A DNA stretch of 64,000 nucleotides, from positions 1-64,000 of the IMG/VR virus record IMGVR_UViG_3300020440_000009; one strand, written 5' to 3'. The translations under genes were made by a program, and so were the position numbers. Below, one piece after another: positions 1-64,000 of the stretch (within the stretch, counting starts at the first letter, position 1; every line of letters begins with the position of its first letter). The stretch comes from a virus. Taxonomy: Duplodnaviria > Caudoviricetes. The notes beneath the pieces were generated by a model, which worked only from the letters and a program-made list of their open reading frames with translations, had not been told where the DNA came from and searched no databases.

Positions 1-245
1 CCCTCATAATTCACGTTTTTTATAGTTACCTCTCTCCATGTAATCAAATCTTTAAAGAGTGGGTGTGATTTTAATTTTCTAAGTCCGGCCGCTTTTTTTG
101 GACAATATATTTCACCTTTAGCTATTCTCTGGCCTATTTCTTTTGAGAAAGATAAAAGACCAACTAATACCACAATTATTAAAATTTGATATGAAGACAA
201 ACCTAGTAATTGGTTTATAAACTCTGTATCTATAAAATCGTTCAT
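1..245 (-). CDS. Partial membrane-anchored protein (runs off the window edge); possibly holin-like
   Basis: Manual translation MNDFIDTEFINQLLGLSSYQILIIVVLVGLLSFSKEIGQR... stays open to base 1. It has one N-terminal hydrophobic helix and is preceded by GTAAATA-N5-ATG. The holin idea is only a guess from topology. Confidence 0.6.
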   Translation of the reverse strand, partial: MNDFIDTEFINQLLGLSSYQILIIVVLVGLLSFSKEIGQRIAKGEIYCPKKAAGLRKLKSHPLFKDLITWREVTIKNVNYE

Positions 246-256
246 ATTGGTATTTA

Positions 257-1030
257 CTAATAATCTGTTATAATACCTAGACCATTATTATTACCAGCTT
301 GCCAGTCAGAGCATCTTCTTCGTCTAATTGCTTTCCAGTAGAGACCGTTAGGACCATCAACTCGTTTGTATGTATGCTGACTCATCCAGTCATAGTTATA
401 ATATCTTTTGTTTTTATCTTTTTTAGTTATACCTTCTTTATAAGAGTAAACTTTGGCTCTGAAGGCATATCTAACATACAACATTGTTCCTCGGATGTCA
501 CCACTTAATGTAGGTGCAACTTCAAGGGCTTTATCTAAAATAAAACCATAACTAAGAAAATAATCCCTTTCATTATTTGTACCTACATGCCAAGCTTTTC
601 TGTTTCTGAAGTTACTATCCTGAAAACCATTAGCAGGACCAAAAGTCATTGATAAGTCTATCATCCTACTTCTTGATAAATTATTACCAACAAAAGTTCC
701 ATAAACACCAGGTGTTAGAAATCTATTATCTACACCAACTTTTAGAGAGCCGTCTGCTTCATAAACATCATCGTTACTAGCTGACAAAGCAAATACGTCT
801 ACAGGCTTAATACCTTTATTAAAAATACCTGTATTTTGAACTTCTTGTCTATTTGCTACTTTTAAATTAAATAATTTTTCTTTTGATGTTTTTGTAGGGT
901 CTTTTAAAATGTTTACTTTAGCTTCAATAAACTGATCATTTAAAATCATGTTATTGAAATACTTATTCATATTCAAATCCTGATTGAACTCATCTGCATT
1001 TATATTGTTTGTTTTATAAGGTAAAGACAT
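257..1030 (-). CDS. Putative short tail fibre/receptor-binding protein, paralog 1
   Basis: Start moved to MSLPY at 1030 (GGAGAG Shine-Dalgarno just upstream; the ORF-track start overlaps the previous gene). Shares an N-terminal motif with the next two ORFs. Confidence 0.6.
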   Translation of the reverse strand: MSLPYKTNNINADEFNQDLNMNKYFNNMILNDQFIEAKVNILKDPTKTSKEKLFNLKVANRQEVQNTGIFNKGIKPVDVFALSASNDDVYEADGSLKVGVDNRFLTPGVYGTFVGNNLSRSRMIDLSMTFGPANGFQDSNFRNRKAWHVGTNNERDYFLSYGFILDKALEVAPTLSGDIRGTMLYVRYAFRAKVYSYKEGITKKDKNKRYYNYDWMSQHTYKRVDGPNGLYWKAIRRRRCSDWQAGNNNGLGIITDY

Positions 1031-1031
1031 A

Positions 1032-1670
1032 TTAAACTCTCCAAACTCCTCCATATATGTATGCGTATCTGCTTCCTATATATCTAGGTTGAAATCTCTC
1101 AAACACAAAGTACGATCTAATTATATCACTAACAGTATTCCCATTAGCTCCTTGTTTTGATCTTGATCTATGAACAACAGTTACCTGAAAACCATCACCT
1201 AATTTTGGATTTCCTATTTCATCCATAGCACTATTTATCGAGCTTGAATTTGTAATTCTACCAACATGAACAACATCAATAGTCATTTCTTTATGTATAC
1301 TAATTCCATCATCGGAAAAATTTCTAGCCATAACATCAGGTGTTAAGTATCTTCTATGATGATGGTCATACACAGTTGTACTGTAGGCACTTAAAGACTC
1401 TTCTTCCGTTCCTGCTAATCTAGGAACCATACCAGGAGATATGGCCGCATTTTCTCCTAGGTCTGTACCGGATGGTTGTACTTTTTCATATACACTAGTA
1501 TTCAACTCAACTTTTAGTGATGTTGCACGAGTTACATTATATTCAAGTATATCATTTAAATAATTATCATTTTCAATAAGTCTAGATATACATCTATTTT
1601 TATTTAGTTTCTCGTTATATTCATTCATGAATATATTAACATCTTCTTTTTCTCTATATGGTAATGCCAT
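1032..1670 (-). CDS. Putative short tail fibre/receptor-binding protein, paralog 2
   Basis: N-terminus MALPY...NI...EYNE..NKNR.ISRLIENDNYL matches the neighbouring paralogs; located at the distal end of the baseplate operon. Confidence 0.6.
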   Translation of the reverse strand: MALPYREKEDVNIFMNEYNEKLNKNRCISRLIENDNYLNDILEYNVTRATSLKVELNTSVYEKVQPSGTDLGENAAISPGMVPRLAGTEEESLSAYSTTVYDHHHRRYLTPDVMARNFSDDGISIHKEMTIDVVHVGRITNSSSINSAMDEIGNPKLGDGFQVTVVHRSRSKQGANGNTVSDIIRSYFVFERFQPRYIGSRYAYIYGGVWRV

Positions 1671-1683
1671 TTTCTATATTCTC

Positions 1684-2469
1684 CTATCCTAAAGAGTCCG
1701 GAAAAATTCTAGGTCGTGATGCGTCACCGGCTACGGAACTTCTAATAAACTGCCAGTTTGTAGTGCCGGATCCTTTTCTATAAAGGTATCTTGCTAATTT
1801 AGGAGGTTCCCTATCAGTTACACTAATAATTCCTGCATTTCCGTAAAAATCAATTCGACCTTGATAGTCACCATTTCTATTGTTAGGTCTAGTTCCATCA
1901 AATTGAGTATAAAATAAAACAACTATATATGTATTAGCTGGTGGTACAAAAGTTTTAGTTACAAAATTTCTGGCATCAGACGCAATAGTCTCTGGAGAAG
2001 GATACTTAGGATATATTTGAGTACCTTTTACTACTGGTCTACTAGCGTAAGGATTTAAGGAATCTTGTCTACATGTAGTTAAATCTATTTCAATAAAACT
2101 TTCTCTAAAACCCTCCACAAAGGATCTATGTGCGGATAATGTTACAAACTTATTATCAGCTCCCGTACCGTCAAGTTTTATATCAGCTATCGGTGCCGAC
2201 AAAGTTAAATACTGATTTATACCCCAAACAGTTCCTGACCCCTGAATTGTGGATAGCGTGTGATTATAACTTCTATCGTACAAATGTTTAATAGCAGAAA
2301 CAGGTGTAAATCTTATTTGCTGAGCCGTTATGGCCGTTGTCTTTACCTCATTTTCTAAATATTGGTCATTTGACAATAGCCTATTAAAAATACGATTGAT
2401 GGTTGTGGCTTGTTTAAACTCACCTTCATGTATGTTAATGTCTACTGTTTTTGTATATGGTAATGACAT
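1684..2469 (-). CDS. Putative short tail fibre/receptor-binding protein, paralog 3
   Basis: N-terminus MSLPY...INI..GEF...INRIFNRLLSNDQYLE; GGAG SD upstream. Confidence 0.6.
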   Translation of the reverse strand: MSLPYTKTVDINIHEGEFKQATTINRIFNRLLSNDQYLENEVKTTAITAQQIRFTPVSAIKHLYDRSYNHTLSTIQGSGTVWGINQYLTLSAPIADIKLDGTGADNKFVTLSAHRSFVEGFRESFIEIDLTTCRQDSLNPYASRPVVKGTQIYPKYPSPETIASDARNFVTKTFVPPANTYIVVLFYTQFDGTRPNNRNGDYQGRIDFYGNAGIISVTDREPPKLARYLYRKGSGTTNWQFIRSSVAGDASRPRIFPDSLG

Positions 2470-2473
2470 CTAT

Positions 2474-5400
2474 TTATTCTCCCGTAAATTCTATACCTAG
2501 AAGCTGTGTATGTACTGGTGTTATCTTATCGATTATATTTCTAACAACATTTGTAACACTTTTCTTAATATTTTGTTTTTCAACTTCACCTAATGTTTCA
2601 TCTCTGTTAAGTCTTGAGTTATTTATCCTAACGGAGAATAGATTTGATTTATGTATTGGTATTGTTTGATACCTATAAAAACCATCCACTCTTTCAGCTA
2701 GATCATATAGAGATGCGTTATTTCCTGCATCACCAACTCCTCCATTACCCGATAAACAAGTAATATTCACATTTTCAATTACAACATCACCCAAGCCAGA
2801 CGCTGGTGTTGAAACGCCTCGACTAGTAAGTTGTATTATTATGGCGGAAGGTGCATTTGTTCCTACTTTATTAAAATTAAATCGTTTTGTTCCTGGTTCT
2901 CGTATAGTTCCTATTGGTGCTATCCCACAAGATAAGCTGACAGTGCCACTAGCAAAGTCGGATGTTGTTATAGATACATCATAGAATCCAGAAGGTGATA
3001 TGAAAGCATCGTTTTGTGATATTCTAGTGTATCCAGTTCCGTTGTTATACATTCTAACACCACCGGTAGGCTCTTTTATTTTCATATTATCGGACCAGAA
3101 TGTATCCATCTCTTCTTTGTTGCCATTTATATCTTCTTCTCTAACTAACAAACCATCTCTTGCGTTTGCTGATAGTGTGTTAGTTATTTTTTCAGTATAA
3201 GGATTTTCAAACTTATATCCCACTAAAGCACCACTTGGTATATGGTTAAGCTTAACAATACCTTCTGTTTCACCATCTGTTAAAGAACGATTCCATTCAT
3301 AATATCTTGAGAATGTTAAAGATGATCTACCTTGCATATAAGGTGTTATTGAAGATGCACCAACTCCTGGATTAAAAGTGTTTATATTTATGTCGGTGTC
3401 ATTTTTAGATTCCGTTTTAAAACCACTTATACTGTTTGTCATTGCAAACTTTTTATCGGTGTTTAATCTATCTTTTCTGAATACCAACCATTTCCATTGT
3501 CCATCGAATTCACGAGCATTTATATAAAAGCCTTGATCAGCATCATATACATTACCCGCACCTGCGGCCGAAGAACCACCTCTCCACCAAACTCTAGGAT
3601 TATCCGAGGTGGCATGATTTATACCTGTTTTTCCTGGAGTAAATATAGCTATATGGTCTTCACCTTCAGTAAAGCCGTTTGGTTTACCTATCAGGCATAA
3701 TCTTTCATCATCAGTGTCTCTAGCTTGATTTGAACCGGATAAAGTTTTTGCTCTTGGTAAATGGTCAGGAAACTTAACAAGCATTGCATAAGTTTTATCG
3801 GCAGCCGATAGATTATTAAAAGTATTATTTGTATTTGATATTTCAACAAATCCTGATTTAGCCATCGATATACAAGGTCTTACGTCATTAAAGTCTGGTA
3901 TTGCTTTTTCATCTCTTTGTACTAAACCACTTGTTGCAACAACAGACCAATTTGTTGGTGATGAGTAGAAGTTATCAGCAGAGTCATCTGTGTGACTCCA
4001 ACTAGTAAAGTTTCCGTTTTTAATACCTTTACCTCTAACAGCAATTCTAGACTTATTACCCTTTGATACACTCAAAGATTTCAAAATACATTGAGAATCA
4101 TCGTGATCACCACTTAAGAATAAAGCAGTCGCATTAGGATCAGTTGCTTTCACTTGATACTGCCATTCGGTGATACCCGGTGCGGAAATTACTTTTGATC
4201 CGTTTGATATAAAGAAGCTTGTTCCGTTACCTGATAACTGTTGAGTGTCAAGTTCCGCTCTAAAGGTATACGTTTGTCCTGCCTCTAAAATTCCTGTCTC
4301 TTTAATTATAGATTTACCGGACATTACAACAGCACCGAATAAATCAAATTGGTTCGCTCTCTTTCTTCTGTTATCATTGACGGCTTTATTTTGTAATCTA
4401 AATTCCTCAACAAAAGCCGATAATCTTCTATTAGGATCAGTTTGTGAGTCACCTTCTGTAGTCCAACCTGTTAAAGAAGTATTTCCTATATTCCATGATC
4501 TGAAGTAAGGATCTGAGTTAAATGGTTTTAAAAGTTTACCCGTGGATTGTATATCAGAATCTGGCTCATAATTTTTGGCGACTCTATACACATTATATAA
4601 AAGATGATTACCATCTGAATTCACATCAATATAATATCTTGAATTATGTATTTCAGCAGATAAATGACCAACTAGGTTTGTGTCACCTGTTAAGAAATTA
4701 CTGTTAGTAGCAAATTGATTGTTTTCACCAGATACAACAACATTTGTATTAAAGCTACCATCATACATATTTTTGGCATTCATTGTATTCGAATACATAA
4801 TACCAGAATTAAAGTCATAGAAATCAAACTCAACAGGTGATTCTTCTATAAAGTTAAAGTCTAAACCAGATACAATAAACATAGGCTCAAGAGCGGCCGA
4901 AGGAATAGATGATCTACTCTCTTCTATTGAACCAGAAGGTGGATAAACAGCTATTGCATTACCACCTTCTGTTAAAAGATGTGCGTTTTTGTCGGCATCG
5001 TAATTTAAATATTTTATTGTTTTATTTGTTAAATCTGTCATACTAACAGCACTCTCGTTAAACTGAGTAACTGCAAGCTGTTTAACATCAGGTGATATAA
5101 CATTTAATAGGCCATCATCATCTTGGGTAATAGGAACATTTATGTTTGATTGTCTTATAAACTCATCTGAGAAATAAATATTTTTAACTAATGCTTTTCT
5201 ACTAAAACTATAAGACCCAAATCTATTAAACGGACTTCCTGAAGTAGCTGTAAAGTTTGTAAAGTCTTCTTCTAAATCACCAATCATTACACCTTTTGAT
5301 GTGTGGAATATTTTTGCTTTTTCACCTGATATTAACCTTTTTAATTCAAATCTATCAGAACCTATACTTCCAGAAATAGGTTCAATATATAATACTTGTA

Positions 5401-7498
5401 ATTCTTCAGCCTCATCATATCCAGGATCTGGAATATAACCACTACTACCACTACTTTCAGGTGAACCAGGATCTGAACCAGGTGAAGATACTGATCTATA
5501 TTCAGTTGATGATGTTTCAAAACTGAATACTGTACTCTCTGTGGTACCACCGTCATTTGTTAAGTTTACTTTCCAGTAGTATCTATTATCCGAGGCCAAA
5601 CCGCTTGCTCTGAATGTGCTGGTCTCCGAAGTATCTGTTAAGTGAGTCTCATTTAAATCAGGGTTTGGACCAAAGAAAAGTTGTCTTCTTCGTATAACAC
5701 CCGGGTCTGATCTATATCCTACTGATGTAGCTGATAAAGTGGTCGCACTCCATACCACAGTATCTGGTGTTTTATTAAAATCTGTAAAAGGTCTTGATTC
5801 AAATTCAATGGGATCACCTTCTGTATTTGAAAAATTCCAAGTAAACTCACCAAAAGATTGATTTTTAACACCAACGTCATCCAAAGTCCAATAATAATTA
5901 ATTAAGGTGTCTTGTGTATGTTCTCTTGTTGAATATAAGTTATTATTGGGTACACTAATAAAGGGTTTATAAACTGTGTCTAAATTAGGTGTTCTTGTAC
6001 TTGACTGTATACCTCTTACAAAAATATTAGAACCTGATAATGTACTTGTTGATTTAAATGATAAAAGCCAATGAGCGACACCATCAATATCATAGTCTTT
6101 GAATATATGTAAATAACCAGTTGTGGGAGTTCTTTCTACTGTAAATGTTACTTCGTCATCACCACCACCGTCAGCATTTCCAACTAATGTGTTAGTAGTA
6201 GTAACTGGTATGATACCAGAACCAAAATCTAAATTTTCGGCTTGAAAGTCTGGACCTGTTCTGCCATGACCATCATGAAATAAAACCCAATTTCCAATAT
6301 CGACATCAGGTGCCCGATCTTGAGCTGGGCTTATATCACTGATTAAGTTAGGTATCGCACTAGAATATCCAACCGGATCAGATTCAAAATCAGGTCGATT
6401 TAACCAAAAATACCAAGTATCTGAATTTAACTGGAATTCAAAATATGTGTTACTATTATCATTTTTTATCCATAAACCGTTTCCTGTCGGAATATATACA
6501 CCAGCAATTCCACTATTTGTCAAAATTATAGTTTGAGTATCGTTTAATCCGGTTATTTCAAAAGAACTATCCGTTTTGTTGATGAAGTTTCCTTCCTGAA
6601 AAGGAGTGTCGGATTCGTCTCTAGCTATCCATGTAGATTGATAAGGAAATCCAAATGATAGAGACGAGTCAACTGTAGTAACACCATTACCGGATTTTTT
6701 ATTAACAAAGTTTTCAGACTGAAGTCTTATACTATCGGTTCCTACTCTCCATGTGGCTAGATAGGGAAATTTAATGGCCGAGTTTGTACTCTCGAAAGTA
6801 TCAGTGTCCAAAAAACCTGTTGTACCATCAGGTTTGGCATAGTAAAATATCCAATCACTATGTGATATACCATTGACAAAGGTGGTATCTCTCTGTAGTT
6901 CAAAATATGTATTAGGCTCATTTATTTTTGTCCATGTAGTAAAATCCGAATTAGCTCTGTATGTACCGGTAATATTAGCATTTGATAGTGCAGTATCATT
7001 AGGAATAGTATCCGGTGTGTCTATTATTTCAAAAGAGTTAGTAGCCTTAGGTACAATAAAATAATTTATAGTATCTATCGTAGCTTCATAACCACCTCTG
7101 TCTGGTTTGTGTTCTAAAGTAGAACCTAATTCGATCATCCAGTCGGGACTTTTTGCCATTTTTGTAAATGTTTGGTCACTAAAATCAGCATTATTGAAAA
7201 AATGACCTAACTTACTAACAGTAATTACATTAGGCATTTCAGTAGGTGTGAAATTGTTTATTCTATTACTTCTATAACTAGCATATGGAACACCACCTAA
7301 AATCGATTTATCAATAAATACACATGACACTTCTTGTAGACCAGCATCATCAAAACTAACTTGATATTTATTTGATACAAAAGCAGGACCATCTGCACCT
7401 CTTTCGAATTTATATCCACGAGGTCCTGTAAATACATTTTCACTAGTTCTTACATAGGCACCTGTTAATACAAATTGTGAATGTGTTCCTTCTGACAT
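2474..7498 (-). CDS. Large mosaic baseplate/fibre protein with Fn3-like and LamG-like segments and a baseplate-wedge-type C-terminus
   Basis: 1674 aa ORF. Fn3-like strand YYWKVNLTNDGGTTESTVFSFETS; LamG-like end FSRYYEWNRSLTDGE; C-terminal IIDKITPVHT resembles the PxHT end of P2 gpI/gp7-type wedge proteins. Confidence 0.65.
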   Translation of the reverse strand: MSEGTHSQFVLTGAYVRTSENVFTGPRGYKFERGADGPAFVSNKYQVSFDDAGLQEVSCVFIDKSILGGVPYASYRSNRINNFTPTEMPNVITVSKLGHFFNNADFSDQTFTKMAKSPDWMIELGSTLEHKPDRGGYEATIDTINYFIVPKATNSFEIIDTPDTIPNDTALSNANITGTYRANSDFTTWTKINEPNTYFELQRDTTFVNGISHSDWIFYYAKPDGTTGFLDTDTFESTNSAIKFPYLATWRVGTDSIRLQSENFVNKKSGNGVTTVDSSLSFGFPYQSTWIARDESDTPFQEGNFINKTDSSFEITGLNDTQTIILTNSGIAGVYIPTGNGLWIKNDNSNTYFEFQLNSDTWYFWLNRPDFESDPVGYSSAIPNLISDISPAQDRAPDVDIGNWVLFHDGHGRTGPDFQAENLDFGSGIIPVTTTNTLVGNADGGGDDEVTFTVERTPTTGYLHIFKDYDIDGVAHWLLSFKSTSTLSGSNIFVRGIQSSTRTPNLDTVYKPFISVPNNNLYSTREHTQDTLINYYWTLDDVGVKNQSFGEFTWNFSNTEGDPIEFESRPFTDFNKTPDTVVWSATTLSATSVGYRSDPGVIRRRQLFFGPNPDLNETHLTDTSETSTFRASGLASDNRYYWKVNLTNDGGTTESTVFSFETSSTEYRSVSSPGSDPGSPESSGSSGYIPDPGYDEAEELQVLYIEPISGSIGSDRFELKRLISGEKAKIFHTSKGVMIGDLEEDFTNFTATSGSPFNRFGSYSFSRKALVKNIYFSDEFIRQSNINVPITQDDDGLLNVISPDVKQLAVTQFNESAVSMTDLTNKTIKYLNYDADKNAHLLTEGGNAIAVYPPSGSIEESRSSIPSAALEPMFIVSGLDFNFIEESPVEFDFYDFNSGIMYSNTMNAKNMYDGSFNTNVVVSGENNQFATNSNFLTGDTNLVGHLSAEIHNSRYYIDVNSDGNHLLYNVYRVAKNYEPDSDIQSTGKLLKPFNSDPYFRSWNIGNTSLTGWTTEGDSQTDPNRRLSAFVEEFRLQNKAVNDNRRKRANQFDLFGAVVMSGKSIIKETGILEAGQTYTFRAELDTQQLSGNGTSFFISNGSKVISAPGITEWQYQVKATDPNATALFLSGDHDDSQCILKSLSVSKGNKSRIAVRGKGIKNGNFTSWSHTDDSADNFYSSPTNWSVVATSGLVQRDEKAIPDFNDVRPCISMAKSGFVEISNTNNTFNNLSAADKTYAMLVKFPDHLPRAKTLSGSNQARDTDDERLCLIGKPNGFTEGEDHIAIFTPGKTGINHATSDNPRVWWRGGSSAAGAGNVYDADQGFYINAREFDGQWKWLVFRKDRLNTDKKFAMTNSISGFKTESKNDTDININTFNPGVGASSITPYMQGRSSLTFSRYYEWNRSLTDGETEGIVKLNHIPSGALVGYKFENPYTEKITNTLSANARDGLLVREEDINGNKEEMDTFWSDNMKIKEPTGGVRMYNNGTGYTRISQNDAFISPSGFYDVSITTSDFASGTVSLSCGIAPIGTIREPGTKRFNFNKVGTNAPSAIIIQLTSRGVSTPASGLGDVVIENVNITCLSGNGGVGDAGNNASLYDLAERVDGFYRYQTIPIHKSNLFSVRINNSRLNRDETLGEVEKQNIKKSVTNVVRNIIDKITPVHTQLLGIEFTGE
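6698..7034. repeat. Direct repeat copy 1 of a ~340 bp coding module (copy 2 at 7760-8104)
   Basis: High nucleotide similarity to 7760-8104, including a perfect 40 nt stretch 6882-6921 = 7950-7989. Encodes DTPDTIPN...LQSENFVNK. Confidence 0.92.
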
Positions 7499-7519
7499 TA
7501 CAAATTATCTCCCATAGAC

Positions 7520-10500
7520 TTATTCATATATATACCCCAAACCTGTAAGTACAAGATTTCTAGTTCCTGGTTCTATCCATCGAAGCTTACCTACATCGGT
7601 TGATTGTTCACTAGCATTATTTACAGGATTAAATGCGGATACTGGATCAGCCGATAGAACTCCTCTCTTAAAAATAGTTCCAGCACCACCATCTTCAGTA
7701 TCCTCGACGGCCGGTAGTGTAGTAAACTGAAATTGTTTACCTGATGTAGTTCCAATTACTTTATTAACAAAGTTTTCAGACTGAAGTAGTATTTCTCCCG
7801 GTCCAGCCTGGGACCATGTGGCTCCATAAGGAAATTTAATGGCATTTGAGTCTGTACTTAAAAAAGTCATACTGTTTAAGGTATCTGTCGTACCGTCAGG
7901 CTTAACATAGTAAAATACCCAATCACTATATGCGTCACCACCGATAAAAGTGGTATCTCTCTGTAGTTCAAAATATGTATTAGGCTCATCTGTTTTTGTC
8001 CATGTAGTAAAATCCGAGTTAGCTCTGTATGTACCAGTGATACCATCGTTTGATAGTGCAGTACTATTAGGAATAGTATCCGGTGTGTCTATCATATCGA
8101 AAAAATTATTATCGTTAAAAGGATCAACTCTCCATCGGAATATTGTGTTATTAGCAGTAGGTTCTGCGAATATAGTTATTTGATTGTCCGTAGTCTCTGT
8201 CATATATGTATCTGTTGGTATACCTGTAGAAGGATCAAATCTTGTTCCGAAAAATATTTTATATCCATCAAAGTTGGACGCATGATTCCAGCTTAGTGTT
8301 AAATTTTGATTGGGTACACCTACTGATTCATGAATAGGTCTAGGATTTGATACTCTACTAGGTGCTGTTTTTGGTACTGCCGGAGCCTGTAGTTCTTCGT
8401 TACTTATTAAGTCCATGGAATATTCACCTGATTTAATTGGACTCATATATATATAATTACCTTCGGGATCTCTTGTATCAATAGGAGTTCCTTTAGCTAT
8501 ATCGTAGTATGTAATACCCCTCTCTACATCTGCTTCTGTATAAACTCTACTGTTTTGTATTACATCGGAGGGAAATACATCTATCGTTTTATCTTTATAA
8601 AACTTAGGTACAAAATATTGACTACTTCCTGGTGATTTACCTAAATCCGATATACCACCTATATGAACATTGTAATCATTGTAGTTTCCTGTGTCTGAAG
8701 CAAAAATATCAATAGCTTGAACATTTCCACCTCCGGCTGAATTCATGAGCGGTGGTAAATATGAAGTAACTTGTCCTAACTGAACAGCATCATCAAGTTC
8801 CATAAATACTTCTGATCTGAAATCTTGATTACTAACAACTGATAAAGTACCAACAGTAGAACCTGTGTATGGATTGCGAGGGTCTACTTCCCATGTCAGT
8901 GTGCTTACTCCGTTTATATCAGTGTCGGTAGCTTGTGTAGGAGTTATCATGTCTATCCAATGTCTAGGAGTTCCTTCAGACTTGTAATTGTTAGACCTCT
9001 GTCTTTTCCAATCCGCCCATTTATTTTCTGAAATACCAGATGGTGCCGGAGTCATAGGATGCCTATACTGATTTGTTCTAAATAAATATTCAGGATCTGT
9101 TCCGTCCGATTTTTGTGATAATATATACCATCTACTATCAGCATAATCATATTTTATAGATAACTCTTTGTAATGTCTTTGTTCTCTAAGTCCATCAGAT
9201 TGCATGTCATCTAGTTTACCTATTAGCTTTTTATAATTGTGACACCAGTCCCAAATACCACCTGAAAGTGGATGTGAGTGTTGACTTTTTCCGGTAGCAC
9301 CCCAATTTTGAACTAGTTGTCTCCCGTTTGTTGAAAGTAAAAAGGGTCTATAGTCTCCATTTATACCGTCCGGGTATCTATCTGTTATTGAAGTTGAGTT
9401 AGTTGATATTGTAAATCCTACAATACTTGCGGGTGAAGAACCATTACCAAAGTCTAGGTTTACAGCAACATAGTCCTTAACTATAGGAATGTCACTCATT
9501 TCATCTAAAGTACCTGTTGTTCCATTATAAAGCTGACTTCCTATAAATAATACCCAATCTCCTACAGAGGCTAATGGTGCAGTGTCTGAACCATCGCTAA
9601 TTGTATTTGTCGAAGTTTTCTTAGCAAACTTATACGCTCTACGCAAATATGGATCTACATCGTAGGTAAGTGATGGTGTTCCTTCGGGTGTTATTCCTTC
9701 AAATGTACCAGCTAAAGACCAACCAGTTTCTAGTGGAATTTCAGTATCAGCAGTGAGAGTCGCAAATGTTCCTGGTTCATCCTTATCATTAATTTGCCAT
9801 TGTGTGCCGGCATATTCTATTCTGTTGTTACCAGTATCACTATTCCAGAAAGACTTACCATTAATTAATGTTTCTTGTTTAGTGTATGTTCCGTTGGCAT
9901 AAGAGCTACTTCCGGTAAATCCTTCAACAGTTATAGTTTGAGGTATTACATGGTTAAATCTTGCTATGTATTCACCTTCTGTTGTTCCAACGAATTTTAG
10001 ATCAGTGAATGCATCTGTGTTTCCTCCTACTGAATCCGTTTTTGTTACATTCAGTGCAGTTGGTACTGACGTTGTTCCTAAGCTGAAACCATTCAGTCTA
10101 ACTTTTACTTGTTTAGAAGATTCAGTATTATAAAAAATACCCCAACCATGAGAGCCAGGCGCACAATCACCGGCAATCAATTTAATCATATGATTCCAGG
10201 TTCTAGAAATGTGTTGCTGAACATCAAAGTGTCGATCGGTCGACCATCCTGTATCTCTATTCACTGAATAATTCCAAGCCTTCCAACCATAAGCTTGGCA
10301 AAATTTTCGACCTAGCTGAAAATTGTATCCAGGGAGAGCAGTTGAAATCAGTTTAAAACCAATGTTAGTTTCTTTATTTTTTGTCTTAGCTTGAAATATA
10401 GCTGTATCCTGATTAAAAAACTTATATCCGTTCATTACACCACTTGCCACATCTGAATAAGTTCTTGACTTATATAAAGCTCTACCGGCCGCAGTTCTAT

Positions 10501-13500
10501 ATCCATGTGAATTTATATCGTCTATATTATATGATTCACCTACTCCTATGGTATACACTCCTCTATTTCTTAATAATGCACTTGTTGAATCCCAGTTGGT
10601 TGGATAAGGAATAACACCTTCGTCTCTTCTACTAAACCGCTTAGACGCATAATCAAATCCTTGTACTGGATGCCTCACATAGTCATCACGATATTTTATG
10701 GCATCATTTGCAGGGTGAAACGAACCGGATATAAAAGGTGTTTTACCAAAAATGTTTTTTCCGTTGGTGTCATAAAAAAATAAAGTGTTTGGAAGGAACC
10801 CTCCAGTGTTAAACACAGTATCATAATTTTTGAAATTTCGTTCAAACTGAGATTTGTCTTGATCTGACGCATAATCATGCTCACCTTGAGAGTGTCCTAT
10901 TAAATTAGAACAACCAGCTCTCATTGTTTTATCTTTATCACGATAAAAAACTAATTTATAATATTTAAATGCTCTAGGTGCAGGACCAGCTTGTCTTTGC
11001 TGAACGGCCACATCTCTAAGTTCAAGTCTACCATCAAAATTAGGCTCATAATTCTCAGGATTTGTTCTCAAAGGTTGTATTGTTTCTAGTTCGTCATAAT
11101 GATCTCCAGGATCGTGTCCTTCTAAAGCTGTAACTTGTCTATAGAAGGATGTGTCTAAGTTTTGAGGATCAATATATCCTATAGTTCCTAATCCACCCAT
11201 TAATGAAAACCATGTGTCAGTCCAGTTAAAACCTGTACCGAAATATTTAGGGTCACCATCATCATCGACAGGATTAGTTATTGGATCAGTAGATTCTGGA
11301 CCAACCGTACCGTCATCTCTGTATCTAGCATCCATTAATCTCTGAGGTGCAAACATTTTAGTTCTACAAAATTCTTGTAATTGTGCAGGTGTTGCCTGTG
11401 GATACCTATCGAGTAATAGTGCCAGCATACCTACTACTCCTGGACATGATACTGAAGTTCCTCCCCATCTAGAGTTGTAACCACCGTCACCGGCAGCCAT
11501 TACTTCATCACCGTTTATCGTTATATCAACACCGGGTCCTCTAGTTGAGAAATAAGACATAGGCTCTTGAGTTCCACCAGGTTCATTTAAATGTTTCTGA
11601 ACATCAAAAGTTTGGGCACCAACCGTAATTGTGTTTTTTCCTTTTAAACCACCTCTACAATAGTAAAACTTCGTCTTTACATAACTATCATAAACAGGAG
11701 CCAAAAAGGTCGCATAGTTGTTGAAATCTAGTTCTCCAGGTATTGATATTTTATTATCACTATTACCGGCTGAATTGCAAAATATGACACCGGCATCTGT
11801 CATGTCATCTATTAATCGAGCAATAGACTCTCGATAATGTAACAACACGCCATTAGCAAAAGAAATACCATACTTCATTAGTCCTGCGTGTCTTCTTAAT
11901 AATTCCTGGTTTGTTATATATCTATTTCTAAACATAACACTAGTACATTGACCAAATTGAATTGAAGCGGGGAAATAACCAGATCGTATGATATTACTCC
12001 ATGAGGCATTGACAATAGTTGGTCTTCTCGCCATGACTCCAGGTCTTATTTCTTCAATAGGTTTTGATAAATGAAATCTTTTAATTACGTCCCATCTTAT
12101 ACTTTCTGGTATACCTGGACGACCTGTATAACTCCACATGTCTAAACTATATATTCTGGCGCCTTTTGCCCAACCATATCTTTTACCTGCGGCCGCCATA
12201 GCACAAGAAGTTGCATGTTGTGAATTATATTTATTATCATACTTATTACTAGCTCTTAATTTACTTTGTTCACTTGAGCCATCGGGATATAAAGCACCCC
12301 AATCATATCGAACAAATCTAGAATTACCATCTTTATCTTCCCATTCTTCATGATCTGGTTTTACAGCACCTTCTTGTATTACAATGTCCACATTAGAACC
12401 GTCATAATCCCAAGACCATGTTGTATTAAATCTTTGTTGCTCTGGTAATATTTTAGTTTCATTTATAATATTCTGTATATTTCTTTCACCAGGATTGGAT
12501 ATATTAGCATCATCTTCAAGAAACATTGAACTAGCTGTTATAAACCTTGTTCCAGATAATGCTGTTCCTGTCCAATCCGCTTCCCATAACTCAACTTTAG
12601 GTGAAACAGGTAGATTGTCATTGGCAGATGGAGAAGTCCAGTTTGCAGAGTCTATGACTCCAATAGGTGAACCTGTAGCTTTAATTATATTATCATTTGT
12701 GTCTTTAAAAGTCCATTTGTAAGTATGTGTTCCGTCTTCTATTGAAGAAACAAGTACATGTTCAAATTTTTTATTATTTGGACCATTGTAGTGTCCTTCT
12801 CTATCTTTAAAATATTGACCATCGGCAAAATCAGGTAGTGGTGTTTTTAAATCTCCGGAGGTTTCTTGATAATTTGTATTACGCATTATCGTAGTGAAAT
12901 CAGAGTAGTTTGAAGTCCAATCAGGATTTGTCCAAGGGTAAAAGTGAGTGCTTTGGGTGAAAAAGGCATCTAGTGAATTTAATTTGTTATTACCTACTGA
13001 ACTATACGTCCATCTGTGATCACCGTTAGCTAGAATATTATACTTCCAAACAGGTCCGCTTTTATCAGGTTCACCATCAATTTTAAAATACCTGTAGTAA
13101 TTATTTGATTCATATACAAAAGGATGTCTGGTAAAAGGTCCTTGTAAATCCTCTCTAGTGGATGATTTAGTAATAATTCTATTTATCGCAAATCTTAACT
13201 GTTGATTTGCGGCCTTTAACTGACCATTGGTACCTAACCAATTACCTTCTGCTGTACCATCGTAAAAATTCCAGTCATCTGCTTGTTCATAATACATAGT
13301 CCAAATACCATTACCTCTATAATCTATGTATTGTACAGTCCATCTGGTATTACCATTCGGTCGTATGGTCTTTATCGCCTCAGCCCTAGGAAAACTTGTA
13401 TTAGGATTATCTTCGTTGTAGCTACCGAAATACCTGAAATAGTAAAAATATCCTACCCATCTTTCAACTTCACCCTCGACAGGATCTTCTCCTCTTAAAC

Positions 13501-14062
13501 CACCTACTAGTCCTTTTTGAAATCCGACATAATTTTTAGTTGTAGTATAATAAGAATCTTGCTTATCGTTTTCAACTGTTACATTTGCCACTTCGGTTAT
13601 AGAGAAGTCTTCTGCTACATTTGTTTCAAAAGAGACTGGTGCAGACTGTACATTATGATCACCAGGAAAACCAGATAAAACAAAAGACTTTGTAGTGTGT
13701 CTCCAAAGCTGAAGATTATCATCAATATCGTGATCAGGATGATTTGCACCTAAAGTCTGACCTCTACCTGGTGGATCTGCCTGATACCTTGGCTCCGTAG
13801 TTGGAAGAATTGATATTGATTGTGTTCCAGCATCACATAATACATCTTGATAAGGTCCATCAAGACGGGGTTCGTCTTCAATTATGTCAATGAGATAACC
13901 ACTTTCTATTAAAGTATCTAGCTGGTCTTTTGTAACACTGGCCTTAAAAGTCTTAGACTTTTTATTTAACATAGTGTAGTCACAATTTACCAAACTAAAT
14001 ACTTGCTTTGTGGTGATATTCTTTTTTATTGTTGCTACTATGGGTAGTATTTCAAGACTCAT
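7520..14062 (-). CDS. Giant virion structural protein with a subtilisin-like (S8) serine protease domain and a C-terminal Fn3-like domain
   Basis: Subtilase motifs in order: VDIVIQEG, QHATSCAMAAAG..YGWAKGARIY, IVNASW, GVIFCNSAGN, TITVGA, YFSTRGPGVDI, GGTSVSCPGVVGMLALLL...P.ATPAQL. Embedded in the baseplate operon. Confidence 0.85.
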   Translation of the reverse strand: MSLEILPIVATIKKNITTKQVFSLVNCDYTMLNKKSKTFKASVTKDQLDTLIESGYLIDIIEDEPRLDGPYQDVLCDAGTQSISILPTTEPRYQADPPGRGQTLGANHPDHDIDDNLQLWRHTTKSFVLSGFPGDHNVQSAPVSFETNVAEDFSITEVANVTVENDKQDSYYTTTKNYVGFQKGLVGGLRGEDPVEGEVERWVGYFYYFRYFGSYNEDNPNTSFPRAEAIKTIRPNGNTRWTVQYIDYRGNGIWTMYYEQADDWNFYDGTAEGNWLGTNGQLKAANQQLRFAINRIITKSSTREDLQGPFTRHPFVYESNNYYRYFKIDGEPDKSGPVWKYNILANGDHRWTYSSVGNNKLNSLDAFFTQSTHFYPWTNPDWTSNYSDFTTIMRNTNYQETSGDLKTPLPDFADGQYFKDREGHYNGPNNKKFEHVLVSSIEDGTHTYKWTFKDTNDNIIKATGSPIGVIDSANWTSPSANDNLPVSPKVELWEADWTGTALSGTRFITASSMFLEDDANISNPGERNIQNIINETKILPEQQRFNTTWSWDYDGSNVDIVIQEGAVKPDHEEWEDKDGNSRFVRYDWGALYPDGSSEQSKLRASNKYDNKYNSQHATSCAMAAAGKRYGWAKGARIYSLDMWSYTGRPGIPESIRWDVIKRFHLSKPIEEIRPGVMARRPTIVNASWSNIIRSGYFPASIQFGQCTSVMFRNRYITNQELLRRHAGLMKYGISFANGVLLHYRESIARLIDDMTDAGVIFCNSAGNSDNKISIPGELDFNNYATFLAPVYDSYVKTKFYYCRGGLKGKNTITVGAQTFDVQKHLNEPGGTQEPMSYFSTRGPGVDITINGDEVMAAGDGGYNSRWGGTSVSCPGVVGMLALLLDRYPQATPAQLQEFCRTKMFAPQRLMDARYRDDGTVGPESTDPITNPVDDDGDPKYFGTGFNWTDTWFSLMGGLGTIGYIDPQNLDTSFYRQVTALEGHDPGDHYDELETIQPLRTNPENYEPNFDGRLELRDVAVQQRQAGPAPRAFKYYKLVFYRDKDKTMRAGCSNLIGHSQGEHDYASDQDKSQFERNFKNYDTVFNTGGFLPNTLFFYDTNGKNIFGKTPFISGSFHPANDAIKYRDDYVRHPVQGFDYASKRFSRRDEGVIPYPTNWDSTSALLRNRGVYTIGVGESYNIDDINSHGYRTAAGRALYKSRTYSDVASGVMNGYKFFNQDTAIFQAKTKNKETNIGFKLISTALPGYNFQLGRKFCQAYGWKAWNYSVNRDTGWSTDRHFDVQQHISRTWNHMIKLIAGDCAPGSHGWGIFYNTESSKQVKVRLNGFSLGTTSVPTALNVTKTDSVGGNTDAFTDLKFVGTTEGEYIARFNHVIPQTITVEGFTGSSSYANGTYTKQETLINGKSFWNSDTGNNRIEYAGTQWQINDKDEPGTFATLTADTEIPLETGWSLAGTFEGITPEGTPSLTYDVDPYLRRAYKFAKKTSTNTISDGSDTAPLASVGDWVLFIGSQLYNGTTGTLDEMSDIPIVKDYVAVNLDFGNGSSPASIVGFTISTNSTSITDRYPDGINGDYRPFLLSTNGRQLVQNWGATGKSQHSHPLSGGIWDWCHNYKKLIGKLDDMQSDGLREQRHYKELSIKYDYADSRWYILSQKSDGTDPEYLFRTNQYRHPMTPAPSGISENKWADWKRQRSNNYKSEGTPRHWIDMITPTQATDTDINGVSTLTWEVDPRNPYTGSTVGTLSVVSNQDFRSEVFMELDDAVQLGQVTSYLPPLMNSAGGGNVQAIDIFASDTGNYNDYNVHIGGISDLGKSPGSSQYFVPKFYKDKTIDVFPSDVIQNSRVYTEADVERGITYYDIAKGTPIDTRDPEGNYIYMSPIKSGEYSMDLISNEELQAPAVPKTAPSRVSNPRPIHESVGVPNQNLTLSWNHASNFDGYKIFFGTRFDPSTGIPTDTYMTETTDNQITIFAEPTANNTIFRWRVDPFNDNNFFDMIDTPDTIPNSTALSNDGITGTYRANSDFTTWTKTDEPNTYFELQRDTTFIGGDAYSDWVFYYVKPDGTTDTLNSMTFLSTDSNAIKFPYGATWSQAGPGEILLQSENFVNKVIGTTSGKQFQFTTLPAVEDTEDGGAGTIFKRGVLSADPVSAFNPVNNASEQSTDVGKLRWIEPGTRNLVLTGLGYIYE
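7760..8104. repeat. Direct repeat copy 2 of a ~340 bp coding module
   Basis: Same module, in frame near the C-terminus of the 2180 aa protein. Confidence 0.92.
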
Positions 14063-14096
14063 TTATTTTACCTTTTTTTATTAAAATGATAAGTGA

Positions 14097-14894
14097 TTAT
14101 TTCCAAGAACCCCAGAAATAATTGTTTCTCTGTGCTTCTTCCTCTGTAAACTTAACAAATCTTCTATTAAGTCTCCCTTTTCTTATTCCTGAAATTTTAA
14201 CCACAACAAAATCAGGAACTTCATCGACCGGATCTATAGATACTACAATTTTATCATCAACTACTTTTGCACCTACAACAGCAGGATCTGAAGCAACACA
14301 ACTTATAGCGTCTATTGTGTTTTCTTCACAAACATAGATAAATTCTTTATCTATCTCAGCTTCAATTATTAAATTTTCTTTATCATCATTTGATAGTAGT
14401 TTATAATCAGACAGATTAATCTTTTTTATATCTTCAAACCTAGTTTCAGGCATTTCAGTACAAGCCAATGAAACATAATCACCGTCTTTACTTGGTACGA
14501 TAGCATACTTATCAGTAGCTGAAAGATAGATTGTAGAGTTACCTCCTTCTTTTGAACCCGAAAGTGTGATACCATCACCAATGGTTGCAAGAGTGAGTCT
14601 GTGTATAGCACCTTCACCTACATTTACTCGTGTTGATCCTTCTGCGGAGCCGTAAACAGGGTCACCAGATAATGTTATGTATCTTAAGTCTCTAGCGTCT
14701 TCTAACGAACTTGATAAGTTGTTAGTTAATGAAAGATAGTTTAACTTAGTTGATGCATATCCTTGATTACTAAAACTAGTACCAGATGCTTCACCACTTA
14801 GTGATACTTGAAAGTAATCGGTATAGTTATGAAGTGTGTTATTGGGCCTCAAGGCTGATACTGCGTGTAATGTTGATACTTTTTTAATACTCAT
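14097..14894 (-). CDS. Hypothetical tail/baseplate-associated protein
   Basis: 265 aa ORF co-oriented and overlapping with the baseplate genes; Ser/Thr/Gly-rich N-half and a distinct charged C-terminal domain. Confidence 0.55.
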   Translation of the reverse strand: MSIKKVSTLHAVSALRPNNTLHNYTDYFQVSLSGEASGTSFSNQGYASTKLNYLSLTNNLSSSLEDARDLRYITLSGDPVYGSAEGSTRVNVGEGAIHRLTLATIGDGITLSGSKEGGNSTIYLSATDKYAIVPSKDGDYVSLACTEMPETRFEDIKKINLSDYKLLSNDDKENLIIEAEIDKEFIYVCEENTIDAISCVASDPAVVGAKVVDDKIVVSIDPVDEVPDFVVVKISGIRKGRLNRRFVKFTEEEAQRNNYFWGSWK

Positions 14895-17800
14895 ATTCGT
14901 TATCCTCGCTCCAGTTTGGTAACTCTGCTTCCACTCTAATTTTCATTTTCTTAAAGTCAGTAACTTTAAATCGGTAGTCTGTCATGATGAAGTAATCTCT
15001 ATCTGCGAACTCATCTTGTTCGTATGTTATAACTTCACCTGTTTCACCGTATGATAAATCATCTGGTGTTAACTTACCATTTTTACTAACTTCATCACGA
15101 ACAAATAAGTTTGTTCTAATTTTATATCCTCTACTATTTATACCATTTGTTGGGTAATATACAAAATTAAAGTCTCTACTTGATAAATTAATTGTGTTTA
15201 CATCTAGGCCACCAGCCGTCTTTATTCTTTCATAGCCTCTACTAGCTGAAATAGGTAGTCCTGATATTACTTCAAACACATTTGCAGACAATCTAAATTT
15301 ATCCTGAAAACACTGAATATTAATTGCTGAAGGAGTAAATGATCTTAAATCTAAGTATGAGTGATCGGTCGTATCACTGATACCTATACCACTAATAACA
15401 CCTGATATATCACCTGTTAGAGCAAGAGGTGGTATGCTTGTATTTCTGTACTTCCAATATTTTGTTGCACCTCTTTTCCCTGGATAAGACGAGTAGTGTG
15501 CCAAATCAGCTCCAGGGTAGAAGTAATGAATTGATTCCTGACCTAAATAAGTAGGTGACGTATTTTGTCTAATCTCTTTACCATATGGTTGATCATTCAA
15601 ATCATAATCAACAACAGTAATTGAGTTTTCTGATTTTTTGTAAAATGTTGTACCAGAAATATTGAAATCTGGTAAGCTTAGTTGACTGTAACCACTTGTT
15701 CTAGTAAGGAAAGTATCATTATATCTGTCAGTATTTAATCCACCTTCAAAAGTCTTTTTCCCTGGAAAATTATATATAGTACCAGTCACAGCTTCTGATT
15801 CAAATCCTATTGATAAGATTTCATTCGTAAATGTTGATTTAAATGTATTAATAAAAGGATAAGCCTCGTTGAAACAACAAACCGCACCGTTTCCTGTTTG
15901 AACAAAATACCCTTGTGTGTCCGGATCAAATAATTGATAAAAAGGTTGAAGAGAATATTCAGAATATGGAGTATCAGCCCTTGGTAATCCATAGCCTCTA
16001 TCAGAATTAACTGACACAACATTTAAAATGTTTTCTATTACATTTACACCAGCAAATTTATTACCTTCTGGCACTTGTATAAATTCTAAATCATGAGATG
16101 TATTTCTTATAAATTTAGTTTCATTATAGTTGGTTGTTGAATTGAATTCTTGTTCTATCAGACCAATATGAACTTTAGGATTAAAAGGATTTTCGGTAAC
16201 GATGTACATTGTATCTATATGAAATCCAAAGTCAAATATGTCATTACCAAATACGTTTATTTGAGAATGTAGGTTTGTATTTAAATTAGCTAAACTGTTA
16301 TTGGTATTTCTTGAAATGTTTAAATCTATAGCGGGTAAAGGTAAAGGATGATCATTCTTTCTTAAGAAGAGTGTACCAACTTCACTAAACTTATCTGAAT
16401 CCTTATAGAGAATATAATGATTTTCATAAACGTCAGTAGAATATTTGTATATAACTTTATTAACCAAGTCCAATATCTGATTTCTATATGTTGACAACTG
16501 ACTTTTAATTCTAGTAAGTTCTTGGTCTGTAAGTCCTAAATCACCATAATAAATGGCTGAGTTTGCAACAAACCATGCATCTGAAGAGGCGGCCGTTATA
16601 AATTTATTTAATGCATCATAATTAAAAGGACCATCTATATCCATTGCAGAGTTTGTTATAGTAAGTGTGTCATAATTTGTTGACTGCTCATACTTAGTTT
16701 GATAACCAATGTTTTCAATATTCTCTTTTCTCCAAGAGTTAGTTGTCCTACCACTTAAGTCTATTTGATTAACAATGTTAGTTGATAGATATGACGTAGA
16801 TGTACCTTCAGCTTCATAGTCGATAGCGTCAGTAACTAAATTAAACCCATCTTTTCTTTTTTCAACTATGTTATTGATATAAGGGTGTATCGCATAACTT
16901 GCGGTATTTTTGTTTTTAAAGTTTACATATGGTGCAACACCTATTGGTTTACCGGAATATTTCTGGAATATTTCTGAACCATTATCTAAAGTTATAGTAT
17001 CTATTATCGCAGGTGACCCAGCCGTAAGAACACGGTTAACAGCTATCCCTGCAAGTCCAACACCATTTTGTCTAACACCGGATAAGGCCGCATGTGAAGC
17101 TACATCCATTAAATCACCAGATGCTACACTAGAAAGATATATTGAATAAGCACTTGTCTGGGCACCTGAGGCCGCCCAGAAATAACCATTAATTGGTCTG
17201 AAAGGTGCACCAGTTACAGCAGGTAAGTCAATAACCACCGGTGTATAATATGCCGAAACGGCAGATAACGATGTGTCAGTAGATAGATATGTTGTTGCAG
17301 GACTAGGTCCAGATATTACAAGTTTAGTACTTCTATCACCTGGATAAAAGTTAACATAAGAATATGCCTGGAAGTAATATAAATCTCCTACAGCGGATGT
17401 TGCAGGTTGTGTACTCAAATGTAAGTGAGCGGCCGTATATCCTTTTTGATTTTTAGGTAGATTCCCTGAGAGACCTATATATACGGCATTAAAAGCTGAT
17501 ACTACTTCCTGTTCTGCGAAATAACCACCTACTCCATATTCATCTCTACCAGAAGGAACAGATGATAGGAAACCACCATATTGTGAACCCGCTGAAAGTC
17601 CCGCTGTTGTTATTTCAGTGTAAGAATCACTTGTTCCATAAGTACCATGGAAATGATCTCGAACCCATCCCGACGGGTTATTTGCATTAGTGTATACATC
17701 ATTAAGTTTTGAGGTGCTTTGTTTTTGAACATACTTGTTCATCAAGTTACCTTTTGATGTTTCCGGCTCTTCATCTAAAACAAGATTTTTAGGACGTGAA

Positions 17801-19728
17801 ATTAATGAAGTTAAGGTTGTAGTTATTGAATCTTCCGTCTGATAGGCCGCACCTGCATTAAAGATTGTATTCAAGAAGTCTGTTAAGCTTAAATAGTATT
17901 CGTCATTATCAGTTGTATTAAGATCGAGTCCTACTATGTTTCTATAAAAGTCAACTATTTTACCAGAAGGTATTTCGTCTGATCTTGTGCCACTTAATGA
18001 AGGTTCCCAGTATCTATCATTAAGTGCTGAAGCTGTAACATACTGTGCTTCAACTGCTGATATGTTCATGTACTCGGTTGTATCATAGTACTCAACGATG
18101 TCTATATCAAAATTTGGTAATTCACTTATCTCCTTTGTTGACATAAGTTCTTGACCATCACCTGTAAATCTCCAGTTTTCGGAGTGATTATAGATGTACT
18201 TCCTCATGAAGTCTTTTGTCAATATTTTTATTATTAAATTAGTACCCGTTAAATTGTGCTTCCTAACGATTCTCTTAAGTTCTTCTCTAAAATATGATAT
18301 TTTAAAACATAAATTTCTTAACTTTTTAGATGTTCTGATTAACACATCTTCGTCTAATACATACGCATTGTTTTCATATTTTAATAGTAGATTAGTTCCT
18401 CCGGAAATCTCGAAGTATTGAGTATCGGGTGTGTATACGTTAAAAGCTGTTGATATATCTGAATTCATTCTATCAATGAACTTAAAATATGATTTAACGA
18501 CTCGTTCTCTTTCGGGTGCATATCTAGAAACATTACTATACTTTGTTCTAGTTTTCTCTCTTCTAGCTAATTCTAAATTTAAGATTATATTCTCTGATTT
18601 TGTATAGTTATCAAAGCTATCTTTATTTTCCTGTATAGCATCAACAATAGCTCTTTCTCTAAACAAACCTTTTATACCAAGATCGGACTTGGCCTGTTCT
18701 ATACTATTTGTTTTTTTATCTTGTGTTCCATATAAAGCTACATCAGCTATTTCTTCAGATATTGACTTCCAGATAGGTTTACCTGACAACGCCAGTTCGT
18801 TTTCTCTATACTTTAAAGAAACAAAAGAACTCAAACAATCGGTGAATACATCATCTACCAAATCTTGATACTTATTATCATCTGTATAGTAGATGGCACT
18901 AGGTATATCTGAAACTATATTCGTATATGCTGAAGCATACTTACTCATTGTAGAATATTGATAGTTACTGAAAAGATCGCTAGGTTGTGTACCTGATATA
19001 ACACCCCATATTTTTTCTCTAGTGCTTTTTGCCAAAACCTTAGGTGTTTTTAAGAGTAAGTTTTTGTTTATTGAGAATATATTTATTAACTCATGTATTT
19101 CAGTAGGATATTCAAAAGATAAAAAGTCTAGATTTCCTGTATATCCCAATTCATATGCCAAACCGGCTAGATACGTTACTTCACAGGTATCTATGTCACG
19201 AATATTTTGATTTAAATGTTTTATCTTCGAATATATTTTAGAACCTGTATCTTCTGACATGGCTGATACAAATTTCCAGAACGTAGTGTACTGATTCTCA
19301 AGGTCACCACCAGCTTTCGCCAATTCAAATCCCTTTCTCCAGGAATCATTACCTATATAATCAGAATATTTTTGTGTTATTGAAAACTCATCACCAAATT
19401 TTTTGAAATCTTTATATGGTACAGACTTTTTTGTTATTGTAGGTAGAGTAAATGTTACATTTGTCCATGTACCTGTATATTCACCTAACCAAGGATATTC
19501 GGCATTGGCATTACTCGATGCGACTATTGAACCTGAGTCTGTTATCTGCCATATTTTTCTATCAGAAGAATCTAAACCAACAACACACTCATAAGGTTCA
19601 TCTCCAATACTCCATATAGTTGTTGCATCAGTTATAGCACCTGAACCACGCTGTAGGTACATTGTATCTGAGTAAACAGGACTACTAGCTGGATAGCTAA
19701 AACTAAATTGTGAATATTGGCTCGGCAT
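14884..19728 (-). CDS. Large baseplate wedge protein (T4 gp7/P2 gpI-like)
   Basis: 1614 aa, coupled to gp6 by a TAATG overlap. The motif IRDIDTCEVTYLAGLAYELGY resembles the Tail_P2_I/gp7 wedge motif. Confidence 0.65.
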   Translation of the reverse strand: MPSQYSQFSFSYPASSPVYSDTMYLQRGSGAITDATTIWSIGDEPYECVVGLDSSDRKIWQITDSGSIVASSNANAEYPWLGEYTGTWTNVTFTLPTITKKSVPYKDFKKFGDEFSITQKYSDYIGNDSWRKGFELAKAGGDLENQYTTFWKFVSAMSEDTGSKIYSKIKHLNQNIRDIDTCEVTYLAGLAYELGYTGNLDFLSFEYPTEIHELINIFSINKNLLLKTPKVLAKSTREKIWGVISGTQPSDLFSNYQYSTMSKYASAYTNIVSDIPSAIYYTDDNKYQDLVDDVFTDCLSSFVSLKYRENELALSGKPIWKSISEEIADVALYGTQDKKTNSIEQAKSDLGIKGLFRERAIVDAIQENKDSFDNYTKSENIILNLELARREKTRTKYSNVSRYAPERERVVKSYFKFIDRMNSDISTAFNVYTPDTQYFEISGGTNLLLKYENNAYVLDEDVLIRTSKKLRNLCFKISYFREELKRIVRKHNLTGTNLIIKILTKDFMRKYIYNHSENWRFTGDGQELMSTKEISELPNFDIDIVEYYDTTEYMNISAVEAQYVTASALNDRYWEPSLSGTRSDEIPSGKIVDFYRNIVGLDLNTTDNDEYYLSLTDFLNTIFNAGAAYQTEDSITTTLTSLISRPKNLVLDEEPETSKGNLMNKYVQKQSTSKLNDVYTNANNPSGWVRDHFHGTYGTSDSYTEITTAGLSAGSQYGGFLSSVPSGRDEYGVGGYFAEQEVVSAFNAVYIGLSGNLPKNQKGYTAAHLHLSTQPATSAVGDLYYFQAYSYVNFYPGDRSTKLVISGPSPATTYLSTDTSLSAVSAYYTPVVIDLPAVTGAPFRPINGYFWAASGAQTSAYSIYLSSVASGDLMDVASHAALSGVRQNGVGLAGIAVNRVLTAGSPAIIDTITLDNGSEIFQKYSGKPIGVAPYVNFKNKNTASYAIHPYINNIVEKRKDGFNLVTDAIDYEAEGTSTSYLSTNIVNQIDLSGRTTNSWRKENIENIGYQTKYEQSTNYDTLTITNSAMDIDGPFNYDALNKFITAASSDAWFVANSAIYYGDLGLTDQELTRIKSQLSTYRNQILDLVNKVIYKYSTDVYENHYILYKDSDKFSEVGTLFLRKNDHPLPLPAIDLNISRNTNNSLANLNTNLHSQINVFGNDIFDFGFHIDTMYIVTENPFNPKVHIGLIEQEFNSTTNYNETKFIRNTSHDLEFIQVPEGNKFAGVNVIENILNVVSVNSDRGYGLPRADTPYSEYSLQPFYQLFDPDTQGYFVQTGNGAVCCFNEAYPFINTFKSTFTNEILSIGFESEAVTGTIYNFPGKKTFEGGLNTDRYNDTFLTRTSGYSQLSLPDFNISGTTFYKKSENSITVVDYDLNDQPYGKEIRQNTSPTYLGQESIHYFYPGADLAHYSSYPGKRGATKYWKYRNTSIPPLALTGDISGVISGIGISDTTDHSYLDLRSFTPSAINIQCFQDKFRLSANVFEVISGLPISASRGYERIKTAGGLDVNTINLSSRDFNFVYYPTNGINSRGYKIRTNLFVRDEVSKNGKLTPDDLSYGETGEVITYEQDEFADRDYFIMTDYRFKVTDFKKMKIRVEAELPNWSEDNEYEY

Positions 19729-21599
19729 TAGTATTCAACCTCGTTGGTTCCATAAGCACTTTCGGTTATTACCTTTATTCTATTTGTAAGTGTTGACTCT
19801 ATAAGTCTTGGGAACATAAAGTCTTCAATTTTGACGGAACCACTTACAAGTTCTTTATCAATTCCCTGTAAAATTGTTGGTGTCCACCTTGCAAATTTAA
19901 GACCATTATAGAAAACAGTTTCATTTGTAGCTGATGACTTGAAAACAGTTCTTACTCTCTTAACACCATTAGTTGATAGTATTAAGTTTAATAACTGGTC
20001 TAAGTTAACAACAGCACCTAAAGATTGATTCTCTTGTCTAAAATATGAGAGTATCAAACTGTTAACTATATTTTTAATTCTTTGTGGTGCTTCTAACGTG
20101 CTAGGAATTAATTCAATTTCTATATAGTTTTCAAAATCCGGATCCCAATTATTAACAGAGTAACCATTATCTTTTGCACAGGGTATGAAGCTTTGAATGA
20201 TAGGATCTAATATTATAACCTCCCCTGTAATAGACTTTTTGTTTTGTATTTTTCTTAAAATGTTCACTTTTGGTATAGGAAAACCACTCTTCATTTGTAC
20301 CCATGCATATATATTATTAAAATCACACGAGTCTGAAAATTCATAGCCATATCTAGACTTAAGATCGTTAGATAGGTAATATCCAGGATCACCTTGTAAT
20401 TGATTTCCGTTATTATATAACCATCTTAAAAATGTTTTCATGTACGACCAGTTGTTCTGAATCTGAACATCTATCACATCCTTAAAGAACTCACCTCTTA
20501 TAAAAGAATCATAATCTTGTGTAGTTACTAATCTACCACCTGATCTAAAGTGGTTAGGTGCAGAGAATCTAATATCTTCTACTGTTTCTTCAGCTTGTGG
20601 TCGAGAAGCTGGTGAATAGTTATTTGCAACAATAGATGCTGGAATAATAAATGTACTAGAATCATTCACCAAGTTGCTGTAATCTTCCGTTAGTGCATTT
20701 TTTAGTGAATTTTCAGTTAATCCAGCGATTGATGTTGTAAAGTTTAAATTTGTAATTCCTCTTGATGCAATTTGACCATCCGGTCCATTACTCTTTAAAT
20801 AGACGATATAAACTTTATCACCATTTTCAAGTTTTTGACCATAAATGCCGTCGCCAAATTTTAAGGTTATATTTTTAAATTCATCTAATCTTAATTCAAA
20901 AACTCTCTCATTTTCACCATATGTTCTTTGATTTACTGGATCCATAAAAACTGAGTTTCTAACTGGTTTAAAAATAGCCCAGTTGTCACCTCTTTGAACA
21001 AGTGCATGAACAAAAGGAAAAGCGGTATAAGATTTAGTTGATTCTTCACTATATAGATTAGAGCAAGTAAATGTTTCATATGCTGTACCCTCGGCTACGA
21101 ATGGTGACTCATATAGCGTCCATTTTCCGTTGTACAATGTAATTTCATTTGTTACAGCACCTTGAGCTACAGTAACATCATCATACATATAGTTGAAATC
21201 TGTTGTCGAAAAAGTAATATCATTACCGTTTTCATCAGTTTTACCTAAACTAACACTTGAGTAAGGTGGCAATACAGTGTTGTTTTTGAGTCCAGGTACA
21301 CCACTAACTACAGTGTCTACTAGTGATGTCGAATATCCATCTGGGTTGTAATCTAAAAATTTAACAATTCTACTTATGTTTTCATAGAACTGAGAATCAG
21401 AACCAATAGCTTCGGTGCCTGCTTGATTTAAGTAATATTGAAGTGTTTGAAATGTATACGAAACAACATCTATGAAAATAGACAAGTCAGAGCCTGGATA
21501 AATATGATCTGTAAAATCAGTATTCTCTGAAAGTTTCTGCTCTATTCTCTTTTTGATCGCATAAGCGTCAAAGCTTAAATAGTCTCTATTAATAGCCAT
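19728..21599 (-). CDS. gp6: Baseplate wedge subunit, T4 gp6-like
   Basis: Motifs DYLSFD..AIK, FTD..YPGSDLSIFIDVVSY, ISRIVKFLDYNP, FGDGIYGQKL, ETVEDIRFSAP..F.SGGRLVTTQDY. Confidence 0.9.
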   Translation of the reverse strand: MAINRDYLSFDAYAIKKRIEQKLSENTDFTDHIYPGSDLSIFIDVVSYTFQTLQYYLNQAGTEAIGSDSQFYENISRIVKFLDYNPDGYSTSLVDTVVSGVPGLKNNTVLPPYSSVSLGKTDENGNDITFSTTDFNYMYDDVTVAQGAVTNEITLYNGKWTLYESPFVAEGTAYETFTCSNLYSEESTKSYTAFPFVHALVQRGDNWAIFKPVRNSVFMDPVNQRTYGENERVFELRLDEFKNITLKFGDGIYGQKLENGDKVYIVYLKSNGPDGQIASRGITNLNFTTSIAGLTENSLKNALTEDYSNLVNDSSTFIIPASIVANNYSPASRPQAEETVEDIRFSAPNHFRSGGRLVTTQDYDSFIRGEFFKDVIDVQIQNNWSYMKTFLRWLYNNGNQLQGDPGYYLSNDLKSRYGYEFSDSCDFNNIYAWVQMKSGFPIPKVNILRKIQNKKSITGEVIILDPIIQSFIPCAKDNGYSVNNWDPDFENYIEIELIPSTLEAPQRIKNIVNSLILSYFRQENQSLGAVVNLDQLLNLILSTNGVKRVRTVFKSSATNETVFYNGLKFARWTPTILQGIDKELVSGSVKIEDFMFPRLIESTLTNRIKVITESAYGTNEVEY

Positions 21600-21617
21600 T
21601 TAATTTCCTCCAATATA

Positions 21618-22184
21618 TTAGTAGCCACCGCCACCACCTCCTCCGGAGCCTCCTCCAGAACTTCCTCCTCCGGAACCTCCTCCAGAACTTCCGCCTCCTC
21701 CAGAGCCTCCACCTTCTGAGCCTCCACCGCCTATTGTTCTAATATCTTCTACACCCGAATAACTGGGCCTCGAACCACCAACTAAAAGAACATCAAAATC
21801 GAATGACTGCACAACGTCTAGTTTAGGGACATTATAATTAACTCTTATTTTTAGTTCATTTCTGTCTGGGTTAGGTTCTACGATTATATTTTTTACAGAG
21901 ACTTCAGGTTCAAACTCCATCATTTGACCAACAATTCTTTTTGCATTTTCTATTGTGACATCGTTTAAAGGTTCATACTTTAATTGTTCTAACGCATTAC
22001 CTAGCGTAGGAAAAAGAACTCTAGTTCCTATTGTCCATGAAAAAATATTACCTATTCTATTTCTGATAGCTTCTAAATCTTTTCTAGTACTGTTGACTAG
22101 AATGTTACTTATATTAACATCCTTGAACCTTTGACCTCTAAATACAGTTTTCTCTACAGGTCTTAATCGTATTTTTACACTCAT
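21618..22184 (-). CDS. gp25: Baseplate wedge/sheath initiator, T4 gp25-like, with a Gly/Ser C-terminal tail
   Basis: DLEAIRNRIGNIFSWTIGTRVLFPTLG...EPL...FEPEVSVKNIIV is the gp25 pattern; lies directly upstream of gp6. Confidence 0.88.
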   Translation of the reverse strand: MSVKIRLRPVEKTVFRGQRFKDVNISNILVNSTRKDLEAIRNRIGNIFSWTIGTRVLFPTLGNALEQLKYEPLNDVTIENAKRIVGQMMEFEPEVSVKNIIVEPNPDRNELKIRVNYNVPKLDVVQSFDFDVLLVGGSRPSYSGVEDIRTIGGGGSEGGGSGGGGSSGGGSGGGSSGGGSGGGGGGGY

Positions 22185-22241
22185 AGGTATCTCTCTGTGG
22201 GGAATTTACATTTGTATTTACAAATATTGCAGAAAATATTA

Positions 22242-24398
22242 TTACTCCGGTCTGTTCCAAACGCCATATTCTGTAGGTAATCTACCATCTTGAAGTGTTT
22301 CATCCTCATCTAATATATCTTGTGGATCTAAATCTCTATCATCCAGTAAAAGTTCTTTACCTGCTGTGAATAAAAATGCTGGAGCTAATACACATATAAC
22401 AGGTATCTTAAAGAACTTATTAAACAAGAATCTACCTATATCAACTGTTACACCCAACGCTTCCGCTATTTTACTTATAAATTCTAACATTATGTTGACT
22501 TTCCAGTTAGCCATAGACATTCTTATGTACTGTATGGCCATTTTAAGTTCCAGCTCCGGGTTAAAAATTCCTGGTGGTAATATAGGGTCTGGTAATTTGA
22601 ATAGAGGAAATCCACCAAGTCTAAAATTTCTTAATTTTTCCATAGCTTCTCCTACCCAGTTTCCAAATTGATCTATTTCTGAGGCCAAGTCACCCAGTGT
22701 AAAACCATTTATGAGTATGTTACCTATGCTTGTTATACTGAAGCCGTCTGGGAATTTTAATTCTCCAAATTTTATACCTTTTGGTAATATTTCTAAAAAT
22801 TCCTCCCATGTTAAAGTTCCTAAAATTCTTCCGTCTGGTAATATTAAGTCTGATATGAACTCATTCAATCTATCAAGTGGTATTGTACGGTCTGGGAATA
22901 AATCACCCATTGTTAAATCACCTAATAATATAGACATCTTAAGTTCTAAGTCTCCTACACCTCGCAGAAAGTCTAAAATCTCATCAGCATCCATTACTTG
23001 TAAAAATAAAGACTTGGGTATAGCAAAAGTCTGACCGGTGAGTTCTTTAATCAAATCAACCAGTTTAATTATTGCTTGCTCCATAAGATTCATTGTTATT
23101 TTTGTAATTTCTATCTGGAGAGCTTGCACAGTAAGGTTATATCTAAGTTCGGGTATATTGAGGCTATCAAAGAATTTAAAGTCTACATCAAGTCCTGGTA
23201 TATTAAAACCGGGTATTTCAAAGTCTGTTATGTCATCAATGAAATCTGTTAGCAATTCTTGAATATTGGGAAAACTTAGTTCGTCTACTATATCGAATAT
23301 AGAAAAACTGAATATTTTGTTTACACCTATTTGACTTAATAAATTTCTACCTACAAATTCGGGTAGTTGAAGGTCTTGGAATCTTATGCCAAGTTTCGCC
23401 ACAATATCAACAAATTGTTTGACCGTAAGATCAGCTAATCTAACAAAATATCTTAAGTTATCACTATTAAGAACATCTTTTAGTTCTTCTGCTAATTCTT
23501 CTAATTTACTAAAGTCTGCAAAGGAAATACTAATTCTTAAATCTGCTAATGTTATACCATCTAAATCAAAGCCATTAAACACATTTTTAATGTTAAAACC
23601 TAGTAAATCTGCTAGAGTTTTATCTCTTAATAAAATACCCATCTGACCATCAAATATATTTGAGATTGGTAAAAGTTGTTTTACTTTATCTAGTAAGGCC
23701 GCTATCGGGTCAAGTATGTCGGTAATGTAAAAAGAAACTCTTGCACTACCTCCACCTATTGTAAAAAGTGGTGAAGGAAGTATAGTATCTAAAACACCAC
23801 CTATAGCCTCTAATATTTTATCAATAATATCAAGTAACTCATTTATTATTAATTGAGGTAATTGAGCATAGGCCTGTGAGATTGCAAAATCATACTCAAG
23901 GGCCGGTATTTTTATATTTTGAAAATCAGGAAACCCTTGCCAGTTGGGTCTATTAGATATGGTGGGGTGAAGATTAGTTTTAAAATTGGGTAATTTAAGA
24001 TTAAATTCATCTAGATATATTGAAGGTAAACAGTATATTTTATGAAATGCCTCAATAAGATCAGCTATTGTGGGAAATACGATATTTGATACAGGATCTA
24101 TACATAACTTTTTAAAATCATCAGTACTAAAGTCAGCTTCGGGTGGTGATATAATGGCACCTTTTCTAATTAACTCTCGAAGTTCTGCTACATCCGAGCT
24201 ATTTGCTTCCTCTTGTGTATATTGATTAAGTATAAATTTGACATCTGATTTAAAGTTTTCAAGAACATCGTTTTTTAGTTTATCATAATCACCAACATTA
24301 TTTAGACCAGTTTCGTTCGCTACCTTTTCACGAACACTTTCAATTTTTGAGTCTATCTTATTCTCGGCTTTTTCTTTTAATTTATCTTCTAAACCCAT
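22242..24398 (-). CDS. Hypothetical 718 aa Leu/Ile/Phe-rich protein with three internal repeats, between gp5 and gp25
   Basis: Long ORF coupled to gp5; no recognised family. Confidence 0.75.
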   Translation of the reverse strand: MGLEDKLKEKAENKIDSKIESVREKVANETGLNNVGDYDKLKNDVLENFKSDVKFILNQYTQEEANSSDVAELRELIRKGAIISPPEADFSTDDFKKLCIDPVSNIVFPTIADLIEAFHKIYCLPSIYLDEFNLKLPNFKTNLHPTISNRPNWQGFPDFQNIKIPALEYDFAISQAYAQLPQLIINELLDIIDKILEAIGGVLDTILPSPLFTIGGGSARVSFYITDILDPIAALLDKVKQLLPISNIFDGQMGILLRDKTLADLLGFNIKNVFNGFDLDGITLADLRISISFADFSKLEELAEELKDVLNSDNLRYFVRLADLTVKQFVDIVAKLGIRFQDLQLPEFVGRNLLSQIGVNKIFSFSIFDIVDELSFPNIQELLTDFIDDITDFEIPGFNIPGLDVDFKFFDSLNIPELRYNLTVQALQIEITKITMNLMEQAIIKLVDLIKELTGQTFAIPKSLFLQVMDADEILDFLRGVGDLELKMSILLGDLTMGDLFPDRTIPLDRLNEFISDLILPDGRILGTLTWEEFLEILPKGIKFGELKFPDGFSITSIGNILINGFTLGDLASEIDQFGNWVGEAMEKLRNFRLGGFPLFKLPDPILPPGIFNPELELKMAIQYIRMSMANWKVNIMLEFISKIAEALGVTVDIGRFLFNKFFKIPVICVLAPAFLFTAGKELLLDDRDLDPQDILDEDETLQDGRLPTEYGVWNRPE

Positions 24399-24405
24399 TT
24401 AAATA

Positions 24406-25287
24406 CTAGTAGCCACCGCCACCGCCTCCAGAGCCTCCACCTCCTGAGCCACCTCCTGAGCCACCTTGTTGAGGTTGTGTGGGTGTGTCTTGTTGAATAT
24501 TAGTTGTATCTTCAATACCCATCATCGCATCAAATTCAGCTTGTCGTCTTTTTACCTTTTCTGATTCACTAAGTGGATTTTTTGTATATAACTCAGAAGA
24601 AGGTCTTTTAACTGTTATCTCATCTGCTCTTCTGGTAGCATACTCTTGAACACGCTTACTAGGTAAGTCTTCGAGATGAACATAACCAAGTCTTGTATAT
24701 TCTAAGTGATCTTGATATGTTTCTGCAAAGTACTCTTTAAAAGGTTCGGTAAAAGGATCATACATATAATGTGGTACAAAGTTATCTTCCGTTCTAGTTC
24801 CTGTTCCTGTGGTCCCAGTTTGACTCGGCTCTGTTATTTTAACAACACCAGAATCTTTCTTAATATTTTTCCCAGGTGCATTCATGTTTATACTAGGAGC
24901 CTGTAAATTTATTTCCGATGCTTGTATTGTTATTCTACCAGGTGTTTTAATGACATGATGATCTTCTTTATTATCTTCCGGAATAACCCAAGCCCGGTTA
25001 CTCTGAATAGATGCAAAATAAACAGGTGAAGATATGTCACCTTCTTCAAAGAAAACCCATACATGAGAATTTAATTTGGGTACAGAACACATTCCTTGAT
25101 TATCATTACAACCACCAAATATAGGCATAGCCGGTTGTGCCCAAGGTAATCTATATTGAAAACCCTCCTGATCAAAATTTAATTCATCAATTTTTGACGG
25201 ATAGATTGAAGGTATATATATTTTACACTGACCATAAGGACCAGTGTTGTCTAAAACTATACCTCTGTAATTTGAATTATACTCCAT
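24406..25287 (-). CDS. gp5: Central spike protein, gp5/VgrG-like OB-fold, no lysozyme domain
   Basis: YRGIVLDN...GQCKIYIP...LPWAQPAMP...GMCSVPKLNSHVWVFFEEGDISSPVYFASI is the gp5 OB-fold signature; follows the hub gene. Confidence 0.85.
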   Translation of the reverse strand: MEYNSNYRGIVLDNTGPYGQCKIYIPSIYPSKIDELNFDQEGFQYRLPWAQPAMPIFGGCNDNQGMCSVPKLNSHVWVFFEEGDISSPVYFASIQSNRAWVIPEDNKEDHHVIKTPGRITIQASEINLQAPSINMNAPGKNIKKDSGVVKITEPSQTGTTGTGTRTEDNFVPHYMYDPFTEPFKEYFAETYQDHLEYTRLGYVHLEDLPSKRVQEYATRRADEITVKRPSSELYTKNPLSESEKVKRRQAEFDAMMGIEDTTNIQQDTPTQPQQGGSGGGSGGGGSGGGGGGY

Positions 25288-26696
25288 TAAACTAAACTCC
25301 TATTTTTACTAAAATCATCTCTCAACGTACTACTTGATAATGTCATTATATTAGAATATTTCTCATTCGCTAAATCAAAGACATGATTAATACTTGTAAC
25401 TAACCATCTACCTATCAAGTCTCTTAGCGGTGTTGGGTCATTAACATCATCTACTCGTATAAACATATCTATACCCGGTTTTCTAGGCAATCTACCAGGT
25501 GTTCTTACTGTAACAACATTGTTCTTTATCAATGAATCCACCATTCTTTTATAAAAATTTAAACCGTCTGGATCAATACCTTCAAATATCTGATTATTAT
25601 CACCTTGTTTTAGTAGTGAAGTATCAAAAGTAAACTTACTTTCATCCGATGAATTTCTAGATATTGCTGAAAATCCCCTTTGTATTGACTGTGTTGTTAT
25701 GGTTGATTTTTTTGAAAATTTTCTATAATTATAATCATATCCATGTTCTACTGTATCAAACATATTCTTAATAACATCTTGGTTATTGGTTATACTATCT
25801 GACTGAATTGATTCTATGTCTGTAAATAATAATCTCGATGATGGATTTGCATTAGCTTTTATGTCTAATATATTTCTATGTATTCTATAATCTGAAGCAC
25901 CTACACTTGTTATAAAATCACTTTTAAACCATAGCTCGTGTTGTTTTTCAATATGATCATAAGGTACAAAAACTAAATCAGATTCCGGTGTTTCTACATT
26001 TTTAGAGAGAATAGCCATTAGGTTTGATAATCTTGTAGAACCAGCTGGTGACATATGTTCAATATCAACATCTGTATCTTTAGTTGTCGATTTTAAAACT
26101 AGTTCATTATTGATTATTTTTGTAGATTTATCGCTATCTACACCTCCGAATATTGATCTAACTATTTGACCAAATTTCATGGTGCTTCTATACACATTTG
26201 CCTCTCTACTATGTGTAGTGACAGGTGCAGTTTGCATAAACGAGAAGAATAGAGTACTTATTAAATCGATACTATAGACTACTACTCCATTATCTCGTTT
26301 TTCTAAAATTTTAGCTTTATTAACATAGAAAGTATGATTAAAATTAAATACTTCGCCATAATTATCATCCGATAGAAGAGACTTCGATCTATCAGGTTGT
26401 GAAACTATAGATATTGTACAGAACAAATTTAAGTTATTGAAAGTATTCAACATGACTTCTTTTTCATTGTCTTGAAAAACTATATTGGCTTTTAATATGG
26501 GGTCAATAAGACTACTTTCTATTGAAATCTTTTTTATGTTTGAGTTAGGTAGAAGTCTGGTTATTCTTCCTTCAGTGTCGGTGTAATTTGATTCGATCAA
26601 ATCTAAAATATTTTCCGACCCATATCTACCATCAAGTAATCTGACAGCAAATGAATATTTTTCTGTGCCGTATGAAAATGACTGTATGGTGTTCAT
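25287..26696 (-). CDS. Baseplate hub protein (T4 gp27/P2 gpD-like)
   Basis: C-terminal VTVRTPGRLPRKPG...LIGRWLVTSINHVF...YSNIMTL; position between gp53 and gp5. Confidence 0.75.
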   Translation of the reverse strand: MNTIQSFSYGTEKYSFAVRLLDGRYGSENILDLIESNYTDTEGRITRLLPNSNIKKISIESSLIDPILKANIVFQDNEKEVMLNTFNNLNLFCTISIVSQPDRSKSLLSDDNYGEVFNFNHTFYVNKAKILEKRDNGVVVYSIDLISTLFFSFMQTAPVTTHSREANVYRSTMKFGQIVRSIFGGVDSDKSTKIINNELVLKSTTKDTDVDIEHMSPAGSTRLSNLMAILSKNVETPESDLVFVPYDHIEKQHELWFKSDFITSVGASDYRIHRNILDIKANANPSSRLLFTDIESIQSDSITNNQDVIKNMFDTVEHGYDYNYRKFSKKSTITTQSIQRGFSAISRNSSDESKFTFDTSLLKQGDNNQIFEGIDPDGLNFYKRMVDSLIKNNVVTVRTPGRLPRKPGIDMFIRVDDVNDPTPLRDLIGRWLVTSINHVFDLANEKYSNIMTLSSSTLRDDFSKNRSLV

Positions 26697-27049
26697 TAAT
26701 TCCCTCTTATGCTATCTATAACTTCTAAAGCATCTTCTTCGGATATATATCTTAGCTGAGTACCGGGGACAGGATCAAACATAGGATCTCTTATATCGTT
26801 TAACTTTAATATCAACCAGTAGAGTTTTGGTGTTCCGTATATATTAAAAGAAATCGAGTTCCAAGTTTCATTTTGTTTAATTGTATAATACTGAAAATAA
26901 CCAGACTCTACAAAATCCAAATCTAACATATATAAAGTTCTCATCATGTTATACACATAATTATCACCAACCACCTCTACATTAAGAACATTCGATAAAG
27001 AATTTTTAGGTGCTTCATTCTTTAATTCATTTATTTGAAATTCTTTCAT
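26696..27049 (-). CDS. gp53: Baseplate wedge protein gp53-like (LysM-type fold)
   Basis: YYTIKQNETWNSISFNIYGTPKLYWLILKLNDI.DP motif; synteny. Confidence 0.88.
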   Translation of the reverse strand: MKEFQINELKNEAPKNSLSNVLNVEVVGDNYVYNMMRTLYMLDLDFVESGYFQYYTIKQNETWNSISFNIYGTPKLYWLILKLNDIRDPMFDPVPGTQLRYISEEDALEVIDSIRGN

Positions 27050-27064
27050 TTTATCTTATTCCTT

Positions 27065-28921
27065 TTATCCGAATAGATTTGGCACTTCAAAGCCTGCTAT
27101 TTTCTTTTTATCTTGTCTAAAGTTTTTGGCTATATCAGGTATAAATTCACCAAAATTTCTGGTAGATACAGACGTACCTATGAGTGAGCCGAGACTATCT
27201 CTTATAGAGTTGAAATCACCACTTACAACACTCTCCGTGAGTTCCTTAAATTGTTTGTCTGTCGTTATTGCTGGCAAGTCTTCCTGTAGTCCTTTCTGAG
27301 GATTTCTAGCATACACAAAGTTTAAATATGAATTTAAGTTATTAGGCATGAGAGATTTAAATGTCATGGTTATTCTGTATGTATCTGGTATGAATTGAAT
27401 AATTTCCGGGTTTAAAGGCATTTGACCTTCATTTTCATCAACAGCATTCGGTTTTTCTAAAACTGATAAAACATCATTAATTTGTTTATCGTTTAATTTT
27501 CTCACTTTACCTACCTGATCAACCTTAATGTCAGCCGAACAGAAGAAATATCTAAATCTTCCCGGAACTTTAATGTCATATAAATTTGAGGCTTGTTGGA
27601 CAAAACCAACTTGTGTCCACCATGCACCAGCTATTATTGAATTTATAAACCTTACATTTTTCTTAACTGCATCCATGTTGTAATTGAATAAAGTAAATGT
27701 GGTTTCAAATTCTGCATGTCCTTCTGTAGGTGCTGTAAATTTTGGTCGACCTTGTATGTCTACTTGTTGAATACCAGGTAATAACTTTATAAGTTTAGAA
27801 CCAAAACTACCAAATGTCTGTTGTATAAATGTTCTTGATTCCCAACCATCTGAACCTTTGGCGTGCCAGTAAGTTTCTTGAGGTGAAAGTGGTACAGTAT
27901 ATTTTGCTCTTACCTTACCTCCTACAAGTCTTGTGTAAAAAAGGTTAGGTAGTGTAAAAACGTCAAAATAATCATTATTTTTACGACTACCAGCTATATC
28001 AACAAAAACTTCTTTCAATGCTCTTCCGAATGCTGATAATTTATTACCTGTATCACGAAAACTACCTTCTGCAAATGAAGATGCTAATTCTGATATTTGA
28101 TTAAATATCTCAAATTGAAAAGCTAAATCTGATCTAGGTTGAATTTCAGTTATGTTTATTACTGGTACACTCTTAAAGAGAGGATTATTTGAAACCAGTG
28201 ATTTGTAGTCATCTATATTTGTGTCTCGTTTTCTACTCCTATCACCAAATAAAAATTCTGAAACTTCACCGGCAAACTCTTTTACATTACCAGCTATGTC
28301 AACTATTGTGTCTTTTACTTTTCCTATTTGTTTTACATAATCATTAATTTCATTTCTAACTTCATTAATTTTCATTCCTATGAAACCTTGTTGTCCACCG
28401 GGTTCTTGAAAATCAAACTGTTCGTCCGCTGTTTGAAAAAAATCATCTTCGTAAAATCTTGTCATTTCTTCAGGATACCATTGAAAGTCGTCTAAACCAT
28501 ATTGTGTACCCACTACATTATCATTTGATATATTATTTCTACCAGGAGTATATACGTTTCTATAATCCGTTAGTTCGGTAGTCCAGGTATCTTCGGCATT
28601 GAAAGGAGAATTTATGTCTCCACCTGTTGGTGTTTGATCCGTTTCTCTTGATAATGTGGTACTTGCAAAATTACCTAATTTAAATGTTTGATCACCTATA
28701 CGAACGCTAGGATTAAAAATCTGTTGTTCAGCAACCAGTTGTTCAAATGTTTTTGATGGTGCTCCTACTACCTGATCTAAAGGACGATTCTTAATAGTCG
28801 GTCCGGTTCTATAATCTCTAAAAGTGTAATCAGACAATGAAAATGCACCATTAGACAAACTTGGAACTCGATTTCTTATAATATTATCCGGTCGTAATGA
28901 TTTTAAGTCGTTGATTGCCAT
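27065..28921 (-). CDS. Baseplate tail-tube cap/initiator (gp48-like) with a long N-terminal extension
   Basis: C-terminal tube-like fold pattern FETTFTLFN...LYDIKVPG...IPDTYRITMTFKSL; directly upstream of gp53. Confidence 0.6.
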   Translation of the reverse strand: MAINDLKSLRPDNIIRNRVPSLSNGAFSLSDYTFRDYRTGPTIKNRPLDQVVGAPSKTFEQLVAEQQIFNPSVRIGDQTFKLGNFASTTLSRETDQTPTGGDINSPFNAEDTWTTELTDYRNVYTPGRNNISNDNVVGTQYGLDDFQWYPEEMTRFYEDDFFQTADEQFDFQEPGGQQGFIGMKINEVRNEINDYVKQIGKVKDTIVDIAGNVKEFAGEVSEFLFGDRSRKRDTNIDDYKSLVSNNPLFKSVPVINITEIQPRSDLAFQFEIFNQISELASSFAEGSFRDTGNKLSAFGRALKEVFVDIAGSRKNNDYFDVFTLPNLFYTRLVGGKVRAKYTVPLSPQETYWHAKGSDGWESRTFIQQTFGSFGSKLIKLLPGIQQVDIQGRPKFTAPTEGHAEFETTFTLFNYNMDAVKKNVRFINSIIAGAWWTQVGFVQQASNLYDIKVPGRFRYFFCSADIKVDQVGKVRKLNDKQINDVLSVLEKPNAVDENEGQMPLNPEIIQFIPDTYRITMTFKSLMPNNLNSYLNFVYARNPQKGLQEDLPAITTDKQFKELTESVVSGDFNSIRDSLGSLIGTSVSTRNFGEFIPDIAKNFRQDKKKIAGFEVPNLFG

Positions 28922-28981
28922 ATTTTTACCCTTTTTTTATCTGTGTTGGTATTTACCAAAAAAATTAAAATGATTTTTTAC

Positions 28982-29866
28982 TTACAAATTGTTTATTTGA
29001 CTATTATTCTCTGATGATTCTTCGGCATTTGATGATACCTCATTAACAACATTTACAACAGTTGGATTTTCCGCATTTTCGACAGTTTTCTTTAGTGCAT
29101 CTATTTTTTCATCAATTTTTCTTATTTGAGGACTTATATTCATATCCTCTCTTAATCTTAATGCTTCATATTCAGGTATGTACATACCTGTCTGTCGAAA
29201 ACTTTCTTCACGTTTTAGCTGTTCAGGAGTCATTGCACTTTCTATTGCATTTGCTTGACCTTTTAGCTCGGCTTGATTCGCTATTAGTTTATTTCTGCCT
29301 TTCTCCAAAACTGATATTTCCTCTGTTGCAGTCATAGGAATATCAACAAATGGTATATTATTTAATGCCATTTTTAAGTCTAAAATTTGTTGAGCCGTTT
29401 TTTGTTCAAATTCTTTAACTTTGGCTGAAATAGGATCAATGATTTTCTTTTTAACTAAAATACCAAGAAATATGCCAAGTCCTATACCAACAGGTGAGGT
29501 TAAAAAGCTTTTAACTCTATCAAAAGAACTTTTTGAGCCACCTTTTAATTTTGCACCAAATGTTGTACCTAAAGATCCGAGTCCTTCTTTAACACTTTCT
29601 TGACCAGACTTAAGACCGTTTAATGTCATTTTTTGAAGCTTTCTAAACTTATCGGTTTCTTCTCTTTTCTCCTTCTCTTCTTCTTGTGCTAAATCAAAAG
29701 CTTCATCGACATCTTGAACTCTTCTGTCTATATCGTGAATAATATCCAATTCATCTAAAAAGGTATCTATTTTAGCTTCGATGGGTTGATTAGTCTCTTT
29801 TCCGGTTTCTTTACCTATCTTAATCAACTCATCTCTTTGCTCTGCTGTAAATTCAGTTCTAGACAT
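28982..29866 (-). CDS. Short tape-measure-like (gp29 position) coiled-coil protein
   Basis: Helical, charged protein with one hydrophobic stretch (GIGLGIFLGILV); sits between the gp26/gp51 chaperones and gp48. Confidence 0.45.
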   Translation of the reverse strand: MSRTEFTAEQRDELIKIGKETGKETNQPIEAKIDTFLDELDIIHDIDRRVQDVDEAFDLAQEEEKEKREETDKFRKLQKMTLNGLKSGQESVKEGLGSLGTTFGAKLKGGSKSSFDRVKSFLTSPVGIGLGIFLGILVKKKIIDPISAKVKEFEQKTAQQILDLKMALNNIPFVDIPMTATEEISVLEKGRNKLIANQAELKGQANAIESAMTPEQLKREESFRQTGMYIPEYEALRLREDMNISPQIRKIDEKIDALKKTVENAENPTVVNVVNEVSSNAEESSENNSQINNL

Positions 29867-30093
29867 TAGATTCTCATTCCGTTATTCTTCTTCATCTCTT
29901 CGAGTTTTTGCTTCTCAGCTTCGGCTCTTTCGTCAATTATATTTACAATCCTACTGACATAGAAGTTGTACTCAATTAGAGATAGATTATCAAAAACAAA
30001 AGGATTAACATTAAAGTCTACTAATAGATTAGTTTCTGACATAATTATAGAGGAATATACCGACTTAAAGAGATTTATGATTAGATAAAATTT
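29866..30093 (-). CDS. gp51: gp51-like baseplate hub assembly/tail chaperone segment, absent from the ORF track; probably expressed by -1 frameshift from gp26
   Basis: Manual translation of the -1 frame: KFYLIINLFKSVYSSIIMSETNLLVDFNVNPFVFDNLSLIEYNFYVSRIVNIIDERAEAEKQKLEEMKKNNGMRI*. The stop overlaps the next ATG (TAATG at 29866). The only early ATG (30042) has no SD. Confidence 0.7.
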   Translation of the reverse strand, partial: KFYLIINLFKSVYSSIIMSETNLLVDFNVNPFVFDNLSLIEYNFYVSRIVNIIDERAEAEKQKLEEMKKNNGMRI

Positions 30094-30875
30094 GACGCCG
30101 GAGCTTCACCTCCTATCTCGGCACCACATTTTTTGCAGTGTCCAGATAAATCCTGTGAACTGTACATTTCATCTACCAAATCAGATACATGTGTATCGGT
30201 GGATTCCTTTGTTATCTTATTTTTAAGTAAAGAAGCTGGTAGTAATTCAAAATTCTGTATAAATTGTAAAATAGAATCTTCTTCATCGTCATGTGATAAT
30301 TCTACATCATCAACTGATTTATTTGAAAATGATATTTTTATATTGTTAATAAAAAGTTTGAATAAATCTTCAGCCTTAATCTTTTCACCTTGTAGTAAGT
30401 AATAAAATCCATACATCTGTCTAACAGTTGGTATTGATATTTTACAAGTCAGTCTATCATCCGCTTCATTATTAAAAAATATTTCTTTATATTCGTACTG
30501 ATTTAAATCATTTATAACTTTATCTGAATCAAGTTTCAAAACATTCTCTTCATTACATTCAGGACAATTTATTTTAAAGTCTGAGATCATGTCATTTGTA
30601 GAAAGAAGTTCAAACATAATCTTCATTCTATCAAACTCTGACATGTTCGCCATGTTTATATCTTCATGACATAGAGACTTTATCATTGCACAAAGAGATT
30701 CATATATTTCAAAAGGCTTTTCTTCTGATGCTAACAAAGTCTTAGTAAGTGTTTTTAGCTGTGCAACCGTTAATGCTTTAAAGCCATATTCTCTACCTTT
30801 AACAGGTAGGTAAATTTTATGAACTGTTGTGTTCATACCAGAGTTTAGAGCCTCTAAGAGTGCTTCATTATTCAT
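30081..30875 (-). CDS. gp26: Baseplate hub assembly chaperone, T4 gp26-like
   Basis: KIYLPVKGREYGFKALTVAQLKTL resembles the gp26 N-terminus; Zn-ribbon CPEC and CKKC; synteny. Confidence 0.8.
   Translation of the reverse strand: MNNEALLEALNSGMNTTVHKIYLPVKGREYGFKALTVAQLKTLTKTLLASEEKPFEIYESLCAMIKSLCHEDINMANMSEFDRMKIMFELLSTNDMISDFKINCPECNEENVLKLDSDKVINDLNQYEYKEIFFNNEADDRLTCKISIPTVRQMYGFYYLLQGEKIKAEDLFKLFINNIKISFSNKSVDDVELSHDDEEDSILQFIQNFELLPASLLKNKITKESTDTHVSDLVDEMYSSQDLSGHCKKCGAEIGGEAPASNFI
30087..30114 (-). promoter_or_regulatory. Candidate -1 ribosomal frameshift signal: internal SD AGGAGGT, 14 nt spacer, slippery heptamer A_AAT_TTT
   Basis: Minus strand reads ATAGGAGGTGAAGCTCCGGCGTCAAATTTTATCTAA; the heptamer fits X_XXY_YYZ one sense codon before the gp26 stop. 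Confidence 0.65.
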
Positions 30876-30889
30876 AATTTCTCCTTAAC

Positions 30890-31750
30890 TTACAAGAAAG
30901 GTATATCATCTAGAGTCTTATTAATTCCAGTTGTTATTTTTCTTTCTAACTTATCCACAACATATTTATCAAAGGCTCTTTCTATTCTACCCTTAAGCTG
31001 TTTAGTTGAAGATTTGACATACATACAATCAAAAGCAAAGGTAACTCTTCTTGTTAAAACTTCTTCACCACCATGTGATGGTGATAAAGTTTCAATACCA
31101 ACAGGGTAAACATTCTTTAATATATATTCAAACATCCTCTTTTTATCTTCAGAGTCAAAAAATGCTATTCTCAAAATACACTTTGTAAAAGGTCTATCAT
31201 CATACTGCCATTCATTTGCTGTTGTTTCTCTTAACCAATAATAAAAGACATGCTCATGTAGTGAAAATTCTGTTGATAAAAAGTCCACTGTAAAAGTATT
31301 TGCAGTTGGCTGTATATAAATTCCTGTATTTGACACATTTCCATAGTAAGTAGATTCGGTATCTGGCGTTAAGTAACCTTCAAAATCAGGTAAATCAATA
31401 CCTTGTATAAAATACTTTAATGCTTCGGCTGTTCTTTCTTTAGTTGACTTTACGAACAACTGCTCAACTCTTGATTGAAAAGGCTTAAAAGACCAAATAC
31501 AGTTAAAGTAATAAGGTTTTTGAATTACAGTTGCTAATATCTTTTCTTGTAAGGGACTGTCTGTTCCAAATCTATTAAAGAATTGAATTATATTATCATT
31601 AACACTCGTTATGCCTAAATAAGAAGCAAGTGGATTATCTTTTATTGGTAATCTATCAATAAGATTGTCCAAAGGTGCGACTGAGTTGATCGCATCATCA
31701 ACAAAGTTATTAAATCTATCACTTAAATTTGGTTTATTAGGTTCCGCCAT
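30890..31750 (-). CDS. Tail-tube-fold baseplate protein (gp54-like tube initiator)
   Basis: FIQGIDLP...FTVDFL...VFYYWL...YILKNVYPVGIE.L......VLTRRVTFAFD is the gp19/gp54 fold pattern. Confidence 0.7.
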   Translation of the reverse strand: MAEPNKPNLSDRFNNFVDDAINSVAPLDNLIDRLPIKDNPLASYLGITSVNDNIIQFFNRFGTDSPLQEKILATVIQKPYYFNCIWSFKPFQSRVEQLFVKSTKERTAEALKYFIQGIDLPDFEGYLTPDTESTYYGNVSNTGIYIQPTANTFTVDFLSTEFSLHEHVFYYWLRETTANEWQYDDRPFTKCILRIAFFDSEDKKRMFEYILKNVYPVGIETLSPSHGGEEVLTRRVTFAFDCMYVKSSTKQLKGRIERAFDKYVVDKLERKITTGINKTLDDIPFL

Positions 31751-31766
31751 AATACTATTTACTTAC

Positions 31767-32390
31767 TTATGAGTTTAAAGTTCCTTGATATTTCACTCTT
31801 CCGTTAACTATTAAATACTTTTCGAATTGTATATTTTCAAAATCTTTAGCCAACTTATCAGCTATATTTACATTTTCAACATGATCATCATATATCTTAA
31901 CAACTGATACTTCGGGATTTCTTAAATATCTTCTCATAATGTATTCTTTTCTCTCAGGTATGGTACCTTTCTTTAGATTACCAGATAGTTCAAATCGGAT
32001 CCTCTTATCGTTTACCCTCAATCCAACTTCTCTGAATTTGTCCTTAAAAAGCCTGTTGTCATCAAAGTTGGGTCTTGCTGTTAAAAATATAATTCTACTA
32101 CTTTTATTTGCAAATTCTTTCTTGACTCTATCTAATGTATCCTTTATTATCTTAGATGTGGTCTTAAAAAGTTTTCCACTTAAAAACTGTGAAAAATCAA
32201 ATTCTTCGTTGTCTTTCAGTTCATAACTGTTAAATTCTTGATTTGATAATTGTTTAATTTCTTTTTTAGTTTTTTTGTCACGAACAACTATCATAGCAAA
32301 AGTATTAAAAACAGTTTCATCAATATCAAAGAAATTTAATATTATGTTTTTATTACTTTGTTCTTCTAAAAATTCAAGGTAGCTTTTCAT
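31767..32390 (-). CDS. HAD-superfamily phosphatase with a T4 internal-protein-like N-terminal capsid targeting sequence
   Basis: HAD motifs FFDIDET, IFLTAR, KIYDD; N-terminus MKSYLEFLEE. Confidence 0.8.
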   Translation of the reverse strand: MKSYLEFLEEQSNKNIILNFFDIDETVFNTFAMIVVRDKKTKKEIKQLSNQEFNSYELKDNEEFDFSQFLSGKLFKTTSKIIKDTLDRVKKEFANKSSRIIFLTARPNFDDNRLFKDKFREVGLRVNDKRIRFELSGNLKKGTIPERKEYIMRRYLRNPEVSVVKIYDDHVENVNIADKLAKDFENIQFEKYLIVNGRVKYQGTLNS

Positions 32391-32698
32391 TATTTAAATA
32401 TAGACGGACTAATGCTCTTTTGTTTTTTAATAGCAGGTACTGGAACCTTCATAATTTCTAACTTAGAAACTGTTTTAAGAACATTGTCGATGATTCTTCG
32501 AACATCAGGACTTTTCGTTTGTCTCAAGAGAACAGCTAAAAATTGTCTTAGTTCGTAATATGTTAGTCCACCTTCTGCTTCGTTTACTAACTGCAAATTC
32601 TCAAATATGTTACCACTCTTGGACTCAATCAAAACTTTTGAATCCATTTTTGAAATAAATTGTTTCAATTCACCTAAACATTTTTCCGAAATAGTCAT
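32390..32698 (-). CDS. Hypothetical late protein
   Basis: 102 aa ORF coupled (TAATG) to the HAD gene and 4 nt from gp13. Confidence 0.65.
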   Translation of the reverse strand: MTISEKCLGELKQFISKMDSKVLIESKSGNIFENLQLVNEAEGGLTYYELRQFLAVLLRQTKSPDVRRIIDNVLKTVSKLEIMKVPVPAIKKQKSISPSIFK

Positions 32699-32702
32699 GT
32701 AC

Positions 32703-33449
32703 TTATCCTATATAAAAAGCATTGTGAGGTCCAGTCCACTTGACAATCTCATCAGTCCACTTTTCCCACTCTGCTTGACCTTGTTCTCCGACTGATGTAT
32801 CAACTGTTCCTCCCCCAGGAAGCTGTACACCTTCGAATTTACTTCTTACTAAACCTAGAATTATTTTAGCTTTTGCTAATGCTAATCTTTTCACATACCA
32901 ATTACCTACAAGTTCACTTATTGGTGGTACTGTCTTGATACCCATAACAATGTAACCCTCTTTATTTTGCTGAATAGGGTCAGGGAATAACTTAAGGGTC
33001 TGTGTATGGGAGTTATAATTAAAATCGAATCTTTGAGATAACATTCTTTTTGACATATCAACAAACTGACTAGCTAGTTCAAAAGATACATAACTTGTGT
33101 TCATTCCATAGTGAAAAGGTAAGATACCTTGATTAGCCATCTGATTTTCGATAGAGAATAAAGTATTTATTCCTCCGTCTAGTTCTTCTTCTAGTGCGAA
33201 AACGGATTTTGCGTTGTATGCTGATAGTGACATACCTGTACCTTGTGTGTAACCACTTAAAGGTAACATAACATAGTTGTCTCCCATTTCTGCATATTCT
33301 GTATAAAATTCTATTGCATCATTAATTGATGTTGTTAATTGATCGTCTGTTAATTCTACTGTGATAAGAGGATCACCTAGTTGTTTTAATATCCAACTTT
33401 GTAAACCAGAGAGAGTTGTTGTTGATTGATTGATATATGTACCGGCCAT
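32703..33449 (-). CDS. gp13: Neck protein, T4 gp13-like
   Basis: LQSWILKQLGDPLITVELTDDQL..SINDAIEFY.EY and WYVKRLALAKAKIILG.VRSKFEGVQLPGG.T motifs. Confidence 0.9.
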   Translation of the reverse strand: MAGTYINQSTTTLSGLQSWILKQLGDPLITVELTDDQLTTSINDAIEFYTEYAEMGDNYVMLPLSGYTQGTGMSLSAYNAKSVFALEEELDGGINTLFSIENQMANQGILPFHYGMNTSYVSFELASQFVDMSKRMLSQRFDFNYNSHTQTLKLFPDPIQQNKEGYIVMGIKTVPPISELVGNWYVKRLALAKAKIILGLVRSKFEGVQLPGGGTVDTSVGEQGQAEWEKWTDEIVKWTGPHNAFYIG

Positions 33450-33476
33450 AATTAATTCCTATTTATTATACATCGG

Positions 33477-33507
33477 TATTTACAAAAAAACCTAGAAATT
33501 GTAAATA
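33477..33507. promoter_or_regulatory. Back-to-back divergent late promoter candidates (GTAAATA on each strand) for gp13 and terminase
   Basis: tatttac at 33477-33483 and gtaaata at 33501-33507 form an inverted repeat in the divergent intergenic gap. Confidence 0.65.
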
Positions 33508-33547
33508 ACCTAACCAAAGTATAGTTATAAAATATGAGGAAAATCTA

Positions 33548-35380
33548 ATGGGTGTCAATGACGACTTTATAAGAGGTAATGAAAATCTCAAAAAACCTAA
33601 CACTGTAATACATGTTTCTGAAACTCAACAACAAGAATACATTCAGGAACTGATGAAGTGTAAGGACGATATTGTTTATTTTGCTGAAAAGTATTTTACT
33701 ATTATATCACCAGCAAAAGGAAAGCATCTTATTAAGCTATATCCTAAACAAAAGAAGCTTTTGAGAGCTATGGTCGATGAAAAAAGACTTATATCACTTG
33801 CATCTCGACAGGTTGGTAAAACAACAACATATACGATATATGCACTACATCAAACAATATTCTATCCTGAACAGGGTGTGCTTATTGCGGCCAACAAAAA
33901 GGATACAGCACTTGAGATTCTTAGTAGAATACAAATGGCTTATGAATGCTTACCAGCCTGGCTAAAACCGGGACTTATTGAATATAATAAAGGTAAAGTT
34001 AAGTTTGCTAATCTGTCAACAATACAAGGTGTTGCAACAGGTTCATCATCTGCTCGTGGTTCTTCCGCTAAAATTCTAATTCTTGACGAGTTTAGCTTTG
34101 TACCAAACAATATATGTCGTGAGTTTTGGAACTCTGTTTATCCTGTTATCTCATCATCAAAAGACTCAAAAGTGATAGTCGTATCAACACCTAACGGGGT
34201 TGGCAACCTTTACCATAGTCTTTGGGAAAAATCACAAAGTGGTGAACAAGATGCAGAAGGTGAAGGCTGGAAAGGAATCCGAATAGACTGGTATGATGTT
34301 CCAGGTAGAGATGAAGCATGGAAGAAACAACAGATTGAGGCATTGGGTCAAGCCGATTTTGACCAAGAGTTTGGTAATTCATTCTTATCATCATCGACAC
34401 CAAAACTCATATCAGATAAGCTTATTCAAGAGTTTAGAACATTCGCTGAGGATCATGAAGACTTCGGAAGAGATATTTCGCTAGAGGTTTATCAAAACAA
34501 AGAATTTAAATACAAAGTCTATCATGAGCATATGGTGGATAGGTCATATTTAATATCATTCGATGTGGGTAATGGTGTTGGTGTAGACGCATCTGTTGCC
34601 TATGTGTTTGATGTTACTGATATGAGCAACATCGTTCAGTGTGCAAAATTTTCCGATAACAAGGTTGCCACAAATGAATTTTCTTATATAGTTTACAAAA
34701 TGTATGAACACTATGGTAGATGCTGGATTGCAGGTGAAGCCAACTCAATAGGTAAATCAGTCTTTGACTTGTTGATTCAACTCTACGGTGTTGAAAACTT
34801 TGTGAGTATGAACAAAGGAAAACCGGGTATTTTAAGCCATGCACAAATAAAATCAAAAGCCTGTAGATTCGTTAAAAACTTACTAAGTAATCCATCTGTT
34901 AGTATCAAACTATACGATGAAAATTTAATTAATGAGATGGAGTGGTTTGTTCAAAAAGATACTGTAAAACATGTTCTTTATCATGCCTTGCAAGGAAAAC
35001 ACGATGACCACATGCTTTCTTTTATATGGGGTTTGTACACATTAAACGATTATGATATAGAAAACTATTTCTCAATACTTCAATATGTTAAAACACCAAT
35101 AGGTGAAACATTACCTTTGTATATACAAAGTCTTTTAAACACAAGAGAGGTGAATACTGATACAGTAAGTATTCTCGATCTAGCTTGGAGAAAACAAAAA
35201 GAAAAAGATGACGAAGAGTTAATGAAGAAAAGAGCATTAAGTAAACCTAAAATGGAATATTTTGACAAGAAGCCAACTCAACCAGGTATCTTAGGTAAAA
35301 TGGAATTACTTGAAAAACAAGAGGATGGACTATCTGATGGCTTATCATTTTTTATAGGTGGTCACTATGATGAGTGGTAA
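33548..35380 (+). CDS. terL: Terminase large subunit, T4 gp17-like
   Basis: Walker A SRQVGKTT, Walker B ILILDEFSF, motif III VSTPNG, QEFGNSF, nuclease SFDVGNGVGVDAS and HDD. Confidence 0.96.
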   Translation: MGVNDDFIRGNENLKKPNTVIHVSETQQQEYIQELMKCKDDIVYFAEKYFTIISPAKGKHLIKLYPKQKKLLRAMVDEKRLISLASRQVGKTTTYTIYALHQTIFYPEQGVLIAANKKDTALEILSRIQMAYECLPAWLKPGLIEYNKGKVKFANLSTIQGVATGSSSARGSSAKILILDEFSFVPNNICREFWNSVYPVISSSKDSKVIVVSTPNGVGNLYHSLWEKSQSGEQDAEGEGWKGIRIDWYDVPGRDEAWKKQQIEALGQADFDQEFGNSFLSSSTPKLISDKLIQEFRTFAEDHEDFGRDISLEVYQNKEFKYKVYHEHMVDRSYLISFDVGNGVGVDASVAYVFDVTDMSNIVQCAKFSDNKVATNEFSYIVYKMYEHYGRCWIAGEANSIGKSVFDLLIQLYGVENFVSMNKGKPGILSHAQIKSKACRFVKNLLSNPSVSIKLYDENLINEMEWFVQKDTVKHVLYHALQGKHDDHMLSFIWGLYTLNDYDIENYFSILQYVKTPIGETLPLYIQSLLNTREVNTDTVSILDLAWRKQKEKDDEELMKKRALSKPKMEYFDKKPTQPGILGKMELLEKQEDGLSDGLSFFIGGHYDEW

Positions 35381-35384
35381 AAGT

Positions 35385-35391
35385 GTAAATA
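35385..35391 (+). promoter_or_regulatory. Late promoter candidate GTAAATA upstream of the gp3-like gene
   Basis: Motif lies in the 32 nt gap, 21 nt before the ATG. Confidence 0.55.
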
Positions 35392-35412
35392 CCATAAACG
35401 CCCGGAGATAGA

Positions 35413-36102
35413 ATGACTTTACCAAACACTACAAATTTCGCTACCAATCTTAGATGGGTCGCAAATATACCTATGAATATATTGTTTCCCGATGAAAGCG
35501 ATATTAGTTTAAACTTAACAACATTCGATATACCAGAGGTTACTGTCGATGCTGTTGAAACACAATATCAAGGATACACAATAGAGACACCAAATGGTTT
35601 GCTAGACTCTGGTACAAAAGACTTATCTTTCGAGTATATTATTGATTCGGATATGAGAACATATTTCTTGCTTTATAAATGGGCAAGTTTATATACCAAA
35701 CACACATTGGATAATGTAGTTGAGAATGAAAACTATTCTAAAAAAGATCCTCAAACATCTAGGGTTCCGGTTTTTGTTTCAATATTAGATGAGTATAAAA
35801 ATGTGATTATGAAAATAAAATATCACAACTGTTGGATTAAAAACTTTTCGAATTTAAGTCTATCTTATCAAGATGAACCTAAACCTTTAACACACAGCTT
35901 TACTTTTGCTTATGAAAGGTTTGAGATAGAGAGGGTTGTACCAGAAGGTTATCATATAATGCCCGATGGTAGCTTTATGCAAGGACCGTCTCATAATTCC
36001 GGTGCTAATACTGGATGGGACCAAACTACATTGAATGCACCTTTTAGTGCTAGTAATAGTGAATTGACAAGAGGTATTGCGACAGACCCTAATCCTTATT
36101 AA
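35413..36102 (+). CDS. gp3: Tail completion/terminator protein, T4 gp3-like (tube fold)
   Basis: TFDIPEVTV...LSFEYIIDSDMRTYFLLYKW...IKYHNCWIKNFSNLSL...HSFTFAYERFEI. Confidence 0.65.
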   Translation: MTLPNTTNFATNLRWVANIPMNILFPDESDISLNLTTFDIPEVTVDAVETQYQGYTIETPNGLLDSGTKDLSFEYIIDSDMRTYFLLYKWASLYTKHTLDNVVENENYSKKDPQTSRVPVFVSILDEYKNVIMKIKYHNCWIKNFSNLSLSYQDEPKPLTHSFTFAYERFEIERVVPEGYHIMPDGSFMQGPSHNSGANTGWDQTTLNAPFSASNSELTRGIATDPNPY

Positions 36103-36497
36103 TCTTCTTCAGTTGAATAAGAGGATGTTTTTAATAACACATTTCTTTCGGCCACAGTGAGCCAACTATCAATCGTGTAGCCTTTAGTGTCGAGCCACGT
36201 TTCCCAGTCCTGCAAGTCATCGTAGTTTATTGAACGAACCCGATAGGTGTCAGCTTGTCTAGCGGCTAGCGTAATAATTACGTTAGTGCCATCGTTAGAG
36301 TAAATCTTACCCAACGTGTACTCACCTACGTTCTTCTGCTCTGGCTCTTCCTCTGTACCTTTGTCAGACCAGTTAGCACCCTCTGGGATTGTCTCGTCTA
36401 GGAATGCTACAGGCACTTCCAAGAAAGCATACGGCACTCCGTTGGTGTGACGAAACTCGTCATACTTGTGTGGAATGTCTATAAGTTCTTCCGACAT
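36099..36497 (-). CDS. Small fibre-associated protein, elevated GC
   Basis: 132 aa acidic ORF directly after the LamG fibre; 28 of 60 bases are G+C in line 36301-36360. Confidence 0.6.
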   Translation of the reverse strand: MSEELIDIPHKYDEFRHTNGVPYAFLEVPVAFLDETIPEGANWSDKGTEEEPEQKNVGEYTLGKIYSNDGTNVIITLAARQADTYRVRSINYDDLQDWETWLDTKGYTIDSWLTVAERNVLLKTSSYSTEED

Positions 36498-36499
36498 TG

Positions 36500-38770
36500 T
36501 TAAATCTCCCTACCATCAAAATATTTAGTATTTACAGCGAATGTGGCGCCACTTGAAGCTCTCGTATAACTATTATCATACTCGACTAACTCTGTTACAA
36601 ATCCATCATTAGTTTTATTTATCCAAACACCCGATAAACCAGGTTCTACATTATTTTGAAAATCGGATAAACTACTGGCGGCCAATGATCTAGAATTAAA
36701 TGAAATTGAACACTCTGAATTGTTGTGTACGAACCCTGCGGAGTTATTAAATGTTGTGCCGTTTAATGTGGCGTAGTCTGCACTTACAAGCTCACCATCG
36801 TTATCTGCTACACGAGTACCCCAAAATGATTCTGTGCCACCAGAGCCTACTGTTACTGTGCCGTCATTGTCGTTAGTGGTTAGGTCTTGTACTGTGGTTG
36901 TGCCGATGTCGTTTTGGAAGTCAAACTCTTGAAGAACAGAGCCTCCTCTTGTTACCTTCCACGAATGAATTTCTACATTAGAATATTTACTTGGAGCGTT
37001 ATTTAGATTTCTTCCTCCTAGATAAGTATTTTGTGTAATTGTAGGAGTTGATTCGCTACTCATATCTACATTTAAAATATTATCTAAAGTAAATGTCCCA
37101 TCGCCATTATATACTATAGTATGAATTGAATTATCAACAGTTCCTGTGTCTGTAACACCACCACCAGCCGAAACACTATGGGCAAACCTCCAGTTACCTC
37201 CTTGTAGACCAAAGTACAAATTATTAGAACCCTCTCGGTTTCCAAATATAACAACATCAGCACTAGTGCTACCTTTGTATTTAAATTTACACTCGATAAC
37301 ATCAGTAGCGTTAATTGATATTCCTGTATCCACATAATCAGCCACCCCATCAAACGTAGCCACCTGCTTGGTCTTGGTGTTGAGTGCGGGGATTCGTTCT
37401 TTGGTGTAATCACCAGAGTCGGGGTTAACGGCAAAGTCATAATCAACAGCAATCGAACCATCTATGGTTAGTTTCCAAGTTTTCATTTTGCCATCAAAAT
37501 TAGCAGTATTACCAGTTCTTGCACCTATAATTGGATTGGCTATAACAATGTTGCCAAAACTAGTAGAGTCTTTAGTTGCTACAGAAGAACCATTTATATA
37601 AAAAGTAATTGTATCGCCATCTCTTTCAACTTTATATGTGTTAAAGTCAGAGCGGTCTGTTGGTGTAACATCTTGTTGAATAGTTGCTGTGCTTGCTGTA
37701 TCCCTTAAAAACCAGCGGAAACTTTCACCTGTACGACTTTCAAACTGTAGTATATCACCACCTTCTACCATACCAAAAGGTCTGCCATCACCAGTTCCAT
37801 CTCCAGATGAAGCTAATGTTGTCTCAAGCTCCCACGATGTGCCTAGCGTAAACCCAGAAGATAAATCAATGTGGTCACTACTACCATTAAACACAGCGTT
37901 AATATCAAACCCGTACTCGTGGTTCCAAGACTCGATGCCGTCTTCAGTAGTCCAAGTAGCACCATCAATTGTGCCGTGATTGCCGTTGCCGCTTACATCG
38001 TATGCTTTAGTTCCTGAACCTTCTGCCAATGGTGCGTGTAATAGTGTATCGCTACCAGAAGTGATAATAAGTTTTGACCCCTTACCCTCTAATGGAGACG
38101 CACCAGTATGACCAGCAAAAAATTTAAAAGCACCAGTAGCTTCTTCTACTGTTCTAGTTACTGCTGTATGCGTAGTAGTAGTGCCGCCAGTAGTTGTCTT
38201 TAACTGCAATGAGTTAGAGCCATTGTAAATAAGCTCAACATCATATTTTGTACTAGTAGTAAATGTGCCAGCAGGTGCTAATACAGTTGAGCCTTGTCCT
38301 CCTAGAAATGTAGTTGCAGAGCCATTAGAGTTTATTCTTACCCACCCTCTTCCTGTTCCTGTCCCTGCGGCTTGAGAAAACAAATCGCCTTGTGACTGTA
38401 AAGTGCTTGCAGTTTCTATGGTCGCCTTAACATTAAAAGCAGATGTGTTAAAGCTACCTAGCGAAAAATCAATTCTATCATCCGTTCCATCAAAGCTAAG
38501 GCAGTTTATACTTTTAAGGGTTGCATCACTTCCCTTTGTAGCAGGTAATGTTTTACCATCAGATGATGAACTTTCTAATCTAGTTGCTATAGTCACAGGA
38601 TTAGGTGCTTCTGTTCCTCCAGTTCCAATACCCGTTCTTTCATACGGAGCCACGACACCGGAGTCAACAGTATTAAATATGCGACCAGTGAACTGATCAG
38701 TATACTGTTTTGGTCCCATATACTTAGGTTTGTAGACCACCGATCCCGTATTTGTAATTTTAATCGGCAC
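36500..38770 (-). CDS. Virion fibre/decoration protein with about three LamG/concanavalin-A-like domains
   Basis: GTG start. Repeated xFDGxDDxID/FNGSSDHID/FDGVADYVD strands and GSGTKAYDVSGNGNHGTIDGATW are typical of LamG-like lectin modules. Confidence 0.75.
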   Translation of the reverse strand: MPIKITNTGSVVYKPKYMGPKQYTDQFTGRIFNTVDSGVVAPYERTGIGTGGTEAPNPVTIATRLESSSSDGKTLPATKGSDATLKSINCLSFDGTDDRIDFSLGSFNTSAFNVKATIETASTLQSQGDLFSQAAGTGTGRGWVRINSNGSATTFLGGQGSTVLAPAGTFTTSTKYDVELIYNGSNSLQLKTTTGGTTTTHTAVTRTVEEATGAFKFFAGHTGASPLEGKGSKLIITSGSDTLLHAPLAEGSGTKAYDVSGNGNHGTIDGATWTTEDGIESWNHEYGFDINAVFNGSSDHIDLSSGFTLGTSWELETTLASSGDGTGDGRPFGMVEGGDILQFESRTGESFRWFLRDTASTATIQQDVTPTDRSDFNTYKVERDGDTITFYINGSSVATKDSTSFGNIVIANPIIGARTGNTANFDGKMKTWKLTIDGSIAVDYDFAVNPDSGDYTKERIPALNTKTKQVATFDGVADYVDTGISINATDVIECKFKYKGSTSADVVIFGNREGSNNLYFGLQGGNWRFAHSVSAGGGVTDTGTVDNSIHTIVYNGDGTFTLDNILNVDMSSESTPTITQNTYLGGRNLNNAPSKYSNVEIHSWKVTRGGSVLQEFDFQNDIGTTTVQDLTTNDNDGTVTVGSGGTESFWGTRVADNDGELVSADYATLNGTTFNNSAGFVHNNSECSISFNSRSLAASSLSDFQNNVEPGLSGVWINKTNDGFVTELVEYDNSYTRASSGATFAVNTKYFDGREI

Positions 38771-38780
38771 TTATCTTACC

Positions 38781-39218
38781 TTATCTTGTAATTGTACCAA
38801 CAATAGATGAAATAAGGGATGTTTTGTCATCACTTGTAATTCTATCAAAATCAGACAAAGAAGATGTCATGTTGTCAGTAAGAACTGCTTTTCTAACAGC
38901 TAATTGTTCAGTAAGATTTGCATCACCATAGTCTTTTGTGTATAAAGATTGTGTTTTCGTGTTAAGACTAGTTTCTGTTAGTTTAACCGAACTTGCAAGT
39001 CTGTTTCCTATTGAACTGTTATATAAGACACCTGTTGTTGTACCTATTTTGATACGGCCATTCCAGTAAATGTCTGTACCATCGCTGTAAAAGATATTTG
39101 AATCACTTACAGTAATTTCATTAATTGTCACTGCGGCCGCAATATCTAAACCCGTCACTACTACTTTATTAGTTTCAACAGGTGCTGGTATTGGTGCCGG
39201 GTTTGTTATTTCACTCAT
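38781..39218 (-). CDS. Hypothetical structural protein
   Basis: 145 aa ORF with GGAG SD, within the fibre operon. Confidence 0.6.
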   Translation of the reverse strand: MSEITNPAPIPAPVETNKVVVTGLDIAAAVTINEITVSDSNIFYSDGTDIYWNGRIKIGTTTGVLYNSSIGNRLASSVKLTETSLNTKTQSLYTKDYGDANLTEQLAVRKAVLTDNMTSSLSDFDRITSDDKTSLISSIVGTITR

Positions 39219-39252
39219 TTTGTATTCTCCTTGTTATCTTTTTTTTAAATTC

Positions 39253-42200
39253 TTATGCTCCGTCTGATGAACCAGTCGCTGAAGTTCCGTATGTCTTAGC
39301 TACAACATTCACTTTAGCTGTTCCTAGATCAATACCGTACATTGTTCCATCGATATTTATATCTAGAATCATATTTCTTCCTTTTCTTCTAAATCCTGCC
39401 ATCTCTCTAGGTATTTTACCTAATGCACATTCACCTGTTAGTGAAGGTGTATCACCATCTAAAGGTGCAGCCGATAAGATAGGTACTGTGAAGAACATAC
39501 CACCCATTTGGTTTACAGCCGATGTTGCCTGATCGGTTGAACCTGTACTATCATTGATAGGTTTATGTACTCTGATACCGGCTTTTCTAAAGAATTTTTG
39601 TGGGAAACCCTGGCCAACGAATTGTCCAAACTCACTTGTTCCAGACGTTGTTGTTTGTACATTAGTACCTATTGCAACTCCATGTGAAGCTCCACTTACC
39701 ATTGCATTATAACCAATGGCCATTCCAAATCTGTTTTTAGAAGTTAGACCACCCAGACTACCTGTATGACCTTCAACACTAGCTTCGTGACCAATAGCCA
39801 TGTTGGATGATCCAGAAACTACTGTTTCTGCACCAATAGCTATGTTTTCTGCCCCTTTAGCCTGTGCATCGTAGCCGACAGCAACGGTTTGATTGCCGTC
39901 TGCTAGTGTGTCTGGTCCAACTGCCACTGAGTATGTTCCTGTAGACTTAGCCACATATCCTATAGCTAGACTCTGATTTCCTTCGGCTGAAGTGGCACGA
40001 CCAATCGCCATTGCGGAATCAGCTTTGGATCTTGCGACCAAACCAATAGCCATTCCGTAATTATTTCTTACATGAGAAACTCCTCCGATAGCTATCTGAT
40101 ATCCTCCGGTTCCCTGAATTTCATTAGCGTATCCTAACATTACACCCTTATCAGAGGATGCCATTGTTTGGTTATTCAAACCTACTGCTGTGTGTCCGTG
40201 TCCTGATACTGTACCACCACCAATTAATACGTTAGCTGTTCCTGATACTACACTTTTCGATCTTTGTATAAGTGTTCCCGCACCACCATTAGTAATTCCC
40301 GTTCCAACAACGACATTTTCTTGACCTGATATGACTGGTGTTATCCCGAAACCTCTACCTGCTCCTATTAACACGTTTCTTTGACCTAAATTACGAGGAT
40401 TTCCAATAGGAACCACTCTTGTTCCGGCACCCACAAGTGTATTACCACCTGTTCGAGATACGCCCTTACCCACATCTTTTGCTGTGGCACCGATCGTGAC
40501 GCCTCGATAAGAGTTTGCGGATACTTGGTATCCTATACCTATTGCATCCTGGGAATCAGCTCCCGCCTCCATACCCATTGCGATTGAGTGTAGTTGTTCA
40601 GAGGATGTTAAATGTCCAATGGCTATTGAATCGTTACCATTAGTTAAATTTGAAATACCTACATTTACATTAGACGATCCTAACGCTCTACTGCTGTGAC
40701 CTATAATGGTTGAGAATTGGGCATCGGTTCTTGTAGTTCCACCACTTAATTTATGACCAAGTGCAACGCTACCTCTTGATTTTAAATAACTTTGGTTACC
40801 TATAACAAAACAATTATCACCATCTATTGCCGATGATTCGCTACCAATTGCAAGCGAAGATTGTGCAGAAACACTATTGCTATTACCAATGGTAATATTT
40901 AATCCTTGTGTTCTGTTTCGATTACCTATAGCGACTGTCTGACCATTATTTATCAAACGGTCACTCTGTGCATTATTATAATCAGTATTAAGATAACCAA
41001 TCTTAACCATACCTGTTCCACCACTAGTATTGTTGGATCTTCCTAAGAGTACATTACCATTTGTATTAACAGCGGCCTTAATGTGATTAGCTGTTCCAAG
41101 TAAAGTATTATAAGCACCATCGTTCGATATGTTAGCCTGTCCGAATATTAGATTGTTACCTTCTGCGTGATTTATTTTATTTTGACTACCGATTACATAT
41201 TCTACAGTACCACCTGCGTTAGTATTCTGATATCCAATAGCCCCGTTTATTCCAAAAAGAGAACCTACAGTGTTTTCGTTACCAGCGAGAATTGTTTGTC
41301 CTACACCAAGGTGAACAGTTGAATTTTCACGGTTTTCAGAACCTAATAAAAGTGCATGAGAGCCTGAGTTTTGGTAACCTAATGCGACTGAACCATTAGA
41401 TGCTCCTTGTGGGGTTGTTATGTTTCTAAATCCTATATTTGTTCTATGTGTTACGGCCGCCCCATCTCTGTTCTCATTTTGAACACCGATGTTAATTGAT
41501 GTTGATCCGTTTGGTACAATGTTCTTATTACCAATCGTTACTGAGTATAAAGAGCCTGAGACTGTATTGTCAGAACCAAGTGTGATACCAGCTTTAGCAT
41601 CTGCCGTACCTGATACATCATTTCGATGACCAATGATGATGCTTTCTTGTCCAGATAGCGTGTTACTGTCACCTATTATAACAGAACCACTTAAGTAAGA
41701 CCTGTTAGAGTTTCCTATGTAAACTTGACTTGTTTGTCCATACTGTAAATCTTTGTTCAATCTTCCAATGGCTGTAGAGAATTTACCAGAAAGTGTATTT
41801 TGGCGACCTAAAATATTTGTACCACCTAGTGAGTACAAACTTCTGTTGGATTCGCCAATGGCTATGGCAGTTCCTCCGGCTCTACTATTCGTACCTTTTA
41901 CCTTGTTAATATATCCTAATATTACATTAGGTTGCCCGGCCGCTCTTTGGCTAGATTCTATGTTCTCTTTACCCATTATAACACTACCAAAAGCTCCAGT
42001 ACCTGAGTTTTGGAAACCTATTGCGATTGATTCACCTTTTGCTGAGTTTTGGTAACCTAGTGCTATACTACCACTGTTGTTATTATCAGATTGTTGAATA
42101 TTTGATTCACCAATACCTATACCTCTAAGTCCTGATACAGAGTTAGTAAGACCGATAGATACAGAAGCAAGCTGACCTTTGTTACCTTTACCAATGATTA

Positions 42201-43512
42201 CGTTCTGACCACCAACATTACTACTACCTAAGGCCGCTGTTGCACTTATCTCATAGTTTTGTGAACCAATTAAAATAGCGTCTGAGTTACCACTTGTAGT
42301 ATTGCCGTGACCAATAATAACACCGGAACCGGCTGCCATAATTGAGTTGTTGCTATGACCGATTGCAATTACACCTTCACCATCTACAAGTCTATTTTTA
42401 TATCCTAAAATTAAACCTCTACTATTTGCACCCGTATTATTGTTATAAGCACCAAATGTCAAGTTAGAATTAACATTTGTTCCGATTACATTACTTATGC
42501 CTATTCCAAATGTACCGTCACTCGTAAAAGATCCGACTGAGCCTGTGTTTGTTTGACCTATCGCCATTGCTTTAGAGGCAATAGCAGATTCTATTCTATT
42601 GTTTTCACCAAATGCCATATGGCCTGAGTTTGCCACACCTACCAAAGTTGTGTTTTGGTTAAGACCGGTTCCTTCAGCTATATTATCACTACCAATTAAG
42701 TAAGATTCTGATGAATCTCTAAGTTGATTAGAATTACCCAGCATAGCACCTTTACTCGCAACATCGCTAGTTTGTGTGTTTCCAACACCAAGACTGGTTA
42801 TTTGAGCGCCTGCGATTGAGTTTTGTGATCCTATAGCCACAGAATAAGAGCCACTAACACCGTCTGAAGCATTTGACCCTCTCACACCAGCTATGTCAAT
42901 GATACCTATTTTGCCATTGTAGTTGAAGTTGGTGTTGAGACTCATTCCACCTATCAAGCAATTCTGTCCAACATTGTCTTGAAAGTTAGCAAATCTTAAA
43001 CCTGGTGCAGTTTGTGTAAGTCCACTTAAAACCATGAATGAAACTGCTGAGGGTTTGTAATCATTAATATCTTGATCATCGGTACCATCTAATGTAATTG
43101 ATTTTACGCTAGTATGACCAGATATTACAAATTTACCGGAGTTCGTTAGATCAACATCCACACCAGAAGTTAAAACAGTATTGGCCGATAAAGCTTTTTG
43201 AGCCACTGATGTGTTTGTCGTAACAATCTGAGCAGAGAGTGGTGTTCCTTTGCCAGCTTTACCACTCAATTCTGCTATAAGAGAATCATCACTCGTAGCA
43301 GAAATTGTCAAAGAAGCAACTCTACCAGATAAAGGTAATCCTTTACCAGCTTTACCACTCAATTCTTGTATTAATACGGTATTTTGGTCGGGGTTTTGTG
43401 CTGAAAGTTCATATGTAATACCGCTTACTGTTTCTAATACGGTAAAAGCATTATTTATCGCATTTCTCCACTGTAAGTTCGTCTGATTGTTACCTAGCGG
43501 TGTTAATGACAT
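39253..43512 (-). CDS. Long fibre protein built of YadA/Hia head-like (Hep_Hag-type) repeats
   Basis: About 1100 residues of [SAG]xx[IL]Gxx[NS/A] repeats (e.g. SVAIGSQN, SLAIGYVAKS, TVAVGYDAQA, NIAIGAET), the pattern of trimeric autotransporter head beta-rolls. Confidence 0.8.
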   Translation of the reverse strand: MSLTPLGNNQTNLQWRNAINNAFTVLETVSGITYELSAQNPDQNTVLIQELSGKAGKGLPLSGRVASLTISATSDDSLIAELSGKAGKGTPLSAQIVTTNTSVAQKALSANTVLTSGVDVDLTNSGKFVISGHTSVKSITLDGTDDQDINDYKPSAVSFMVLSGLTQTAPGLRFANFQDNVGQNCLIGGMSLNTNFNYNGKIGIIDIAGVRGSNASDGVSGSYSVAIGSQNSIAGAQITSLGVGNTQTSDVASKGAMLGNSNQLRDSSESYLIGSDNIAEGTGLNQNTTLVGVANSGHMAFGENNRIESAIASKAMAIGQTNTGSVGSFTSDGTFGIGISNVIGTNVNSNLTFGAYNNNTGANSRGLILGYKNRLVDGEGVIAIGHSNNSIMAAGSGVIIGHGNTTSGNSDAILIGSQNYEISATAALGSSNVGGQNVIIGKGNKGQLASVSIGLTNSVSGLRGIGIGESNIQQSDNNNSGSIALGYQNSAKGESIAIGFQNSGTGAFGSVIMGKENIESSQRAAGQPNVILGYINKVKGTNSRAGGTAIAIGESNRSLYSLGGTNILGRQNTLSGKFSTAIGRLNKDLQYGQTSQVYIGNSNRSYLSGSVIIGDSNTLSGQESIIIGHRNDVSGTADAKAGITLGSDNTVSGSLYSVTIGNKNIVPNGSTSINIGVQNENRDGAAVTHRTNIGFRNITTPQGASNGSVALGYQNSGSHALLLGSENRENSTVHLGVGQTILAGNENTVGSLFGINGAIGYQNTNAGGTVEYVIGSQNKINHAEGNNLIFGQANISNDGAYNTLLGTANHIKAAVNTNGNVLLGRSNNTSGGTGMVKIGYLNTDYNNAQSDRLINNGQTVAIGNRNRTQGLNITIGNSNSVSAQSSLAIGSESSAIDGDNCFVIGNQSYLKSRGSVALGHKLSGGTTRTDAQFSTIIGHSSRALGSSNVNVGISNLTNGNDSIAIGHLTSSEQLHSIAMGMEAGADSQDAIGIGYQVSANSYRGVTIGATAKDVGKGVSRTGGNTLVGAGTRVVPIGNPRNLGQRNVLIGAGRGFGITPVISGQENVVVGTGITNGGAGTLIQRSKSVVSGTANVLIGGGTVSGHGHTAVGLNNQTMASSDKGVMLGYANEIQGTGGYQIAIGGVSHVRNNYGMAIGLVARSKADSAMAIGRATSAEGNQSLAIGYVAKSTGTYSVAVGPDTLADGNQTVAVGYDAQAKGAENIAIGAETVVSGSSNMAIGHEASVEGHTGSLGGLTSKNRFGMAIGYNAMVSGASHGVAIGTNVQTTTSGTSEFGQFVGQGFPQKFFRKAGIRVHKPINDSTGSTDQATSAVNQMGGMFFTVPILSAAPLDGDTPSLTGECALGKIPREMAGFRRKGRNMILDINIDGTMYGIDLGTAKVNVVAKTYGTSATGSSDGA

Positions 43513-43539
43513 TGTTTGTTCTCCTCAGTTAAAAAATTA

Positions 43540-43872
43540 TTATCCAGCGTGGCCAGTAAATGTGTGCATATCAGGTGGTGCCATATTCTGTCCATTTACT
43601 GGTGAATATGAACCCGAAGCTCTTCCGGTCCAAGTAACATCAAAAGCTTCATCGTAGCTGGTTACATTACCAACTTTTTTGATTCTAACAATCCTTTGCT
43701 TTCTATGTCCGCTTAGTGAATCAGAGCCGTATATTTCAGCGGCCTCTCCGGCTGATGCACTTATTGCCAAGTAACACATATAAGTTGTATTGGCATCCGC
43801 CTCATCAATCTTATGTGGTGTAATGGTGTTTACATCTTCAACTCTATAATGTGAATTACTATATATCGGCAT
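43540..43872 (-). CDS. Small hypothetical structural protein
   Basis: 110 aa; TTY...RIVRIKK.G......VTWTGRA..Y resembles a small domain common in phage head/fibre proteins. Confidence 0.5.
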   Translation of the reverse strand: MPIYSNSHYRVEDVNTITPHKIDEADANTTYMCYLAISASAGEAAEIYGSDSLSGHRKQRIVRIKKVGNVTSYDEAFDVTWTGRASGSYSPVNGQNMAPPDMHTFTGHAG

Positions 43873-43883
43873 CTTTCTATCTC

Positions 43884-44453
43884 CTATCTAATATCGTTAA
43901 ATCTTCCTTCAGTCTCTTCTAGTTCAAAATATTGGAATGTTAATTCTACATCGAATGTAGAAATGTCTGCTGATTCATTTGATAAATCAATAGTACCAAC
44001 ACTACTAGGAGTGCAACCAACAAGTTTATATATCTCTGCAACTGTTTTCATATCATCTTTAAAGAAGATCATTCTTATATTGCTCGTTGTGTTTATCTTT
44101 TTATCACCTTCCATAATAGAACCATCTGTCAAAGCTGGATTTGAAACTGTAGACATCCATTTTAACATTGCTCTATGATATTCACCGTCTGAATCATTCT
44201 TGATTGTAATTGTTGTTGTCTGATCCATTCCTAATCTTGTAGGAAGTTTAAAAGGATATCCATGATAAAATACATCTGTAAACTCCTGCTGTCTTGCAGG
44301 AAGTGAGGCTGTGCTTGCCCACATTGTTAGGTTTTGTAAAGATTCATCAACTTCGGCTATACCTGTCGTAATAATGAGTTGGAATTGATTTTGCTTTCTA
44401 ATTCCTCGCTCTTTGAGTTCATTCATAAAATTTGTTAATGTCTTCGGTTCCAT
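43884..44453 (-). CDS. gp19: Tail tube protein, T4 gp19-like
   Basis: RKQNQFQLII, ASTASLPA, FYHGYPFKLP, TITIKND, AMLKWM, YKLVGCTPSSVGTIDLS, ISTFDVELTFQYFE. Confidence 0.88.
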   Translation of the reverse strand: MEPKTLTNFMNELKERGIRKQNQFQLIITTGIAEVDESLQNLTMWASTASLPARQQEFTDVFYHGYPFKLPTRLGMDQTTTITIKNDSDGEYHRAMLKWMSTVSNPALTDGSIMEGDKKINTTSNIRMIFFKDDMKTVAEIYKLVGCTPSSVGTIDLSNESADISTFDVELTFQYFELEETEGRFNDIR

Positions 44454-44464
44454 ATCTCTCTCCG

Positions 44465-44656
44465 TTATTCGGTGACTTTATCTTCAAAGTAAGAACACCA
44501 GTCAGATTCCGGTCTTTTTATGACAGGGTAAACAGATGTTATACATTTTCTACCCTCCCTGTCTGTGGTATTTATAGGAATAGGTGGATTTAACCTACAA
44601 AAATTATTGTCTTCCTCGAAAAAATCACAGTCAATACAAGCTCTTTTGGTATTCAT
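44465..44656 (-). CDS. Small Cys-rich hypothetical protein
   Basis: CxxC...CRLNPP...YPV...DWC pattern. Confidence 0.6.
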   Translation of the reverse strand: MNTKRACIDCDFFEEDNNFCRLNPPIPINTTDREGRKCITSVYPVIKRPESDWCSYFEDKVTE

Positions 44657-44657
44657 A

Positions 44658-45407
44658 CTAAATCTTCAATCCTTCTTTTCTTAATCTTTGTCCTACACTC
44701 GTTACGATTTCAGAAAAGTTATCTTTAACAATGTTTTTATCAACATTTTTAGGTAGCTTCTTACTAGACTTCATGTCTTTCATTAAACTCATAAGGTCTT
44801 TTTTATTTTTTATCTTTTTACTTCTGACCATATCAACAACATAATCAACTACCATATCTTTTTCGATTTCAATATCTTTAAACTTACCTTCTACTATTTC
44901 TTCTACAACATGTACACACCTGTCTTTTTCGTATATAGCAAATCTTTCTTTTATCTTCTCTTTAGATACTTTAAATTTTTGTTCAAAAGGTGTTCCACAT
45001 AAAGGACAATTAGTTGGATATTTACCAGCAAATGAAGGCATGTGAAAATTACAGCTAGAACACACTTTCTTAATTACTACATTACCTTTAATGAGATCGG
45101 GTTTTCTGAATGCGTTTGCGATACCCTGTGTTATCATAAACCTTTTCTCATTTATTCTAGCGTTACCCTCTTCATCGTATACAATAATGTCATCAGAATC
45201 TTCTGTTACTTCTTCAGAACGACTTTCCATTTGTATATCGCTTTTAGTGACCGATTTAACTTCGTTAATTTTAGCCGATCTTTCCTCTGACTTTGAAAAT
45301 ACTTCAACATCTTCGACCACATCTTCTATACCTAACATCTTTTCATAAGCTTCTGATATTCCATCATTAATTTTAAAGCTCATTTCTTTTGTTTCTGTGA
45401 CTTTCAT
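44658..45407 (-). CDS. Acidic/basic late protein with a central Zn ribbon
   Basis: CSSC...CPLCG; preceded by GTAAATA (45434-45440) and GGAG. Confidence 0.7.
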   Translation of the reverse strand: MKVTETKEMSFKINDGISEAYEKMLGIEDVVEDVEVFSKSEERSAKINEVKSVTKSDIQMESRSEEVTEDSDDIIVYDEEGNARINEKRFMITQGIANAFRKPDLIKGNVVIKKVCSSCNFHMPSFAGKYPTNCPLCGTPFEQKFKVSKEKIKERFAIYEKDRCVHVVEEIVEGKFKDIEIEKDMVVDYVVDMVRSKKIKNKKDLMSLMKDMKSSKKLPKNVDKNIVKDNFSEIVTSVGQRLRKEGLKI

Positions 45408-45473
45408 AACTTTGTGACTCCTTAGCGTATCTATATTTACTTATTTAAGAGTAAAAAACCTTTTTATATGGTG

Positions 45474-45479
45474 TATAAT
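45474..45479 (+). promoter_or_regulatory. -10 hexamer TATAAT 5 nt upstream of the rnh start codon (leaderless-type)
   Basis: TATAAT-accac-ATG with no SD. The same spacing occurs at 46403, 47561 and 62103 (plus strand) and 60784 (minus strand). Confidence 0.6.
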
Positions 45480-45484
45480 ACCAC

Positions 45485-46399
45485 ATGAATAATCAAATCA
45501 AACAATTCGGTGACTTGAATATCTTCATAGATGCATCATATGTAATGTATTATACTGTTCATGGTGCTTTTTCTATGTGGAAGAATGAATATACTTCCAG
45601 ATTTAATGAGAGGTGTCCAGAGAAGGTAGTATTCGATGCTCCTGACATCACAAATGATGACAAATACTTATACTGCCTTCAGAAAAAGATGGAAAACAAT
45701 CTAGACTCTATATTCAACATCATCAAAAACAAAATGTTTGATGGTTTTCATCCTCCCGGTTTAAGACCTAAAGTTTACTTCTGTCTCGATGATGTATCTC
45801 GAAACTATTGGAGAAAGCAGAATATCTTCAGAGAATATAAGGCTAACAGAAAGTCTATACCATCTTATTTCAATGCCGGTAAAGCTTTCAGGTACCTATA
45901 TGAGATAATACTACCACAACTTGAGTTAGAAGAGTTCTTTGGTATTAAAAGTATTCTCGTAGAATCAGCAGAAGCTGATGACATTATCATGACACTTGTT
46001 CGTAGAATGAAGCATAGTAATAATTGTATCATAGCTACAGACCATGATATGATACAGGTTCTAGACAAAGCCAGAATGTTTGATCTACAAGGCAAAGAGA
46101 TAAACATTGGTTACATCTCAAACAAATGTATTGGTAGTGAAGATATGACCAGTGAGACGTATCTCAAGACTAAACTTCTTGTAGGTGATAAGTCTGATAA
46201 TATACCTCAAGTATTTGAAAGAGTTGGTTGGAAGAAAGCATGGAATTTGATGAGTGATGTAGATACACTTAAAGAGAAACTAAAAGACCAACAAGCTTTC
46301 GATAGATTACAACTTAATTCAAAGTTAATAGACTGTAAATACATACCTAGTGGTATTCAAAAAGACATTATAAAGTCTTATATAGAAACAAAATCATAA
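45485..46399 (+). CDS. rnh: T4-type RNase H / 5'-3' exonuclease (FEN-like)
   Basis: IFIDAS, YWRK..F.EYKANRK, EADDII, ATDHDMIQV, LVGDKSDNIP motifs. Confidence 0.92.
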   Translation: MNNQIKQFGDLNIFIDASYVMYYTVHGAFSMWKNEYTSRFNERCPEKVVFDAPDITNDDKYLYCLQKKMENNLDSIFNIIKNKMFDGFHPPGLRPKVYFCLDDVSRNYWRKQNIFREYKANRKSIPSYFNAGKAFRYLYEIILPQLELEEFFGIKSILVESAEADDIIMTLVRRMKHSNNCIIATDHDMIQVLDKARMFDLQGKEINIGYISNKCIGSEDMTSETYLKTKLLVGDKSDNIPQVFERVGWKKAWNLMSDVDTLKEKLKDQQAFDRLQLNSKLIDCKYIPSGIQKDIIKSYIETKS

Positions 46400-46413
46400 G
46401 GGTATAATCAATT

Positions 46414-47100
46414 ATGATGAAAGACACACCGAATGTGGTAATTTACAAATACTCAACTGTAGCATCTTATATGCTAGAGAGATTTATTGACGATCAATCC
46501 GAAAGTATAATCCGTGAAGGTGATAATATAATCTTTACAAGAAACTATGAGTCTAGATTCTTAGTAAAAGCATTTACAGACTATATCAATGACTTCTTTA
46601 ACATTGAATGTGATTATCCATATGGTAAACAAAAGACTATTGTAGTTGGTACATGCTACTCACATCATAATTGGAAATGTAAGTTTATCGATCAGATAGA
46701 AAACAACTCTGCAAGAAAATTTATTAAATCAAAAGTTCCAGTCAGATATGCATTTTCGGATAGAAATTTTATGGCAGATGAATCACTTATAAACCAACTA
46801 TTAGACACACTTGTCGGTAAACTAATGAGAGGTGACATAACAGTAACAACGCCTAATTTTTCCACCGTAAAGTTTGTATTCGTAAAAGATGTATCTGAGA
46901 ATGATATAGCATCTGTTTTGAGAGGTTATCACAGTTATAAGAATTGCTATGTATATCCTAATTCAAAAAGTGAGTTACTGTTTGATATAAACAGAATGGT
47001 TTACAAAACAGTATCGAAGAAACATAGAATAACATCCGACCTAAAAGATAAAGTGCTTTATATGTATGAACTTACTTGTTCTCCTGAAGAGAATGAATAA
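46414..47100 (+). CDS. Hypothetical protein
   Basis: 228 aa ORF between rnh and the GIY-YIG gene. Confidence 0.65.
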   Translation: MMKDTPNVVIYKYSTVASYMLERFIDDQSESIIREGDNIIFTRNYESRFLVKAFTDYINDFFNIECDYPYGKQKTIVVGTCYSHHNWKCKFIDQIENNSARKFIKSKVPVRYAFSDRNFMADESLINQLLDTLVGKLMRGDITVTTPNFSTVKFVFVKDVSENDIASVLRGYHSYKNCYVYPNSKSELLFDINRMVYKTVSKKHRITSDLKDKVLYMYELTCSPEENE

Positions 47101-47110
47101 ATAAACTTGT

Positions 47111-47560
47111 ATGAGTAGAGAAAATTATACTGGTTGGAAATTGATGTCTAGTCGAAAGAAGTTCGAAGAAGCACCTGAAGAATATATTGGCTTTGTCTAT
47201 GAAATACTTGATAAAGAAACTAATATGAGATACATAGGTAAAAAGAAGTTCTGGTCTAAAGTCACAAGACCACCTCTCAAAGGTCGAAAAAATAAAAGAC
47301 ACTCACTCAAAGAATCTGACTGGAAAGACTATTATGGGTCTAGCGATGAAGTGAAACAACTTGTGGAGAATACAGGTACTTGGAGATTTGAGAGATACAT
47401 ACTTCGTCTGTGTAAAACATCTGGTGAAATGTCTTACTATGAAATGAAAGCACAAGTTGAAAATGATGTCTTACTCAAGCCAGATGAATATTACAATGCA
47501 TTTGTTGGTGGTAAGATTCATAGAAGTCATCTAGGTCATTTAATTAAGAAGAAAAAGTAG
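47111..47560 (+). CDS. GIY-YIG family nuclease (Seg-like, common in T4-like phages)
   Basis: GFVYEI...N.RYIGKK...WKDYYGSS is a GIY-YIG variant. Confidence 0.75.
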   Translation: MSRENYTGWKLMSSRKKFEEAPEEYIGFVYEILDKETNMRYIGKKKFWSKVTRPPLKGRKNKRHSLKESDWKDYYGSSDEVKQLVENTGTWRFERYILRLCKTSGEMSYYEMKAQVENDVLLKPDEYYNAFVGGKIHRSHLGHLIKKKK

Positions 47561-47571
47561 TATAATCCTTC

Positions 47572-47868
47572 ATGAGTGAAGAAAATAAAAGATCATTTTT
47601 TGATTGTATGAAGAATATTATTCAAGCAAAGAACAAGGATGTTTTAGAGTCAGACATATCCTCACCAACATTTGACACAATGTATTCGAAGTATATGGTT
47701 CAAAGATATATAAGCATGTATCCACCATATATGAAGTTTATAGATAAGCATCAAGTCGCCTTAGAATCATTGTCTAATGAAATGCACTATAGATTTCTCT
47801 TCAAAGTAATACCTCAAAATAGAAATTTGTGGATTAAGTACATATCCAAAGGTAAGAAAAAGAAATAG
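47572..47868 (+). CDS. gp62: Clamp loader small subunit, T4 gp62-like
   Basis: FFDCMKNI...YSKYMVQRYISM...MHYRFLFKVIP....WIKY matches the gp62 pattern. Confidence 0.75.
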   Translation: MSEENKRSFFDCMKNIIQAKNKDVLESDISSPTFDTMYSKYMVQRYISMYPPYMKFIDKHQVALESLSNEMHYRFLFKVIPQNRNLWIKYISKGKKKK

Positions 47869-48702
47869 TTATTTTTTTAAGTGTGCAAAGTTTTTATAAT
47901 AAAGATTCGCCAAATTACCTCTACCTAAAAGTTCCTCAGGATTGTCAAAAATAATCTTAGAGTAAACACCTCCGTAATGTATACAATAGGCTTCTTTTTT
48001 AAGAAACTCAGGTTTTAAAACATCAGCGATTGCATTCCATTTACAATCCAAGAATGAATATGATATTCCTAAATTATGAACCATACCGTTTATTAAAGGC
48101 ATATCTTCAGTTCCAAAGTTTTTATGAGGCCAAGCATTTGTTTGATCAATAGACTTTCTATTGTTTAGCATGTTAACCCAGTTTTCTCTAAAAAGCTTTC
48201 TACACTTTCTATTCGCTATCCAAACACCTGTATTCATATACTCATGAATCTTATGATAAAAATCATAAATGTAGGCATGATCTTTGATAAAATCCATACT
48301 GTATCTAGTTTTTATAAAAATATTATTGTAATATTTAGCATAACCATTAGGTTCATTGACAGCATGAAAATCTTTTGACTTATCTATCTCGTTAAAGATA
48401 TTAGGTATATCATCTGGAGACTTCATTACAATATCCGAGTCAATATACATTATCCATTCATATTCATCAAATTTTTCTTCGCAAAGAGCCAGACACCATA
48501 AAAACTTCATAAAGACATCTTTATATACTTTACTTTCTGGTAAATCGGGTTTGTCTTCGAAGATATAATCACAACCTATGCTCTTGGCATATTCACTAAC
48601 AGTTTCTTTAGACTTTAGAACTAATCTTCCGTCGGAATATTTTCCGCCATTGTGACCATCATTCTTACCTGTTTGTATAAAGCACTGATAAATTAAATTC
48701 AT
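47869..48702 (-). CDS. GT-A fold glycosyltransferase (GT8/GT34-like), tandem copy A
   Basis: DXD motif YIDSDIV, NTGVWIA, EDMPLINGM, KWNA, IHYGG. Confidence 0.8.
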   Translation of the reverse strand: MNLIYQCFIQTGKNDGHNGGKYSDGRLVLKSKETVSEYAKSIGCDYIFEDKPDLPESKVYKDVFMKFLWCLALCEEKFDEYEWIMYIDSDIVMKSPDDIPNIFNEIDKSKDFHAVNEPNGYAKYYNNIFIKTRYSMDFIKDHAYIYDFYHKIHEYMNTGVWIANRKCRKLFRENWVNMLNNRKSIDQTNAWPHKNFGTEDMPLINGMVHNLGISYSFLDCKWNAIADVLKPEFLKKEAYCIHYGGVYSKIIFDNPEELLGRGNLANLYYKNFAHLKK

Positions 48703-49547
48703 ATTAAGTCCTTAAGATGTTCATAGAACATATGTGTTAAATGTGTTTTACCTAATAATTCTGGATATTTAAACATGATTTTCGCTCTTGGACCTGCGTA
48801 ATGTAGAGCGTATGCCTCATTTTTAAGAAAATCAGGTCTCATAGATCCACATGTTGCGTTCCATTTACAATGTAAAAATGAATATGATATTCCTAATTTA
48901 TGAATCATACCGTTTATCAAAGGTTGATCGGTATAAGCTAAACCAGGTCTTGGATATCTAGATTTTGATTCATCTAATGTCTTTTTGTTTTTAAGTGTGT
49001 TAACCCAGTTTTCTCTAAAAAGCTTTCTACACTTTCTATTCGCTATCCAAACACCTGTGTGCATTTGATCATATAATTTATGATAGAAGTCATAAATGTA
49101 GGCACGATCTTTAATAGCTTCTAAACAAAGTCTAGTTGTTTGATAAGGGTCATTATAATAATCTTTCATGCCGATAGGCTCGTTAACCGCATGAAAATCT
49201 TTTGTTTTGTCTATCTCGTTAAATATATTTGGTAGTTTTTCAGGAGATTTCATCACTATGTCCGAGTCAATGTGTAAAATCCATTCATATTCATCAAATT
49301 TTTCCTCACACAAAGCCATGCACCAAAGATATTTCATAAAATTTTTATTAAATATTTTATCTTTTGGTAAATCAGGTTTATCTTGAAATATATAATCACA
49401 ACCTATGTTTTCTGCATATTTTTTAACTGAGTTTTTAGAAGCCTCTAATAGTTTTTCATCGTCCGTATTACCGAACCACCTGCTAACATCATCTTCTTTA
49501 TATCCATTTTCTCCCGTTGTGACAAAACATTGATAAATTAAATTCAT
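48699..49547 (-). CDS. GT-A fold glycosyltransferase (GT8/GT34-like), tandem copy B
   Basis: HIDSDIV, HTGVWIA, DQPLINGM, KWNA, LHYAG; close paralog of copy A. Confidence 0.8.
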   Translation of the reverse strand: MNLIYQCFVTTGENGYKEDDVSRWFGNTDDEKLLEASKNSVKKYAENIGCDYIFQDKPDLPKDKIFNKNFMKYLWCMALCEEKFDEYEWILHIDSDIVMKSPEKLPNIFNEIDKTKDFHAVNEPIGMKDYYNDPYQTTRLCLEAIKDRAYIYDFYHKLYDQMHTGVWIANRKCRKLFRENWVNTLKNKKTLDESKSRYPRPGLAYTDQPLINGMIHKLGISYSFLHCKWNATCGSMRPDFLKNEAYALHYAGPRAKIMFKYPELLGKTHLTHMFYEHLKDLI

Positions 49548-50459
49548 TTAGAATACTTCCTCTCCAATAAAATCATTTAACATCTTATTAAATGGCTTAT
49601 AATATTCCTGTATATATTCTACATGTTCATCTTTTATTTCAGAAGACGCATCATATAGTTTAGAATTAAAATCGTGTGATTGAACTTTTAGGTTTTTATT
49701 TATTTCTATTTCATCTATATCTAAAAAATTAAATATAGAATTATAATATTTCTTTTTATCTTCAGGACTACCTGATAAATCCGAGAATTTGTTTATTAGA
49801 ACATTTCTATTAAAGTTTGATTTACCTATCATGGATAGTATATTTTTTATGTGAGTTATGTATTCACCTTGATAAAAATAATTACCTCTCCCTTGTCTAT
49901 AATTCTTTGTGTACCAACCTTGATTTTTATGCATTTCGACTATTTCATCTAGTTTATTAGGTTCTAAACCTAATCTTTGATTTGCTATGTAATCTATTTC
50001 GTTTTTGTGTTTGTTGTAAAAATCTTCACCATTTCTGTTTATAACATCTGCTATTGAATTTGGATTAGTAGACATTTCAAACACCATTCTAAAGTGTTTA
50101 TAATGTGATAAAAATCTATCAACAGGCTCTCTTAAACATATCATCATTTTTATATTAGGAAAATCAGTTAACAATCTACTCATTTCCAAAGGACAATAAA
50201 AATATGAAGGTGTACATTCAAAATTCTTTATTTTGGGGTTAAGATTAGTTGACCATATTTCTTTATATGCATTTAGTGTTCTATCATGATAAAAAGAATC
50301 ATAGTAATGATATTCTTTTCGTAAAGGTCTTTGAAAGCCTCCACCCCAACCATCACCTTCGAATAATAAAGGGTGTTCTTTAATATTATTCCAAACAGTT
50401 GAAGAACCTGTTTTCATGGGACCTAACATTATAAAATCTGGACCTCTACCTACATACAC
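49548..50459 (-). CDS. PAPS-dependent sulfotransferase
   Basis: GTG start. 5'-PSB loop PDFIMLGPMKTGSSTVW..IKEHP, KEYHYYD, ECTPSYF and 3'-PB motif LREPVDRFLSHY, as in glycan (heparan-sulfate-type) sulfotransferases. Confidence 0.88.
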   Translation of the reverse strand: MYVGRGPDFIMLGPMKTGSSTVWNNIKEHPLLFEGDGWGGGFQRPLRKEYHYYDSFYHDRTLNAYKEIWSTNLNPKIKNFECTPSYFYCPLEMSRLLTDFPNIKMMICLREPVDRFLSHYKHFRMVFEMSTNPNSIADVINRNGEDFYNKHKNEIDYIANQRLGLEPNKLDEIVEMHKNQGWYTKNYRQGRGNYFYQGEYITHIKNILSMIGKSNFNRNVLINKFSDLSGSPEDKKKYYNSIFNFLDIDEIEINKNLKVQSHDFNSKLYDASSEIKDEHVEYIQEYYKPFNKMLNDFIGEEVF

Positions 50460-50463
50460 GTTT

Positions 50464-52770
50464 CTATTCTCCTAAATCTTCAAAGTTATTATTTTTTAGT
50501 CTTAGCCATCTTTTATATTCATGATGATTTTCAAATCTGTCTACAGTTTCTTGTTTTATGAGACCCTCTGAAACATAATAGTCCCATCCTTTATTTGAAC
50601 TAGTATTTGATCTTGGTTTACTTTTATATTTGTGTGAGAAATAAGTCTCTAGGAAATGTCCGAAGTTTTCATCGTTGAACTCTTTTACAAAATCTAATTG
50701 TATAATCCAATAAGGTATACTCCAAAGTATCAGATTTTCAGGTTTTAACATCTCATTTACAAAAGCATCTATACTCATTTTTTTTATATCCATTTCAACT
50801 AACTTAAATGGATTTTTCTCTGACTCTTTCTCTACTGCGAAACACCAAAGAGAACATATCAAATCTTTAGGCTCACGAACAAATGTAAACAAGAACCAGC
50901 CATTCTTCTTATATTGCAAAATGGTATCTCTGTCCCAACTTATGTGATGATTGTGTACGAAAGCCATACCTTTTTCTTGTTTATCAATATCAAGTAACTC
51001 TTCTTGAGTAAAGTCTCTCCATATCTCTGAATACCAAGTATTGTATATTTTGTGATTTTTCAATATGTCCCAGAGATAGTCCATTGTATAAACACCTGCA
51101 CATTTACCAAAATGTATAAAACCTATCTTTTTAGGAGTAGTTGATATTTCACTTATACCAAACTCATCTTTTATGAAGTCTAATACAAAACTATTCTTAC
51201 CTTCACATGATACTTTAAGTGTAGATACAAGTCTTTTTATGTCTTTTTGAACATTAGTGTCTTTGAAGTTTATTTCAGGGTCTGTATGAACATGATAACT
51301 TTTTATCTCACCTAATGTTTCTTCTAGATACTCTATATCTTCTGCAAAATAGTTTCTCCAAAACCCTATATTATGTGTTCTGTCAAATATATCTGTATCA
51401 AAAAAGTTAGGTATATTATTCATACACTCTTGTTCATAAAAAAGAGAATCGTGTAAGTAATTCTTTTCCCACCAGTCTGGAAAATCTTTTCTAGCACAAA
51501 ACAGATAACCAGCGTTATATATACCTGAAACACTTTCATGTGAATTTTTATTTAATATGAAATGATAGTGTGGTGATAAGACCACTTCATGACTATATGT
51601 TAAGTCTAATTCATGAACTAGTATAATATCAGCATCTAAGAAAAAAGTGGTATTATGTTCACTCATCGCAAATCTCATAGCTGACATCTTTTTCAGAATA
51701 GGCATTTTTTGATGATATTGATTTAAATTTAGGTGTTTAGAACTCATCTCTTTAGATTTCTCTTCTATTTGTTCTTCATCTAATTCTACGGAGAAATATA
51801 AATCTTTTATGTTGTACTTTTCTGCTCTTTTTTCTATATATTCTTTTGAAACAGTGTCACACACAATGTAAATTGGTTGATAATGAAATTTTCTAATACT
51901 CCTTATAGATATGAAGGACTCTTTCATCATAGGTTCTGTTGTTACAGTTGAAAAACTTTGAAGATAGTGTTTTTTATCTGATTTCTTTTTATTTAAGACT
52001 AGATTTAAATGTCTATCTTTATCATCACAGTAAACGACAGTATGTGCAAAATCATGGTCTCCTGTTAAAAGTGCTTGTGACATAAGACGATTTAACTGTT
52101 CATCATCTCTATGTCTTAGTATCGTCTTGTTTTTCTTTCTTTTATTTAATACGAAATCATCATACTGACCTACAGAGTCATTGATGCTTATGAAAACTCT
52201 ACAACATCTTACACCTAAAGGAGTGTTTTTTGTATTTTCAAGTAAAGTTCTATCAATACTAGATAAGAACTCACTTACACTCTCTACTTCATTGTCTAGT
52301 ATGAATACAAAATTAATCCACTCACCTGATTGTAGAATAGGTGATATAAGACTTAAGTCTTCAAATCGATTTATATTCATGACTAGATTTCTATTCTGTA
52401 AACCATCTCTGGTACTATATCCGTGATTCGCTCTAACACTTGTTATTTTTTTAAGACTTTTAAGATTATACTCTTCTGGAAAATATTTCTTTTTTATGTC
52501 TTCGTCTTTTTCTAGAATTACAGAAACCTTGGTTTTGTCTATTTGTTTTATTGAGGAATCATCTGTGATACCCTGAAGACAGAATGAATTTGAAAAACTC
52601 TCATCAATCAGAAAGTAATTACCGCTATTTAGAAGAAACGATTCTTTTTTATTGTGATTAGCTCTTTTTACTTGATCAACAATTAGGTCTTCATAGAATT
52701 TGTAAACATTGTCTTCTACTTTCTTTAGATTATATGTTTCATCTTTGAAATGTAACTTAGGTACAGCCAT
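50464..52770 (-). CDS. Multidomain protein: unknown N-terminus, GT-A glycosyltransferase and C-terminal sulfotransferase-like domain
   Basis: FFLDADII, YNAGYL, FYEQECM, NIGFWR (GT); IGFIHFGKCAGVY and FTFVREPKDLICSLW (sulfotransferase PSB/PB-like). Confidence 0.72.
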   Translation of the reverse strand: MAVPKLHFKDETYNLKKVEDNVYKFYEDLIVDQVKRANHNKKESFLLNSGNYFLIDESFSNSFCLQGITDDSSIKQIDKTKVSVILEKDEDIKKKYFPEEYNLKSLKKITSVRANHGYSTRDGLQNRNLVMNINRFEDLSLISPILQSGEWINFVFILDNEVESVSEFLSSIDRTLLENTKNTPLGVRCCRVFISINDSVGQYDDFVLNKRKKNKTILRHRDDEQLNRLMSQALLTGDHDFAHTVVYCDDKDRHLNLVLNKKKSDKKHYLQSFSTVTTEPMMKESFISIRSIRKFHYQPIYIVCDTVSKEYIEKRAEKYNIKDLYFSVELDEEQIEEKSKEMSSKHLNLNQYHQKMPILKKMSAMRFAMSEHNTTFFLDADIILVHELDLTYSHEVVLSPHYHFILNKNSHESVSGIYNAGYLFCARKDFPDWWEKNYLHDSLFYEQECMNNIPNFFDTDIFDRTHNIGFWRNYFAEDIEYLEETLGEIKSYHVHTDPEINFKDTNVQKDIKRLVSTLKVSCEGKNSFVLDFIKDEFGISEISTTPKKIGFIHFGKCAGVYTMDYLWDILKNHKIYNTWYSEIWRDFTQEELLDIDKQEKGMAFVHNHHISWDRDTILQYKKNGWFLFTFVREPKDLICSLWCFAVEKESEKNPFKLVEMDIKKMSIDAFVNEMLKPENLILWSIPYWIIQLDFVKEFNDENFGHFLETYFSHKYKSKPRSNTSSNKGWDYYVSEGLIKQETVDRFENHHEYKRWLRLKNNNFEDLGE

Positions 52771-52798
52771 CCGTCTCTCCTTAACAATACAACTCTAT

Positions 52799-53659
52799 TT
52801 ATCTATTATACATCGTATTGTGATAGCTTAAAACCTCTTTTCGTAGCTTTTTATTTGACGACCATTGAAGTAGACCTGTTTTTGAATCAGTTTGTAAGTC
52901 CAAATTTGGATTAAAATTAAATCTTTCTAATATTTTTTCTCTAAACTCATATTTTCGATTGTAATTACCATGATAAAGATGTTCTATTTCTCTATTTTCT
53001 AAGTAACCAGAACTCTCAATGTGTTTCTGACATAGCTTATAATAATCAGTGTAAAGTTTTTTAAGCTGACTACAATTATTGAGAGTCCTCTTTGATATAT
53101 TCTTTAAATTACCAGTAAAAGCACCTGCTAATAGACAGTCACCATTTCCTGTTATATGATAATCAAAAAGACCACCTATTTTATCAAGTACATCTCGTCT
53201 GATTGCCCAGCCGTATCCTGTCCAACCTTTTATCTCATCGACAAAGCAATTATTATGAACTTTATATGTACAACCATCTTCGTCTAGTTGGCGAACAGTT
53301 TCAAATAGTTGTATTACGGAGTGTTTTTGTAATTTTTTTGAAATAGCCCAGTCTGTCATTGCATGACTAAAGATAATGTCTGCATCCACCCAAGATATGT
53401 ATTCAAATTCTTTTGGTATCTTTTTTATAGCAATATTTATAAGTCTTTCTTTCTGCCATATAACTGTGTTCTTATCAGCACGGAGTCTTATAAATCTTTC
53501 GGATTCTGGTATTCTAAATTGACTATCACCAAACGCTAGTTCAATCACAAACATATTATTATTCCAGGAATTTAAATTTCTGAATTTTTCAAAGTTCTTA
53601 TTTTGATAAGAATCTTTTTTATATGTAAAGACCGGAACTATGAAGGCGGTTTTACTCAT
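52799..53659 (-). CDS. GT-A fold glycosyltransferase
   Basis: WQKERLINIAI..IP..FEYISWVDADIIF, GYGWAIRR, GNGD, HLYHG. Confidence 0.78.
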   Translation of the reverse strand: MSKTAFIVPVFTYKKDSYQNKNFEKFRNLNSWNNNMFVIELAFGDSQFRIPESERFIRLRADKNTVIWQKERLINIAIKKIPKEFEYISWVDADIIFSHAMTDWAISKKLQKHSVIQLFETVRQLDEDGCTYKVHNNCFVDEIKGWTGYGWAIRRDVLDKIGGLFDYHITGNGDCLLAGAFTGNLKNISKRTLNNCSQLKKLYTDYYKLCQKHIESSGYLENREIEHLYHGNYNRKYEFREKILERFNFNPNLDLQTDSKTGLLQWSSNKKLRKEVLSYHNTMYNR

Positions 53660-54111
53660 AGAGTTGTTTGTCCTTCGTTCTTATAACAATAACAACTCAT
53701 GTTCGTAAGTAGTTCCGATAGTAATTTAAAATAAGTTACGATTTCACTATCCAAAAATGATTCTCTAGCCATTGAATCAGATATTGATCTAGATGTTATT
53801 ATCCAGGACAATACCGTATTATCAACTGGCAACTCAAAATTTATAGGTCTTAAATTATTATCTAGTTTATTGATTGTATTAATATCATCTTCGATTACTA
53901 TATGATAGTCTCCAATCTCTTCAGGTGTTATCGCATCTTTATCGTTATTATAAAAATTCAATAACTCTTCTAGAAACATTTTTTGACAGAATAGTATAGA
54001 CCTACAAGTAATACCTTTATCTTGATATGATTTCCAGTCTTTATGATCTCCTAGAGTCTTGAAACAGGAGATTAAATCCTTTAATAATATTTTTTCTTTT
54101 ACTCTCGTCAT
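53656..54111 (-). CDS. Hypothetical helical protein, possibly a degenerate PduO-like fold
   Basis: 151 aa ORF coupled to its neighbours; weak pattern similarity only. Confidence 0.55.
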   Translation of the reverse strand: MTRVKEKILLKDLISCFKTLGDHKDWKSYQDKGITCRSILFCQKMFLEELLNFYNNDKDAITPEEIGDYHIVIEDDINTINKLDNNLRPINFELPVDNTVLSWIITSRSISDSMARESFLDSEIVTYFKLLSELLTNMSCYCYKNEGQTTL

Positions 54112-54672
54112 TTAATATACCTCACAAGTTTTTTGCCACCATTGTGGTTCTGGTCGTTTTGACCAAATCATTTTAAATCGATGTCTCTTAGTTGCATAAA
54201 AGGCACGATAAGCATCAATAGGATCATCAAGCATACATTCTGGATTTGAACCCATGGCTAATTTAAAAGGTGTTAAATTACCTTCTGGTATATTCACAGG
54301 ATAATTAGATAGTGGTTCTCTCAATAATTTATCGGTTAGGTGTTTTTTACCATATCGATAAGTGTATTCATCACACAGATGACAAAAGAAGTCATAGTGC
54401 CATTTGTAATTTTCGGTTGTCTCTGTTGACCAAATAGTACATGGATGCTTAGGATGAACCGCTTTGTAAAGTACGTCTTCACGCCAATCAGTCAGTCCCC
54501 AGTAACTTATCTTTCTGCCCGATTTGCTCTTAATTTTAGTTTCAACACCATCAAGTAGCCTATGTGCTGTTGATAACATTTGACCAGACTCAACGACCAT
54601 TTTAGGTACATGTTTGTCACAATGCATCTCAACTGCTTTTTGTGGGTCTTTATGTAGTACAAATATATTCAT
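54112..54672 (-). CDS. Pyrimidine-dimer DNA glycosylase (DenV/endonuclease V family)-like protein
   Basis: Probable start MNIFVL at 54672; MNIF.L..DP...V..HCDKHV.KMVVESGQMLSTAH and YKAVHPKHPCTIW motifs. Confidence 0.75.
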   Translation of the reverse strand: MNIFVLHKDPQKAVEMHCDKHVPKMVVESGQMLSTAHRLLDGVETKIKSKSGRKISYWGLTDWREDVLYKAVHPKHPCTIWSTETTENYKWHYDFFCHLCDEYTYRYGKKHLTDKLLREPLSNYPVNIPEGNLTPFKLAMGSNPECMLDDPIDAYRAFYATKRHRFKMIWSKRPEPQWWQKTCEVY

Positions 54673-54722
54673 ATCTTTCCTCTTTTGAATTAGATATAAT
54701 ATAGATAAAATTACAAACAAAG

Positions 54723-55445
54723 TCAATTAAAATCCTGAAAACTTTTTAGTTCTTCGGATATGGGACCGGTCATGTCTTTCATCTGATAAGCATCATATGT
54801 TGCATCATCATGTAGCCATATAAGTATTCTCTGAGAGACTGGTATACCGATTTGCTCTAACATAAGTTGATAATATGATAACTGTAATTGATACTTATTA
54901 AATGGTGTGTCTAACATATCTGAGAATGGATAGTATAACTTTTGATCTTTAAAGTTCTTGAATAAATCTTTGTTCGTCTTATAGTCACCTATCAAAAAAG
55001 AGTTCTTTTTCTTATTATAGAGGATAATATCACCAGTACCAGCATATAGGTATTTGTGATGATACATCTTAAGTTCTGTTGCAAAAGGAACTATATAATC
55101 AGGTAAGTCGTCCCAGAATGTTGAGATAGCTTGTTCTAATGGTGTAGTTGGTTCTAAGCTTCTATCAAAAGCATATCTTTCACCAAAGTAGTGTGCTTTG
55201 TCACCTCGCTCACAAGCTTTCTTAGAGTTCTCTTCCCACTCCGCTAGAATCTGTTCTTCAGTCACACCTCTTCTTCTGGCAACAAACTTACTAATACTTT
55301 TGTCAAATGGTTTGTAGTATCTTTGAATTAATTTGGAAACTGATGGTATAACTTGTTCTTCGACAGTATAGATATGATTATTTTCATCGAAGTTTAGGTG
55401 GTTAAATAACTCACCACACTTCATATATAAAGATTCCACACTCAT
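54723..55445 (-). CDS. PD-(D/E)XK exonuclease
   Basis: PSVS, RGDKAH, YAGTGDII, IGDYKTNK, YQLQLSYY motifs; no Fe-S cysteine set. Confidence 0.82.
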   Translation of the reverse strand: MSVESLYMKCGELFNHLNFDENNHIYTVEEQVIPSVSKLIQRYYKPFDKSISKFVARRRGVTEEQILAEWEENSKKACERGDKAHYFGERYAFDRSLEPTTPLEQAISTFWDDLPDYIVPFATELKMYHHKYLYAGTGDIILYNKKKNSFLIGDYKTNKDLFKNFKDQKLYYPFSDMLDTPFNKYQLQLSYYQLMLEQIGIPVSQRILIWLHDDATYDAYQMKDMTGPISEELKSFQDFN

Positions 55446-55640
55446 TTCAAACTCACATTTAAACTACACTTTTTTTAATAAAAAATGATATAGTGCAAAT
55501 ATCACAAAAAATCAACATAAACCACTGTACTAACTTATTTTACATTATTTCACCATTTAGTGGTATAATAACAAAAAAGAACAATACAAAATGATATATG
55601 TTTTTAAATGAAAATTGTCATATCACAACCATACAGATAA

Positions 55641-55910
55641 TTATACCGTTTTTCTCTTATATTTATAGTAAACAATGACCATTGTAATCGCTGAAAATAG
55701 ACCGGCTAGATAATTTGACAACCACCAAAAGTCATATCCAACTCTTAAAATCGTATAAAATATAGCTGATATATAACCTACAACGGACAGTGTAAAGAGA
55801 GGTAAACTTATATCTTCAACCGATTTTGTTCTAATTGATTTGATTATCTGAGGCCAGTAGCATATCATAAAACATATCGTATATATTACACCTAAAATGT
55901 TTTCTATCAT
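55641..55910 (-). CDS. SemiSWEET/PQ-loop membrane transporter
   Basis: 89 aa with three hydrophobic helices; YWPQIIKSIRTKSVEDIS is the SemiSWEET PQ motif. Confidence 0.85.
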   Translation of the reverse strand: MIENILGVIYTICFMICYWPQIIKSIRTKSVEDISLPLFTLSVVGYISAIFYTILRVGYDFWWLSNYLAGLFSAITMVIVYYKYKRKTV

Positions 55911-56113
55911 TAAACCTCATCACTCTCTTCAGGTTCTTCGATTGGTTCTAAAACCATCTCACCGTTTTCATCGTAATGATATTTAACAAAGTTTTCCTCT
56001 GCTAGTAAATCTAAAATAATTGATGTTGTATGGCCGTAGCTTTTATTACGACCTAAATCATAAGCTAGTAGAATTGAGCCTATGAACCAAAGTGCTATGA
56101 TTAAATATATCAT
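55910..56113 (-). CDS. Small single-TM protein
   Basis: N-terminal hydrophobic helix, acidic tail, GAGGAG SD. Confidence 0.6.
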   Translation of the reverse strand: MIYLIIALWFIGSILLAYDLGRNKSYGHTTSIILDLLAEENFVKYHYDENGEMVLEPIEEPEESDEV

Positions 56114-56243
56114 TAATACTTATCTCCTCTCCATAAATCAAAAATATAATACATTGTAATTCCTAGTAAAGTCCATGTCATCATACTAAACATGTCATCT
56201 GGTTTTATTAGTAAATTTTGATATATATCCATTGTTTCTCTCT

Positions 56244-56672
56244 CTATTTATAAAATATATGAAGGCCAATCTTCACAGTTTTTTTCATGTTTTTTGCCCA
56301 GTAAGGACTCACATAATCAGCATGATAATGATCTGCACCTTTTGTGTAATTTGTTGTAGGATCAGAATAGGCTATCTTCAAGGCTTCATTCCAACGAGGA
56401 TGTTTTGATGCTTTCTCGATAGTCTTCTCTATGTCTTTTCCGTTCCAACATGAAAATTGTTTCCGAGCCAAACACACCTCTGAAAAGGATTGATTCTTTT
56501 TAATGGCTCGGTTGTAAATTACTTCATAAACCGCTTCAAGAGAGCCTTCATCATATTCACCACCAGCTTCTAAAATCAAAGTAGTAGCAACAATAGTCTG
56601 ATCATAATCTGCTTGAACAAAACAAACAAAACCAATAATAGACAAAATAATTAGTACTATAATCTTATTCAT
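56244..56672 (-). CDS. SleB-like cell wall hydrolase (Hydrolase_2) with an N-terminal signal/anchor
   Basis: Probable start MNKII at 56672 (GAGAGG SD). Motifs LILEAGGE, VIYNR, KQFSCWN, GADHYHADYVSPYWA. Confidence 0.85.
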   Translation of the reverse strand: MNKIIVLIILSIIGFVCFVQADYDQTIVATTLILEAGGEYDEGSLEAVYEVIYNRAIKKNQSFSEVCLARKQFSCWNGKDIEKTIEKASKHPRWNEALKIAYSDPTTNYTKGADHYHADYVSPYWAKNMKKTVKIGLHIFYK

Positions 56673-56726
56673 ACCTCTCTCACTTTCTACAGATAATGTA
56701 CTATAAAATGGTGATAAGGTCAATGA

Positions 56727-57173
56727 CTATTTTTGACTATCTCCAGGTAAAACTCTGTAGTTATCTTCTACGGAATCAGGTGTGGAAACCTCAATTATTT
56801 CTGAATTATCTTCAAGAGCAATAAGCTGATGTGGTTCTAATGGCTCGTTTCTCCAAGTCTCACCTTCTTGTAGAATAACAGACCTCTGTTCAGCATTCTT
56901 GGTGTTGATATAAATTAGTTCAAAAGAGCCTTTGTTTACATACCAAGACTCGTCTTTTTCTCGGTGAAAATGCATTGAGAACTTCGACATAGCTTTGTTA
57001 AAATGCATAATTTTACCACAATACTTATCATTTGTAGCAAATATCAATTCATATCCCCAAGCCTTATCTACCTTACCTTCTAGTCTCTCTGTGAAAGAGC
57101 CGTCAGTGTAATAGTCTTTACTACCATAACTGGTGGTATGCGTTCTCTTATCCACAACAAAATATTCACTCAT
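56727..57173 (-). CDS. Cupin (sugar-phosphate isomerase-like) protein
   Basis: KAWGYE, YCGKIM, SMHFHREKDESWYV, PHQL, EVSTPD. Confidence 0.78.
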   Translation of the reverse strand: MSEYFVVDKRTHTTSYGSKDYYTDGSFTERLEGKVDKAWGYELIFATNDKYCGKIMHFNKAMSKFSMHFHREKDESWYVNKGSFELIYINTKNAEQRSVILQEGETWRNEPLEPHQLIALEDNSEIIEVSTPDSVEDNYRVLPGDSQK

Positions 57174-57981
57174 TTTCTATATACTCCCTTATATCAATCC
57201 AGTCTAACTTAAAGTATTTCTCTAATTGTCCTAGATTAGCTTGTGTAAATTCTTGATACTGTCCTTTTAATTTATCAGGAAAAGGTATCTCAACTATTGG
57301 TACATTATACTTATTTGACAGGGCTTTTGCGATGTCCAAGAAACTAATTGCCTTACCTGTTCCTACATTGAAAACACCATTTTCTTCTATATCAAACATT
57401 CTTAAATGACATTCACACACATCATCTACACAAACAAAATCTCTCTTATAATTTTCACTACCTTCAAATATTCTTATCTCACCATCTTCTAATGCTTGTT
57501 TCTTAAACTTGTGATAAGGACTTGCTTGATCACCTTTATGATCTTCATGTTGTCCATAAACATTAAAGTATCTGAAGCCTTGAACTGTTATAGGATGAGT
57601 AACTTTCTCATACCACAACCATCTATCAAATAGATATTTTGACCAAGCATATGGACTTTCTGGTCTGAGAGGACCATCTTCTGTAAAATGTTCTGTCTGT
57701 CCGTAAACACTCGCACTACTAGAATACTGGAAGTGTACACCATGTTTACAACACTCTTCGTATAGCCATCTAGAAAACTCAAGATTGACATTGATTATCT
57801 TGTCAACATCTCTCTCCGTTGTAGAAGATATTGCACCGAAATGAATTACTTTGTCCATTCCTCTAACATCAGGTAAGTCTGTCGTGTTTAGTTCATAACC
57901 ATATAGTTCATGGTCTTTAGTCAGACGATTAACCATATTCTGACCAATGAAACCTTTGTTACCTGTTATTAATATCTTCAT
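57166..57981 (-). CDS. hldD: ADP-L-glycero-D-manno-heptose 6-epimerase
   Basis: ITGNKGFIG, HFGAISSTTE, YSSSASVYG, PESPYAWSK, FRYFNVYG..EDHKG, RDFVCVDD, YQEFTQA. Confidence 0.88.
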   Translation of the reverse strand: MKILITGNKGFIGQNMVNRLTKDHELYGYELNTTDLPDVRGMDKVIHFGAISSTTERDVDKIINVNLEFSRWLYEECCKHGVHFQYSSSASVYGQTEHFTEDGPLRPESPYAWSKYLFDRWLWYEKVTHPITVQGFRYFNVYGQHEDHKGDQASPYHKFKKQALEDGEIRIFEGSENYKRDFVCVDDVCECHLRMFDIEENGVFNVGTGKAISFLDIAKALSNKYNVPIVEIPFPDKLKGQYQEFTQANLGQLEKYFKLDWIDIREYIENE

Positions 57982-58721
57982 TTCTTTAAATCACCTTTCT
58001 TTATCCAAGCTGTTAAGCCTGACCAAGTCTCGTAATTATTCGATGGTAAAATATACAATATTTCGGGTATCACTTTTTTTATATTCTTTAAAACTTTAAA
58101 AACATCATGTTTCTTTTCATTAACATCGTGAAAAAATACATATCCATCTTTTTTACAATGATTATATGCATACATTATATCCCAAGCGACAGCAGGGTAA
58201 TCATGACCACCATCAACAAATATAAAATCAAACTTCTTATTCTTAAGTATTTCTGGTAAGAAGAAAGAGTTTTTGTTTATATATTTTACGTTAGATTGAT
58301 TTATATTTTTATTAAAAAATTGCTTATCATTTTTTCTAATAGCTAACTCTTGATAACTCTCATCATCTTCTGAAAGATCACAGGTGATTATATTTGCATC
58401 AGGCCATAATTTAGAAAATAAATTAGTCATCTCACCTTTACCTGTACCTATTTCTAAAATGTCTTTTATATCAGGTCTGTGAATCGATAGAGATGTAAAA
58501 TATATAAAATCTTTTCCTTGTCCTTTAAAATCTTTAGTCACAAAGTAAATGTTTTCAGGTCCAACTATAGACATTAACTTATCTTCAGCTTTTTTTACAT
58601 CAGTTAATTCCCAATCACAATAATTAATTCCTCTATAATCTTCGAACTTTATATTAGCTACCGAACTTCTATTGAAAAAGTACTCATAAGCATCAGGACC
58701 ACACTCTACAACATCTTTCAT
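57978..58721 (-). CDS. Class I SAM-dependent methyltransferase
   Basis: ILEIGTGKG, FDFIFVDGGHDY, FFHD. Confidence 0.82.
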   Translation of the reverse strand: MKDVVECGPDAYEYFFNRSSVANIKFEDYRGINYCDWELTDVKKAEDKLMSIVGPENIYFVTKDFKGQGKDFIYFTSLSIHRPDIKDILEIGTGKGEMTNLFSKLWPDANIITCDLSEDDESYQELAIRKNDKQFFNKNINQSNVKYINKNSFFLPEILKNKKFDFIFVDGGHDYPAVAWDIMYAYNHCKKDGYVFFHDVNEKKHDVFKVLKNIKKVIPEILYILPSNNYETWSGLTAWIKKGDLKK

Positions 58722-58722
58722 T

Positions 58723-59148
58723 TTACTGGCTCATCTCTTCTATAATCTTCGTGGTCGAATAACCCTCTACAGTAGGTACAATATAGACAGGTGCGATGTC
58801 TTTTCCTACGACATCATCTGGTTCATAGTCACCACCTTTGACAATACAGTAAGGTTCTAACTCTTTGATGAGTTCATAAGGTGTGTCTTCTTCAAAAATA
58901 ATTACTCGATCAACATAAGGTATCTGTTCTAAATTTCTTTTTCTTACATCTTGACTGTTAACTGGTCTATCTTCACCTTTAAGTCTTTTTGTACTCTCAT
59001 CTGAATTGATACCAACAACAACAGTTGATTTACCTATATCATAACAATATTTCAATAGTTCGATGTGTCCTTTATGTAGTATATCGAACACACCGTTTGT
59101 AAAAACAATTTCTCTAAATTCTCTAGGTACTACATATTCTTCACTCAT
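58723..59148 (-). CDS. rfaE2: D-glycero-beta-D-manno-heptose 1-phosphate adenylyltransferase (RfaE domain II/HldC)
   Basis: VFTNGVFDILHKGH, VGINSDES..RLKG..RP, FEEDTP, KGGDY, GYSTTKII; probable start MSEE at 59148. Confidence 0.9.
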   Translation of the reverse strand: MSEEYVVPREFREIVFTNGVFDILHKGHIELLKYCYDIGKSTVVVGINSDESTKRLKGEDRPVNSQDVRKRNLEQIPYVDRVIIFEEDTPYELIKELEPYCIVKGGDYEPDDVVGKDIAPVYIVPTVEGYSTTKIIEEMSQ

Positions 59149-59774
59149 GTTAATTTTCTCCATTGACTAGGATCTAGTGTTTTATTTTCAAGTTTCTCTT
59201 TTGACGTAATCATTAAATCATAAGAAACACAATATCTATCTTTTTCTGAAAATGACTCGCTTACATAATGTAGTAAATTAGAGGGAAAGATAACAAGTGT
59301 CCCGTCTTCAGGCTTTAACTTATGTATATGTGACTCACAATTAATAGGTAGGTTTTGAAACAAATCATATTCACTTTCAAATGTGAGTTCTGCACCTTCA
59401 TCTTTATTGACTGAAATATAGAACACACAACTTAAGTGAGCGTTTACATGCTTATGTGGTGAAACTCCACCTTCTTTTTGAAGTCTGACACCCCAAGATT
59501 TTTGTACATAAACATCCGGTATATTTTCTGAACCTAGTTTATTAATATACTTTCTAGTCTGCTTTGCGATGAACTTGTTTACATCTGAAAAGCAGTCTAA
59601 CTCATGTGGTTGTTTTATATCACTATAAATATCGCCAAAAAAAGAAGGATTATGAGAACTAGAATTAAAACTAGAGTCCCGTACAAGATTCGAAACAGCT
59701 TGTATAAGATTTTCTTTATCATATTCCTCCATCTTCGCTTGGAAGATAGGTGTCCCTAAAATATATTCTACCAT
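59145..59774 (-). CDS. Phage-type 2OG-Fe(II) oxygenase
   Basis: HKH..AHLSCVFY, LVIFPSNLLHYV, RYCVSYD. Confidence 0.8.
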   Translation of the reverse strand: MVEYILGTPIFQAKMEEYDKENLIQAVSNLVRDSSFNSSSHNPSFFGDIYSDIKQPHELDCFSDVNKFIAKQTRKYINKLGSENIPDVYVQKSWGVRLQKEGGVSPHKHVNAHLSCVFYISVNKDEGAELTFESEYDLFQNLPINCESHIHKLKPEDGTLVIFPSNLLHYVSESFSEKDRYCVSYDLMITSKEKLENKTLDPSQWRKLT

Positions 59775-59780
59775 ACTAAA

Positions 59781-60278
59781 TTACTCAAAAGCTGAAAGTC
59801 TTGAAGATACAGAGGTCGCTGAAATTGAAGTATTCTTAATGTTCGCTATCTCGATCCGTTTAACAATATCATCTACTGACTCAATCGTTGGTCTCTCTTC
59901 TGTAGACTCATCGAAAGTTAAATGATAAAGTGATGAACTATCTAACATAAAAGATTCCTCACTACTGGTATATCCAGGTAATTGGCTTATCTTATAATAA
60001 GTTTCTTGTAATGGTCCGTCAATCTCTGTACCAACGAATCTGGCCGAGAGACCATCTCCACTTATTTGACCTGTAATTACATTGTAACTAACTGAGTCTC
60101 CAGCTTCACTTACATATGCTTCAATATCATCGTGGTTATCTTCCCAGTCAATAAATGAATTTTTACCCGATCTATCTGATTGATATTCTAATCCCGAAAG
60201 TAATGACCATCTAGAATTTACTTCCAACTGATCTCTCATACCTTTAAATCTATAAACATTAAATGTGTAATTCGCCAT
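59781..60278 (-). CDS. Hypothetical protein, probably late-expressed
   Basis: 165 aa ORF preceded by GTAAATA (60294-60300) and an AGG SD. Confidence 0.6.
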   Translation of the reverse strand: MANYTFNVYRFKGMRDQLEVNSRWSLLSGLEYQSDRSGKNSFIDWEDNHDDIEAYVSEAGDSVSYNVITGQISGDGLSARFVGTEIDGPLQETYYKISQLPGYTSSEESFMLDSSSLYHLTFDESTEERPTIESVDDIVKRIEIANIKNTSISATSVSSRLSAFE

Positions 60279-60439
60279 AAAAAACCTTTCCTGTATTTAC
60301 CATTTTTCTACCCAATCTTTTGGGTTCCTTTCATAAGTTTCAGATAGGTAATTATACAAAAAATAAAACGTGATTATAATCAATACAACTAAAAGAAAAG
60401 GTGCATACTGCACCAAGTCATAGTAATCTAATTTACCCG

Positions 60440-60778
60440 TCATGTTACAAATCTTTCAAAATAGTCATCCACATTATGAGCCTTGTCATCAATCCACACA
60501 TCATAAGCTGGTTTACCCATCTTAAAAGATGTAAACTTAACTCCCCAATCTTTGAGTTGCTTCTCAGTTAGAGCGGTCTTTTCCTTCACAGTGTTTGAAT
60601 TGGCACCTCGTGCTGTCCAATAGTGAATCTCATGACCCTCATCATATAGTTTGTTAAAGTGTTCGATACGGTGTTTATAAGGCTTCGCATTCTCATATAG
60701 ATTGTTCGTACCGCCAGATTCTGTTTCTACGATGCATAAAGAACAAATCGTACCGTCAATGTCTACTATATATTTCAT
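60440..60778 (-). CDS. Small HAD-like phosphatase of the type found in capsule/LPS loci
   Basis: YIVDIDGTIC, YWTARG, MGKPAYDVWIDDKA. Confidence 0.8.
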   Translation of the reverse strand: MKYIVDIDGTICSLCIVETESGGTNNLYENAKPYKHRIEHFNKLYDEGHEIHYWTARGANSNTVKEKTALTEKQLKDWGVKFTSFKMGKPAYDVWIDDKAHNVDDYFERFVT

Positions 60779-60784
60779 AATTTA

Positions 60785-61018
60785 TTATACTCGCATTTCC
60801 CCACACTTTTTAATATATTCTTCATTTTGTTCCTCCTCTAATCCTAGTTTAACATCTAAAATACCTAGTTTGATATTCCAGTATTGGTTTGCGTCCAAAC
60901 ATCCATTGTTATATAGATTCTTTGCCGATTCTTCAAGCTTCCACAATTCTCCAATGGTGTTTTTAGCTTTTATCTTTCCTCGCATAATTTTATAATCTTC
61001 TCTTGTCATTATTACCAA
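60785..61018 (-). CDS. Hypothetical protein
   Basis: 77 aa ORF in a tightly packed minus-strand run. Confidence 0.55.
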   Translation of the reverse strand: MVIMTREDYKIMRGKIKAKNTIGELWKLEESAKNLYNNGCLDANQYWNIKLGILDVKLGLEEEQNEEYIKKCGEMRV

Positions 61019-61188
61019 CCTTTCTCATATTCTAGTGCAATCTCAAATAATTTCTTCCAAGCTTTTTTGATTTTTTTGATCTGTTCCGGATTGTTTTCCT
61101 CTGCTTCAATCCACTCAATCTCACTATCAACACAGGCTTTGACTATCTTACAAGCCTCTTCGAAAGACATAAACTTTTCTTGTTTCAT
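61012..61188 (-). CDS. Hypothetical 58 aa protein
   Basis: Manual translation MKQEKFMSFEEACKIVK...YEKGW*; GAGAGG SD. Confidence 0.5.
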   Translation of the reverse strand: MKQEKFMSFEEACKIVKACVDSEIEWIEAEENNPEQIKKIKKAWKKLFEIALEYEKGW

Positions 61189-61297
61189 CAGTGTTTTATC
61201 CTCTCATTTCAGTCAACTCAATCGTCTATATATATAATATCATCAAATACATATGAATCAAGTAAAAAAATGTGTAAATATGTTGAAGGAGATTAAT

Positions 61298-62077
61298 ATG
61301 AGTGTAAATCACGTTATACCACTAAGAAGAATGGCTTATCAATCTTCTGAATATGTTGAAAGTGCCTTAAACATATCTTTGGCTAATGGAGATGTCGAAG
61401 GTCTCTCTCATATCAATAAGTTCGGCTATAATGACCAAATACCAACTACTTTTGAATTAATTACAATACCTTCTACTAATATCGTATATCCGACAACCGC
61501 CGCAGTTGTTTCGGTGGTATCAGATGATGCAAATGATGATGCCGGTGATACAGGAGCAAGAACAGTTTCAATTCAAGGTTTAGATGCTGATTATAACTTA
61601 CAATCTGATACAATAGAATTGGATGGTACAAACGCAGTTACAACTACTAATACCTATATTAGAGTCTTTAGAGCAGGTGTTGAAACAGCTGGTAGTTCAG
61701 GTGGAGCTGAAGGTACTATTTCCTTTTCAATTGGTGGAAATGTTCAATGTACAATAGATCCTGAATATGATAATCAAACTTTACACGCAGGTTATACTAT
61801 ACCCGCAGGAAAGACTGGTTATCTTACAAGACTACAAGCTACATCTACAAAAGACAATAAAGCTGGTATGGTAGGCTTTTTTCAAAGAGAATTCGGAACA
61901 GATACAGTATTTAAAGTAAAACAACTGATTGAAGTTTATCGTAATAGCGTTGTGGTTGATTTTCCTGTACCGATAAAACTAACTGAAAAATCTGATTTAG
62001 AATTAAGAGGTAAGAATTTAAACAGTGGTAATGTAAGTCTCGGTGGTACATTCGATTTAATATTAGTAGACAATTAA
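61298..62077 (+). CDS. Putative virion structural protein
   Basis: Start likely at 61298 (GTAAATA at 61274, then GAAGGAG SD). Thr/Gly-rich beta-sandwich-like sequence (KFGYN, GARTVSIQGLD, YTIPAGKTGYL). Confidence 0.6.
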   Translation: MSVNHVIPLRRMAYQSSEYVESALNISLANGDVEGLSHINKFGYNDQIPTTFELITIPSTNIVYPTTAAVVSVVSDDANDDAGDTGARTVSIQGLDADYNLQSDTIELDGTNAVTTTNTYIRVFRAGVETAGSSGGAEGTISFSIGGNVQCTIDPEYDNQTLHAGYTIPAGKTGYLTRLQATSTKDNKAGMVGFFQREFGTDTVFKVKQLIEVYRNSVVVDFPVPIKLTEKSDLELRGKNLNSGNVSLGGTFDLILVDN

Positions 62078-62113
62078 ATCTTTAAAATAAATGTATTTTC
62101 CGTATAATAGAGC

Positions 62114-62653
62114 ATGAATTCTGAAGTTATCAAAGACATGTGGAAAGAAGGTGGTGATGGTCACTTCACTTTACTTGACCCACTACAATTTATCCGCTTA
62201 TTCAACGACTATCAAAATTTTAATGGCAAAAGAGTCTTAGAGTTTGGACCTGGTAACGGTCAGTTTGCAAAGTGGTTACTCGACACTCATAAAGACATCA
62301 CCGACTACACGATTGTAGACGCACCAAGATCAATAGAGGTGCCAAAGAAAACACTAGAGGATTACAAACAAGTCAACTTCTATGAAGCACGAGATTTCAA
62401 AGAAGCCTTGAAAAAGAATTATGACATTTTTGTATCATTCAACTGTTTATCTGAAACACCTCCTTCTTATTATGCCGAGACATTTAACACAGTGAAAACA
62501 AAAGGTATTTTTATCATAGACGGAGACCTACATAGTTCCGACTTCCAGAAGAGACTTGACACTTTCTCTCGTAAGCACCGAGCAAAGGTGGTTAGAAACA
62601 AAATCTTGGTTAATATGAGTGGTACTGTGAGTTTACATACTCGAAACATGTAA
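62114..62653 (+). CDS. SAM-dependent methyltransferase, putative sugar O-methyltransferase
   Basis: VLEFGPGNG, YTIVD, DIFVSFNCLSE. Confidence 0.72.
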   Translation: MNSEVIKDMWKEGGDGHFTLLDPLQFIRLFNDYQNFNGKRVLEFGPGNGQFAKWLLDTHKDITDYTIVDAPRSIEVPKKTLEDYKQVNFYEARDFKEALKKNYDIFVSFNCLSETPPSYYAETFNTVKTKGIFIIDGDLHSSDFQKRLDTFSRKHRAKVVRNKILVNMSGTVSLHTRNM

Positions 62654-62732
62654 ATAATATTATGTTACAGTCCGAAGATACACATACTATGTTACACGAT
62701 TCGTATGAAATCAGAGGATACTCGCTACTACC

Positions 62733-62762
62733 AGACCAATGAGAAATCGTTGGTCTTTTTTT
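62733..62762 (+). terminator. Rho-independent terminator
   Basis: Stem agaccaatga/tcgttggtct with a GAAA loop, followed by a T-run. Confidence 0.8.
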
Positions 62763-62778
62763 ATATTAAGGAGAGTTA

Positions 62779-62886
62779 ATGACACAACATCAAAGAATTA
62801 AACACCAACAACGCATCAGATCATATCAAAAGCGAAAGCTTATACACACTCTAAGGAAATACAAGCGAATTAAAAACCAAATGTGA
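62779..62886 (+). CDS. Small highly basic peptide (35 aa)
   Basis: AAGGAG SD; MTQHQRIKHQQRIRSYQKRKLIHTLRKYKRIKNQM. Confidence 0.45.
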   Translation: MTQHQRIKHQQRIRSYQKRKLIHTLRKYKRIKNQM

Positions 62887-63192
62887 CGATAAATACACTC
62901 ATGAAAACCTTATATTATAAACTACTGATGTTTGTATATGAACATCAAGTTCCACTATTAATTCTGATATTATTGAGTATAATCCTTACATATGGAGTAT
63001 AAACGATAACGATGGACAAAGAAATGGTCATTACGCTAGGGTGGGTTATGGGTCTCTTTTTCTTACTGATGGTGGTGAGTATTTTAATATTAACCTGGAC
63101 ACAGCCTTGACATTATTAATGAACACTGTTACTATCATTGTATATATAGGTCTTATGTATATGGCTTATAAGATAGCAAAGAAAAGCGAAAA

Positions 63193-63381
63193 ATGGTAAG
63201 CATCCGGAGAAAGCACAAACGAGATCAGGGTTATACCGTCATTGTATTTGATAAGGATAACGTACATGAATGGCCTACTAGTGACCATGAACATCATGAA
63301 ATCATGAAAATCTTTAAACAGGATAAATATTACGAAGGTATTATTAATGACTATACCATATGGAAGAAACTAATGGATTGA
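63193..63381 (+). CDS. Small hypothetical protein
   Basis: 62 aa ORF in a tightly overlapping plus-strand run. Confidence 0.5.
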   Translation: MVSIRRKHKRDQGYTVIVFDKDNVHEWPTSDHEHHEIMKIFKQDKYYEGIINDYTIWKKLMD

Positions 63382-63383
63382 AT

Positions 63384-63566
63384 ATGATAAAAAAAATTAA
63401 GAGAATTTTAACTTCACAGAGTAATAGAAAGAATGTTATTATTACCATGATGGTAGGGTCAGCGATTGGATTTCTATTTGATGCTTCATTTGGTATCTAT
63501 ATAGCTGTAATGACCAATGTGATGAACAACTACTACATTCATTATACCACTACATATGTGGATTGA
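63384..63566 (+). CDS. Small membrane protein
   Basis: Hydrophobic stretch IITMMVGSAIGFLFDASFGIYIAVM. Confidence 0.45.
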   Translation: MIKKIKRILTSQSNRKNVIITMMVGSAIGFLFDASFGIYIAVMTNVMNNYYIHYTTTYVD

Positions 63567-63677
63567 TAACATAACAAAACTCTTATACCGAGAACCTTCT
63601 GTATATGAGATTGGTATAGGAGTATTATTATATATGGTAATATTGTATGGAATAGTAAGAATAAAGTAAGGGAGATA

Positions 63678-64000
63678 ATGATGCACATTGATGATGAAAT
63701 CCGTAGAGTTCGTCAGTTTATACAAGAGCTTAACAATGTAAGAGAAGTTTACTTCAAAGAATTATGCGATAAGGTTCTTAACTCCGAGTATAAGAATTGG
63801 CATCAACATGAGCAATTTGGAGAATACGCTGATCTAGAAAACGATCTTTTGGATTATATTTTTGACGATTACGGAGACCTTAACTATATGTCCTTTGCCG
63901 ATTACTTGACTGAATGGTATCAAGAAAAAGACGACCCAGAAAAAGTTATGATTGATGGAGAAACTCATAACGAATTCGTTGAAAGAGTGAATAGTGTCAA
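63678..64000 (+). CDS. Partial acidic hypothetical protein (runs off the window)
   Basis: AGGGAG SD then MMHIDDEIRRVRQFIQEL..., open to the end of the window. Confidence 0.6.
   Translation, partial: MMHIDDEIRRVRQFIQELNNVREVYFKELCDKVLNSEYKNWHQHEQFGEYADLENDLLDYIFDDYGDLNYMSFADYLTEWYQEKDDPEKVMIDGETHNEFVERVNSV

What the first reader, a model, noticed from the sequence alone, without database searches (positions are those of the whole stretch)
29866..30114. Candidate programmed -1 frameshift fusing gp26 to a hidden gp51: a lambda G/GT-style switch in a T4-like phage
Seen: gp26 ends ...TCA AAT TTT ATC TAA, containing the heptamer A_AAT_TTT (30093-30087, X_XXY_YYZ). The -1 frame opens only four codons before the heptamer (after a TGA). 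It then runs 75 codons to a stop overlapping the ATG of the tape-measure-like gene, encoding a gp51-like peptide (…NLFKSVYSSIIMSETNLLV…SLIEYNFYVSRIVNIIDERAE…). Its first ATG (30042) lacks an SD and would cut off the gp51-like N-terminal part. A perfect SD (AGGAGGT, 30114-30108) sits 14 nt upstream of the heptamer with no start codon to serve. Established: tail assembly chaperone pairs upstream of tape-measure genes (lambda G/GT, P2 E/E') are made by -1 frameshifting, and upstream internal SDs stimulate -1 shifts in dnaX and IS911; T4 itself encodes 26 and 51 as separate genes. Inference: this phage makes gp26 and a gp26-gp51 fusion at a set ratio, linking T4-type hub chaperones to the G/GT paradigm.
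Basis: partly seen in the sequence, partly recalled or inferred. Interest (0 to 1): 0.85.

Follow-up and report, generated by a model that had tools for sequence, protein, structure and literature searches.

The report
Frameshift in T4-like hub chaperone gene
One tail-baseplate assembly gene of this uncultured marine T4-like phage very probably makes a 264-residue protein and a 336-residue version because some ribosomes slip back one base on AAATTTT; phage T4 makes such a pair from two genes (26 and 51), and this lineage uses a different slippery sequence at the same spot as its relatives.

Summary
A PF12322 (gp26/gp51-type) gene on the minus strand ends with an in-frame A_AAT_TTT. AGGAGGT(G) lies 14 nt upstream. 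The -1 frame is open from there into a 58-codon ORF that ends on the ATG of the next gene.

Evidence that the 'intergenic' linker (30081-30043) is translated:
- A profile built only from nine distant homologues of the small protein matches it from profile position 2. The linker adds 15 bits in the window and 11 bits in a 59%-identical relative (0 of 500 shuffles reach either).
- Neither genome has ATG, GTG or TTG upstream of that segment.
- The heptamer, the SD-like box and the -1 relation are all kept in the relative.

Four isolates (P-SSM2, Syn9, HTVC008M, KVP40) each have a single PF12322 gene. In each, an in-frame T_TTT_TTC/T sits just before the stop, and the 'gp51' ORF lies in the -1 frame. 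T4 gp26 and gp51 both carry PF12322.

Best reading (0.75): a programmed -1 ribosomal frameshift of the lambda G/GT kind.

This scan has already noted the TTTTTTC form on many other genomes, and I found no publication of it. New here are a non-homopolymeric heptamer, a very strong SD-like box and a diverged C-terminal module. Homology of that module to gp51's C-terminus is only weakly indicated. No experiment exists.

The parts
30081..30875 (-). Zero-frame gene: PF12322 (T4_baseplate; gp26/gp51-type hub assembly chaperone), 264 aa. It has a split zinc ribbon (CxxC at 104-107 and 247-250). This is the short product.
   Evidence: Pfam PF12322 E 3e-8, 34.1 bits against a cut-off of 24.5. phrog_150 'baseplate hub' E 2e-8. 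It is the only PF12322 match in the 88.5-kb record. Conserved Cys residues are shown.
30108..30114 (-). SD-like box AGGAGGT (AGGAGGTG with 30107), 14 nt upstream of the heptamer. It encodes Ile-Gly-Gly and is a candidate 5' stimulator of the shift.
   Evidence: Sequence. Pairing to the anti-SD is -14.5 kcal/mol, in the top 0.05% of sampled 18-mers of the window. It is identical in L002. Its function is inferred by analogy with dnaX.
30087..30093 (-). Slippery heptamer A_AAT_TTT (Asn262 in the P site, Phe263 in the A site), followed by one codon (ATC) and TAA.
   Evidence: It is identical in L002. Phe263 is an invariant alignment column shared with the ...SFF end of gp26 in P-SSM2, Syn9, HTVC008M and KVP40, and with T4 gp26 ...EFFELL. 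A_AA.U_UU.U falls in the H_HH.U_UU.Y class of efficient E. coli motifs (PMC4066793).
30043..30086 (-). Linker read in the -1 frame (YLIINLFKSVYSSII). It has no ATG/GTG/TTG and encodes most of helix 1 of the downstream module.
   Evidence: A profile built from remote homologues only aligns from position 2. The linker adds +15.0 bits, and 0 of 500 open shuffles reach this. The AF2 model has helix 2-26 with pLDDT about 81. L002 has the same length, no indels, and most substitutions at codon positions 1 and 3.
29866..30042 (-). The 58-codon ORF as gene callers see it (ATG 30042 to TAA 29868-29866). It is the C-terminal part of the -1 module. Its stop overlaps the next ATG.
   Evidence: Homologues P0002-P0006 are 84-90% identical. 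Remote homologues are P0010-P0018.
28982..29866 (-). Next gene, 294 aa, coiled-coil with a hydrophobic segment. It sits where relatives have a long tape-measure-like gene. Its identity is not established.
   Evidence: No Pfam or PHROG match. For synteny, HTVC008M has 'putative tail tape measure' two genes downstream of gp51.
30890..31750 (-). Upstream gene, 286 aa, weakly tail-tube-like (the gp48/gp54 position).
   Evidence: phrog_45 'tail tube' E 0.0024. In HTVC008M a 'baseplate tail tube initiator' and in KVP40 a gp19-like gene occupy this position.

Best explanation
The PF12322 gene is decoded in two ways. Most ribosomes read to TAA 30083-30081 and make a 264-aa gp26-type hub chaperone. A fraction slip back one base when AAU (Asn262) is in the P site and UUU (Phe263) is in the A site. 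They then read UAU CUA AUC... in the -1 frame to TAA 29868-29866.

The long product is about 336 aa: residues 1-263 joined to a 73-residue helical hairpin, with junction ...APASNF-YLIINLFKS.... It has the architecture of T4 gp51 (PF12322 domain plus a short C-terminal module), and the short product has that of T4 gp26. One recoded gene would therefore supply what T4 supplies from two paralogous genes, as lambda G/GT does for its tail chaperones.

The AGGAGGTG box 14 nt upstream probably pairs with 16S rRNA and raises the shift rate, as in dnaX.

Shown: the sequence anatomy, its conservation, the coding nature of the start-less linker, and the family-wide -1 relation. Inferred: the slip itself, its rate, the role of the SD-like box, and the chaperone function.
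For: 1. The anatomy is exact.

2. L002, whose gp26 is 59% identical, keeps several features:
- 31 identical nucleotides, ATAGGAGGTGAAGCTCCGGCGTCAAATTTTA;
- all ten final shared codons identical, against 60% for identical residues elsewhere in the gene, including the rare codons CCG (8% of Pro) and GCG (9% of Ala);
- the same TGA opening the -1 frame, an open linker of equal length, and the same -1 relation.
Its only in-frame 'start' is GTG, with no SD.

3. A search of 1.84 billion representatives found 9 remote homologues of the small protein whose N-termini align to the linker. An HMM built from those nine alone matches the window and L002 from HMM position 2 (E 2e-20). The linker contributes +15.0 and +11.3 bits, and 0 of 500 open shuffles reach either.

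4. AF2 places the linker residues in helix 1 of a two-helix hairpin. A product started at ATG 30042 would therefore lose most of that helix.

5. P-SSM2, Syn9, HTVC008M and KVP40 each have one PF12322 gene. Each has an in-frame T_TTT_TTC or T_TTT_TTT 7-10 nt before its stop, and the 'gp51' ORF in the -1 frame despite gaps of 2, 47, 50 and -1 nt. In Syn9 and HTVC008M, conserved gp51 residues lie upstream of the annotated start.

6. The window's heptamer has the same geometry (heptamer, one codon, stop), and Phe263 aligns with the last Phe of ...SFF.

7. T4 gp26 and gp51 both match PF12322 over their first ~200 residues, and gp51 has an extra ~48 residues.

8. A_AA.U_UU.U belongs to the efficient H_HH.U_UU.Y class in E. 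coli (PMC4066793).

9. A3T4 is not a homopolymer run, which argues against polymerase slippage (from my knowledge of slippage requirements).
Against: - There is no protein, reporter or ribosome-profiling evidence, and the host is unknown.
- There is no conserved or significant RNA structure 3' of the heptamer (z +0.85 in the window; a 5-bp hairpin only in L002).
- DNA is available for only one relative of this lineage, so heptamer conservation rests on two genomes plus the invariant Ser-Asn-Phe in three further proteins.
- The IGGEAPASNF stretch is also conserved as protein, next to a zinc knuckle, so part of the nucleotide identity may be protein constraint.
- An in-frame ATG (GTG in L002, ATG-ATG in five close relatives) is kept at the same position, so an independently started short form may also exist.
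- At least five of the nine remote homologues start with their own Met at or next to profile position 1, so the module can be a free-standing protein in other lineages.
- SD-less genes are common in this phage.
Confidence: 0.75

Rival explanations
1. The full-length small protein is made on its own. Ribosomes start, or restart after terminating gp26, at a non-canonical codon next to the gp26 stop. The candidate is the ATC kept in both genomes (30081-30079, which shares its A with the TAA). The AGGAGGTG box might be brought closer by the small hairpin UGAAGC-UCCG-GCGUCA, in the manner of the split ribosome-binding site described for T4 gene 25.
For: ATC is a rare Ile codon (10%). It is kept in the window and in L002 at HMM position 2, directly beside the place where remote homologues have their Met. 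It touches the gp26 stop in both genomes. The 16 nt between the SD box and the heptamer are identical in both genomes, include rare codons, and can form a weak hairpin. Precedents recalled from memory and not checked here: T4 gene 26* starts at AUU, the T4 26-25 junction has a split RBS, and IS911 has a dual-use SD.
Against: AUC is a very poor initiator (from my knowledge). The SD box is 26 nt from it, and the hairpin is weak and untestable by covariation because the two sequences are identical. This reading does not explain why an exact X_XXY_YYZ heptamer sits in register at the position where four other lineages have T_TTT_TTC. Nor does it explain why the -1 relation is kept across gaps of -1 to 50 nt.
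Confidence: 0.1
2. There is no recoding. The downstream gene is translated only from ATG 30042 (GTG in L002) as a 58-aa protein. The open, protein-like linker is a relic of a longer ancestral gene, and the heptamer and SD-like box are by-products of the conserved IGGEAPASNF peptide.
For: A start-type codon is kept at this position in all seven sequences of the lineage. Gene callers annotate 56-59 aa proteins. About 30% of genes here lack an SD. One remote homologue (P0015) also begins near this position. Internal AGGAGGT is not rare on this strand.
Against: After divergence to 59% gp26 identity, both lineages keep the linker open, free of indels, and matching an independent family profile (+15 and +11 bits, 0/500 shuffles; only 28% of shuffles are even open). 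A relic would decay. Truncation removes most of helix 1. GTG without an SD in L002 would be a very weak start. The identical synonymous sites, including rare codons, are not explained by protein constraint.
Confidence: 0.1
3. The two-frame appearance is an assembly or sequencing error in a single long gp51-like ORF, or the long form arises by RNA-polymerase slippage rather than ribosomal slippage.
For: Relatives carry runs of six to eight T (eight in HTVC008M), which could support polymerase slippage.
Against: The same frame structure is seen in the window, in L002, in an identical contig from another study, in the gp26 homologues that all end at the same place and in four finished isolate genomes. 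In this lineage the run is only A3T4, too short for known transcriptional slippage (from my knowledge).
Confidence: 0.03

Closest known systems
Lambda gpG/gpGT (and P2 E/E+E'): -1 frameshift in tail assembly chaperone genes
   Same: Two overlapping frames. The downstream frame has no usable start of its own. An X_XXY_YYZ heptamer sits a few codons before the zero-frame stop. The site lies between a tube-like gene and the gene in the tape-measure position. The outcome would be a short and a long form of an assembly factor. According to Atkins et al. 2016, this frameshift is conserved in long-tailed phages 'except T4' (PMC5009743).
   Different: There is no detectable sequence relation between PF12322 and lambda G. 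The fold could not be tested (model pLDDT 37). The heptamer is A_AAU_UUU, not G_GGA_AAG. A strong SD-like box lies upstream. The proteins concerned are baseplate-hub chaperones of a contractile T4-type tail.
Phage T4 gp26 (208 aa) and gp51 (249 aa), hub assembly chaperones (Leiman et al. 2010, PMC3004832)
   Same: The window gene carries the same PF12322 domain. T4 gp51 is that domain plus a ~48-residue C-terminal module, which is the architecture predicted for the long product. T4 gp26 ends ...RGLKEFFELL, the same motif as the shift region of the relatives.
   Different: T4 encodes the two forms as separate, divergently transcribed genes, and RB16 as adjacent genes 51-26. The window's C-terminal module is not demonstrably homologous to gp51's.
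gp26 -> 'gp51' arrangement of marine and other T4-like phages (P-SSM2, Syn9, HTVC008M, KVP40). This scan has noted it many times on other genomes as a TTTTTTC -1 frameshift. I found no publication of it.
   Same: A single PF12322 gene. The small ORF is in the -1 frame. The heptamer is in register and one codon before the stop (P-SSM2, Syn9, KVP40). An SD-like GGAGG or GAGG box lies 9-14 nt upstream in some. The next gene is long and tape-measure-like.
   Different: The heptamer is A_AAT_TTT (Asn-Phe) instead of T_TTT_TTC (Phe-Phe). The SD-like box is far stronger (-14.5 against -3.8 to -9.8 kcal/mol). The -1 module belongs to a separate, very diverged sequence family of about 66-97 aa, found only in metagenomes.
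E. coli dnaX and IS911: -1 frameshifts stimulated by an upstream SD-like sequence
   Same: An SD-like element lies upstream of the heptamer at a spacing of 14 nt. From memory, that is the upper end of the 10-14 nt stimulatory range.
   Different: dnaX and IS911 also use a 3' stem-loop or three-way junction. None is conserved here. The stimulatory role is untested.

Membership tests
Tail assembly chaperone -1 frameshift (lambda G/GT type) | The downstream ORF is in the -1 frame, overlaps the 3' end of the upstream ORF, and lacks its own functional start for the conserved part | tested here: met
   The -1 frame opens at 30105. There is no ATG/GTG/TTG before 30042, and the conserved helix 1 is encoded upstream of it.
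Tail assembly chaperone -1 frameshift (lambda G/GT type) | A conserved X_XXY_YYZ slippery heptamer in the overlap, in register with the zero frame | tested here: met
   A_AAT_TTT at 30093-30087. It is identical in L002, and four isolates have T_TTT_TTY at a position equivalent in the alignment.
Tail assembly chaperone -1 frameshift (lambda G/GT type) | Position between the tail tube gene and the tape measure gene | tested here: inconclusive
   The upstream gene is weakly tube-like (phrog_45, E 0.0024). The downstream 294-aa gene has no family match. Synteny with HTVC008M and KVP40 is suggestive.
Tail assembly chaperone -1 frameshift (lambda G/GT type) | Both products are made, and the long one is a minor fraction | not testable with these tools
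   This needs a reporter assay, western blot, mass spectrometry or ribosome profiling.
Tail assembly chaperone -1 frameshift (lambda G/GT type) | The G-like chaperone fold, or binding to the tape measure protein | tested here: inconclusive
   The AF2 model of the 264-aa protein is unusable (pLDDT 37). No relative has a solved structure.
T4 gp26/gp51 hub assembly chaperones (Pfam PF12322 T4_baseplate) | PF12322 domain above the curated cut-off | tested here: met
   34.1 bits against 24.5, E 3e-8. T4 gp26 and gp51 both match.
T4 gp26/gp51 hub assembly chaperones (Pfam PF12322 T4_baseplate) | The long form carries the gp51 C-terminal module (Gp51_C, PF28602 in Pfam 38.1) | tested here: inconclusive
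   PF28602 is not in the local library. BLASTP against T4 gp51 finds nothing. hhalign against 13 gp51 C-termini is colinear but weak (P 0.004-0.016, probability 3-8%). One ESM Atlas cluster with 28% Gp51_C members appears at rank 10.
TTTTTTC-type gp26->gp51 frameshift of T4-like phages (seen in isolates here and in earlier notes of this scan) | A single PF12322 gene followed by a small ORF in the -1 frame | tested here: met
   There is one PF12322 match in the 88.5-kb record. The frame offset is 2 in the window, L002 and all four isolates.
TTTTTTC-type gp26->gp51 frameshift of T4-like phages (seen in isolates here and in earlier notes of this scan) | Slippery run T_TTT_TTC/T encoding Phe-Phe | tested here: not met
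   Here the site is A_AAT_TTT encoding Asn-Phe. The position and geometry are the same but the sequence differs.
SD-stimulated -1 frameshift (dnaX/IS911 type) | An SD-like sequence about 10-14 nt 5' of the heptamer | tested here: met
   AGGAGGT(G) with a 14-nt spacer, -14.5 kcal/mol, conserved in L002. Its function was not tested.
SD-stimulated -1 frameshift (dnaX/IS911 type) | A 3' stimulatory stem-loop | tested here: not met
   There is no significant or conserved structure downstream.

The most novel reading that the evidence does not exclude
T4-type phages are not an exception to the tail-chaperone frameshift rule. The ancestral state is one recoded PF12322 gene that yields gp26-like and gp51-like forms, and T4's two genes are a later duplication. 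This lineage shows that the requirement is for slipperiness, not for a Phe-Phe peptide or a T-run: it has replaced TTTTTTC by A_AAU_UUU at the same codon positions, added an 8-nt anti-SD match, and carries a highly diverged or replaced C-terminal module. This points to ribosomal rather than transcriptional slippage for the whole family.
Probability: 0.55. Interest if true: 0.8.

Novelty: new variant of a known kind. Interest (0 to 1): 0.66.

Why it matters
The G/GT-type frameshift is described as conserved in long-tailed phages 'except T4' (PMC5009743). A recoded gp26/gp51 gene in T4-like phages would close that gap. It would also explain why T4 needs two paralogous hub 'chaperones', one of them 'catalytic'.

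This window adds an independent line of evidence to the TTTTTTC cases that the scan has already collected. A different heptamer sits at the homologous position, which amounts to covariation for slipperiness. The heptamer is not a homopolymer. The conserved protein segment demonstrably has no start codon.

There is a practical consequence for annotation. Gene callers truncate or mis-start 'gp51' in public records (Syn9, HTVC008M) and miss the long product.

Tried and rejected
**Searches for related DNA**
DNA of P0002-P0018 could therefore not be fetched, and heptamer conservation could be checked in one relative only.
- No relatives appeared in the phages collection by blastn or tblastn.
- None appeared in genome contigs.
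- Metagenome contigs gave one locus, L002.
- Laying contigs of four runs gave no informative variation over 30043-30120. Only an identical contig covered it.

**Structure and binding**
- RNA folding found no conserved 3' structure.
- The AF2 model of the 264-aa protein was unusable (pLDDT 37), so no fold search was made on it.
- A Foldseek search of the 75-aa model against viral structures gave nothing.
- There are no PDB relatives of T4 gp51 or of the gp26 profile.
- Complex prediction of the 75-aa module with the 294-aa downstream protein gave no verdict. It carries no weight either way.

**Family and homology tests**
- PHROGs and Pfam give nothing for the -1 module, nor for any of its 11 relatives.
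- Profile comparison with T4 or T-even gp51 alone is not significant.

**Ideas rejected**
- A promoter-leaderless start. TATAAT lies 1 nt before ATG 30042, but it is not conserved in L002 and the spacing is wrong.
- A T4-type late promoter in the linker. It is not conserved.

**Literature**
- Searches found no report of a gp26-gp51 frameshift.
Full report
**1. What is there**

The window is part of an 88.5-kb IMG/VR record, estimated 44% complete. It comes from a marine phage; 20 marine or seawater runs from 8 studies hold the stretch. It has 34% G+C.

The minus strand carries a T4-type baseplate module:
- a weakly tube-like 286-aa gene, 31750..30890;
- a 264-aa gene, 30875..30081;
- a 58-codon ORF, 30042..29866;
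- a 294-aa gene, 29866..28982;
- a 618-aa gene;
- a gp53/LysM-like gene;
- further on, gp25- and gp6-like genes.

The 264-aa protein matches Pfam PF12322 (T4_baseplate) above its cut-off, and also phrog_150 'baseplate hub'. It has two conserved CxxC pairs, that is, a split zinc ribbon.

**2. The observation**

- the gene ends GCG TCA AAT TTT ATC TAA;
- A_AAT_TTT (30093-30087) is in X_XXY_YYZ register;
- AGGAGGT (30114-30108) lies 14 nt upstream;
- the -1 frame is closed by TGA 30108-30106 and is then open for 79 codons, to a TAA whose last base starts the next gene's ATG;
- the only canonical start in that frame is ATG 30042, which has no SD.

On chance:
- In-frame heptamers occur at 0.6% of codons.
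- Only 2 of 126 are followed by a -1 ORF of 50 codons or more.
- An anti-SD match as strong as AGGAGGTG (-14.5 kcal/mol) is found at 0.05% of sampled positions.

About 30% of genes here lack an SD, and internal AGGAGGT occurs nine times on this strand.

**3. Close relatives**

Protein searches found five small-ORF homologues (84-90% identical, all called from 'MMSETN') and three gp26 homologues (90, 69 and 59% identical). All the gp26 homologues are 264 aa and end ...IGG.A.ASNF.

L002 shows the following.
- It has the identical 31-mer ATAGGAGGTGAAGCTCCGGCGTCAAATTTTA.
- All ten final shared codons are the same, although only 60% of codons for identical residues are the same elsewhere in the gene. 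This includes CCG and GCG, which are rare here at 8-9% of their families.
- The -1 frame opens at the same TGA.
- The linker has the same length and no indels, and reads KFYFIVGLFKSIYTEIVV against KFYLIINLFKSVYSSIIM. Mismatches are distributed 8/2/7 over codon positions 1/2/3 (my count).
- Its only 'start' is GTG, without an SD.

**4. The linker is coding**

A profile of the -1 product, searched against 1.84 billion representative proteins, found nine remote homologues of 56-97 aa (E from 1e-8 to 8e-4). Their N-termini align with the linker, for example MLVDIFKSIYQSIIDIET against YLIINLFKSVYSSIIMSET.

For an independent test I built an HMM from those nine alone.
- It matches the stop-to-stop -1 ORFs of the window and of L002 from HMM position 2 (E about 2e-20).
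- The linker contributes +15.0 and +11.3 bits.
- None of 500 open shuffles of the linker reaches either value, and only 28% of shuffles are open at all.

AF2, run with the 12-sequence alignment (mean pLDDT 77), gives a two-helix hairpin. Helix 1 (residues 2-26) is mostly linker-encoded.

So both lineages keep a conserved protein segment for which there is no ATG, GTG or TTG. It must be reached by recoding or by non-canonical initiation.

**5. The wider family**

T4 gp26 (residues 1-206) and T4 gp51 (residues 1-201) both match PF12322 strongly, and gp51 has about 48 extra C-terminal residues. In T4 the two genes are divergent. In RB16 they are adjacent.

P-SSM2, Syn9, HTVC008M and KVP40 each have a single PF12322 gene. 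It is followed by a 45-57-codon ORF, annotated as gp51 in the first three.

One search shows that in all four:
- the small ORF is in the -1 frame, although the gaps are 2, 47, 50 and -1 nt;
- gp26 ends ...LEGLxSFF(V/G) with an in-frame T_TTT_TTC or T_TTT_TTT 7-10 nt before the stop;
- the -1 frame is open across that run;
- the -1 products (FFRISMAHEDLESYYKINFALM...) resemble the T4 gp51 C-terminus.

In Syn9 and HTVC008M, conserved residues lie upstream of the annotated start.

The window has exactly the same geometry: heptamer, one codon, stop. Phe263 is an invariant alignment column shared with the last Phe of ...SFF and with T4 gp26 ...EFFELL. The own record holds only one PF12322 gene.

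This scan has already noted the TTTTTTC form many times on other DNA: 238 notes in at least 208 genomes, whose follow-ups found no publication. My own literature searches found none either. Atkins et al. 2016 state that G-T frameshifting is conserved in long-tailed phages 'except T4'. Leiman et al. 2010 list gp26 and gp51 as hub assembly chaperones.

**6. Mechanism**

The best reading is a tandem -1 slip on A_AAU_UUU, with tRNA-Asn moving from AAU to AAA and tRNA-Phe from UUU to UUU.
- The short product is 264 aa.
- The long product is about 336 aa, with junction ...ASNF-YLIINLFK.

A_AA.U_UU.U belongs to the H_HH.U_UU.Y class of efficient motifs in E. coli (PMC4066793). The 8-nt anti-SD match 14 nt upstream is the likely stimulator. 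It is much stronger than in the isolates, whose values are -9.8, -6.3, -5.8 and -3.8 kcal/mol. It may compensate for a heptamer different from the family's usual one, but that is speculation. No 3' structure is conserved. Because A3T4 is not a homopolymer, polymerase slippage is unlikely here.

**7. Limits and rivals**

There is no experimental evidence, and DNA from only two genomes of this lineage.

- A start-type codon (ATG, ATG-ATG or GTG) is kept at 30042, and at least five remote homologues have their own Met at the family N-terminus. A free-standing form is therefore possible, here or elsewhere.
- A conserved rare ATC abuts the gp26 stop at the family's position 2. Together with the identical 16-nt spacer, which can form a weak hairpin, this allows a restart or split-RBS reading. 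I rate it at about 0.1.
- A pure 'relic' reading is rated at about 0.1. It fails to explain the profile match and the conservation of synonymous sites.

Homology of the -1 module to gp51's C-terminus is not established:
- BLASTP finds nothing;
- hhalign is colinear, with P 0.004-0.016 but low probability;
- there is one Atlas lead.

The fold of the 264-aa protein and any binding partner remain unknown.

**8. Verdict**

This is a new variant of a known kind of recoding (the tail-chaperone -1 frameshift), in a phage group where it is apparently unpublished but has been seen repeatedly in this scan. The window's specific value is its different, non-homopolymeric heptamer at the homologous site, together with a demonstrably start-less conserved segment.

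Noticed in passing
window 57978-58721 (minus strand) and the next gene 57166-57981: This is the only other in-frame heptamer in the window followed by a long -1 ORF. T_TTA_AAG lies 2-3 codons before an ATGA overlap with the next gene (274 codons open). It may simply be a by-product of the 4-nt overlap.
   Followed up: no
L022 (Syn9, DQ149023: gp51 7248-7391) and L023 (HTVC008M, KC465899: 16503..16366): The annotated starts of 'gp51' (TTG in Syn9, ATG in HTVC008M) cut off conserved residues (..NLETYYESNFA.., ..DLETYYDLIF..) that are open in the same frame back to the T-run in gp26. The public annotations probably miss a fusion product.
   Followed up: partly
window 30094-30107 (minus strand); L002 3766-3779: The spacer GAAGCTCCGGCGTC between the SD-like box and the heptamer is identical in both genomes, although it uses the rare codons CCG and GCG. 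It can form a weak hairpin, UGAAGC-UCCG-GCGUCA. I have no explanation for this conservation.
   Followed up: partly
window 30084-30875 (minus strand), residues 104-107 and 247-250: The gp26-like protein has two conserved CxxC pairs about 140 residues apart, a split zinc ribbon. KVP40 gp26 and T4 gp26 (CPKCG, CPECG) have the second knuckle about 13 residues before the shift-site motif.
   Followed up: partly
protein P0018 (97 aa, JGI metagenome contig of 4.4 kb): This remote homologue of the small protein has no Met at the family N-terminus. Instead it has a 19-residue extension ending ..RRFFFIII, which may be another overlap with a T-rich slippery run. Its DNA could not be fetched.
   Followed up: no
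L003 (T4, AF158101 115802-116428): T4 gp26 ends ...VIRGLKEFFELL. This is the same Gly-Leu-x-x-Phe-Phe motif that carries the slippery run in the single-gene phages, and may be a relic of the ancestral shift site.
   Followed up: no
window 30044-30049 (minus strand): A perfect TATAAT lies 1 nt before ATG 30042. It is absent from L002, and the spacing does not fit the promoter-N5-ATG pattern noted elsewhere in this window.
   Followed up: partly

What the first reader, a model, noticed from the sequence alone, without database searches (positions are those of the whole stretch)
47869..53659. Phage-encoded glycosyltransferase plus sulfotransferase operon: candidate sulfated-glycan synthesis system
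Seen: five contiguous co-oriented genes carrying four GT-A domains and two sulfotransferase domains, one with clear PAPS-binding motifs (KTGSS; LREPVDRFLS). Further up the same strand are a SemiSWEET, cupin, ADP-heptose enzymes, methyltransferase, 2OG oxygenase and HAD phosphatase. Established: GTs glycosylate virions in chloroviruses, mimiviruses and some mycobacteriophages, and modify DNA or host LPS in other phages; PAPS-dependent sulfotransferases of this motif type sulfate glycans. Inference: the phage builds a sulfated (possibly methylated, heptose-containing) glycan on its virion, DNA or host surface, for camouflage, superinfection exclusion or anti-defence. I know of no characterised phage pathway of this kind. 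No PAPS-synthesis gene is visible in this window.
Basis: partly seen in the sequence, partly recalled or inferred. Interest (0 to 1): 0.8.

Follow-up and report, generated by a model that had tools for sequence, protein, structure and literature searches.

The report
Phage sulfated-sugar cassette, swappable island
An uncultured marine T4-like phage carries a tight five-gene set of four sugar-adding and two sulfate-adding enzyme domains, which most likely builds a sulfated sugar chain; no such product has yet been shown for any phage, and its target, probably the phage's own fibres or else the host surface, is untested.

Summary
Positions 47869-53659 (minus strand) hold five tightly packed genes:
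- g5, a GT2-like GT-A glycosyltransferase.
- g4, a 768-aa protein with an unassigned N-terminal domain, a GT8 domain and a sulfotransferase domain.
- g3, a sulfotransferase resembling heparan-sulfate 3-O-sulfotransferase.
- g2 and g1, two GT8-like paralogs that are 59% identical.

All five are soluble, and g3-g5 are under purifying selection (dN/dS 0.11-0.20).

This stretch is a swappable island:
- A close relative (L195) lacks g1 and g2.
- A sister phage (L052) keeps both flanks. In the same slot it carries a non-orthologous set: GT-A, sulfotransferase, a GT4-sulfotransferase fusion and radical SAM/SPASM genes.
- Marine populations vary in g1/g2 copy number and in whether the upstream methyltransferase is present.

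The GT8(-sulfotransferase) gene was found in 49 other IMG/VR contigs. There it almost always lies directly behind tail-fibre genes, on the same strand and usually overlapping them. It gave no tblastn match in 50,697 GenBank phage records and no match in a motif scan of 185,579 prokaryote genomes.

Best reading: cytoplasmic synthesis of a sulfated oligosaccharide using host PAPS. I put sulfated-glycan synthesis at about 0.8, the virion fibre as acceptor at about 0.45, and host LPS or capsule at about 0.3.

No PAPS-synthesis gene lies in the 88.5-kb contig, which is about 44% of the genome.

Earlier unchecked notes of this scan report similar cassettes beside tail fibres on other DNA. Published work annotates phage sulfotransferases but has not characterised them.

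The parts
52799..53659 (-). g5: GT2-like GT-A glycosyltransferase (286 aa), first gene of the cassette. The DxD motif D92/D94 is invariant among its homologs.
   Evidence: AlphaFold model at pLDDT 90. Foldseek E 7e-8 to 1e-6 to chondroitin synthase, heparosan synthase and SpsA. 264 relatives in IMG/VR. No Pfam hit of its own.
51970..52770 (-). g4 N-terminal region (residues 1-267). Residues 1-24 form a hairpin conserved across the whole family. Residues 25-267 are an unassigned insertion shared only with P0001 and P0002.
   Evidence: Alignment A1. pLDDT below 50 over residues 21-130 and 187-260. No usable Atlas match.
51154..51969 (-). g4 GT8-fold (retaining-type GT-A) domain, residues 268-539. 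Invariant residues: D379 and D381 (LDADI), N419-A420-G421, H466, H493, H495.
   Evidence: VIA Z 15.3 (6mw8), 14.8 (3u2t), 13.4 (1g9r). Foldseek hits to GlyE, LARGE1 and glycogenin. Invariant columns.
50476..51135 (-). g4 sulfotransferase domain, residues 546-765. 5'-PSB-like FIHFGKCAG (K556), 3'-PB-like VREPKDLICS (R632, S640), and conserved NHH (H608) as candidate base.
   Evidence: VIA Z 11.2 (3f5f HS2ST), 10.9 (SULT7A1), 10.2 (NDST1), 10.1 (3-OST-5). hhalign to the viral Sulfotransfer_2 family c12: probability 95%, E 2e-8.
49548..50459 (-). g3: stand-alone sulfotransferase (303 aa). GPMKTGSS (5'-PSB), KEYHYYD (aligns with the EPHFFD of HS 3-OST) and CLREPVDRFLS (3'-PB).
   Evidence: Pfam PF00685 E 9e-6. 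PDB HS 3-OST-3A at E 3e-5 and NDST1. 3354 remote relatives, the nearest outside its own cluster at 33% identity or less.
48699..49547 (-). g2: GT8-like GT-A paralog (282 aa); HIDSDIV as DxD, HTGVWI, HYAG.
   Evidence: 59% identical to g1. Family profile A4 has as best PDB hit the PBCV-1 capsid-glycosylating GT A64R, E 0.003. Absent from relative L195.
47869..48702 (-). g1: GT8-like GT-A paralog (277 aa), last gene of the minus-strand array.
   Evidence: Pfam PF01501 E 2.4e-5, at the cut-off. Collapsed with g2 into one hybrid gene in run X9 (joint 48170>48998).
52805..52811 (-). GTATAAT element 41 nt upstream of the g4 start, followed by an AAGGAG ribosome-binding site. Possible internal sigma-70-type promoter.
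   Evidence: Sequence match only; not shown to be functional.
56727..59774 (-). Upstream sugar-nucleotide and tailoring genes on the same strand: cupin (56727-57173), ADP-heptose 6-epimerase-like (57166-57981), Methyltransf_24 (57978-58721, polymorphic), RfaE-II adenylyltransferase (58723-59163), 2OG-Fe(II) oxygenase (59145-59774). Their link to the cassette is inferred only.
   Evidence: Methyltransferase absent in L195, L052 and runs X9, X3, X6.
55641..55910 (-). SemiSWEET (89 aa, PQ-loop), between the sugar-nucleotide genes and the cassette. Absent from relative L195.
   Evidence: Pfam PF04193 E 3e-14. blastn gap in L195.
60293..60300 (-). GTAAATAC late-promoter-like motif 22 nt before the first gene (59781-60278) of the minus-strand array.
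   Evidence: 8 of 10 copies in the contig lie within 80 nt upstream of same-strand starts, mostly of structural genes.

Best explanation
The five genes form a self-contained, soluble, cytoplasmic assembly line. It builds a short sulfated oligosaccharide from host nucleotide sugars and host PAPS.

Proposed steps:
- g5 (GT2-like, probably inverting) and the GT8-type domains of g4, g2 and g1 (probably retaining) each add a sugar.
- The sulfotransferase domain fused to the g4 GT8 domain sulfates the sugar that its partner domain has just added, or its acceptor.
- g3 adds a second sulfate.

The cassette occupies a fixed, swappable slot between replication genes. Like an O-antigen locus, it is exchanged for non-orthologous sets of the same kind.

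The most likely acceptor is a virion fibre or other surface protein of the phage, which would give a sulfated glycoprotein coat.

Shown: the domain folds, the cofactor-binding motifs, purifying selection, island behaviour, and synteny with fibre genes in other phages.
Inferred: the donors, the order of steps, PAPS use and the acceptor.

My odds: sulfated-glycan synthesis about 0.8; virion protein as acceptor about 0.45. The confidence given is for the full statement.
For: - Folds and motifs of all six catalytic domains.
- Tight operon spacing.
- No transmembrane segment in any of the five proteins: maximum KD19 is 1.23 or less.
- dN/dS against relative L195: g3 0.20, g4 0.11, g5 0.14.
- Analogous replacement in the same slot of sister phage L052: GT-A, Sulfotransfer_3, GT4-Sulfotransfer_2 fusion, rSAM/SPASM. 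The flanks are 55-96% identical at protein level.
- In other viral contigs the GT8 gene is fused to a sulfotransferase, split from one, or paired with a Sulfotransfer_2 gene. GT-ST coupling therefore recurs in several forms.
- The gene before the GT8(-ST) gene is on the same strand in 48 of 48 loci. It overlaps or lies within 20 nt in 36 of them.
- In about 35 loci the preceding genes are a tail fibre (PHROG tail-fibre and collagen-like hits), a Laminin_G_3 protein and a small ORF.
- About half of those fibres carry long collagen-type GXY runs.
- The fibre C-terminal domain next to the GT gene is also present in this phage at 14097-14894.
- The g1/g2 family's best PDB sequence hit is the chlorovirus capsid-glycosylating GT A64R, a marginal E 0.003.
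- A late-type promoter motif heads the minus-strand array.
- Iyer et al. 2010 (PMC2938197) predicted sulfation of tail-collar and collagen-like proteins in bacterial operons.
Against: - In this phage the cassette lies among replication genes, not next to fibre genes. The nearest fibre-like genes end 4.4 kb away at 43512.
- The fibre C-terminal domain occurs in 62 viral loci, and only 11 of those hold a GT8 gene. The enzyme is therefore an optional add-on and not tied to that fibre.
- A position behind fibre genes is also typical of accessory genes that change the host surface.
- GT8 also includes soluble LPS-core enzymes such as LgtC, and ADP-heptose genes lie upstream.
- Expression timing is ambiguous: a sigma-70-like GTATAAT lies before g4.
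- No PAPS-synthesis gene was found, so activity depends on an unknown host.
- No biochemical data exist for any member.
Confidence: 0.45

Rival explanations
1. The cassette remodels a host envelope glycan (LPS core or O-antigen, capsule or exopolysaccharide) on the cytoplasmic face during infection. This adds sulfated sugars that block superinfection or stop progeny from sticking to debris.
For: - GT8 includes soluble LPS-core transferases: LgtC at Z 13.4.
- ADP-heptose 6-epimerase-like and RfaE-II genes, classic LPS-core donors, plus SemiSWEET and a cell-wall hydrolase lie upstream on the same strand.
- Large marine cyanomyophages carry many GT and LPS genes that authors read as host-surface modifiers (PMC12801897).
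- Cassette swapping resembles serotype loci.
- Sulfated LPS and capsule occur in rhizobia (own knowledge: LpsS, NodH).
Against: - No initiating phosphoglycosyltransferase, flippase, polymerase or GT9 heptosyltransferase was found in the 88.5-kb contig.
- In other phages the GT8(-ST) gene overlaps the fibre-module genes, which suggests co-expression with virion parts.
- The heptose genes are kept while the cassette is swapped, so the two are not tightly coupled.
Confidence: 0.3
2. The enzymes glycosylate, and then sulfate, a hypermodified base in the phage DNA to evade restriction.
For: - The cassette is flanked by DNA-metabolism genes: a PD-(D/E)XK exonuclease, a DNA-binding protein, RNase H, a clamp loader, and ThyX further on.
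- Phage GT-A enzymes are known to build DNA glycans (bioRxiv 10.1101/2023.12.21.572611).
Against: - No dCMP/dUMP hydroxymethylase-type (PF00303) or TET/JBP gene was found in the contig, though it is only about 44% of the genome and the TET control search rang nowhere.
- In 48 other loci the gene sits in fibre modules, not DNA-modification clusters.
- Sulfated DNA is unknown, and the DNA-glycan paper does not mention sulfotransferases.
Confidence: 0.06
3. The cassette makes a soluble sulfated glycoside or modifies a metabolite or secreted peptide, not a virion, DNA or envelope polymer. Alternatively the sulfotransferase domains act on protein tyrosine or hydroxylated residues, not on sugars.
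For: - A SemiSWEET transporter lies upstream.
- Radical SAM/SPASM genes accompany the analogous cassettes.
- Iyer et al. link sulfotransferases with 2OG dioxygenases in peptide modification.
Against: - Fusion of GT8 to the sulfotransferase, and four GTs in a row, point to a glycan as the thing being sulfated.
- The nearest solved relatives of both sulfotransferases are carbohydrate sulfotransferases.
- No peptide precursor or NRPS gene was seen.
Confidence: 0.12

Closest known systems
Chlorovirus PBCV-1 A064R and related giant-virus capsid/fibril glycosylation machinery
   Same: - Virus-encoded, soluble, cytoplasmic.
- Several GT-A domains plus a glycan-tailoring domain in one protein (A064R: GT-GT-methyltransferase).
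- Accompanied by virus-encoded sugar-nucleotide enzymes.
- The A64R GT domain is the best PDB sequence hit of the g1/g2 family (E 0.003) and a Z 10.4 fold match of the g4 GT domain.
   Different: - A bacteriophage, not a eukaryotic virus.
- The tailoring domain is a sulfotransferase, not a methyltransferase.
- No glycan structure or acceptor is known here.
Mycobacteriophage virion O-glycosylation cassettes (Che8, Corndog, Myrna; Freeman et al. 2023, cited)
   Same: Phage-encoded GTs that decorate the phage's own structural proteins. In relatives of this cassette the GT gene lies inside the structural module.
   Different: - Those cassettes have no sulfotransferase.
- The hosts are Actinobacteria.
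- No sequence relation was tested or found.
- In this window the cassette is not beside structural genes.
Animal heparan-sulfate sulfotransferases (3-OST, NDST, HS2ST) and Sulfotransfer_2 carbohydrate sulfotransferases
   Same: - Fold, 5'-PSB and 3'-PB motifs.
- A Glu in g3 aligned with the EPHFFD segment of 3-OST.
   Different: - 15% identity or less outside the motifs.
- Cytoplasmic and without a Golgi membrane anchor.
- Fused to GT8.
- The acceptor is surely not heparan sulfate.
Multi-GT 'cell-wall synthesis and modification' clusters of large marine cyanomyophages (S-SCSM2R, S-SCSM1, P-SSM2; PMC12801897)
   Same: Large marine T4-like phages with clusters of GTs and sugar-nucleotide epimerases. 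Their function is untested.
   Different: - That paper reports no sulfotransferase.
- tblastn of g3 and g4 finds nothing in 50,697 GenBank phage records.
Rhizobial and mycobacterial sulfated glycoconjugate systems (NodH/NodPQ, LpsS, Stf0) - own knowledge
   Same: Bacterial-world PAPS-dependent sulfation of sugars on glycolipid or LPS.
   Different: - Those systems pair the sulfotransferase with PAPS synthesis genes; none is seen here.
- They have no GT-ST fusion.

Membership tests
PAPS-dependent sulfotransferase superfamily (Pfam PF00685 / PF03567 / PF13469) | Sulfotransferase alpha/beta fold | tested here: met
   g4 residues 546-765: Z 11.2, rmsd 4.0, 203 aligned (3f5f); 10.9 (5x2b); 10.2 (1nst). 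g3: PF00685 at 25.7 bits against a cut-off of 22.
PAPS-dependent sulfotransferase superfamily (Pfam PF00685 / PF03567 / PF13469) | 5'-phosphosulfate-binding loop with conserved Lys, and 3'-phosphate-binding Arg...Ser motif | tested here: met
   g3: GPMKTGSS and LREPVDRFLS (aligned to 3-OST). g4: FGKCAG (K556) and REPKDLICS (R632, S640), nearly invariant in 19 homologs and aligned to the corresponding motifs of a Sulfotransfer_2 family.
PAPS-dependent sulfotransferase superfamily (Pfam PF00685 / PF03567 / PF13469) | Catalytic base (His or Glu) correctly placed | tested here: inconclusive
   g3 E49 lies in KEYHYYD, aligned with EPHFFD of 3-OST-3A. That this Glu is the base is from my own knowledge. 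g4 has conserved N607-H608 between the two motifs. No active-site superposition was done.
PAPS-dependent sulfotransferase superfamily (Pfam PF00685 / PF03567 / PF13469) | PAPS-dependent sulfate transfer | not testable with these tools
   Needs an enzyme assay.
CAZy GT8 (retaining GT-A; Pfam PF01501) | GT-A fold closest to GT8 members | tested here: met
   g4 residues 268-539: Z 15.3 (6mw8), 14.8 (3u2t), 13.5 (5gvv), 13.4 (1g9r). g1: PF01501 at 24.5 bits against a cut-off of 24.3.
CAZy GT8 (retaining GT-A; Pfam PF01501) | DxD metal/nucleotide-sugar motif and the NAG/NSG loop | tested here: met
   g4: invariant D379, D381 and N419-A420-G421. g1/g2 family: invariant D94, D96 and G165-V166-W167.
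CAZy GT8 (retaining GT-A; Pfam PF01501) | Pfam model match above the gathering score for every claimed member | tested here: not met
   g2 and g4 give no PF01501 hit at E 0.01 or better. They are GT8-like by fold or paralogy, not Pfam members.
GT2-type GT-A (Pfam PF00535) | Pfam model match | tested here: not met
   g5 has no hit. Only 4 of 16 homologs reach E 0.013 or weaker. I file it as 'GT-A fold, GT2-like', not as PF00535.
GT2-type GT-A (Pfam PF00535) | GT-A fold with DxD | tested here: met
   Model at pLDDT 90. Foldseek E 7e-8 to 1e-6, TM up to 0.61 on the target. D92 and D94 are invariant.
Phage virion-glycosylation systems | GT genes embedded in, or co-transcribed with, structural genes | tested here: inconclusive
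   Met in relatives: 48 of 48 on the same strand, 36 of 48 within 20 nt of the preceding fibre-module gene. Not met in this window, where the neighbours are replication genes.
Phage virion-glycosylation systems | Glycan demonstrated on a virion protein | not testable with these tools
   Needs virions and mass spectrometry.
Phage DNA-glycosylation (hypermodification) systems | An enzyme that makes a hydroxymethyl or hydroxy pyrimidine acceptor (ThyA-like hydroxymethylase or 5mYOX/TET) | tested here: inconclusive
   PF00303 and PF12851 were not found in the 88.5-kb contig. The contig is about 44% of the genome, and the PF12851 control rang nowhere.
LPS/O-antigen/capsule assembly loci | Initiating transferase, flippase or ABC exporter, or a GT9 heptosyltransferase to use ADP-heptose | tested here: inconclusive
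   No transmembrane protein in the cassette. PF01075 was not found in the contig. The genome is incomplete and host machinery could serve.

The most novel reading that the evidence does not exclude
Marine tailed phages decorate their own tail fibres (many of them collagen-like) with sulfated O-glycans. The glycans would be made by fast-swapping GT/sulfotransferase cassettes, including a virus-specific GT8-sulfotransferase fusion. This would be a phage 'proteoglycan' coat that tunes adsorption, stickiness to marine gels or evasion of host defences. It would also be the first sulfated glycoprotein of any bacterial virus.
Probability: 0.4. Interest if true: 0.8.

Novelty: new variant of a known kind. 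Interest (0 to 1): 0.62.

Why it matters
Sulfated glycans are a hallmark of animal extracellular matrices and algal cell walls. They are rare in bacteria and have not been shown on any phage.

What a sulfated coat on virions, or on infected cells, would change:
- how we think about phage adsorption;
- how phage particles behave in seawater (charge, binding to gels and particles);
- how viral 'sulfur' genes are read in metagenomes, where sulfotransferases are now counted as auxiliary metabolic genes of unknown role.

The cassette is present in marine data sets of about ten studies from 2014 to 2025. Its gene content varies between near-identical phages, which suggests strong diversifying selection on the product.

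The GT8-sulfotransferase fusion may also be useful as a compact two-step enzyme for making sulfated sugars.

Tried and rejected
- blastn and tblastn of the region, g3 and g4 against 50,697 GenBank phage records: no match.
- PHROGs: only a weak unknown-function family for g1/g2.
- NCBIfam: nothing for g1, g3 or g5.
- Profile searches of A1 and A2 against PDB sequences: nothing significant. Fold comparison was needed.
- Single-sequence hhalign of g2 and g3 against A1: uninformative.
- g4 N-terminal domain: low pLDDT and no Atlas match above TM 0.42. Left unassigned.
- Motif scan of 185,579 prokaryote genomes with two GT8-domain peptides: no relative. Sensitivity was limited to those motifs.
- g3 in IMG/VR: no relative. 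Its nearest remote relatives are unnamed metagenome proteins.
- T4 late consensus TATAAATA is not enriched, and the sigma-70 and terminator scans are at shuffle level. Timing therefore rests only on the phage's own GTAAATAC and GTATAAT motifs.
- Host assignment failed: no tRNA, and GroEL is about 60% identical to generic bacterial GroEL.
- A metatranscriptome run (X9) holds contigs of the cassette. Contigs in an RNA library do not show transcription.
- PAPS-synthesis, hydroxymethylase, TET and GT9 genes were not found, but only in about 44% of the genome, so their absence from the phage is not established.
The 113,962-bp relative contig that holds P0034 could not be fetched.
- I did not run complex prediction. 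An enzyme with a guessed substrate is a poor use of that test.

Full report
**What the window is.** The window is the first 64 kb of an 88.5-kb IMG/VR viral contig, which CheckV estimates at about 44% complete. It belongs to a divergent T4-like myophage:
- a large terminase about 35% identical to those of Pseudomonas pf16, Sinorhizobium phiM12/phiN3 and cyanophages;
- a baseplate wedge, a gp19-like tail tube, RNase H, a clamp-loader subunit and a segE homing endonuclease;
- further along the contig, ThyX, GroEL, an AAA+/VWA pair and a subtilase.

GC content is about 32%. The stretch recurs in marine and seawater metagenomes of about ten studies from 2014 to 2025.

Positions 47869-53659 carry five minus-strand genes with spacings of a 4-nt overlap, 0, 4 and 28 nt.
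- g1 (277 aa) reaches the Pfam GT8 gathering score.
- g2 (282 aa) is its 59%-identical tandem paralog.
- The g1/g2 family profile finds as its best solved relative the PBCV-1 capsid-glycosylating transferase A64R, at a marginal E 0.003.
- g3 (303 aa) is a Sulfotransfer_1 member. Its nearest solved relatives are heparan-sulfate 3-O-sulfotransferase and NDST.
- g4 (768 aa) has no Pfam hit. A model built from 19 homologs resolves two domains. Residues 268-539 have a GT8 fold: Z 15.3 to the Skp1 alpha-galactosyltransferase, 14.8 to glycogenin, 13.4 to LgtC. Residues 546-765 have a sulfotransferase fold: Z 11.2 to HS2ST, 10.9 to SULT7A1, 10.2 to NDST1.
- The g4 sulfotransferase domain aligns by profile to a viral family that Pfam assigns to Sulfotransfer_2 (95% probability, E 2e-8). 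The phosphosulfate loop (FGKCAG) and the R...S motif are in register.
- g4 residues 25-267 are an unassigned insertion found only in its closest relatives.
- g5 (286 aa) was modelled at pLDDT 90. It is a GT2-like GT-A fold with an invariant DxD motif.

That makes four GT-A domains and two sulfotransferase domains, as claimed. None of the five proteins has a hydrophobic segment long enough to span a membrane. Against an 88-92% identical relative, g3, g4 and g5 have dN/dS of 0.20, 0.11 and 0.14, so they are maintained by selection.

**The surroundings.** Upstream on the same strand lie, in order:
- a 165-aa unknown;
- a TIGR02466-type 2OG oxygenase;
- an RfaE-domain-II heptose-1-phosphate adenylyltransferase;
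- a Methyltransf_24 enzyme;
- an ADP-heptose 6-epimerase-like SDR;
- a cupin;
- a cell-wall hydrolase;
- a SemiSWEET;
- a PD-(D/E)XK exonuclease;
- a DNA-binding protein;
- a 151-aa unknown.

But the sugar-nucleotide genes are separated from the cassette by unrelated genes and by gaps of 333 and 195 nt.

The phage has its own late-type motif, GTAAATAC. Eight of its ten copies lie within 80 nt upstream of same-strand starts, mostly of structural genes. One copy sits 22 nt before the first gene of this array. A GTATAAT element lies 41 nt before g4. Timing of the cassette is therefore open.

**The cassette is a swappable island.** Three comparisons show this.
- Contig L195 (about 90% nucleotide identity) has g5-g4-g3 and then runs straight into the clamp-loader gene. 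g1 and g2 are missing, and so are the methyltransferase and the SemiSWEET.
- Sister-phage contigs L052/L053 keep both flanks at 55-96% protein identity. Between them they carry a 48%-identical g5 relative, a Sulfotransfer_3/1 gene, a Glycos_transf_1 (GT-B) plus Sulfotransfer_2 fusion, and a radical SAM plus SPASM pair. None of these is an ortholog of g1-g4.
- Contigs from independent marine runs show two joints. One fuses g1 and g2 into a single hybrid gene. The other removes the methyltransferase precisely.

The boundaries of the variable stretch coincide with the coordinates of the finding. One GT/sulfotransferase set has been replaced by a different one of the same design: GT, sulfotransferase and a GT-sulfotransferase fusion. 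I take this as the strongest sequence-level argument that selection acts on a sulfated glycan, and on its variety.

**The GT8-sulfotransferase family elsewhere.**
- The word-index search found 18 relatives, all unnamed marine metagenome proteins of about 540 aa.
- IMG/VR holds 49 loci.
- tblastn against GenBank phages and a two-motif scan of 185,579 prokaryote genomes found none.
- The sulfotransferase part is fused in about 20 loci and is a separate downstream ORF in about 10. In others it is replaced by a neighbouring Sulfotransfer_2 gene, often with radical SAM/SPASM or methyltransferase genes.
- The g1/g2 family accompanies it in four loci.
- In all 48 usable loci the preceding gene is on the same strand. 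In 36 of them the two ORFs overlap or lie within 20 nt.
- In about 35 loci the preceding genes are a large tail fibre (PHROG tail-fibre and collagen-like hits), a Laminin_G_3 protein and an 80-aa ORF.
- About half of these fibres have long collagen-type GXY runs, up to 54 triplets in a row.
- Several share a 125-aa C-terminal domain that also occurs in this phage, at 14097-14894 among its giant fibre genes.
- That domain is found in 62 viral loci, and only 11 of them have the enzyme. The enzyme is therefore an optional accessory of fibre modules, not a fixed partner.

**Mechanism.** I read the cassette as a cytoplasmic assembly line.
- One probably inverting GT (g5) and up to three probably retaining GT8-type domains extend a short glycan.
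- The sulfotransferase fused to the g4 GT8 domain sulfates the sugar that its neighbour handles.
- g3 adds a second sulfate.
- PAPS must come from the host. No APS kinase, ATP sulfurylase or CysD-type gene is in the contig, though more than half of the genome is unseen.

The acceptor is inferred. Several things favour virion fibre or surface proteins (about 0.45):
- the fibre-module position and overlap in other phages;
- the lack of any membrane or export component;
- the top fold matches being enzymes that act on protein-linked glycans (GlyE, Skp1 GalT, glycogenin, LARGE1), although LgtC scores within 2 Z units of these;
- the precedent of chlorovirus, mimivirus and mycobacteriophage virion glycosylation.

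A host LPS or capsule target remains a serious rival (about 0.3):
- GT8 includes soluble LPS-core enzymes;
- ADP-heptose genes lie upstream;
- accessory genes that change the host surface also gather near fibre genes.

DNA modification is unlikely (about 0.06). A small-molecule or peptide target takes about 0.12, and the remainder is unassigned.

**What is known.**
- Papers annotate sulfotransferases in marine phages and viral contigs (Sulfotransfer_3 in OM43-phage relatives and in Synechococcus phage S-SRM01) and state that their role is unclear (PMC10580990; PMC8290583).
- Large cyanomyophages are known to carry up to 13 GTs of untested function (PMC12801897).
- DNA-glycan GTs are characterised, but without sulfation.
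- Iyer et al. 2010 predicted that bacterial operons hydroxylate and sulfate tail-collar and collagen-like proteins (PMC2938197).

I found no paper that describes a GT-sulfotransferase fusion or a sulfated product for a phage. Earlier unchecked notes of this scan report sulfation/glycosylation cassettes beside tail fibres in several other uncultured phages. My synteny result agrees with those notes but was obtained independently, from this gene's own relatives.

**Verdict.**
- It is a new variant of a known kind, namely virus-encoded glycan-building cassettes. The added features are sulfation, a virus-specific GT8-sulfotransferase fusion, and clear island behaviour.

Noticed in passing
window 45473(+), 46402(+), 47560(+), 60790(-), 62102(+); contig 72762(-), 86579(-): GTATAAT lies exactly 12 nt before the start codon of at least seven genes that lack a Shine-Dalgarno sequence. 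This suggests leaderless or near-leaderless early/middle transcripts in this phage.
   Followed up: partly
window 22221, 28956, 33483, 33501, 35385, 36535, 45440, 60300 and others: GTAAATA(C) is a promoter-like motif. Eight of ten GTAAATAC copies lie within 80 nt upstream of same-strand starts, mostly of structural genes. It is probably this lineage's late promoter, in place of T4's TATAAATA.
   Followed up: partly
window 57978-58721 and 55641-55910: The Methyltransf_24 gene and the SemiSWEET gene are precise presence/absence polymorphisms. Both are absent from relative L195. The methyltransferase is also absent from L052 and from contigs of three marine runs.
   Followed up: yes
window 36500-43512: Two G/S/T-rich fibre-like genes lie in a 40%-GC patch of a 32%-GC genome. 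One encodes 1419 aa with YadA-head-like GxxNxAxG repeats; the other encodes 756 aa with a LamG-like CLSFDGTDD segment. PHROGs gives no hit for either. They are possible acquired adhesin-type fibres and candidate glycan acceptors.
   Followed up: no
L052:10259-11459; L021:11863-12999: Radical SAM plus SPASM genes travel with the sulfotransferase/GT cassettes in the sister phage and in several other viral contigs. Their role is unknown: sugar tailoring, or a maturase of the sulfatase-maturating (anSME) type.
   Followed up: no
window 52699-52770 (g4 residues 1-24) and all A1 homologs: The GT8-sulfotransferase family shares a conserved 24-residue N-terminal beta-hairpin (M..P.L.I.D.EVGLR.LG.GLFEPKN) ahead of the catalytic domains. 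It may be a docking element.
   Followed up: no
runs X3/X4: Two 2024 runs labelled with a named organism, not 'metagenome', hold 97% of the cassette's sampled words. This could be a host culture or a single-cell sample and so a lead to the host.
   Followed up: no
contig 82429-83271 (L050:18429-19271): A further 280-aa ORF with a faint GT2-type signal (PF13704, E 0.009) lies 29 kb from the cassette. It may be a fifth glycosyltransferase.
   Followed up: no
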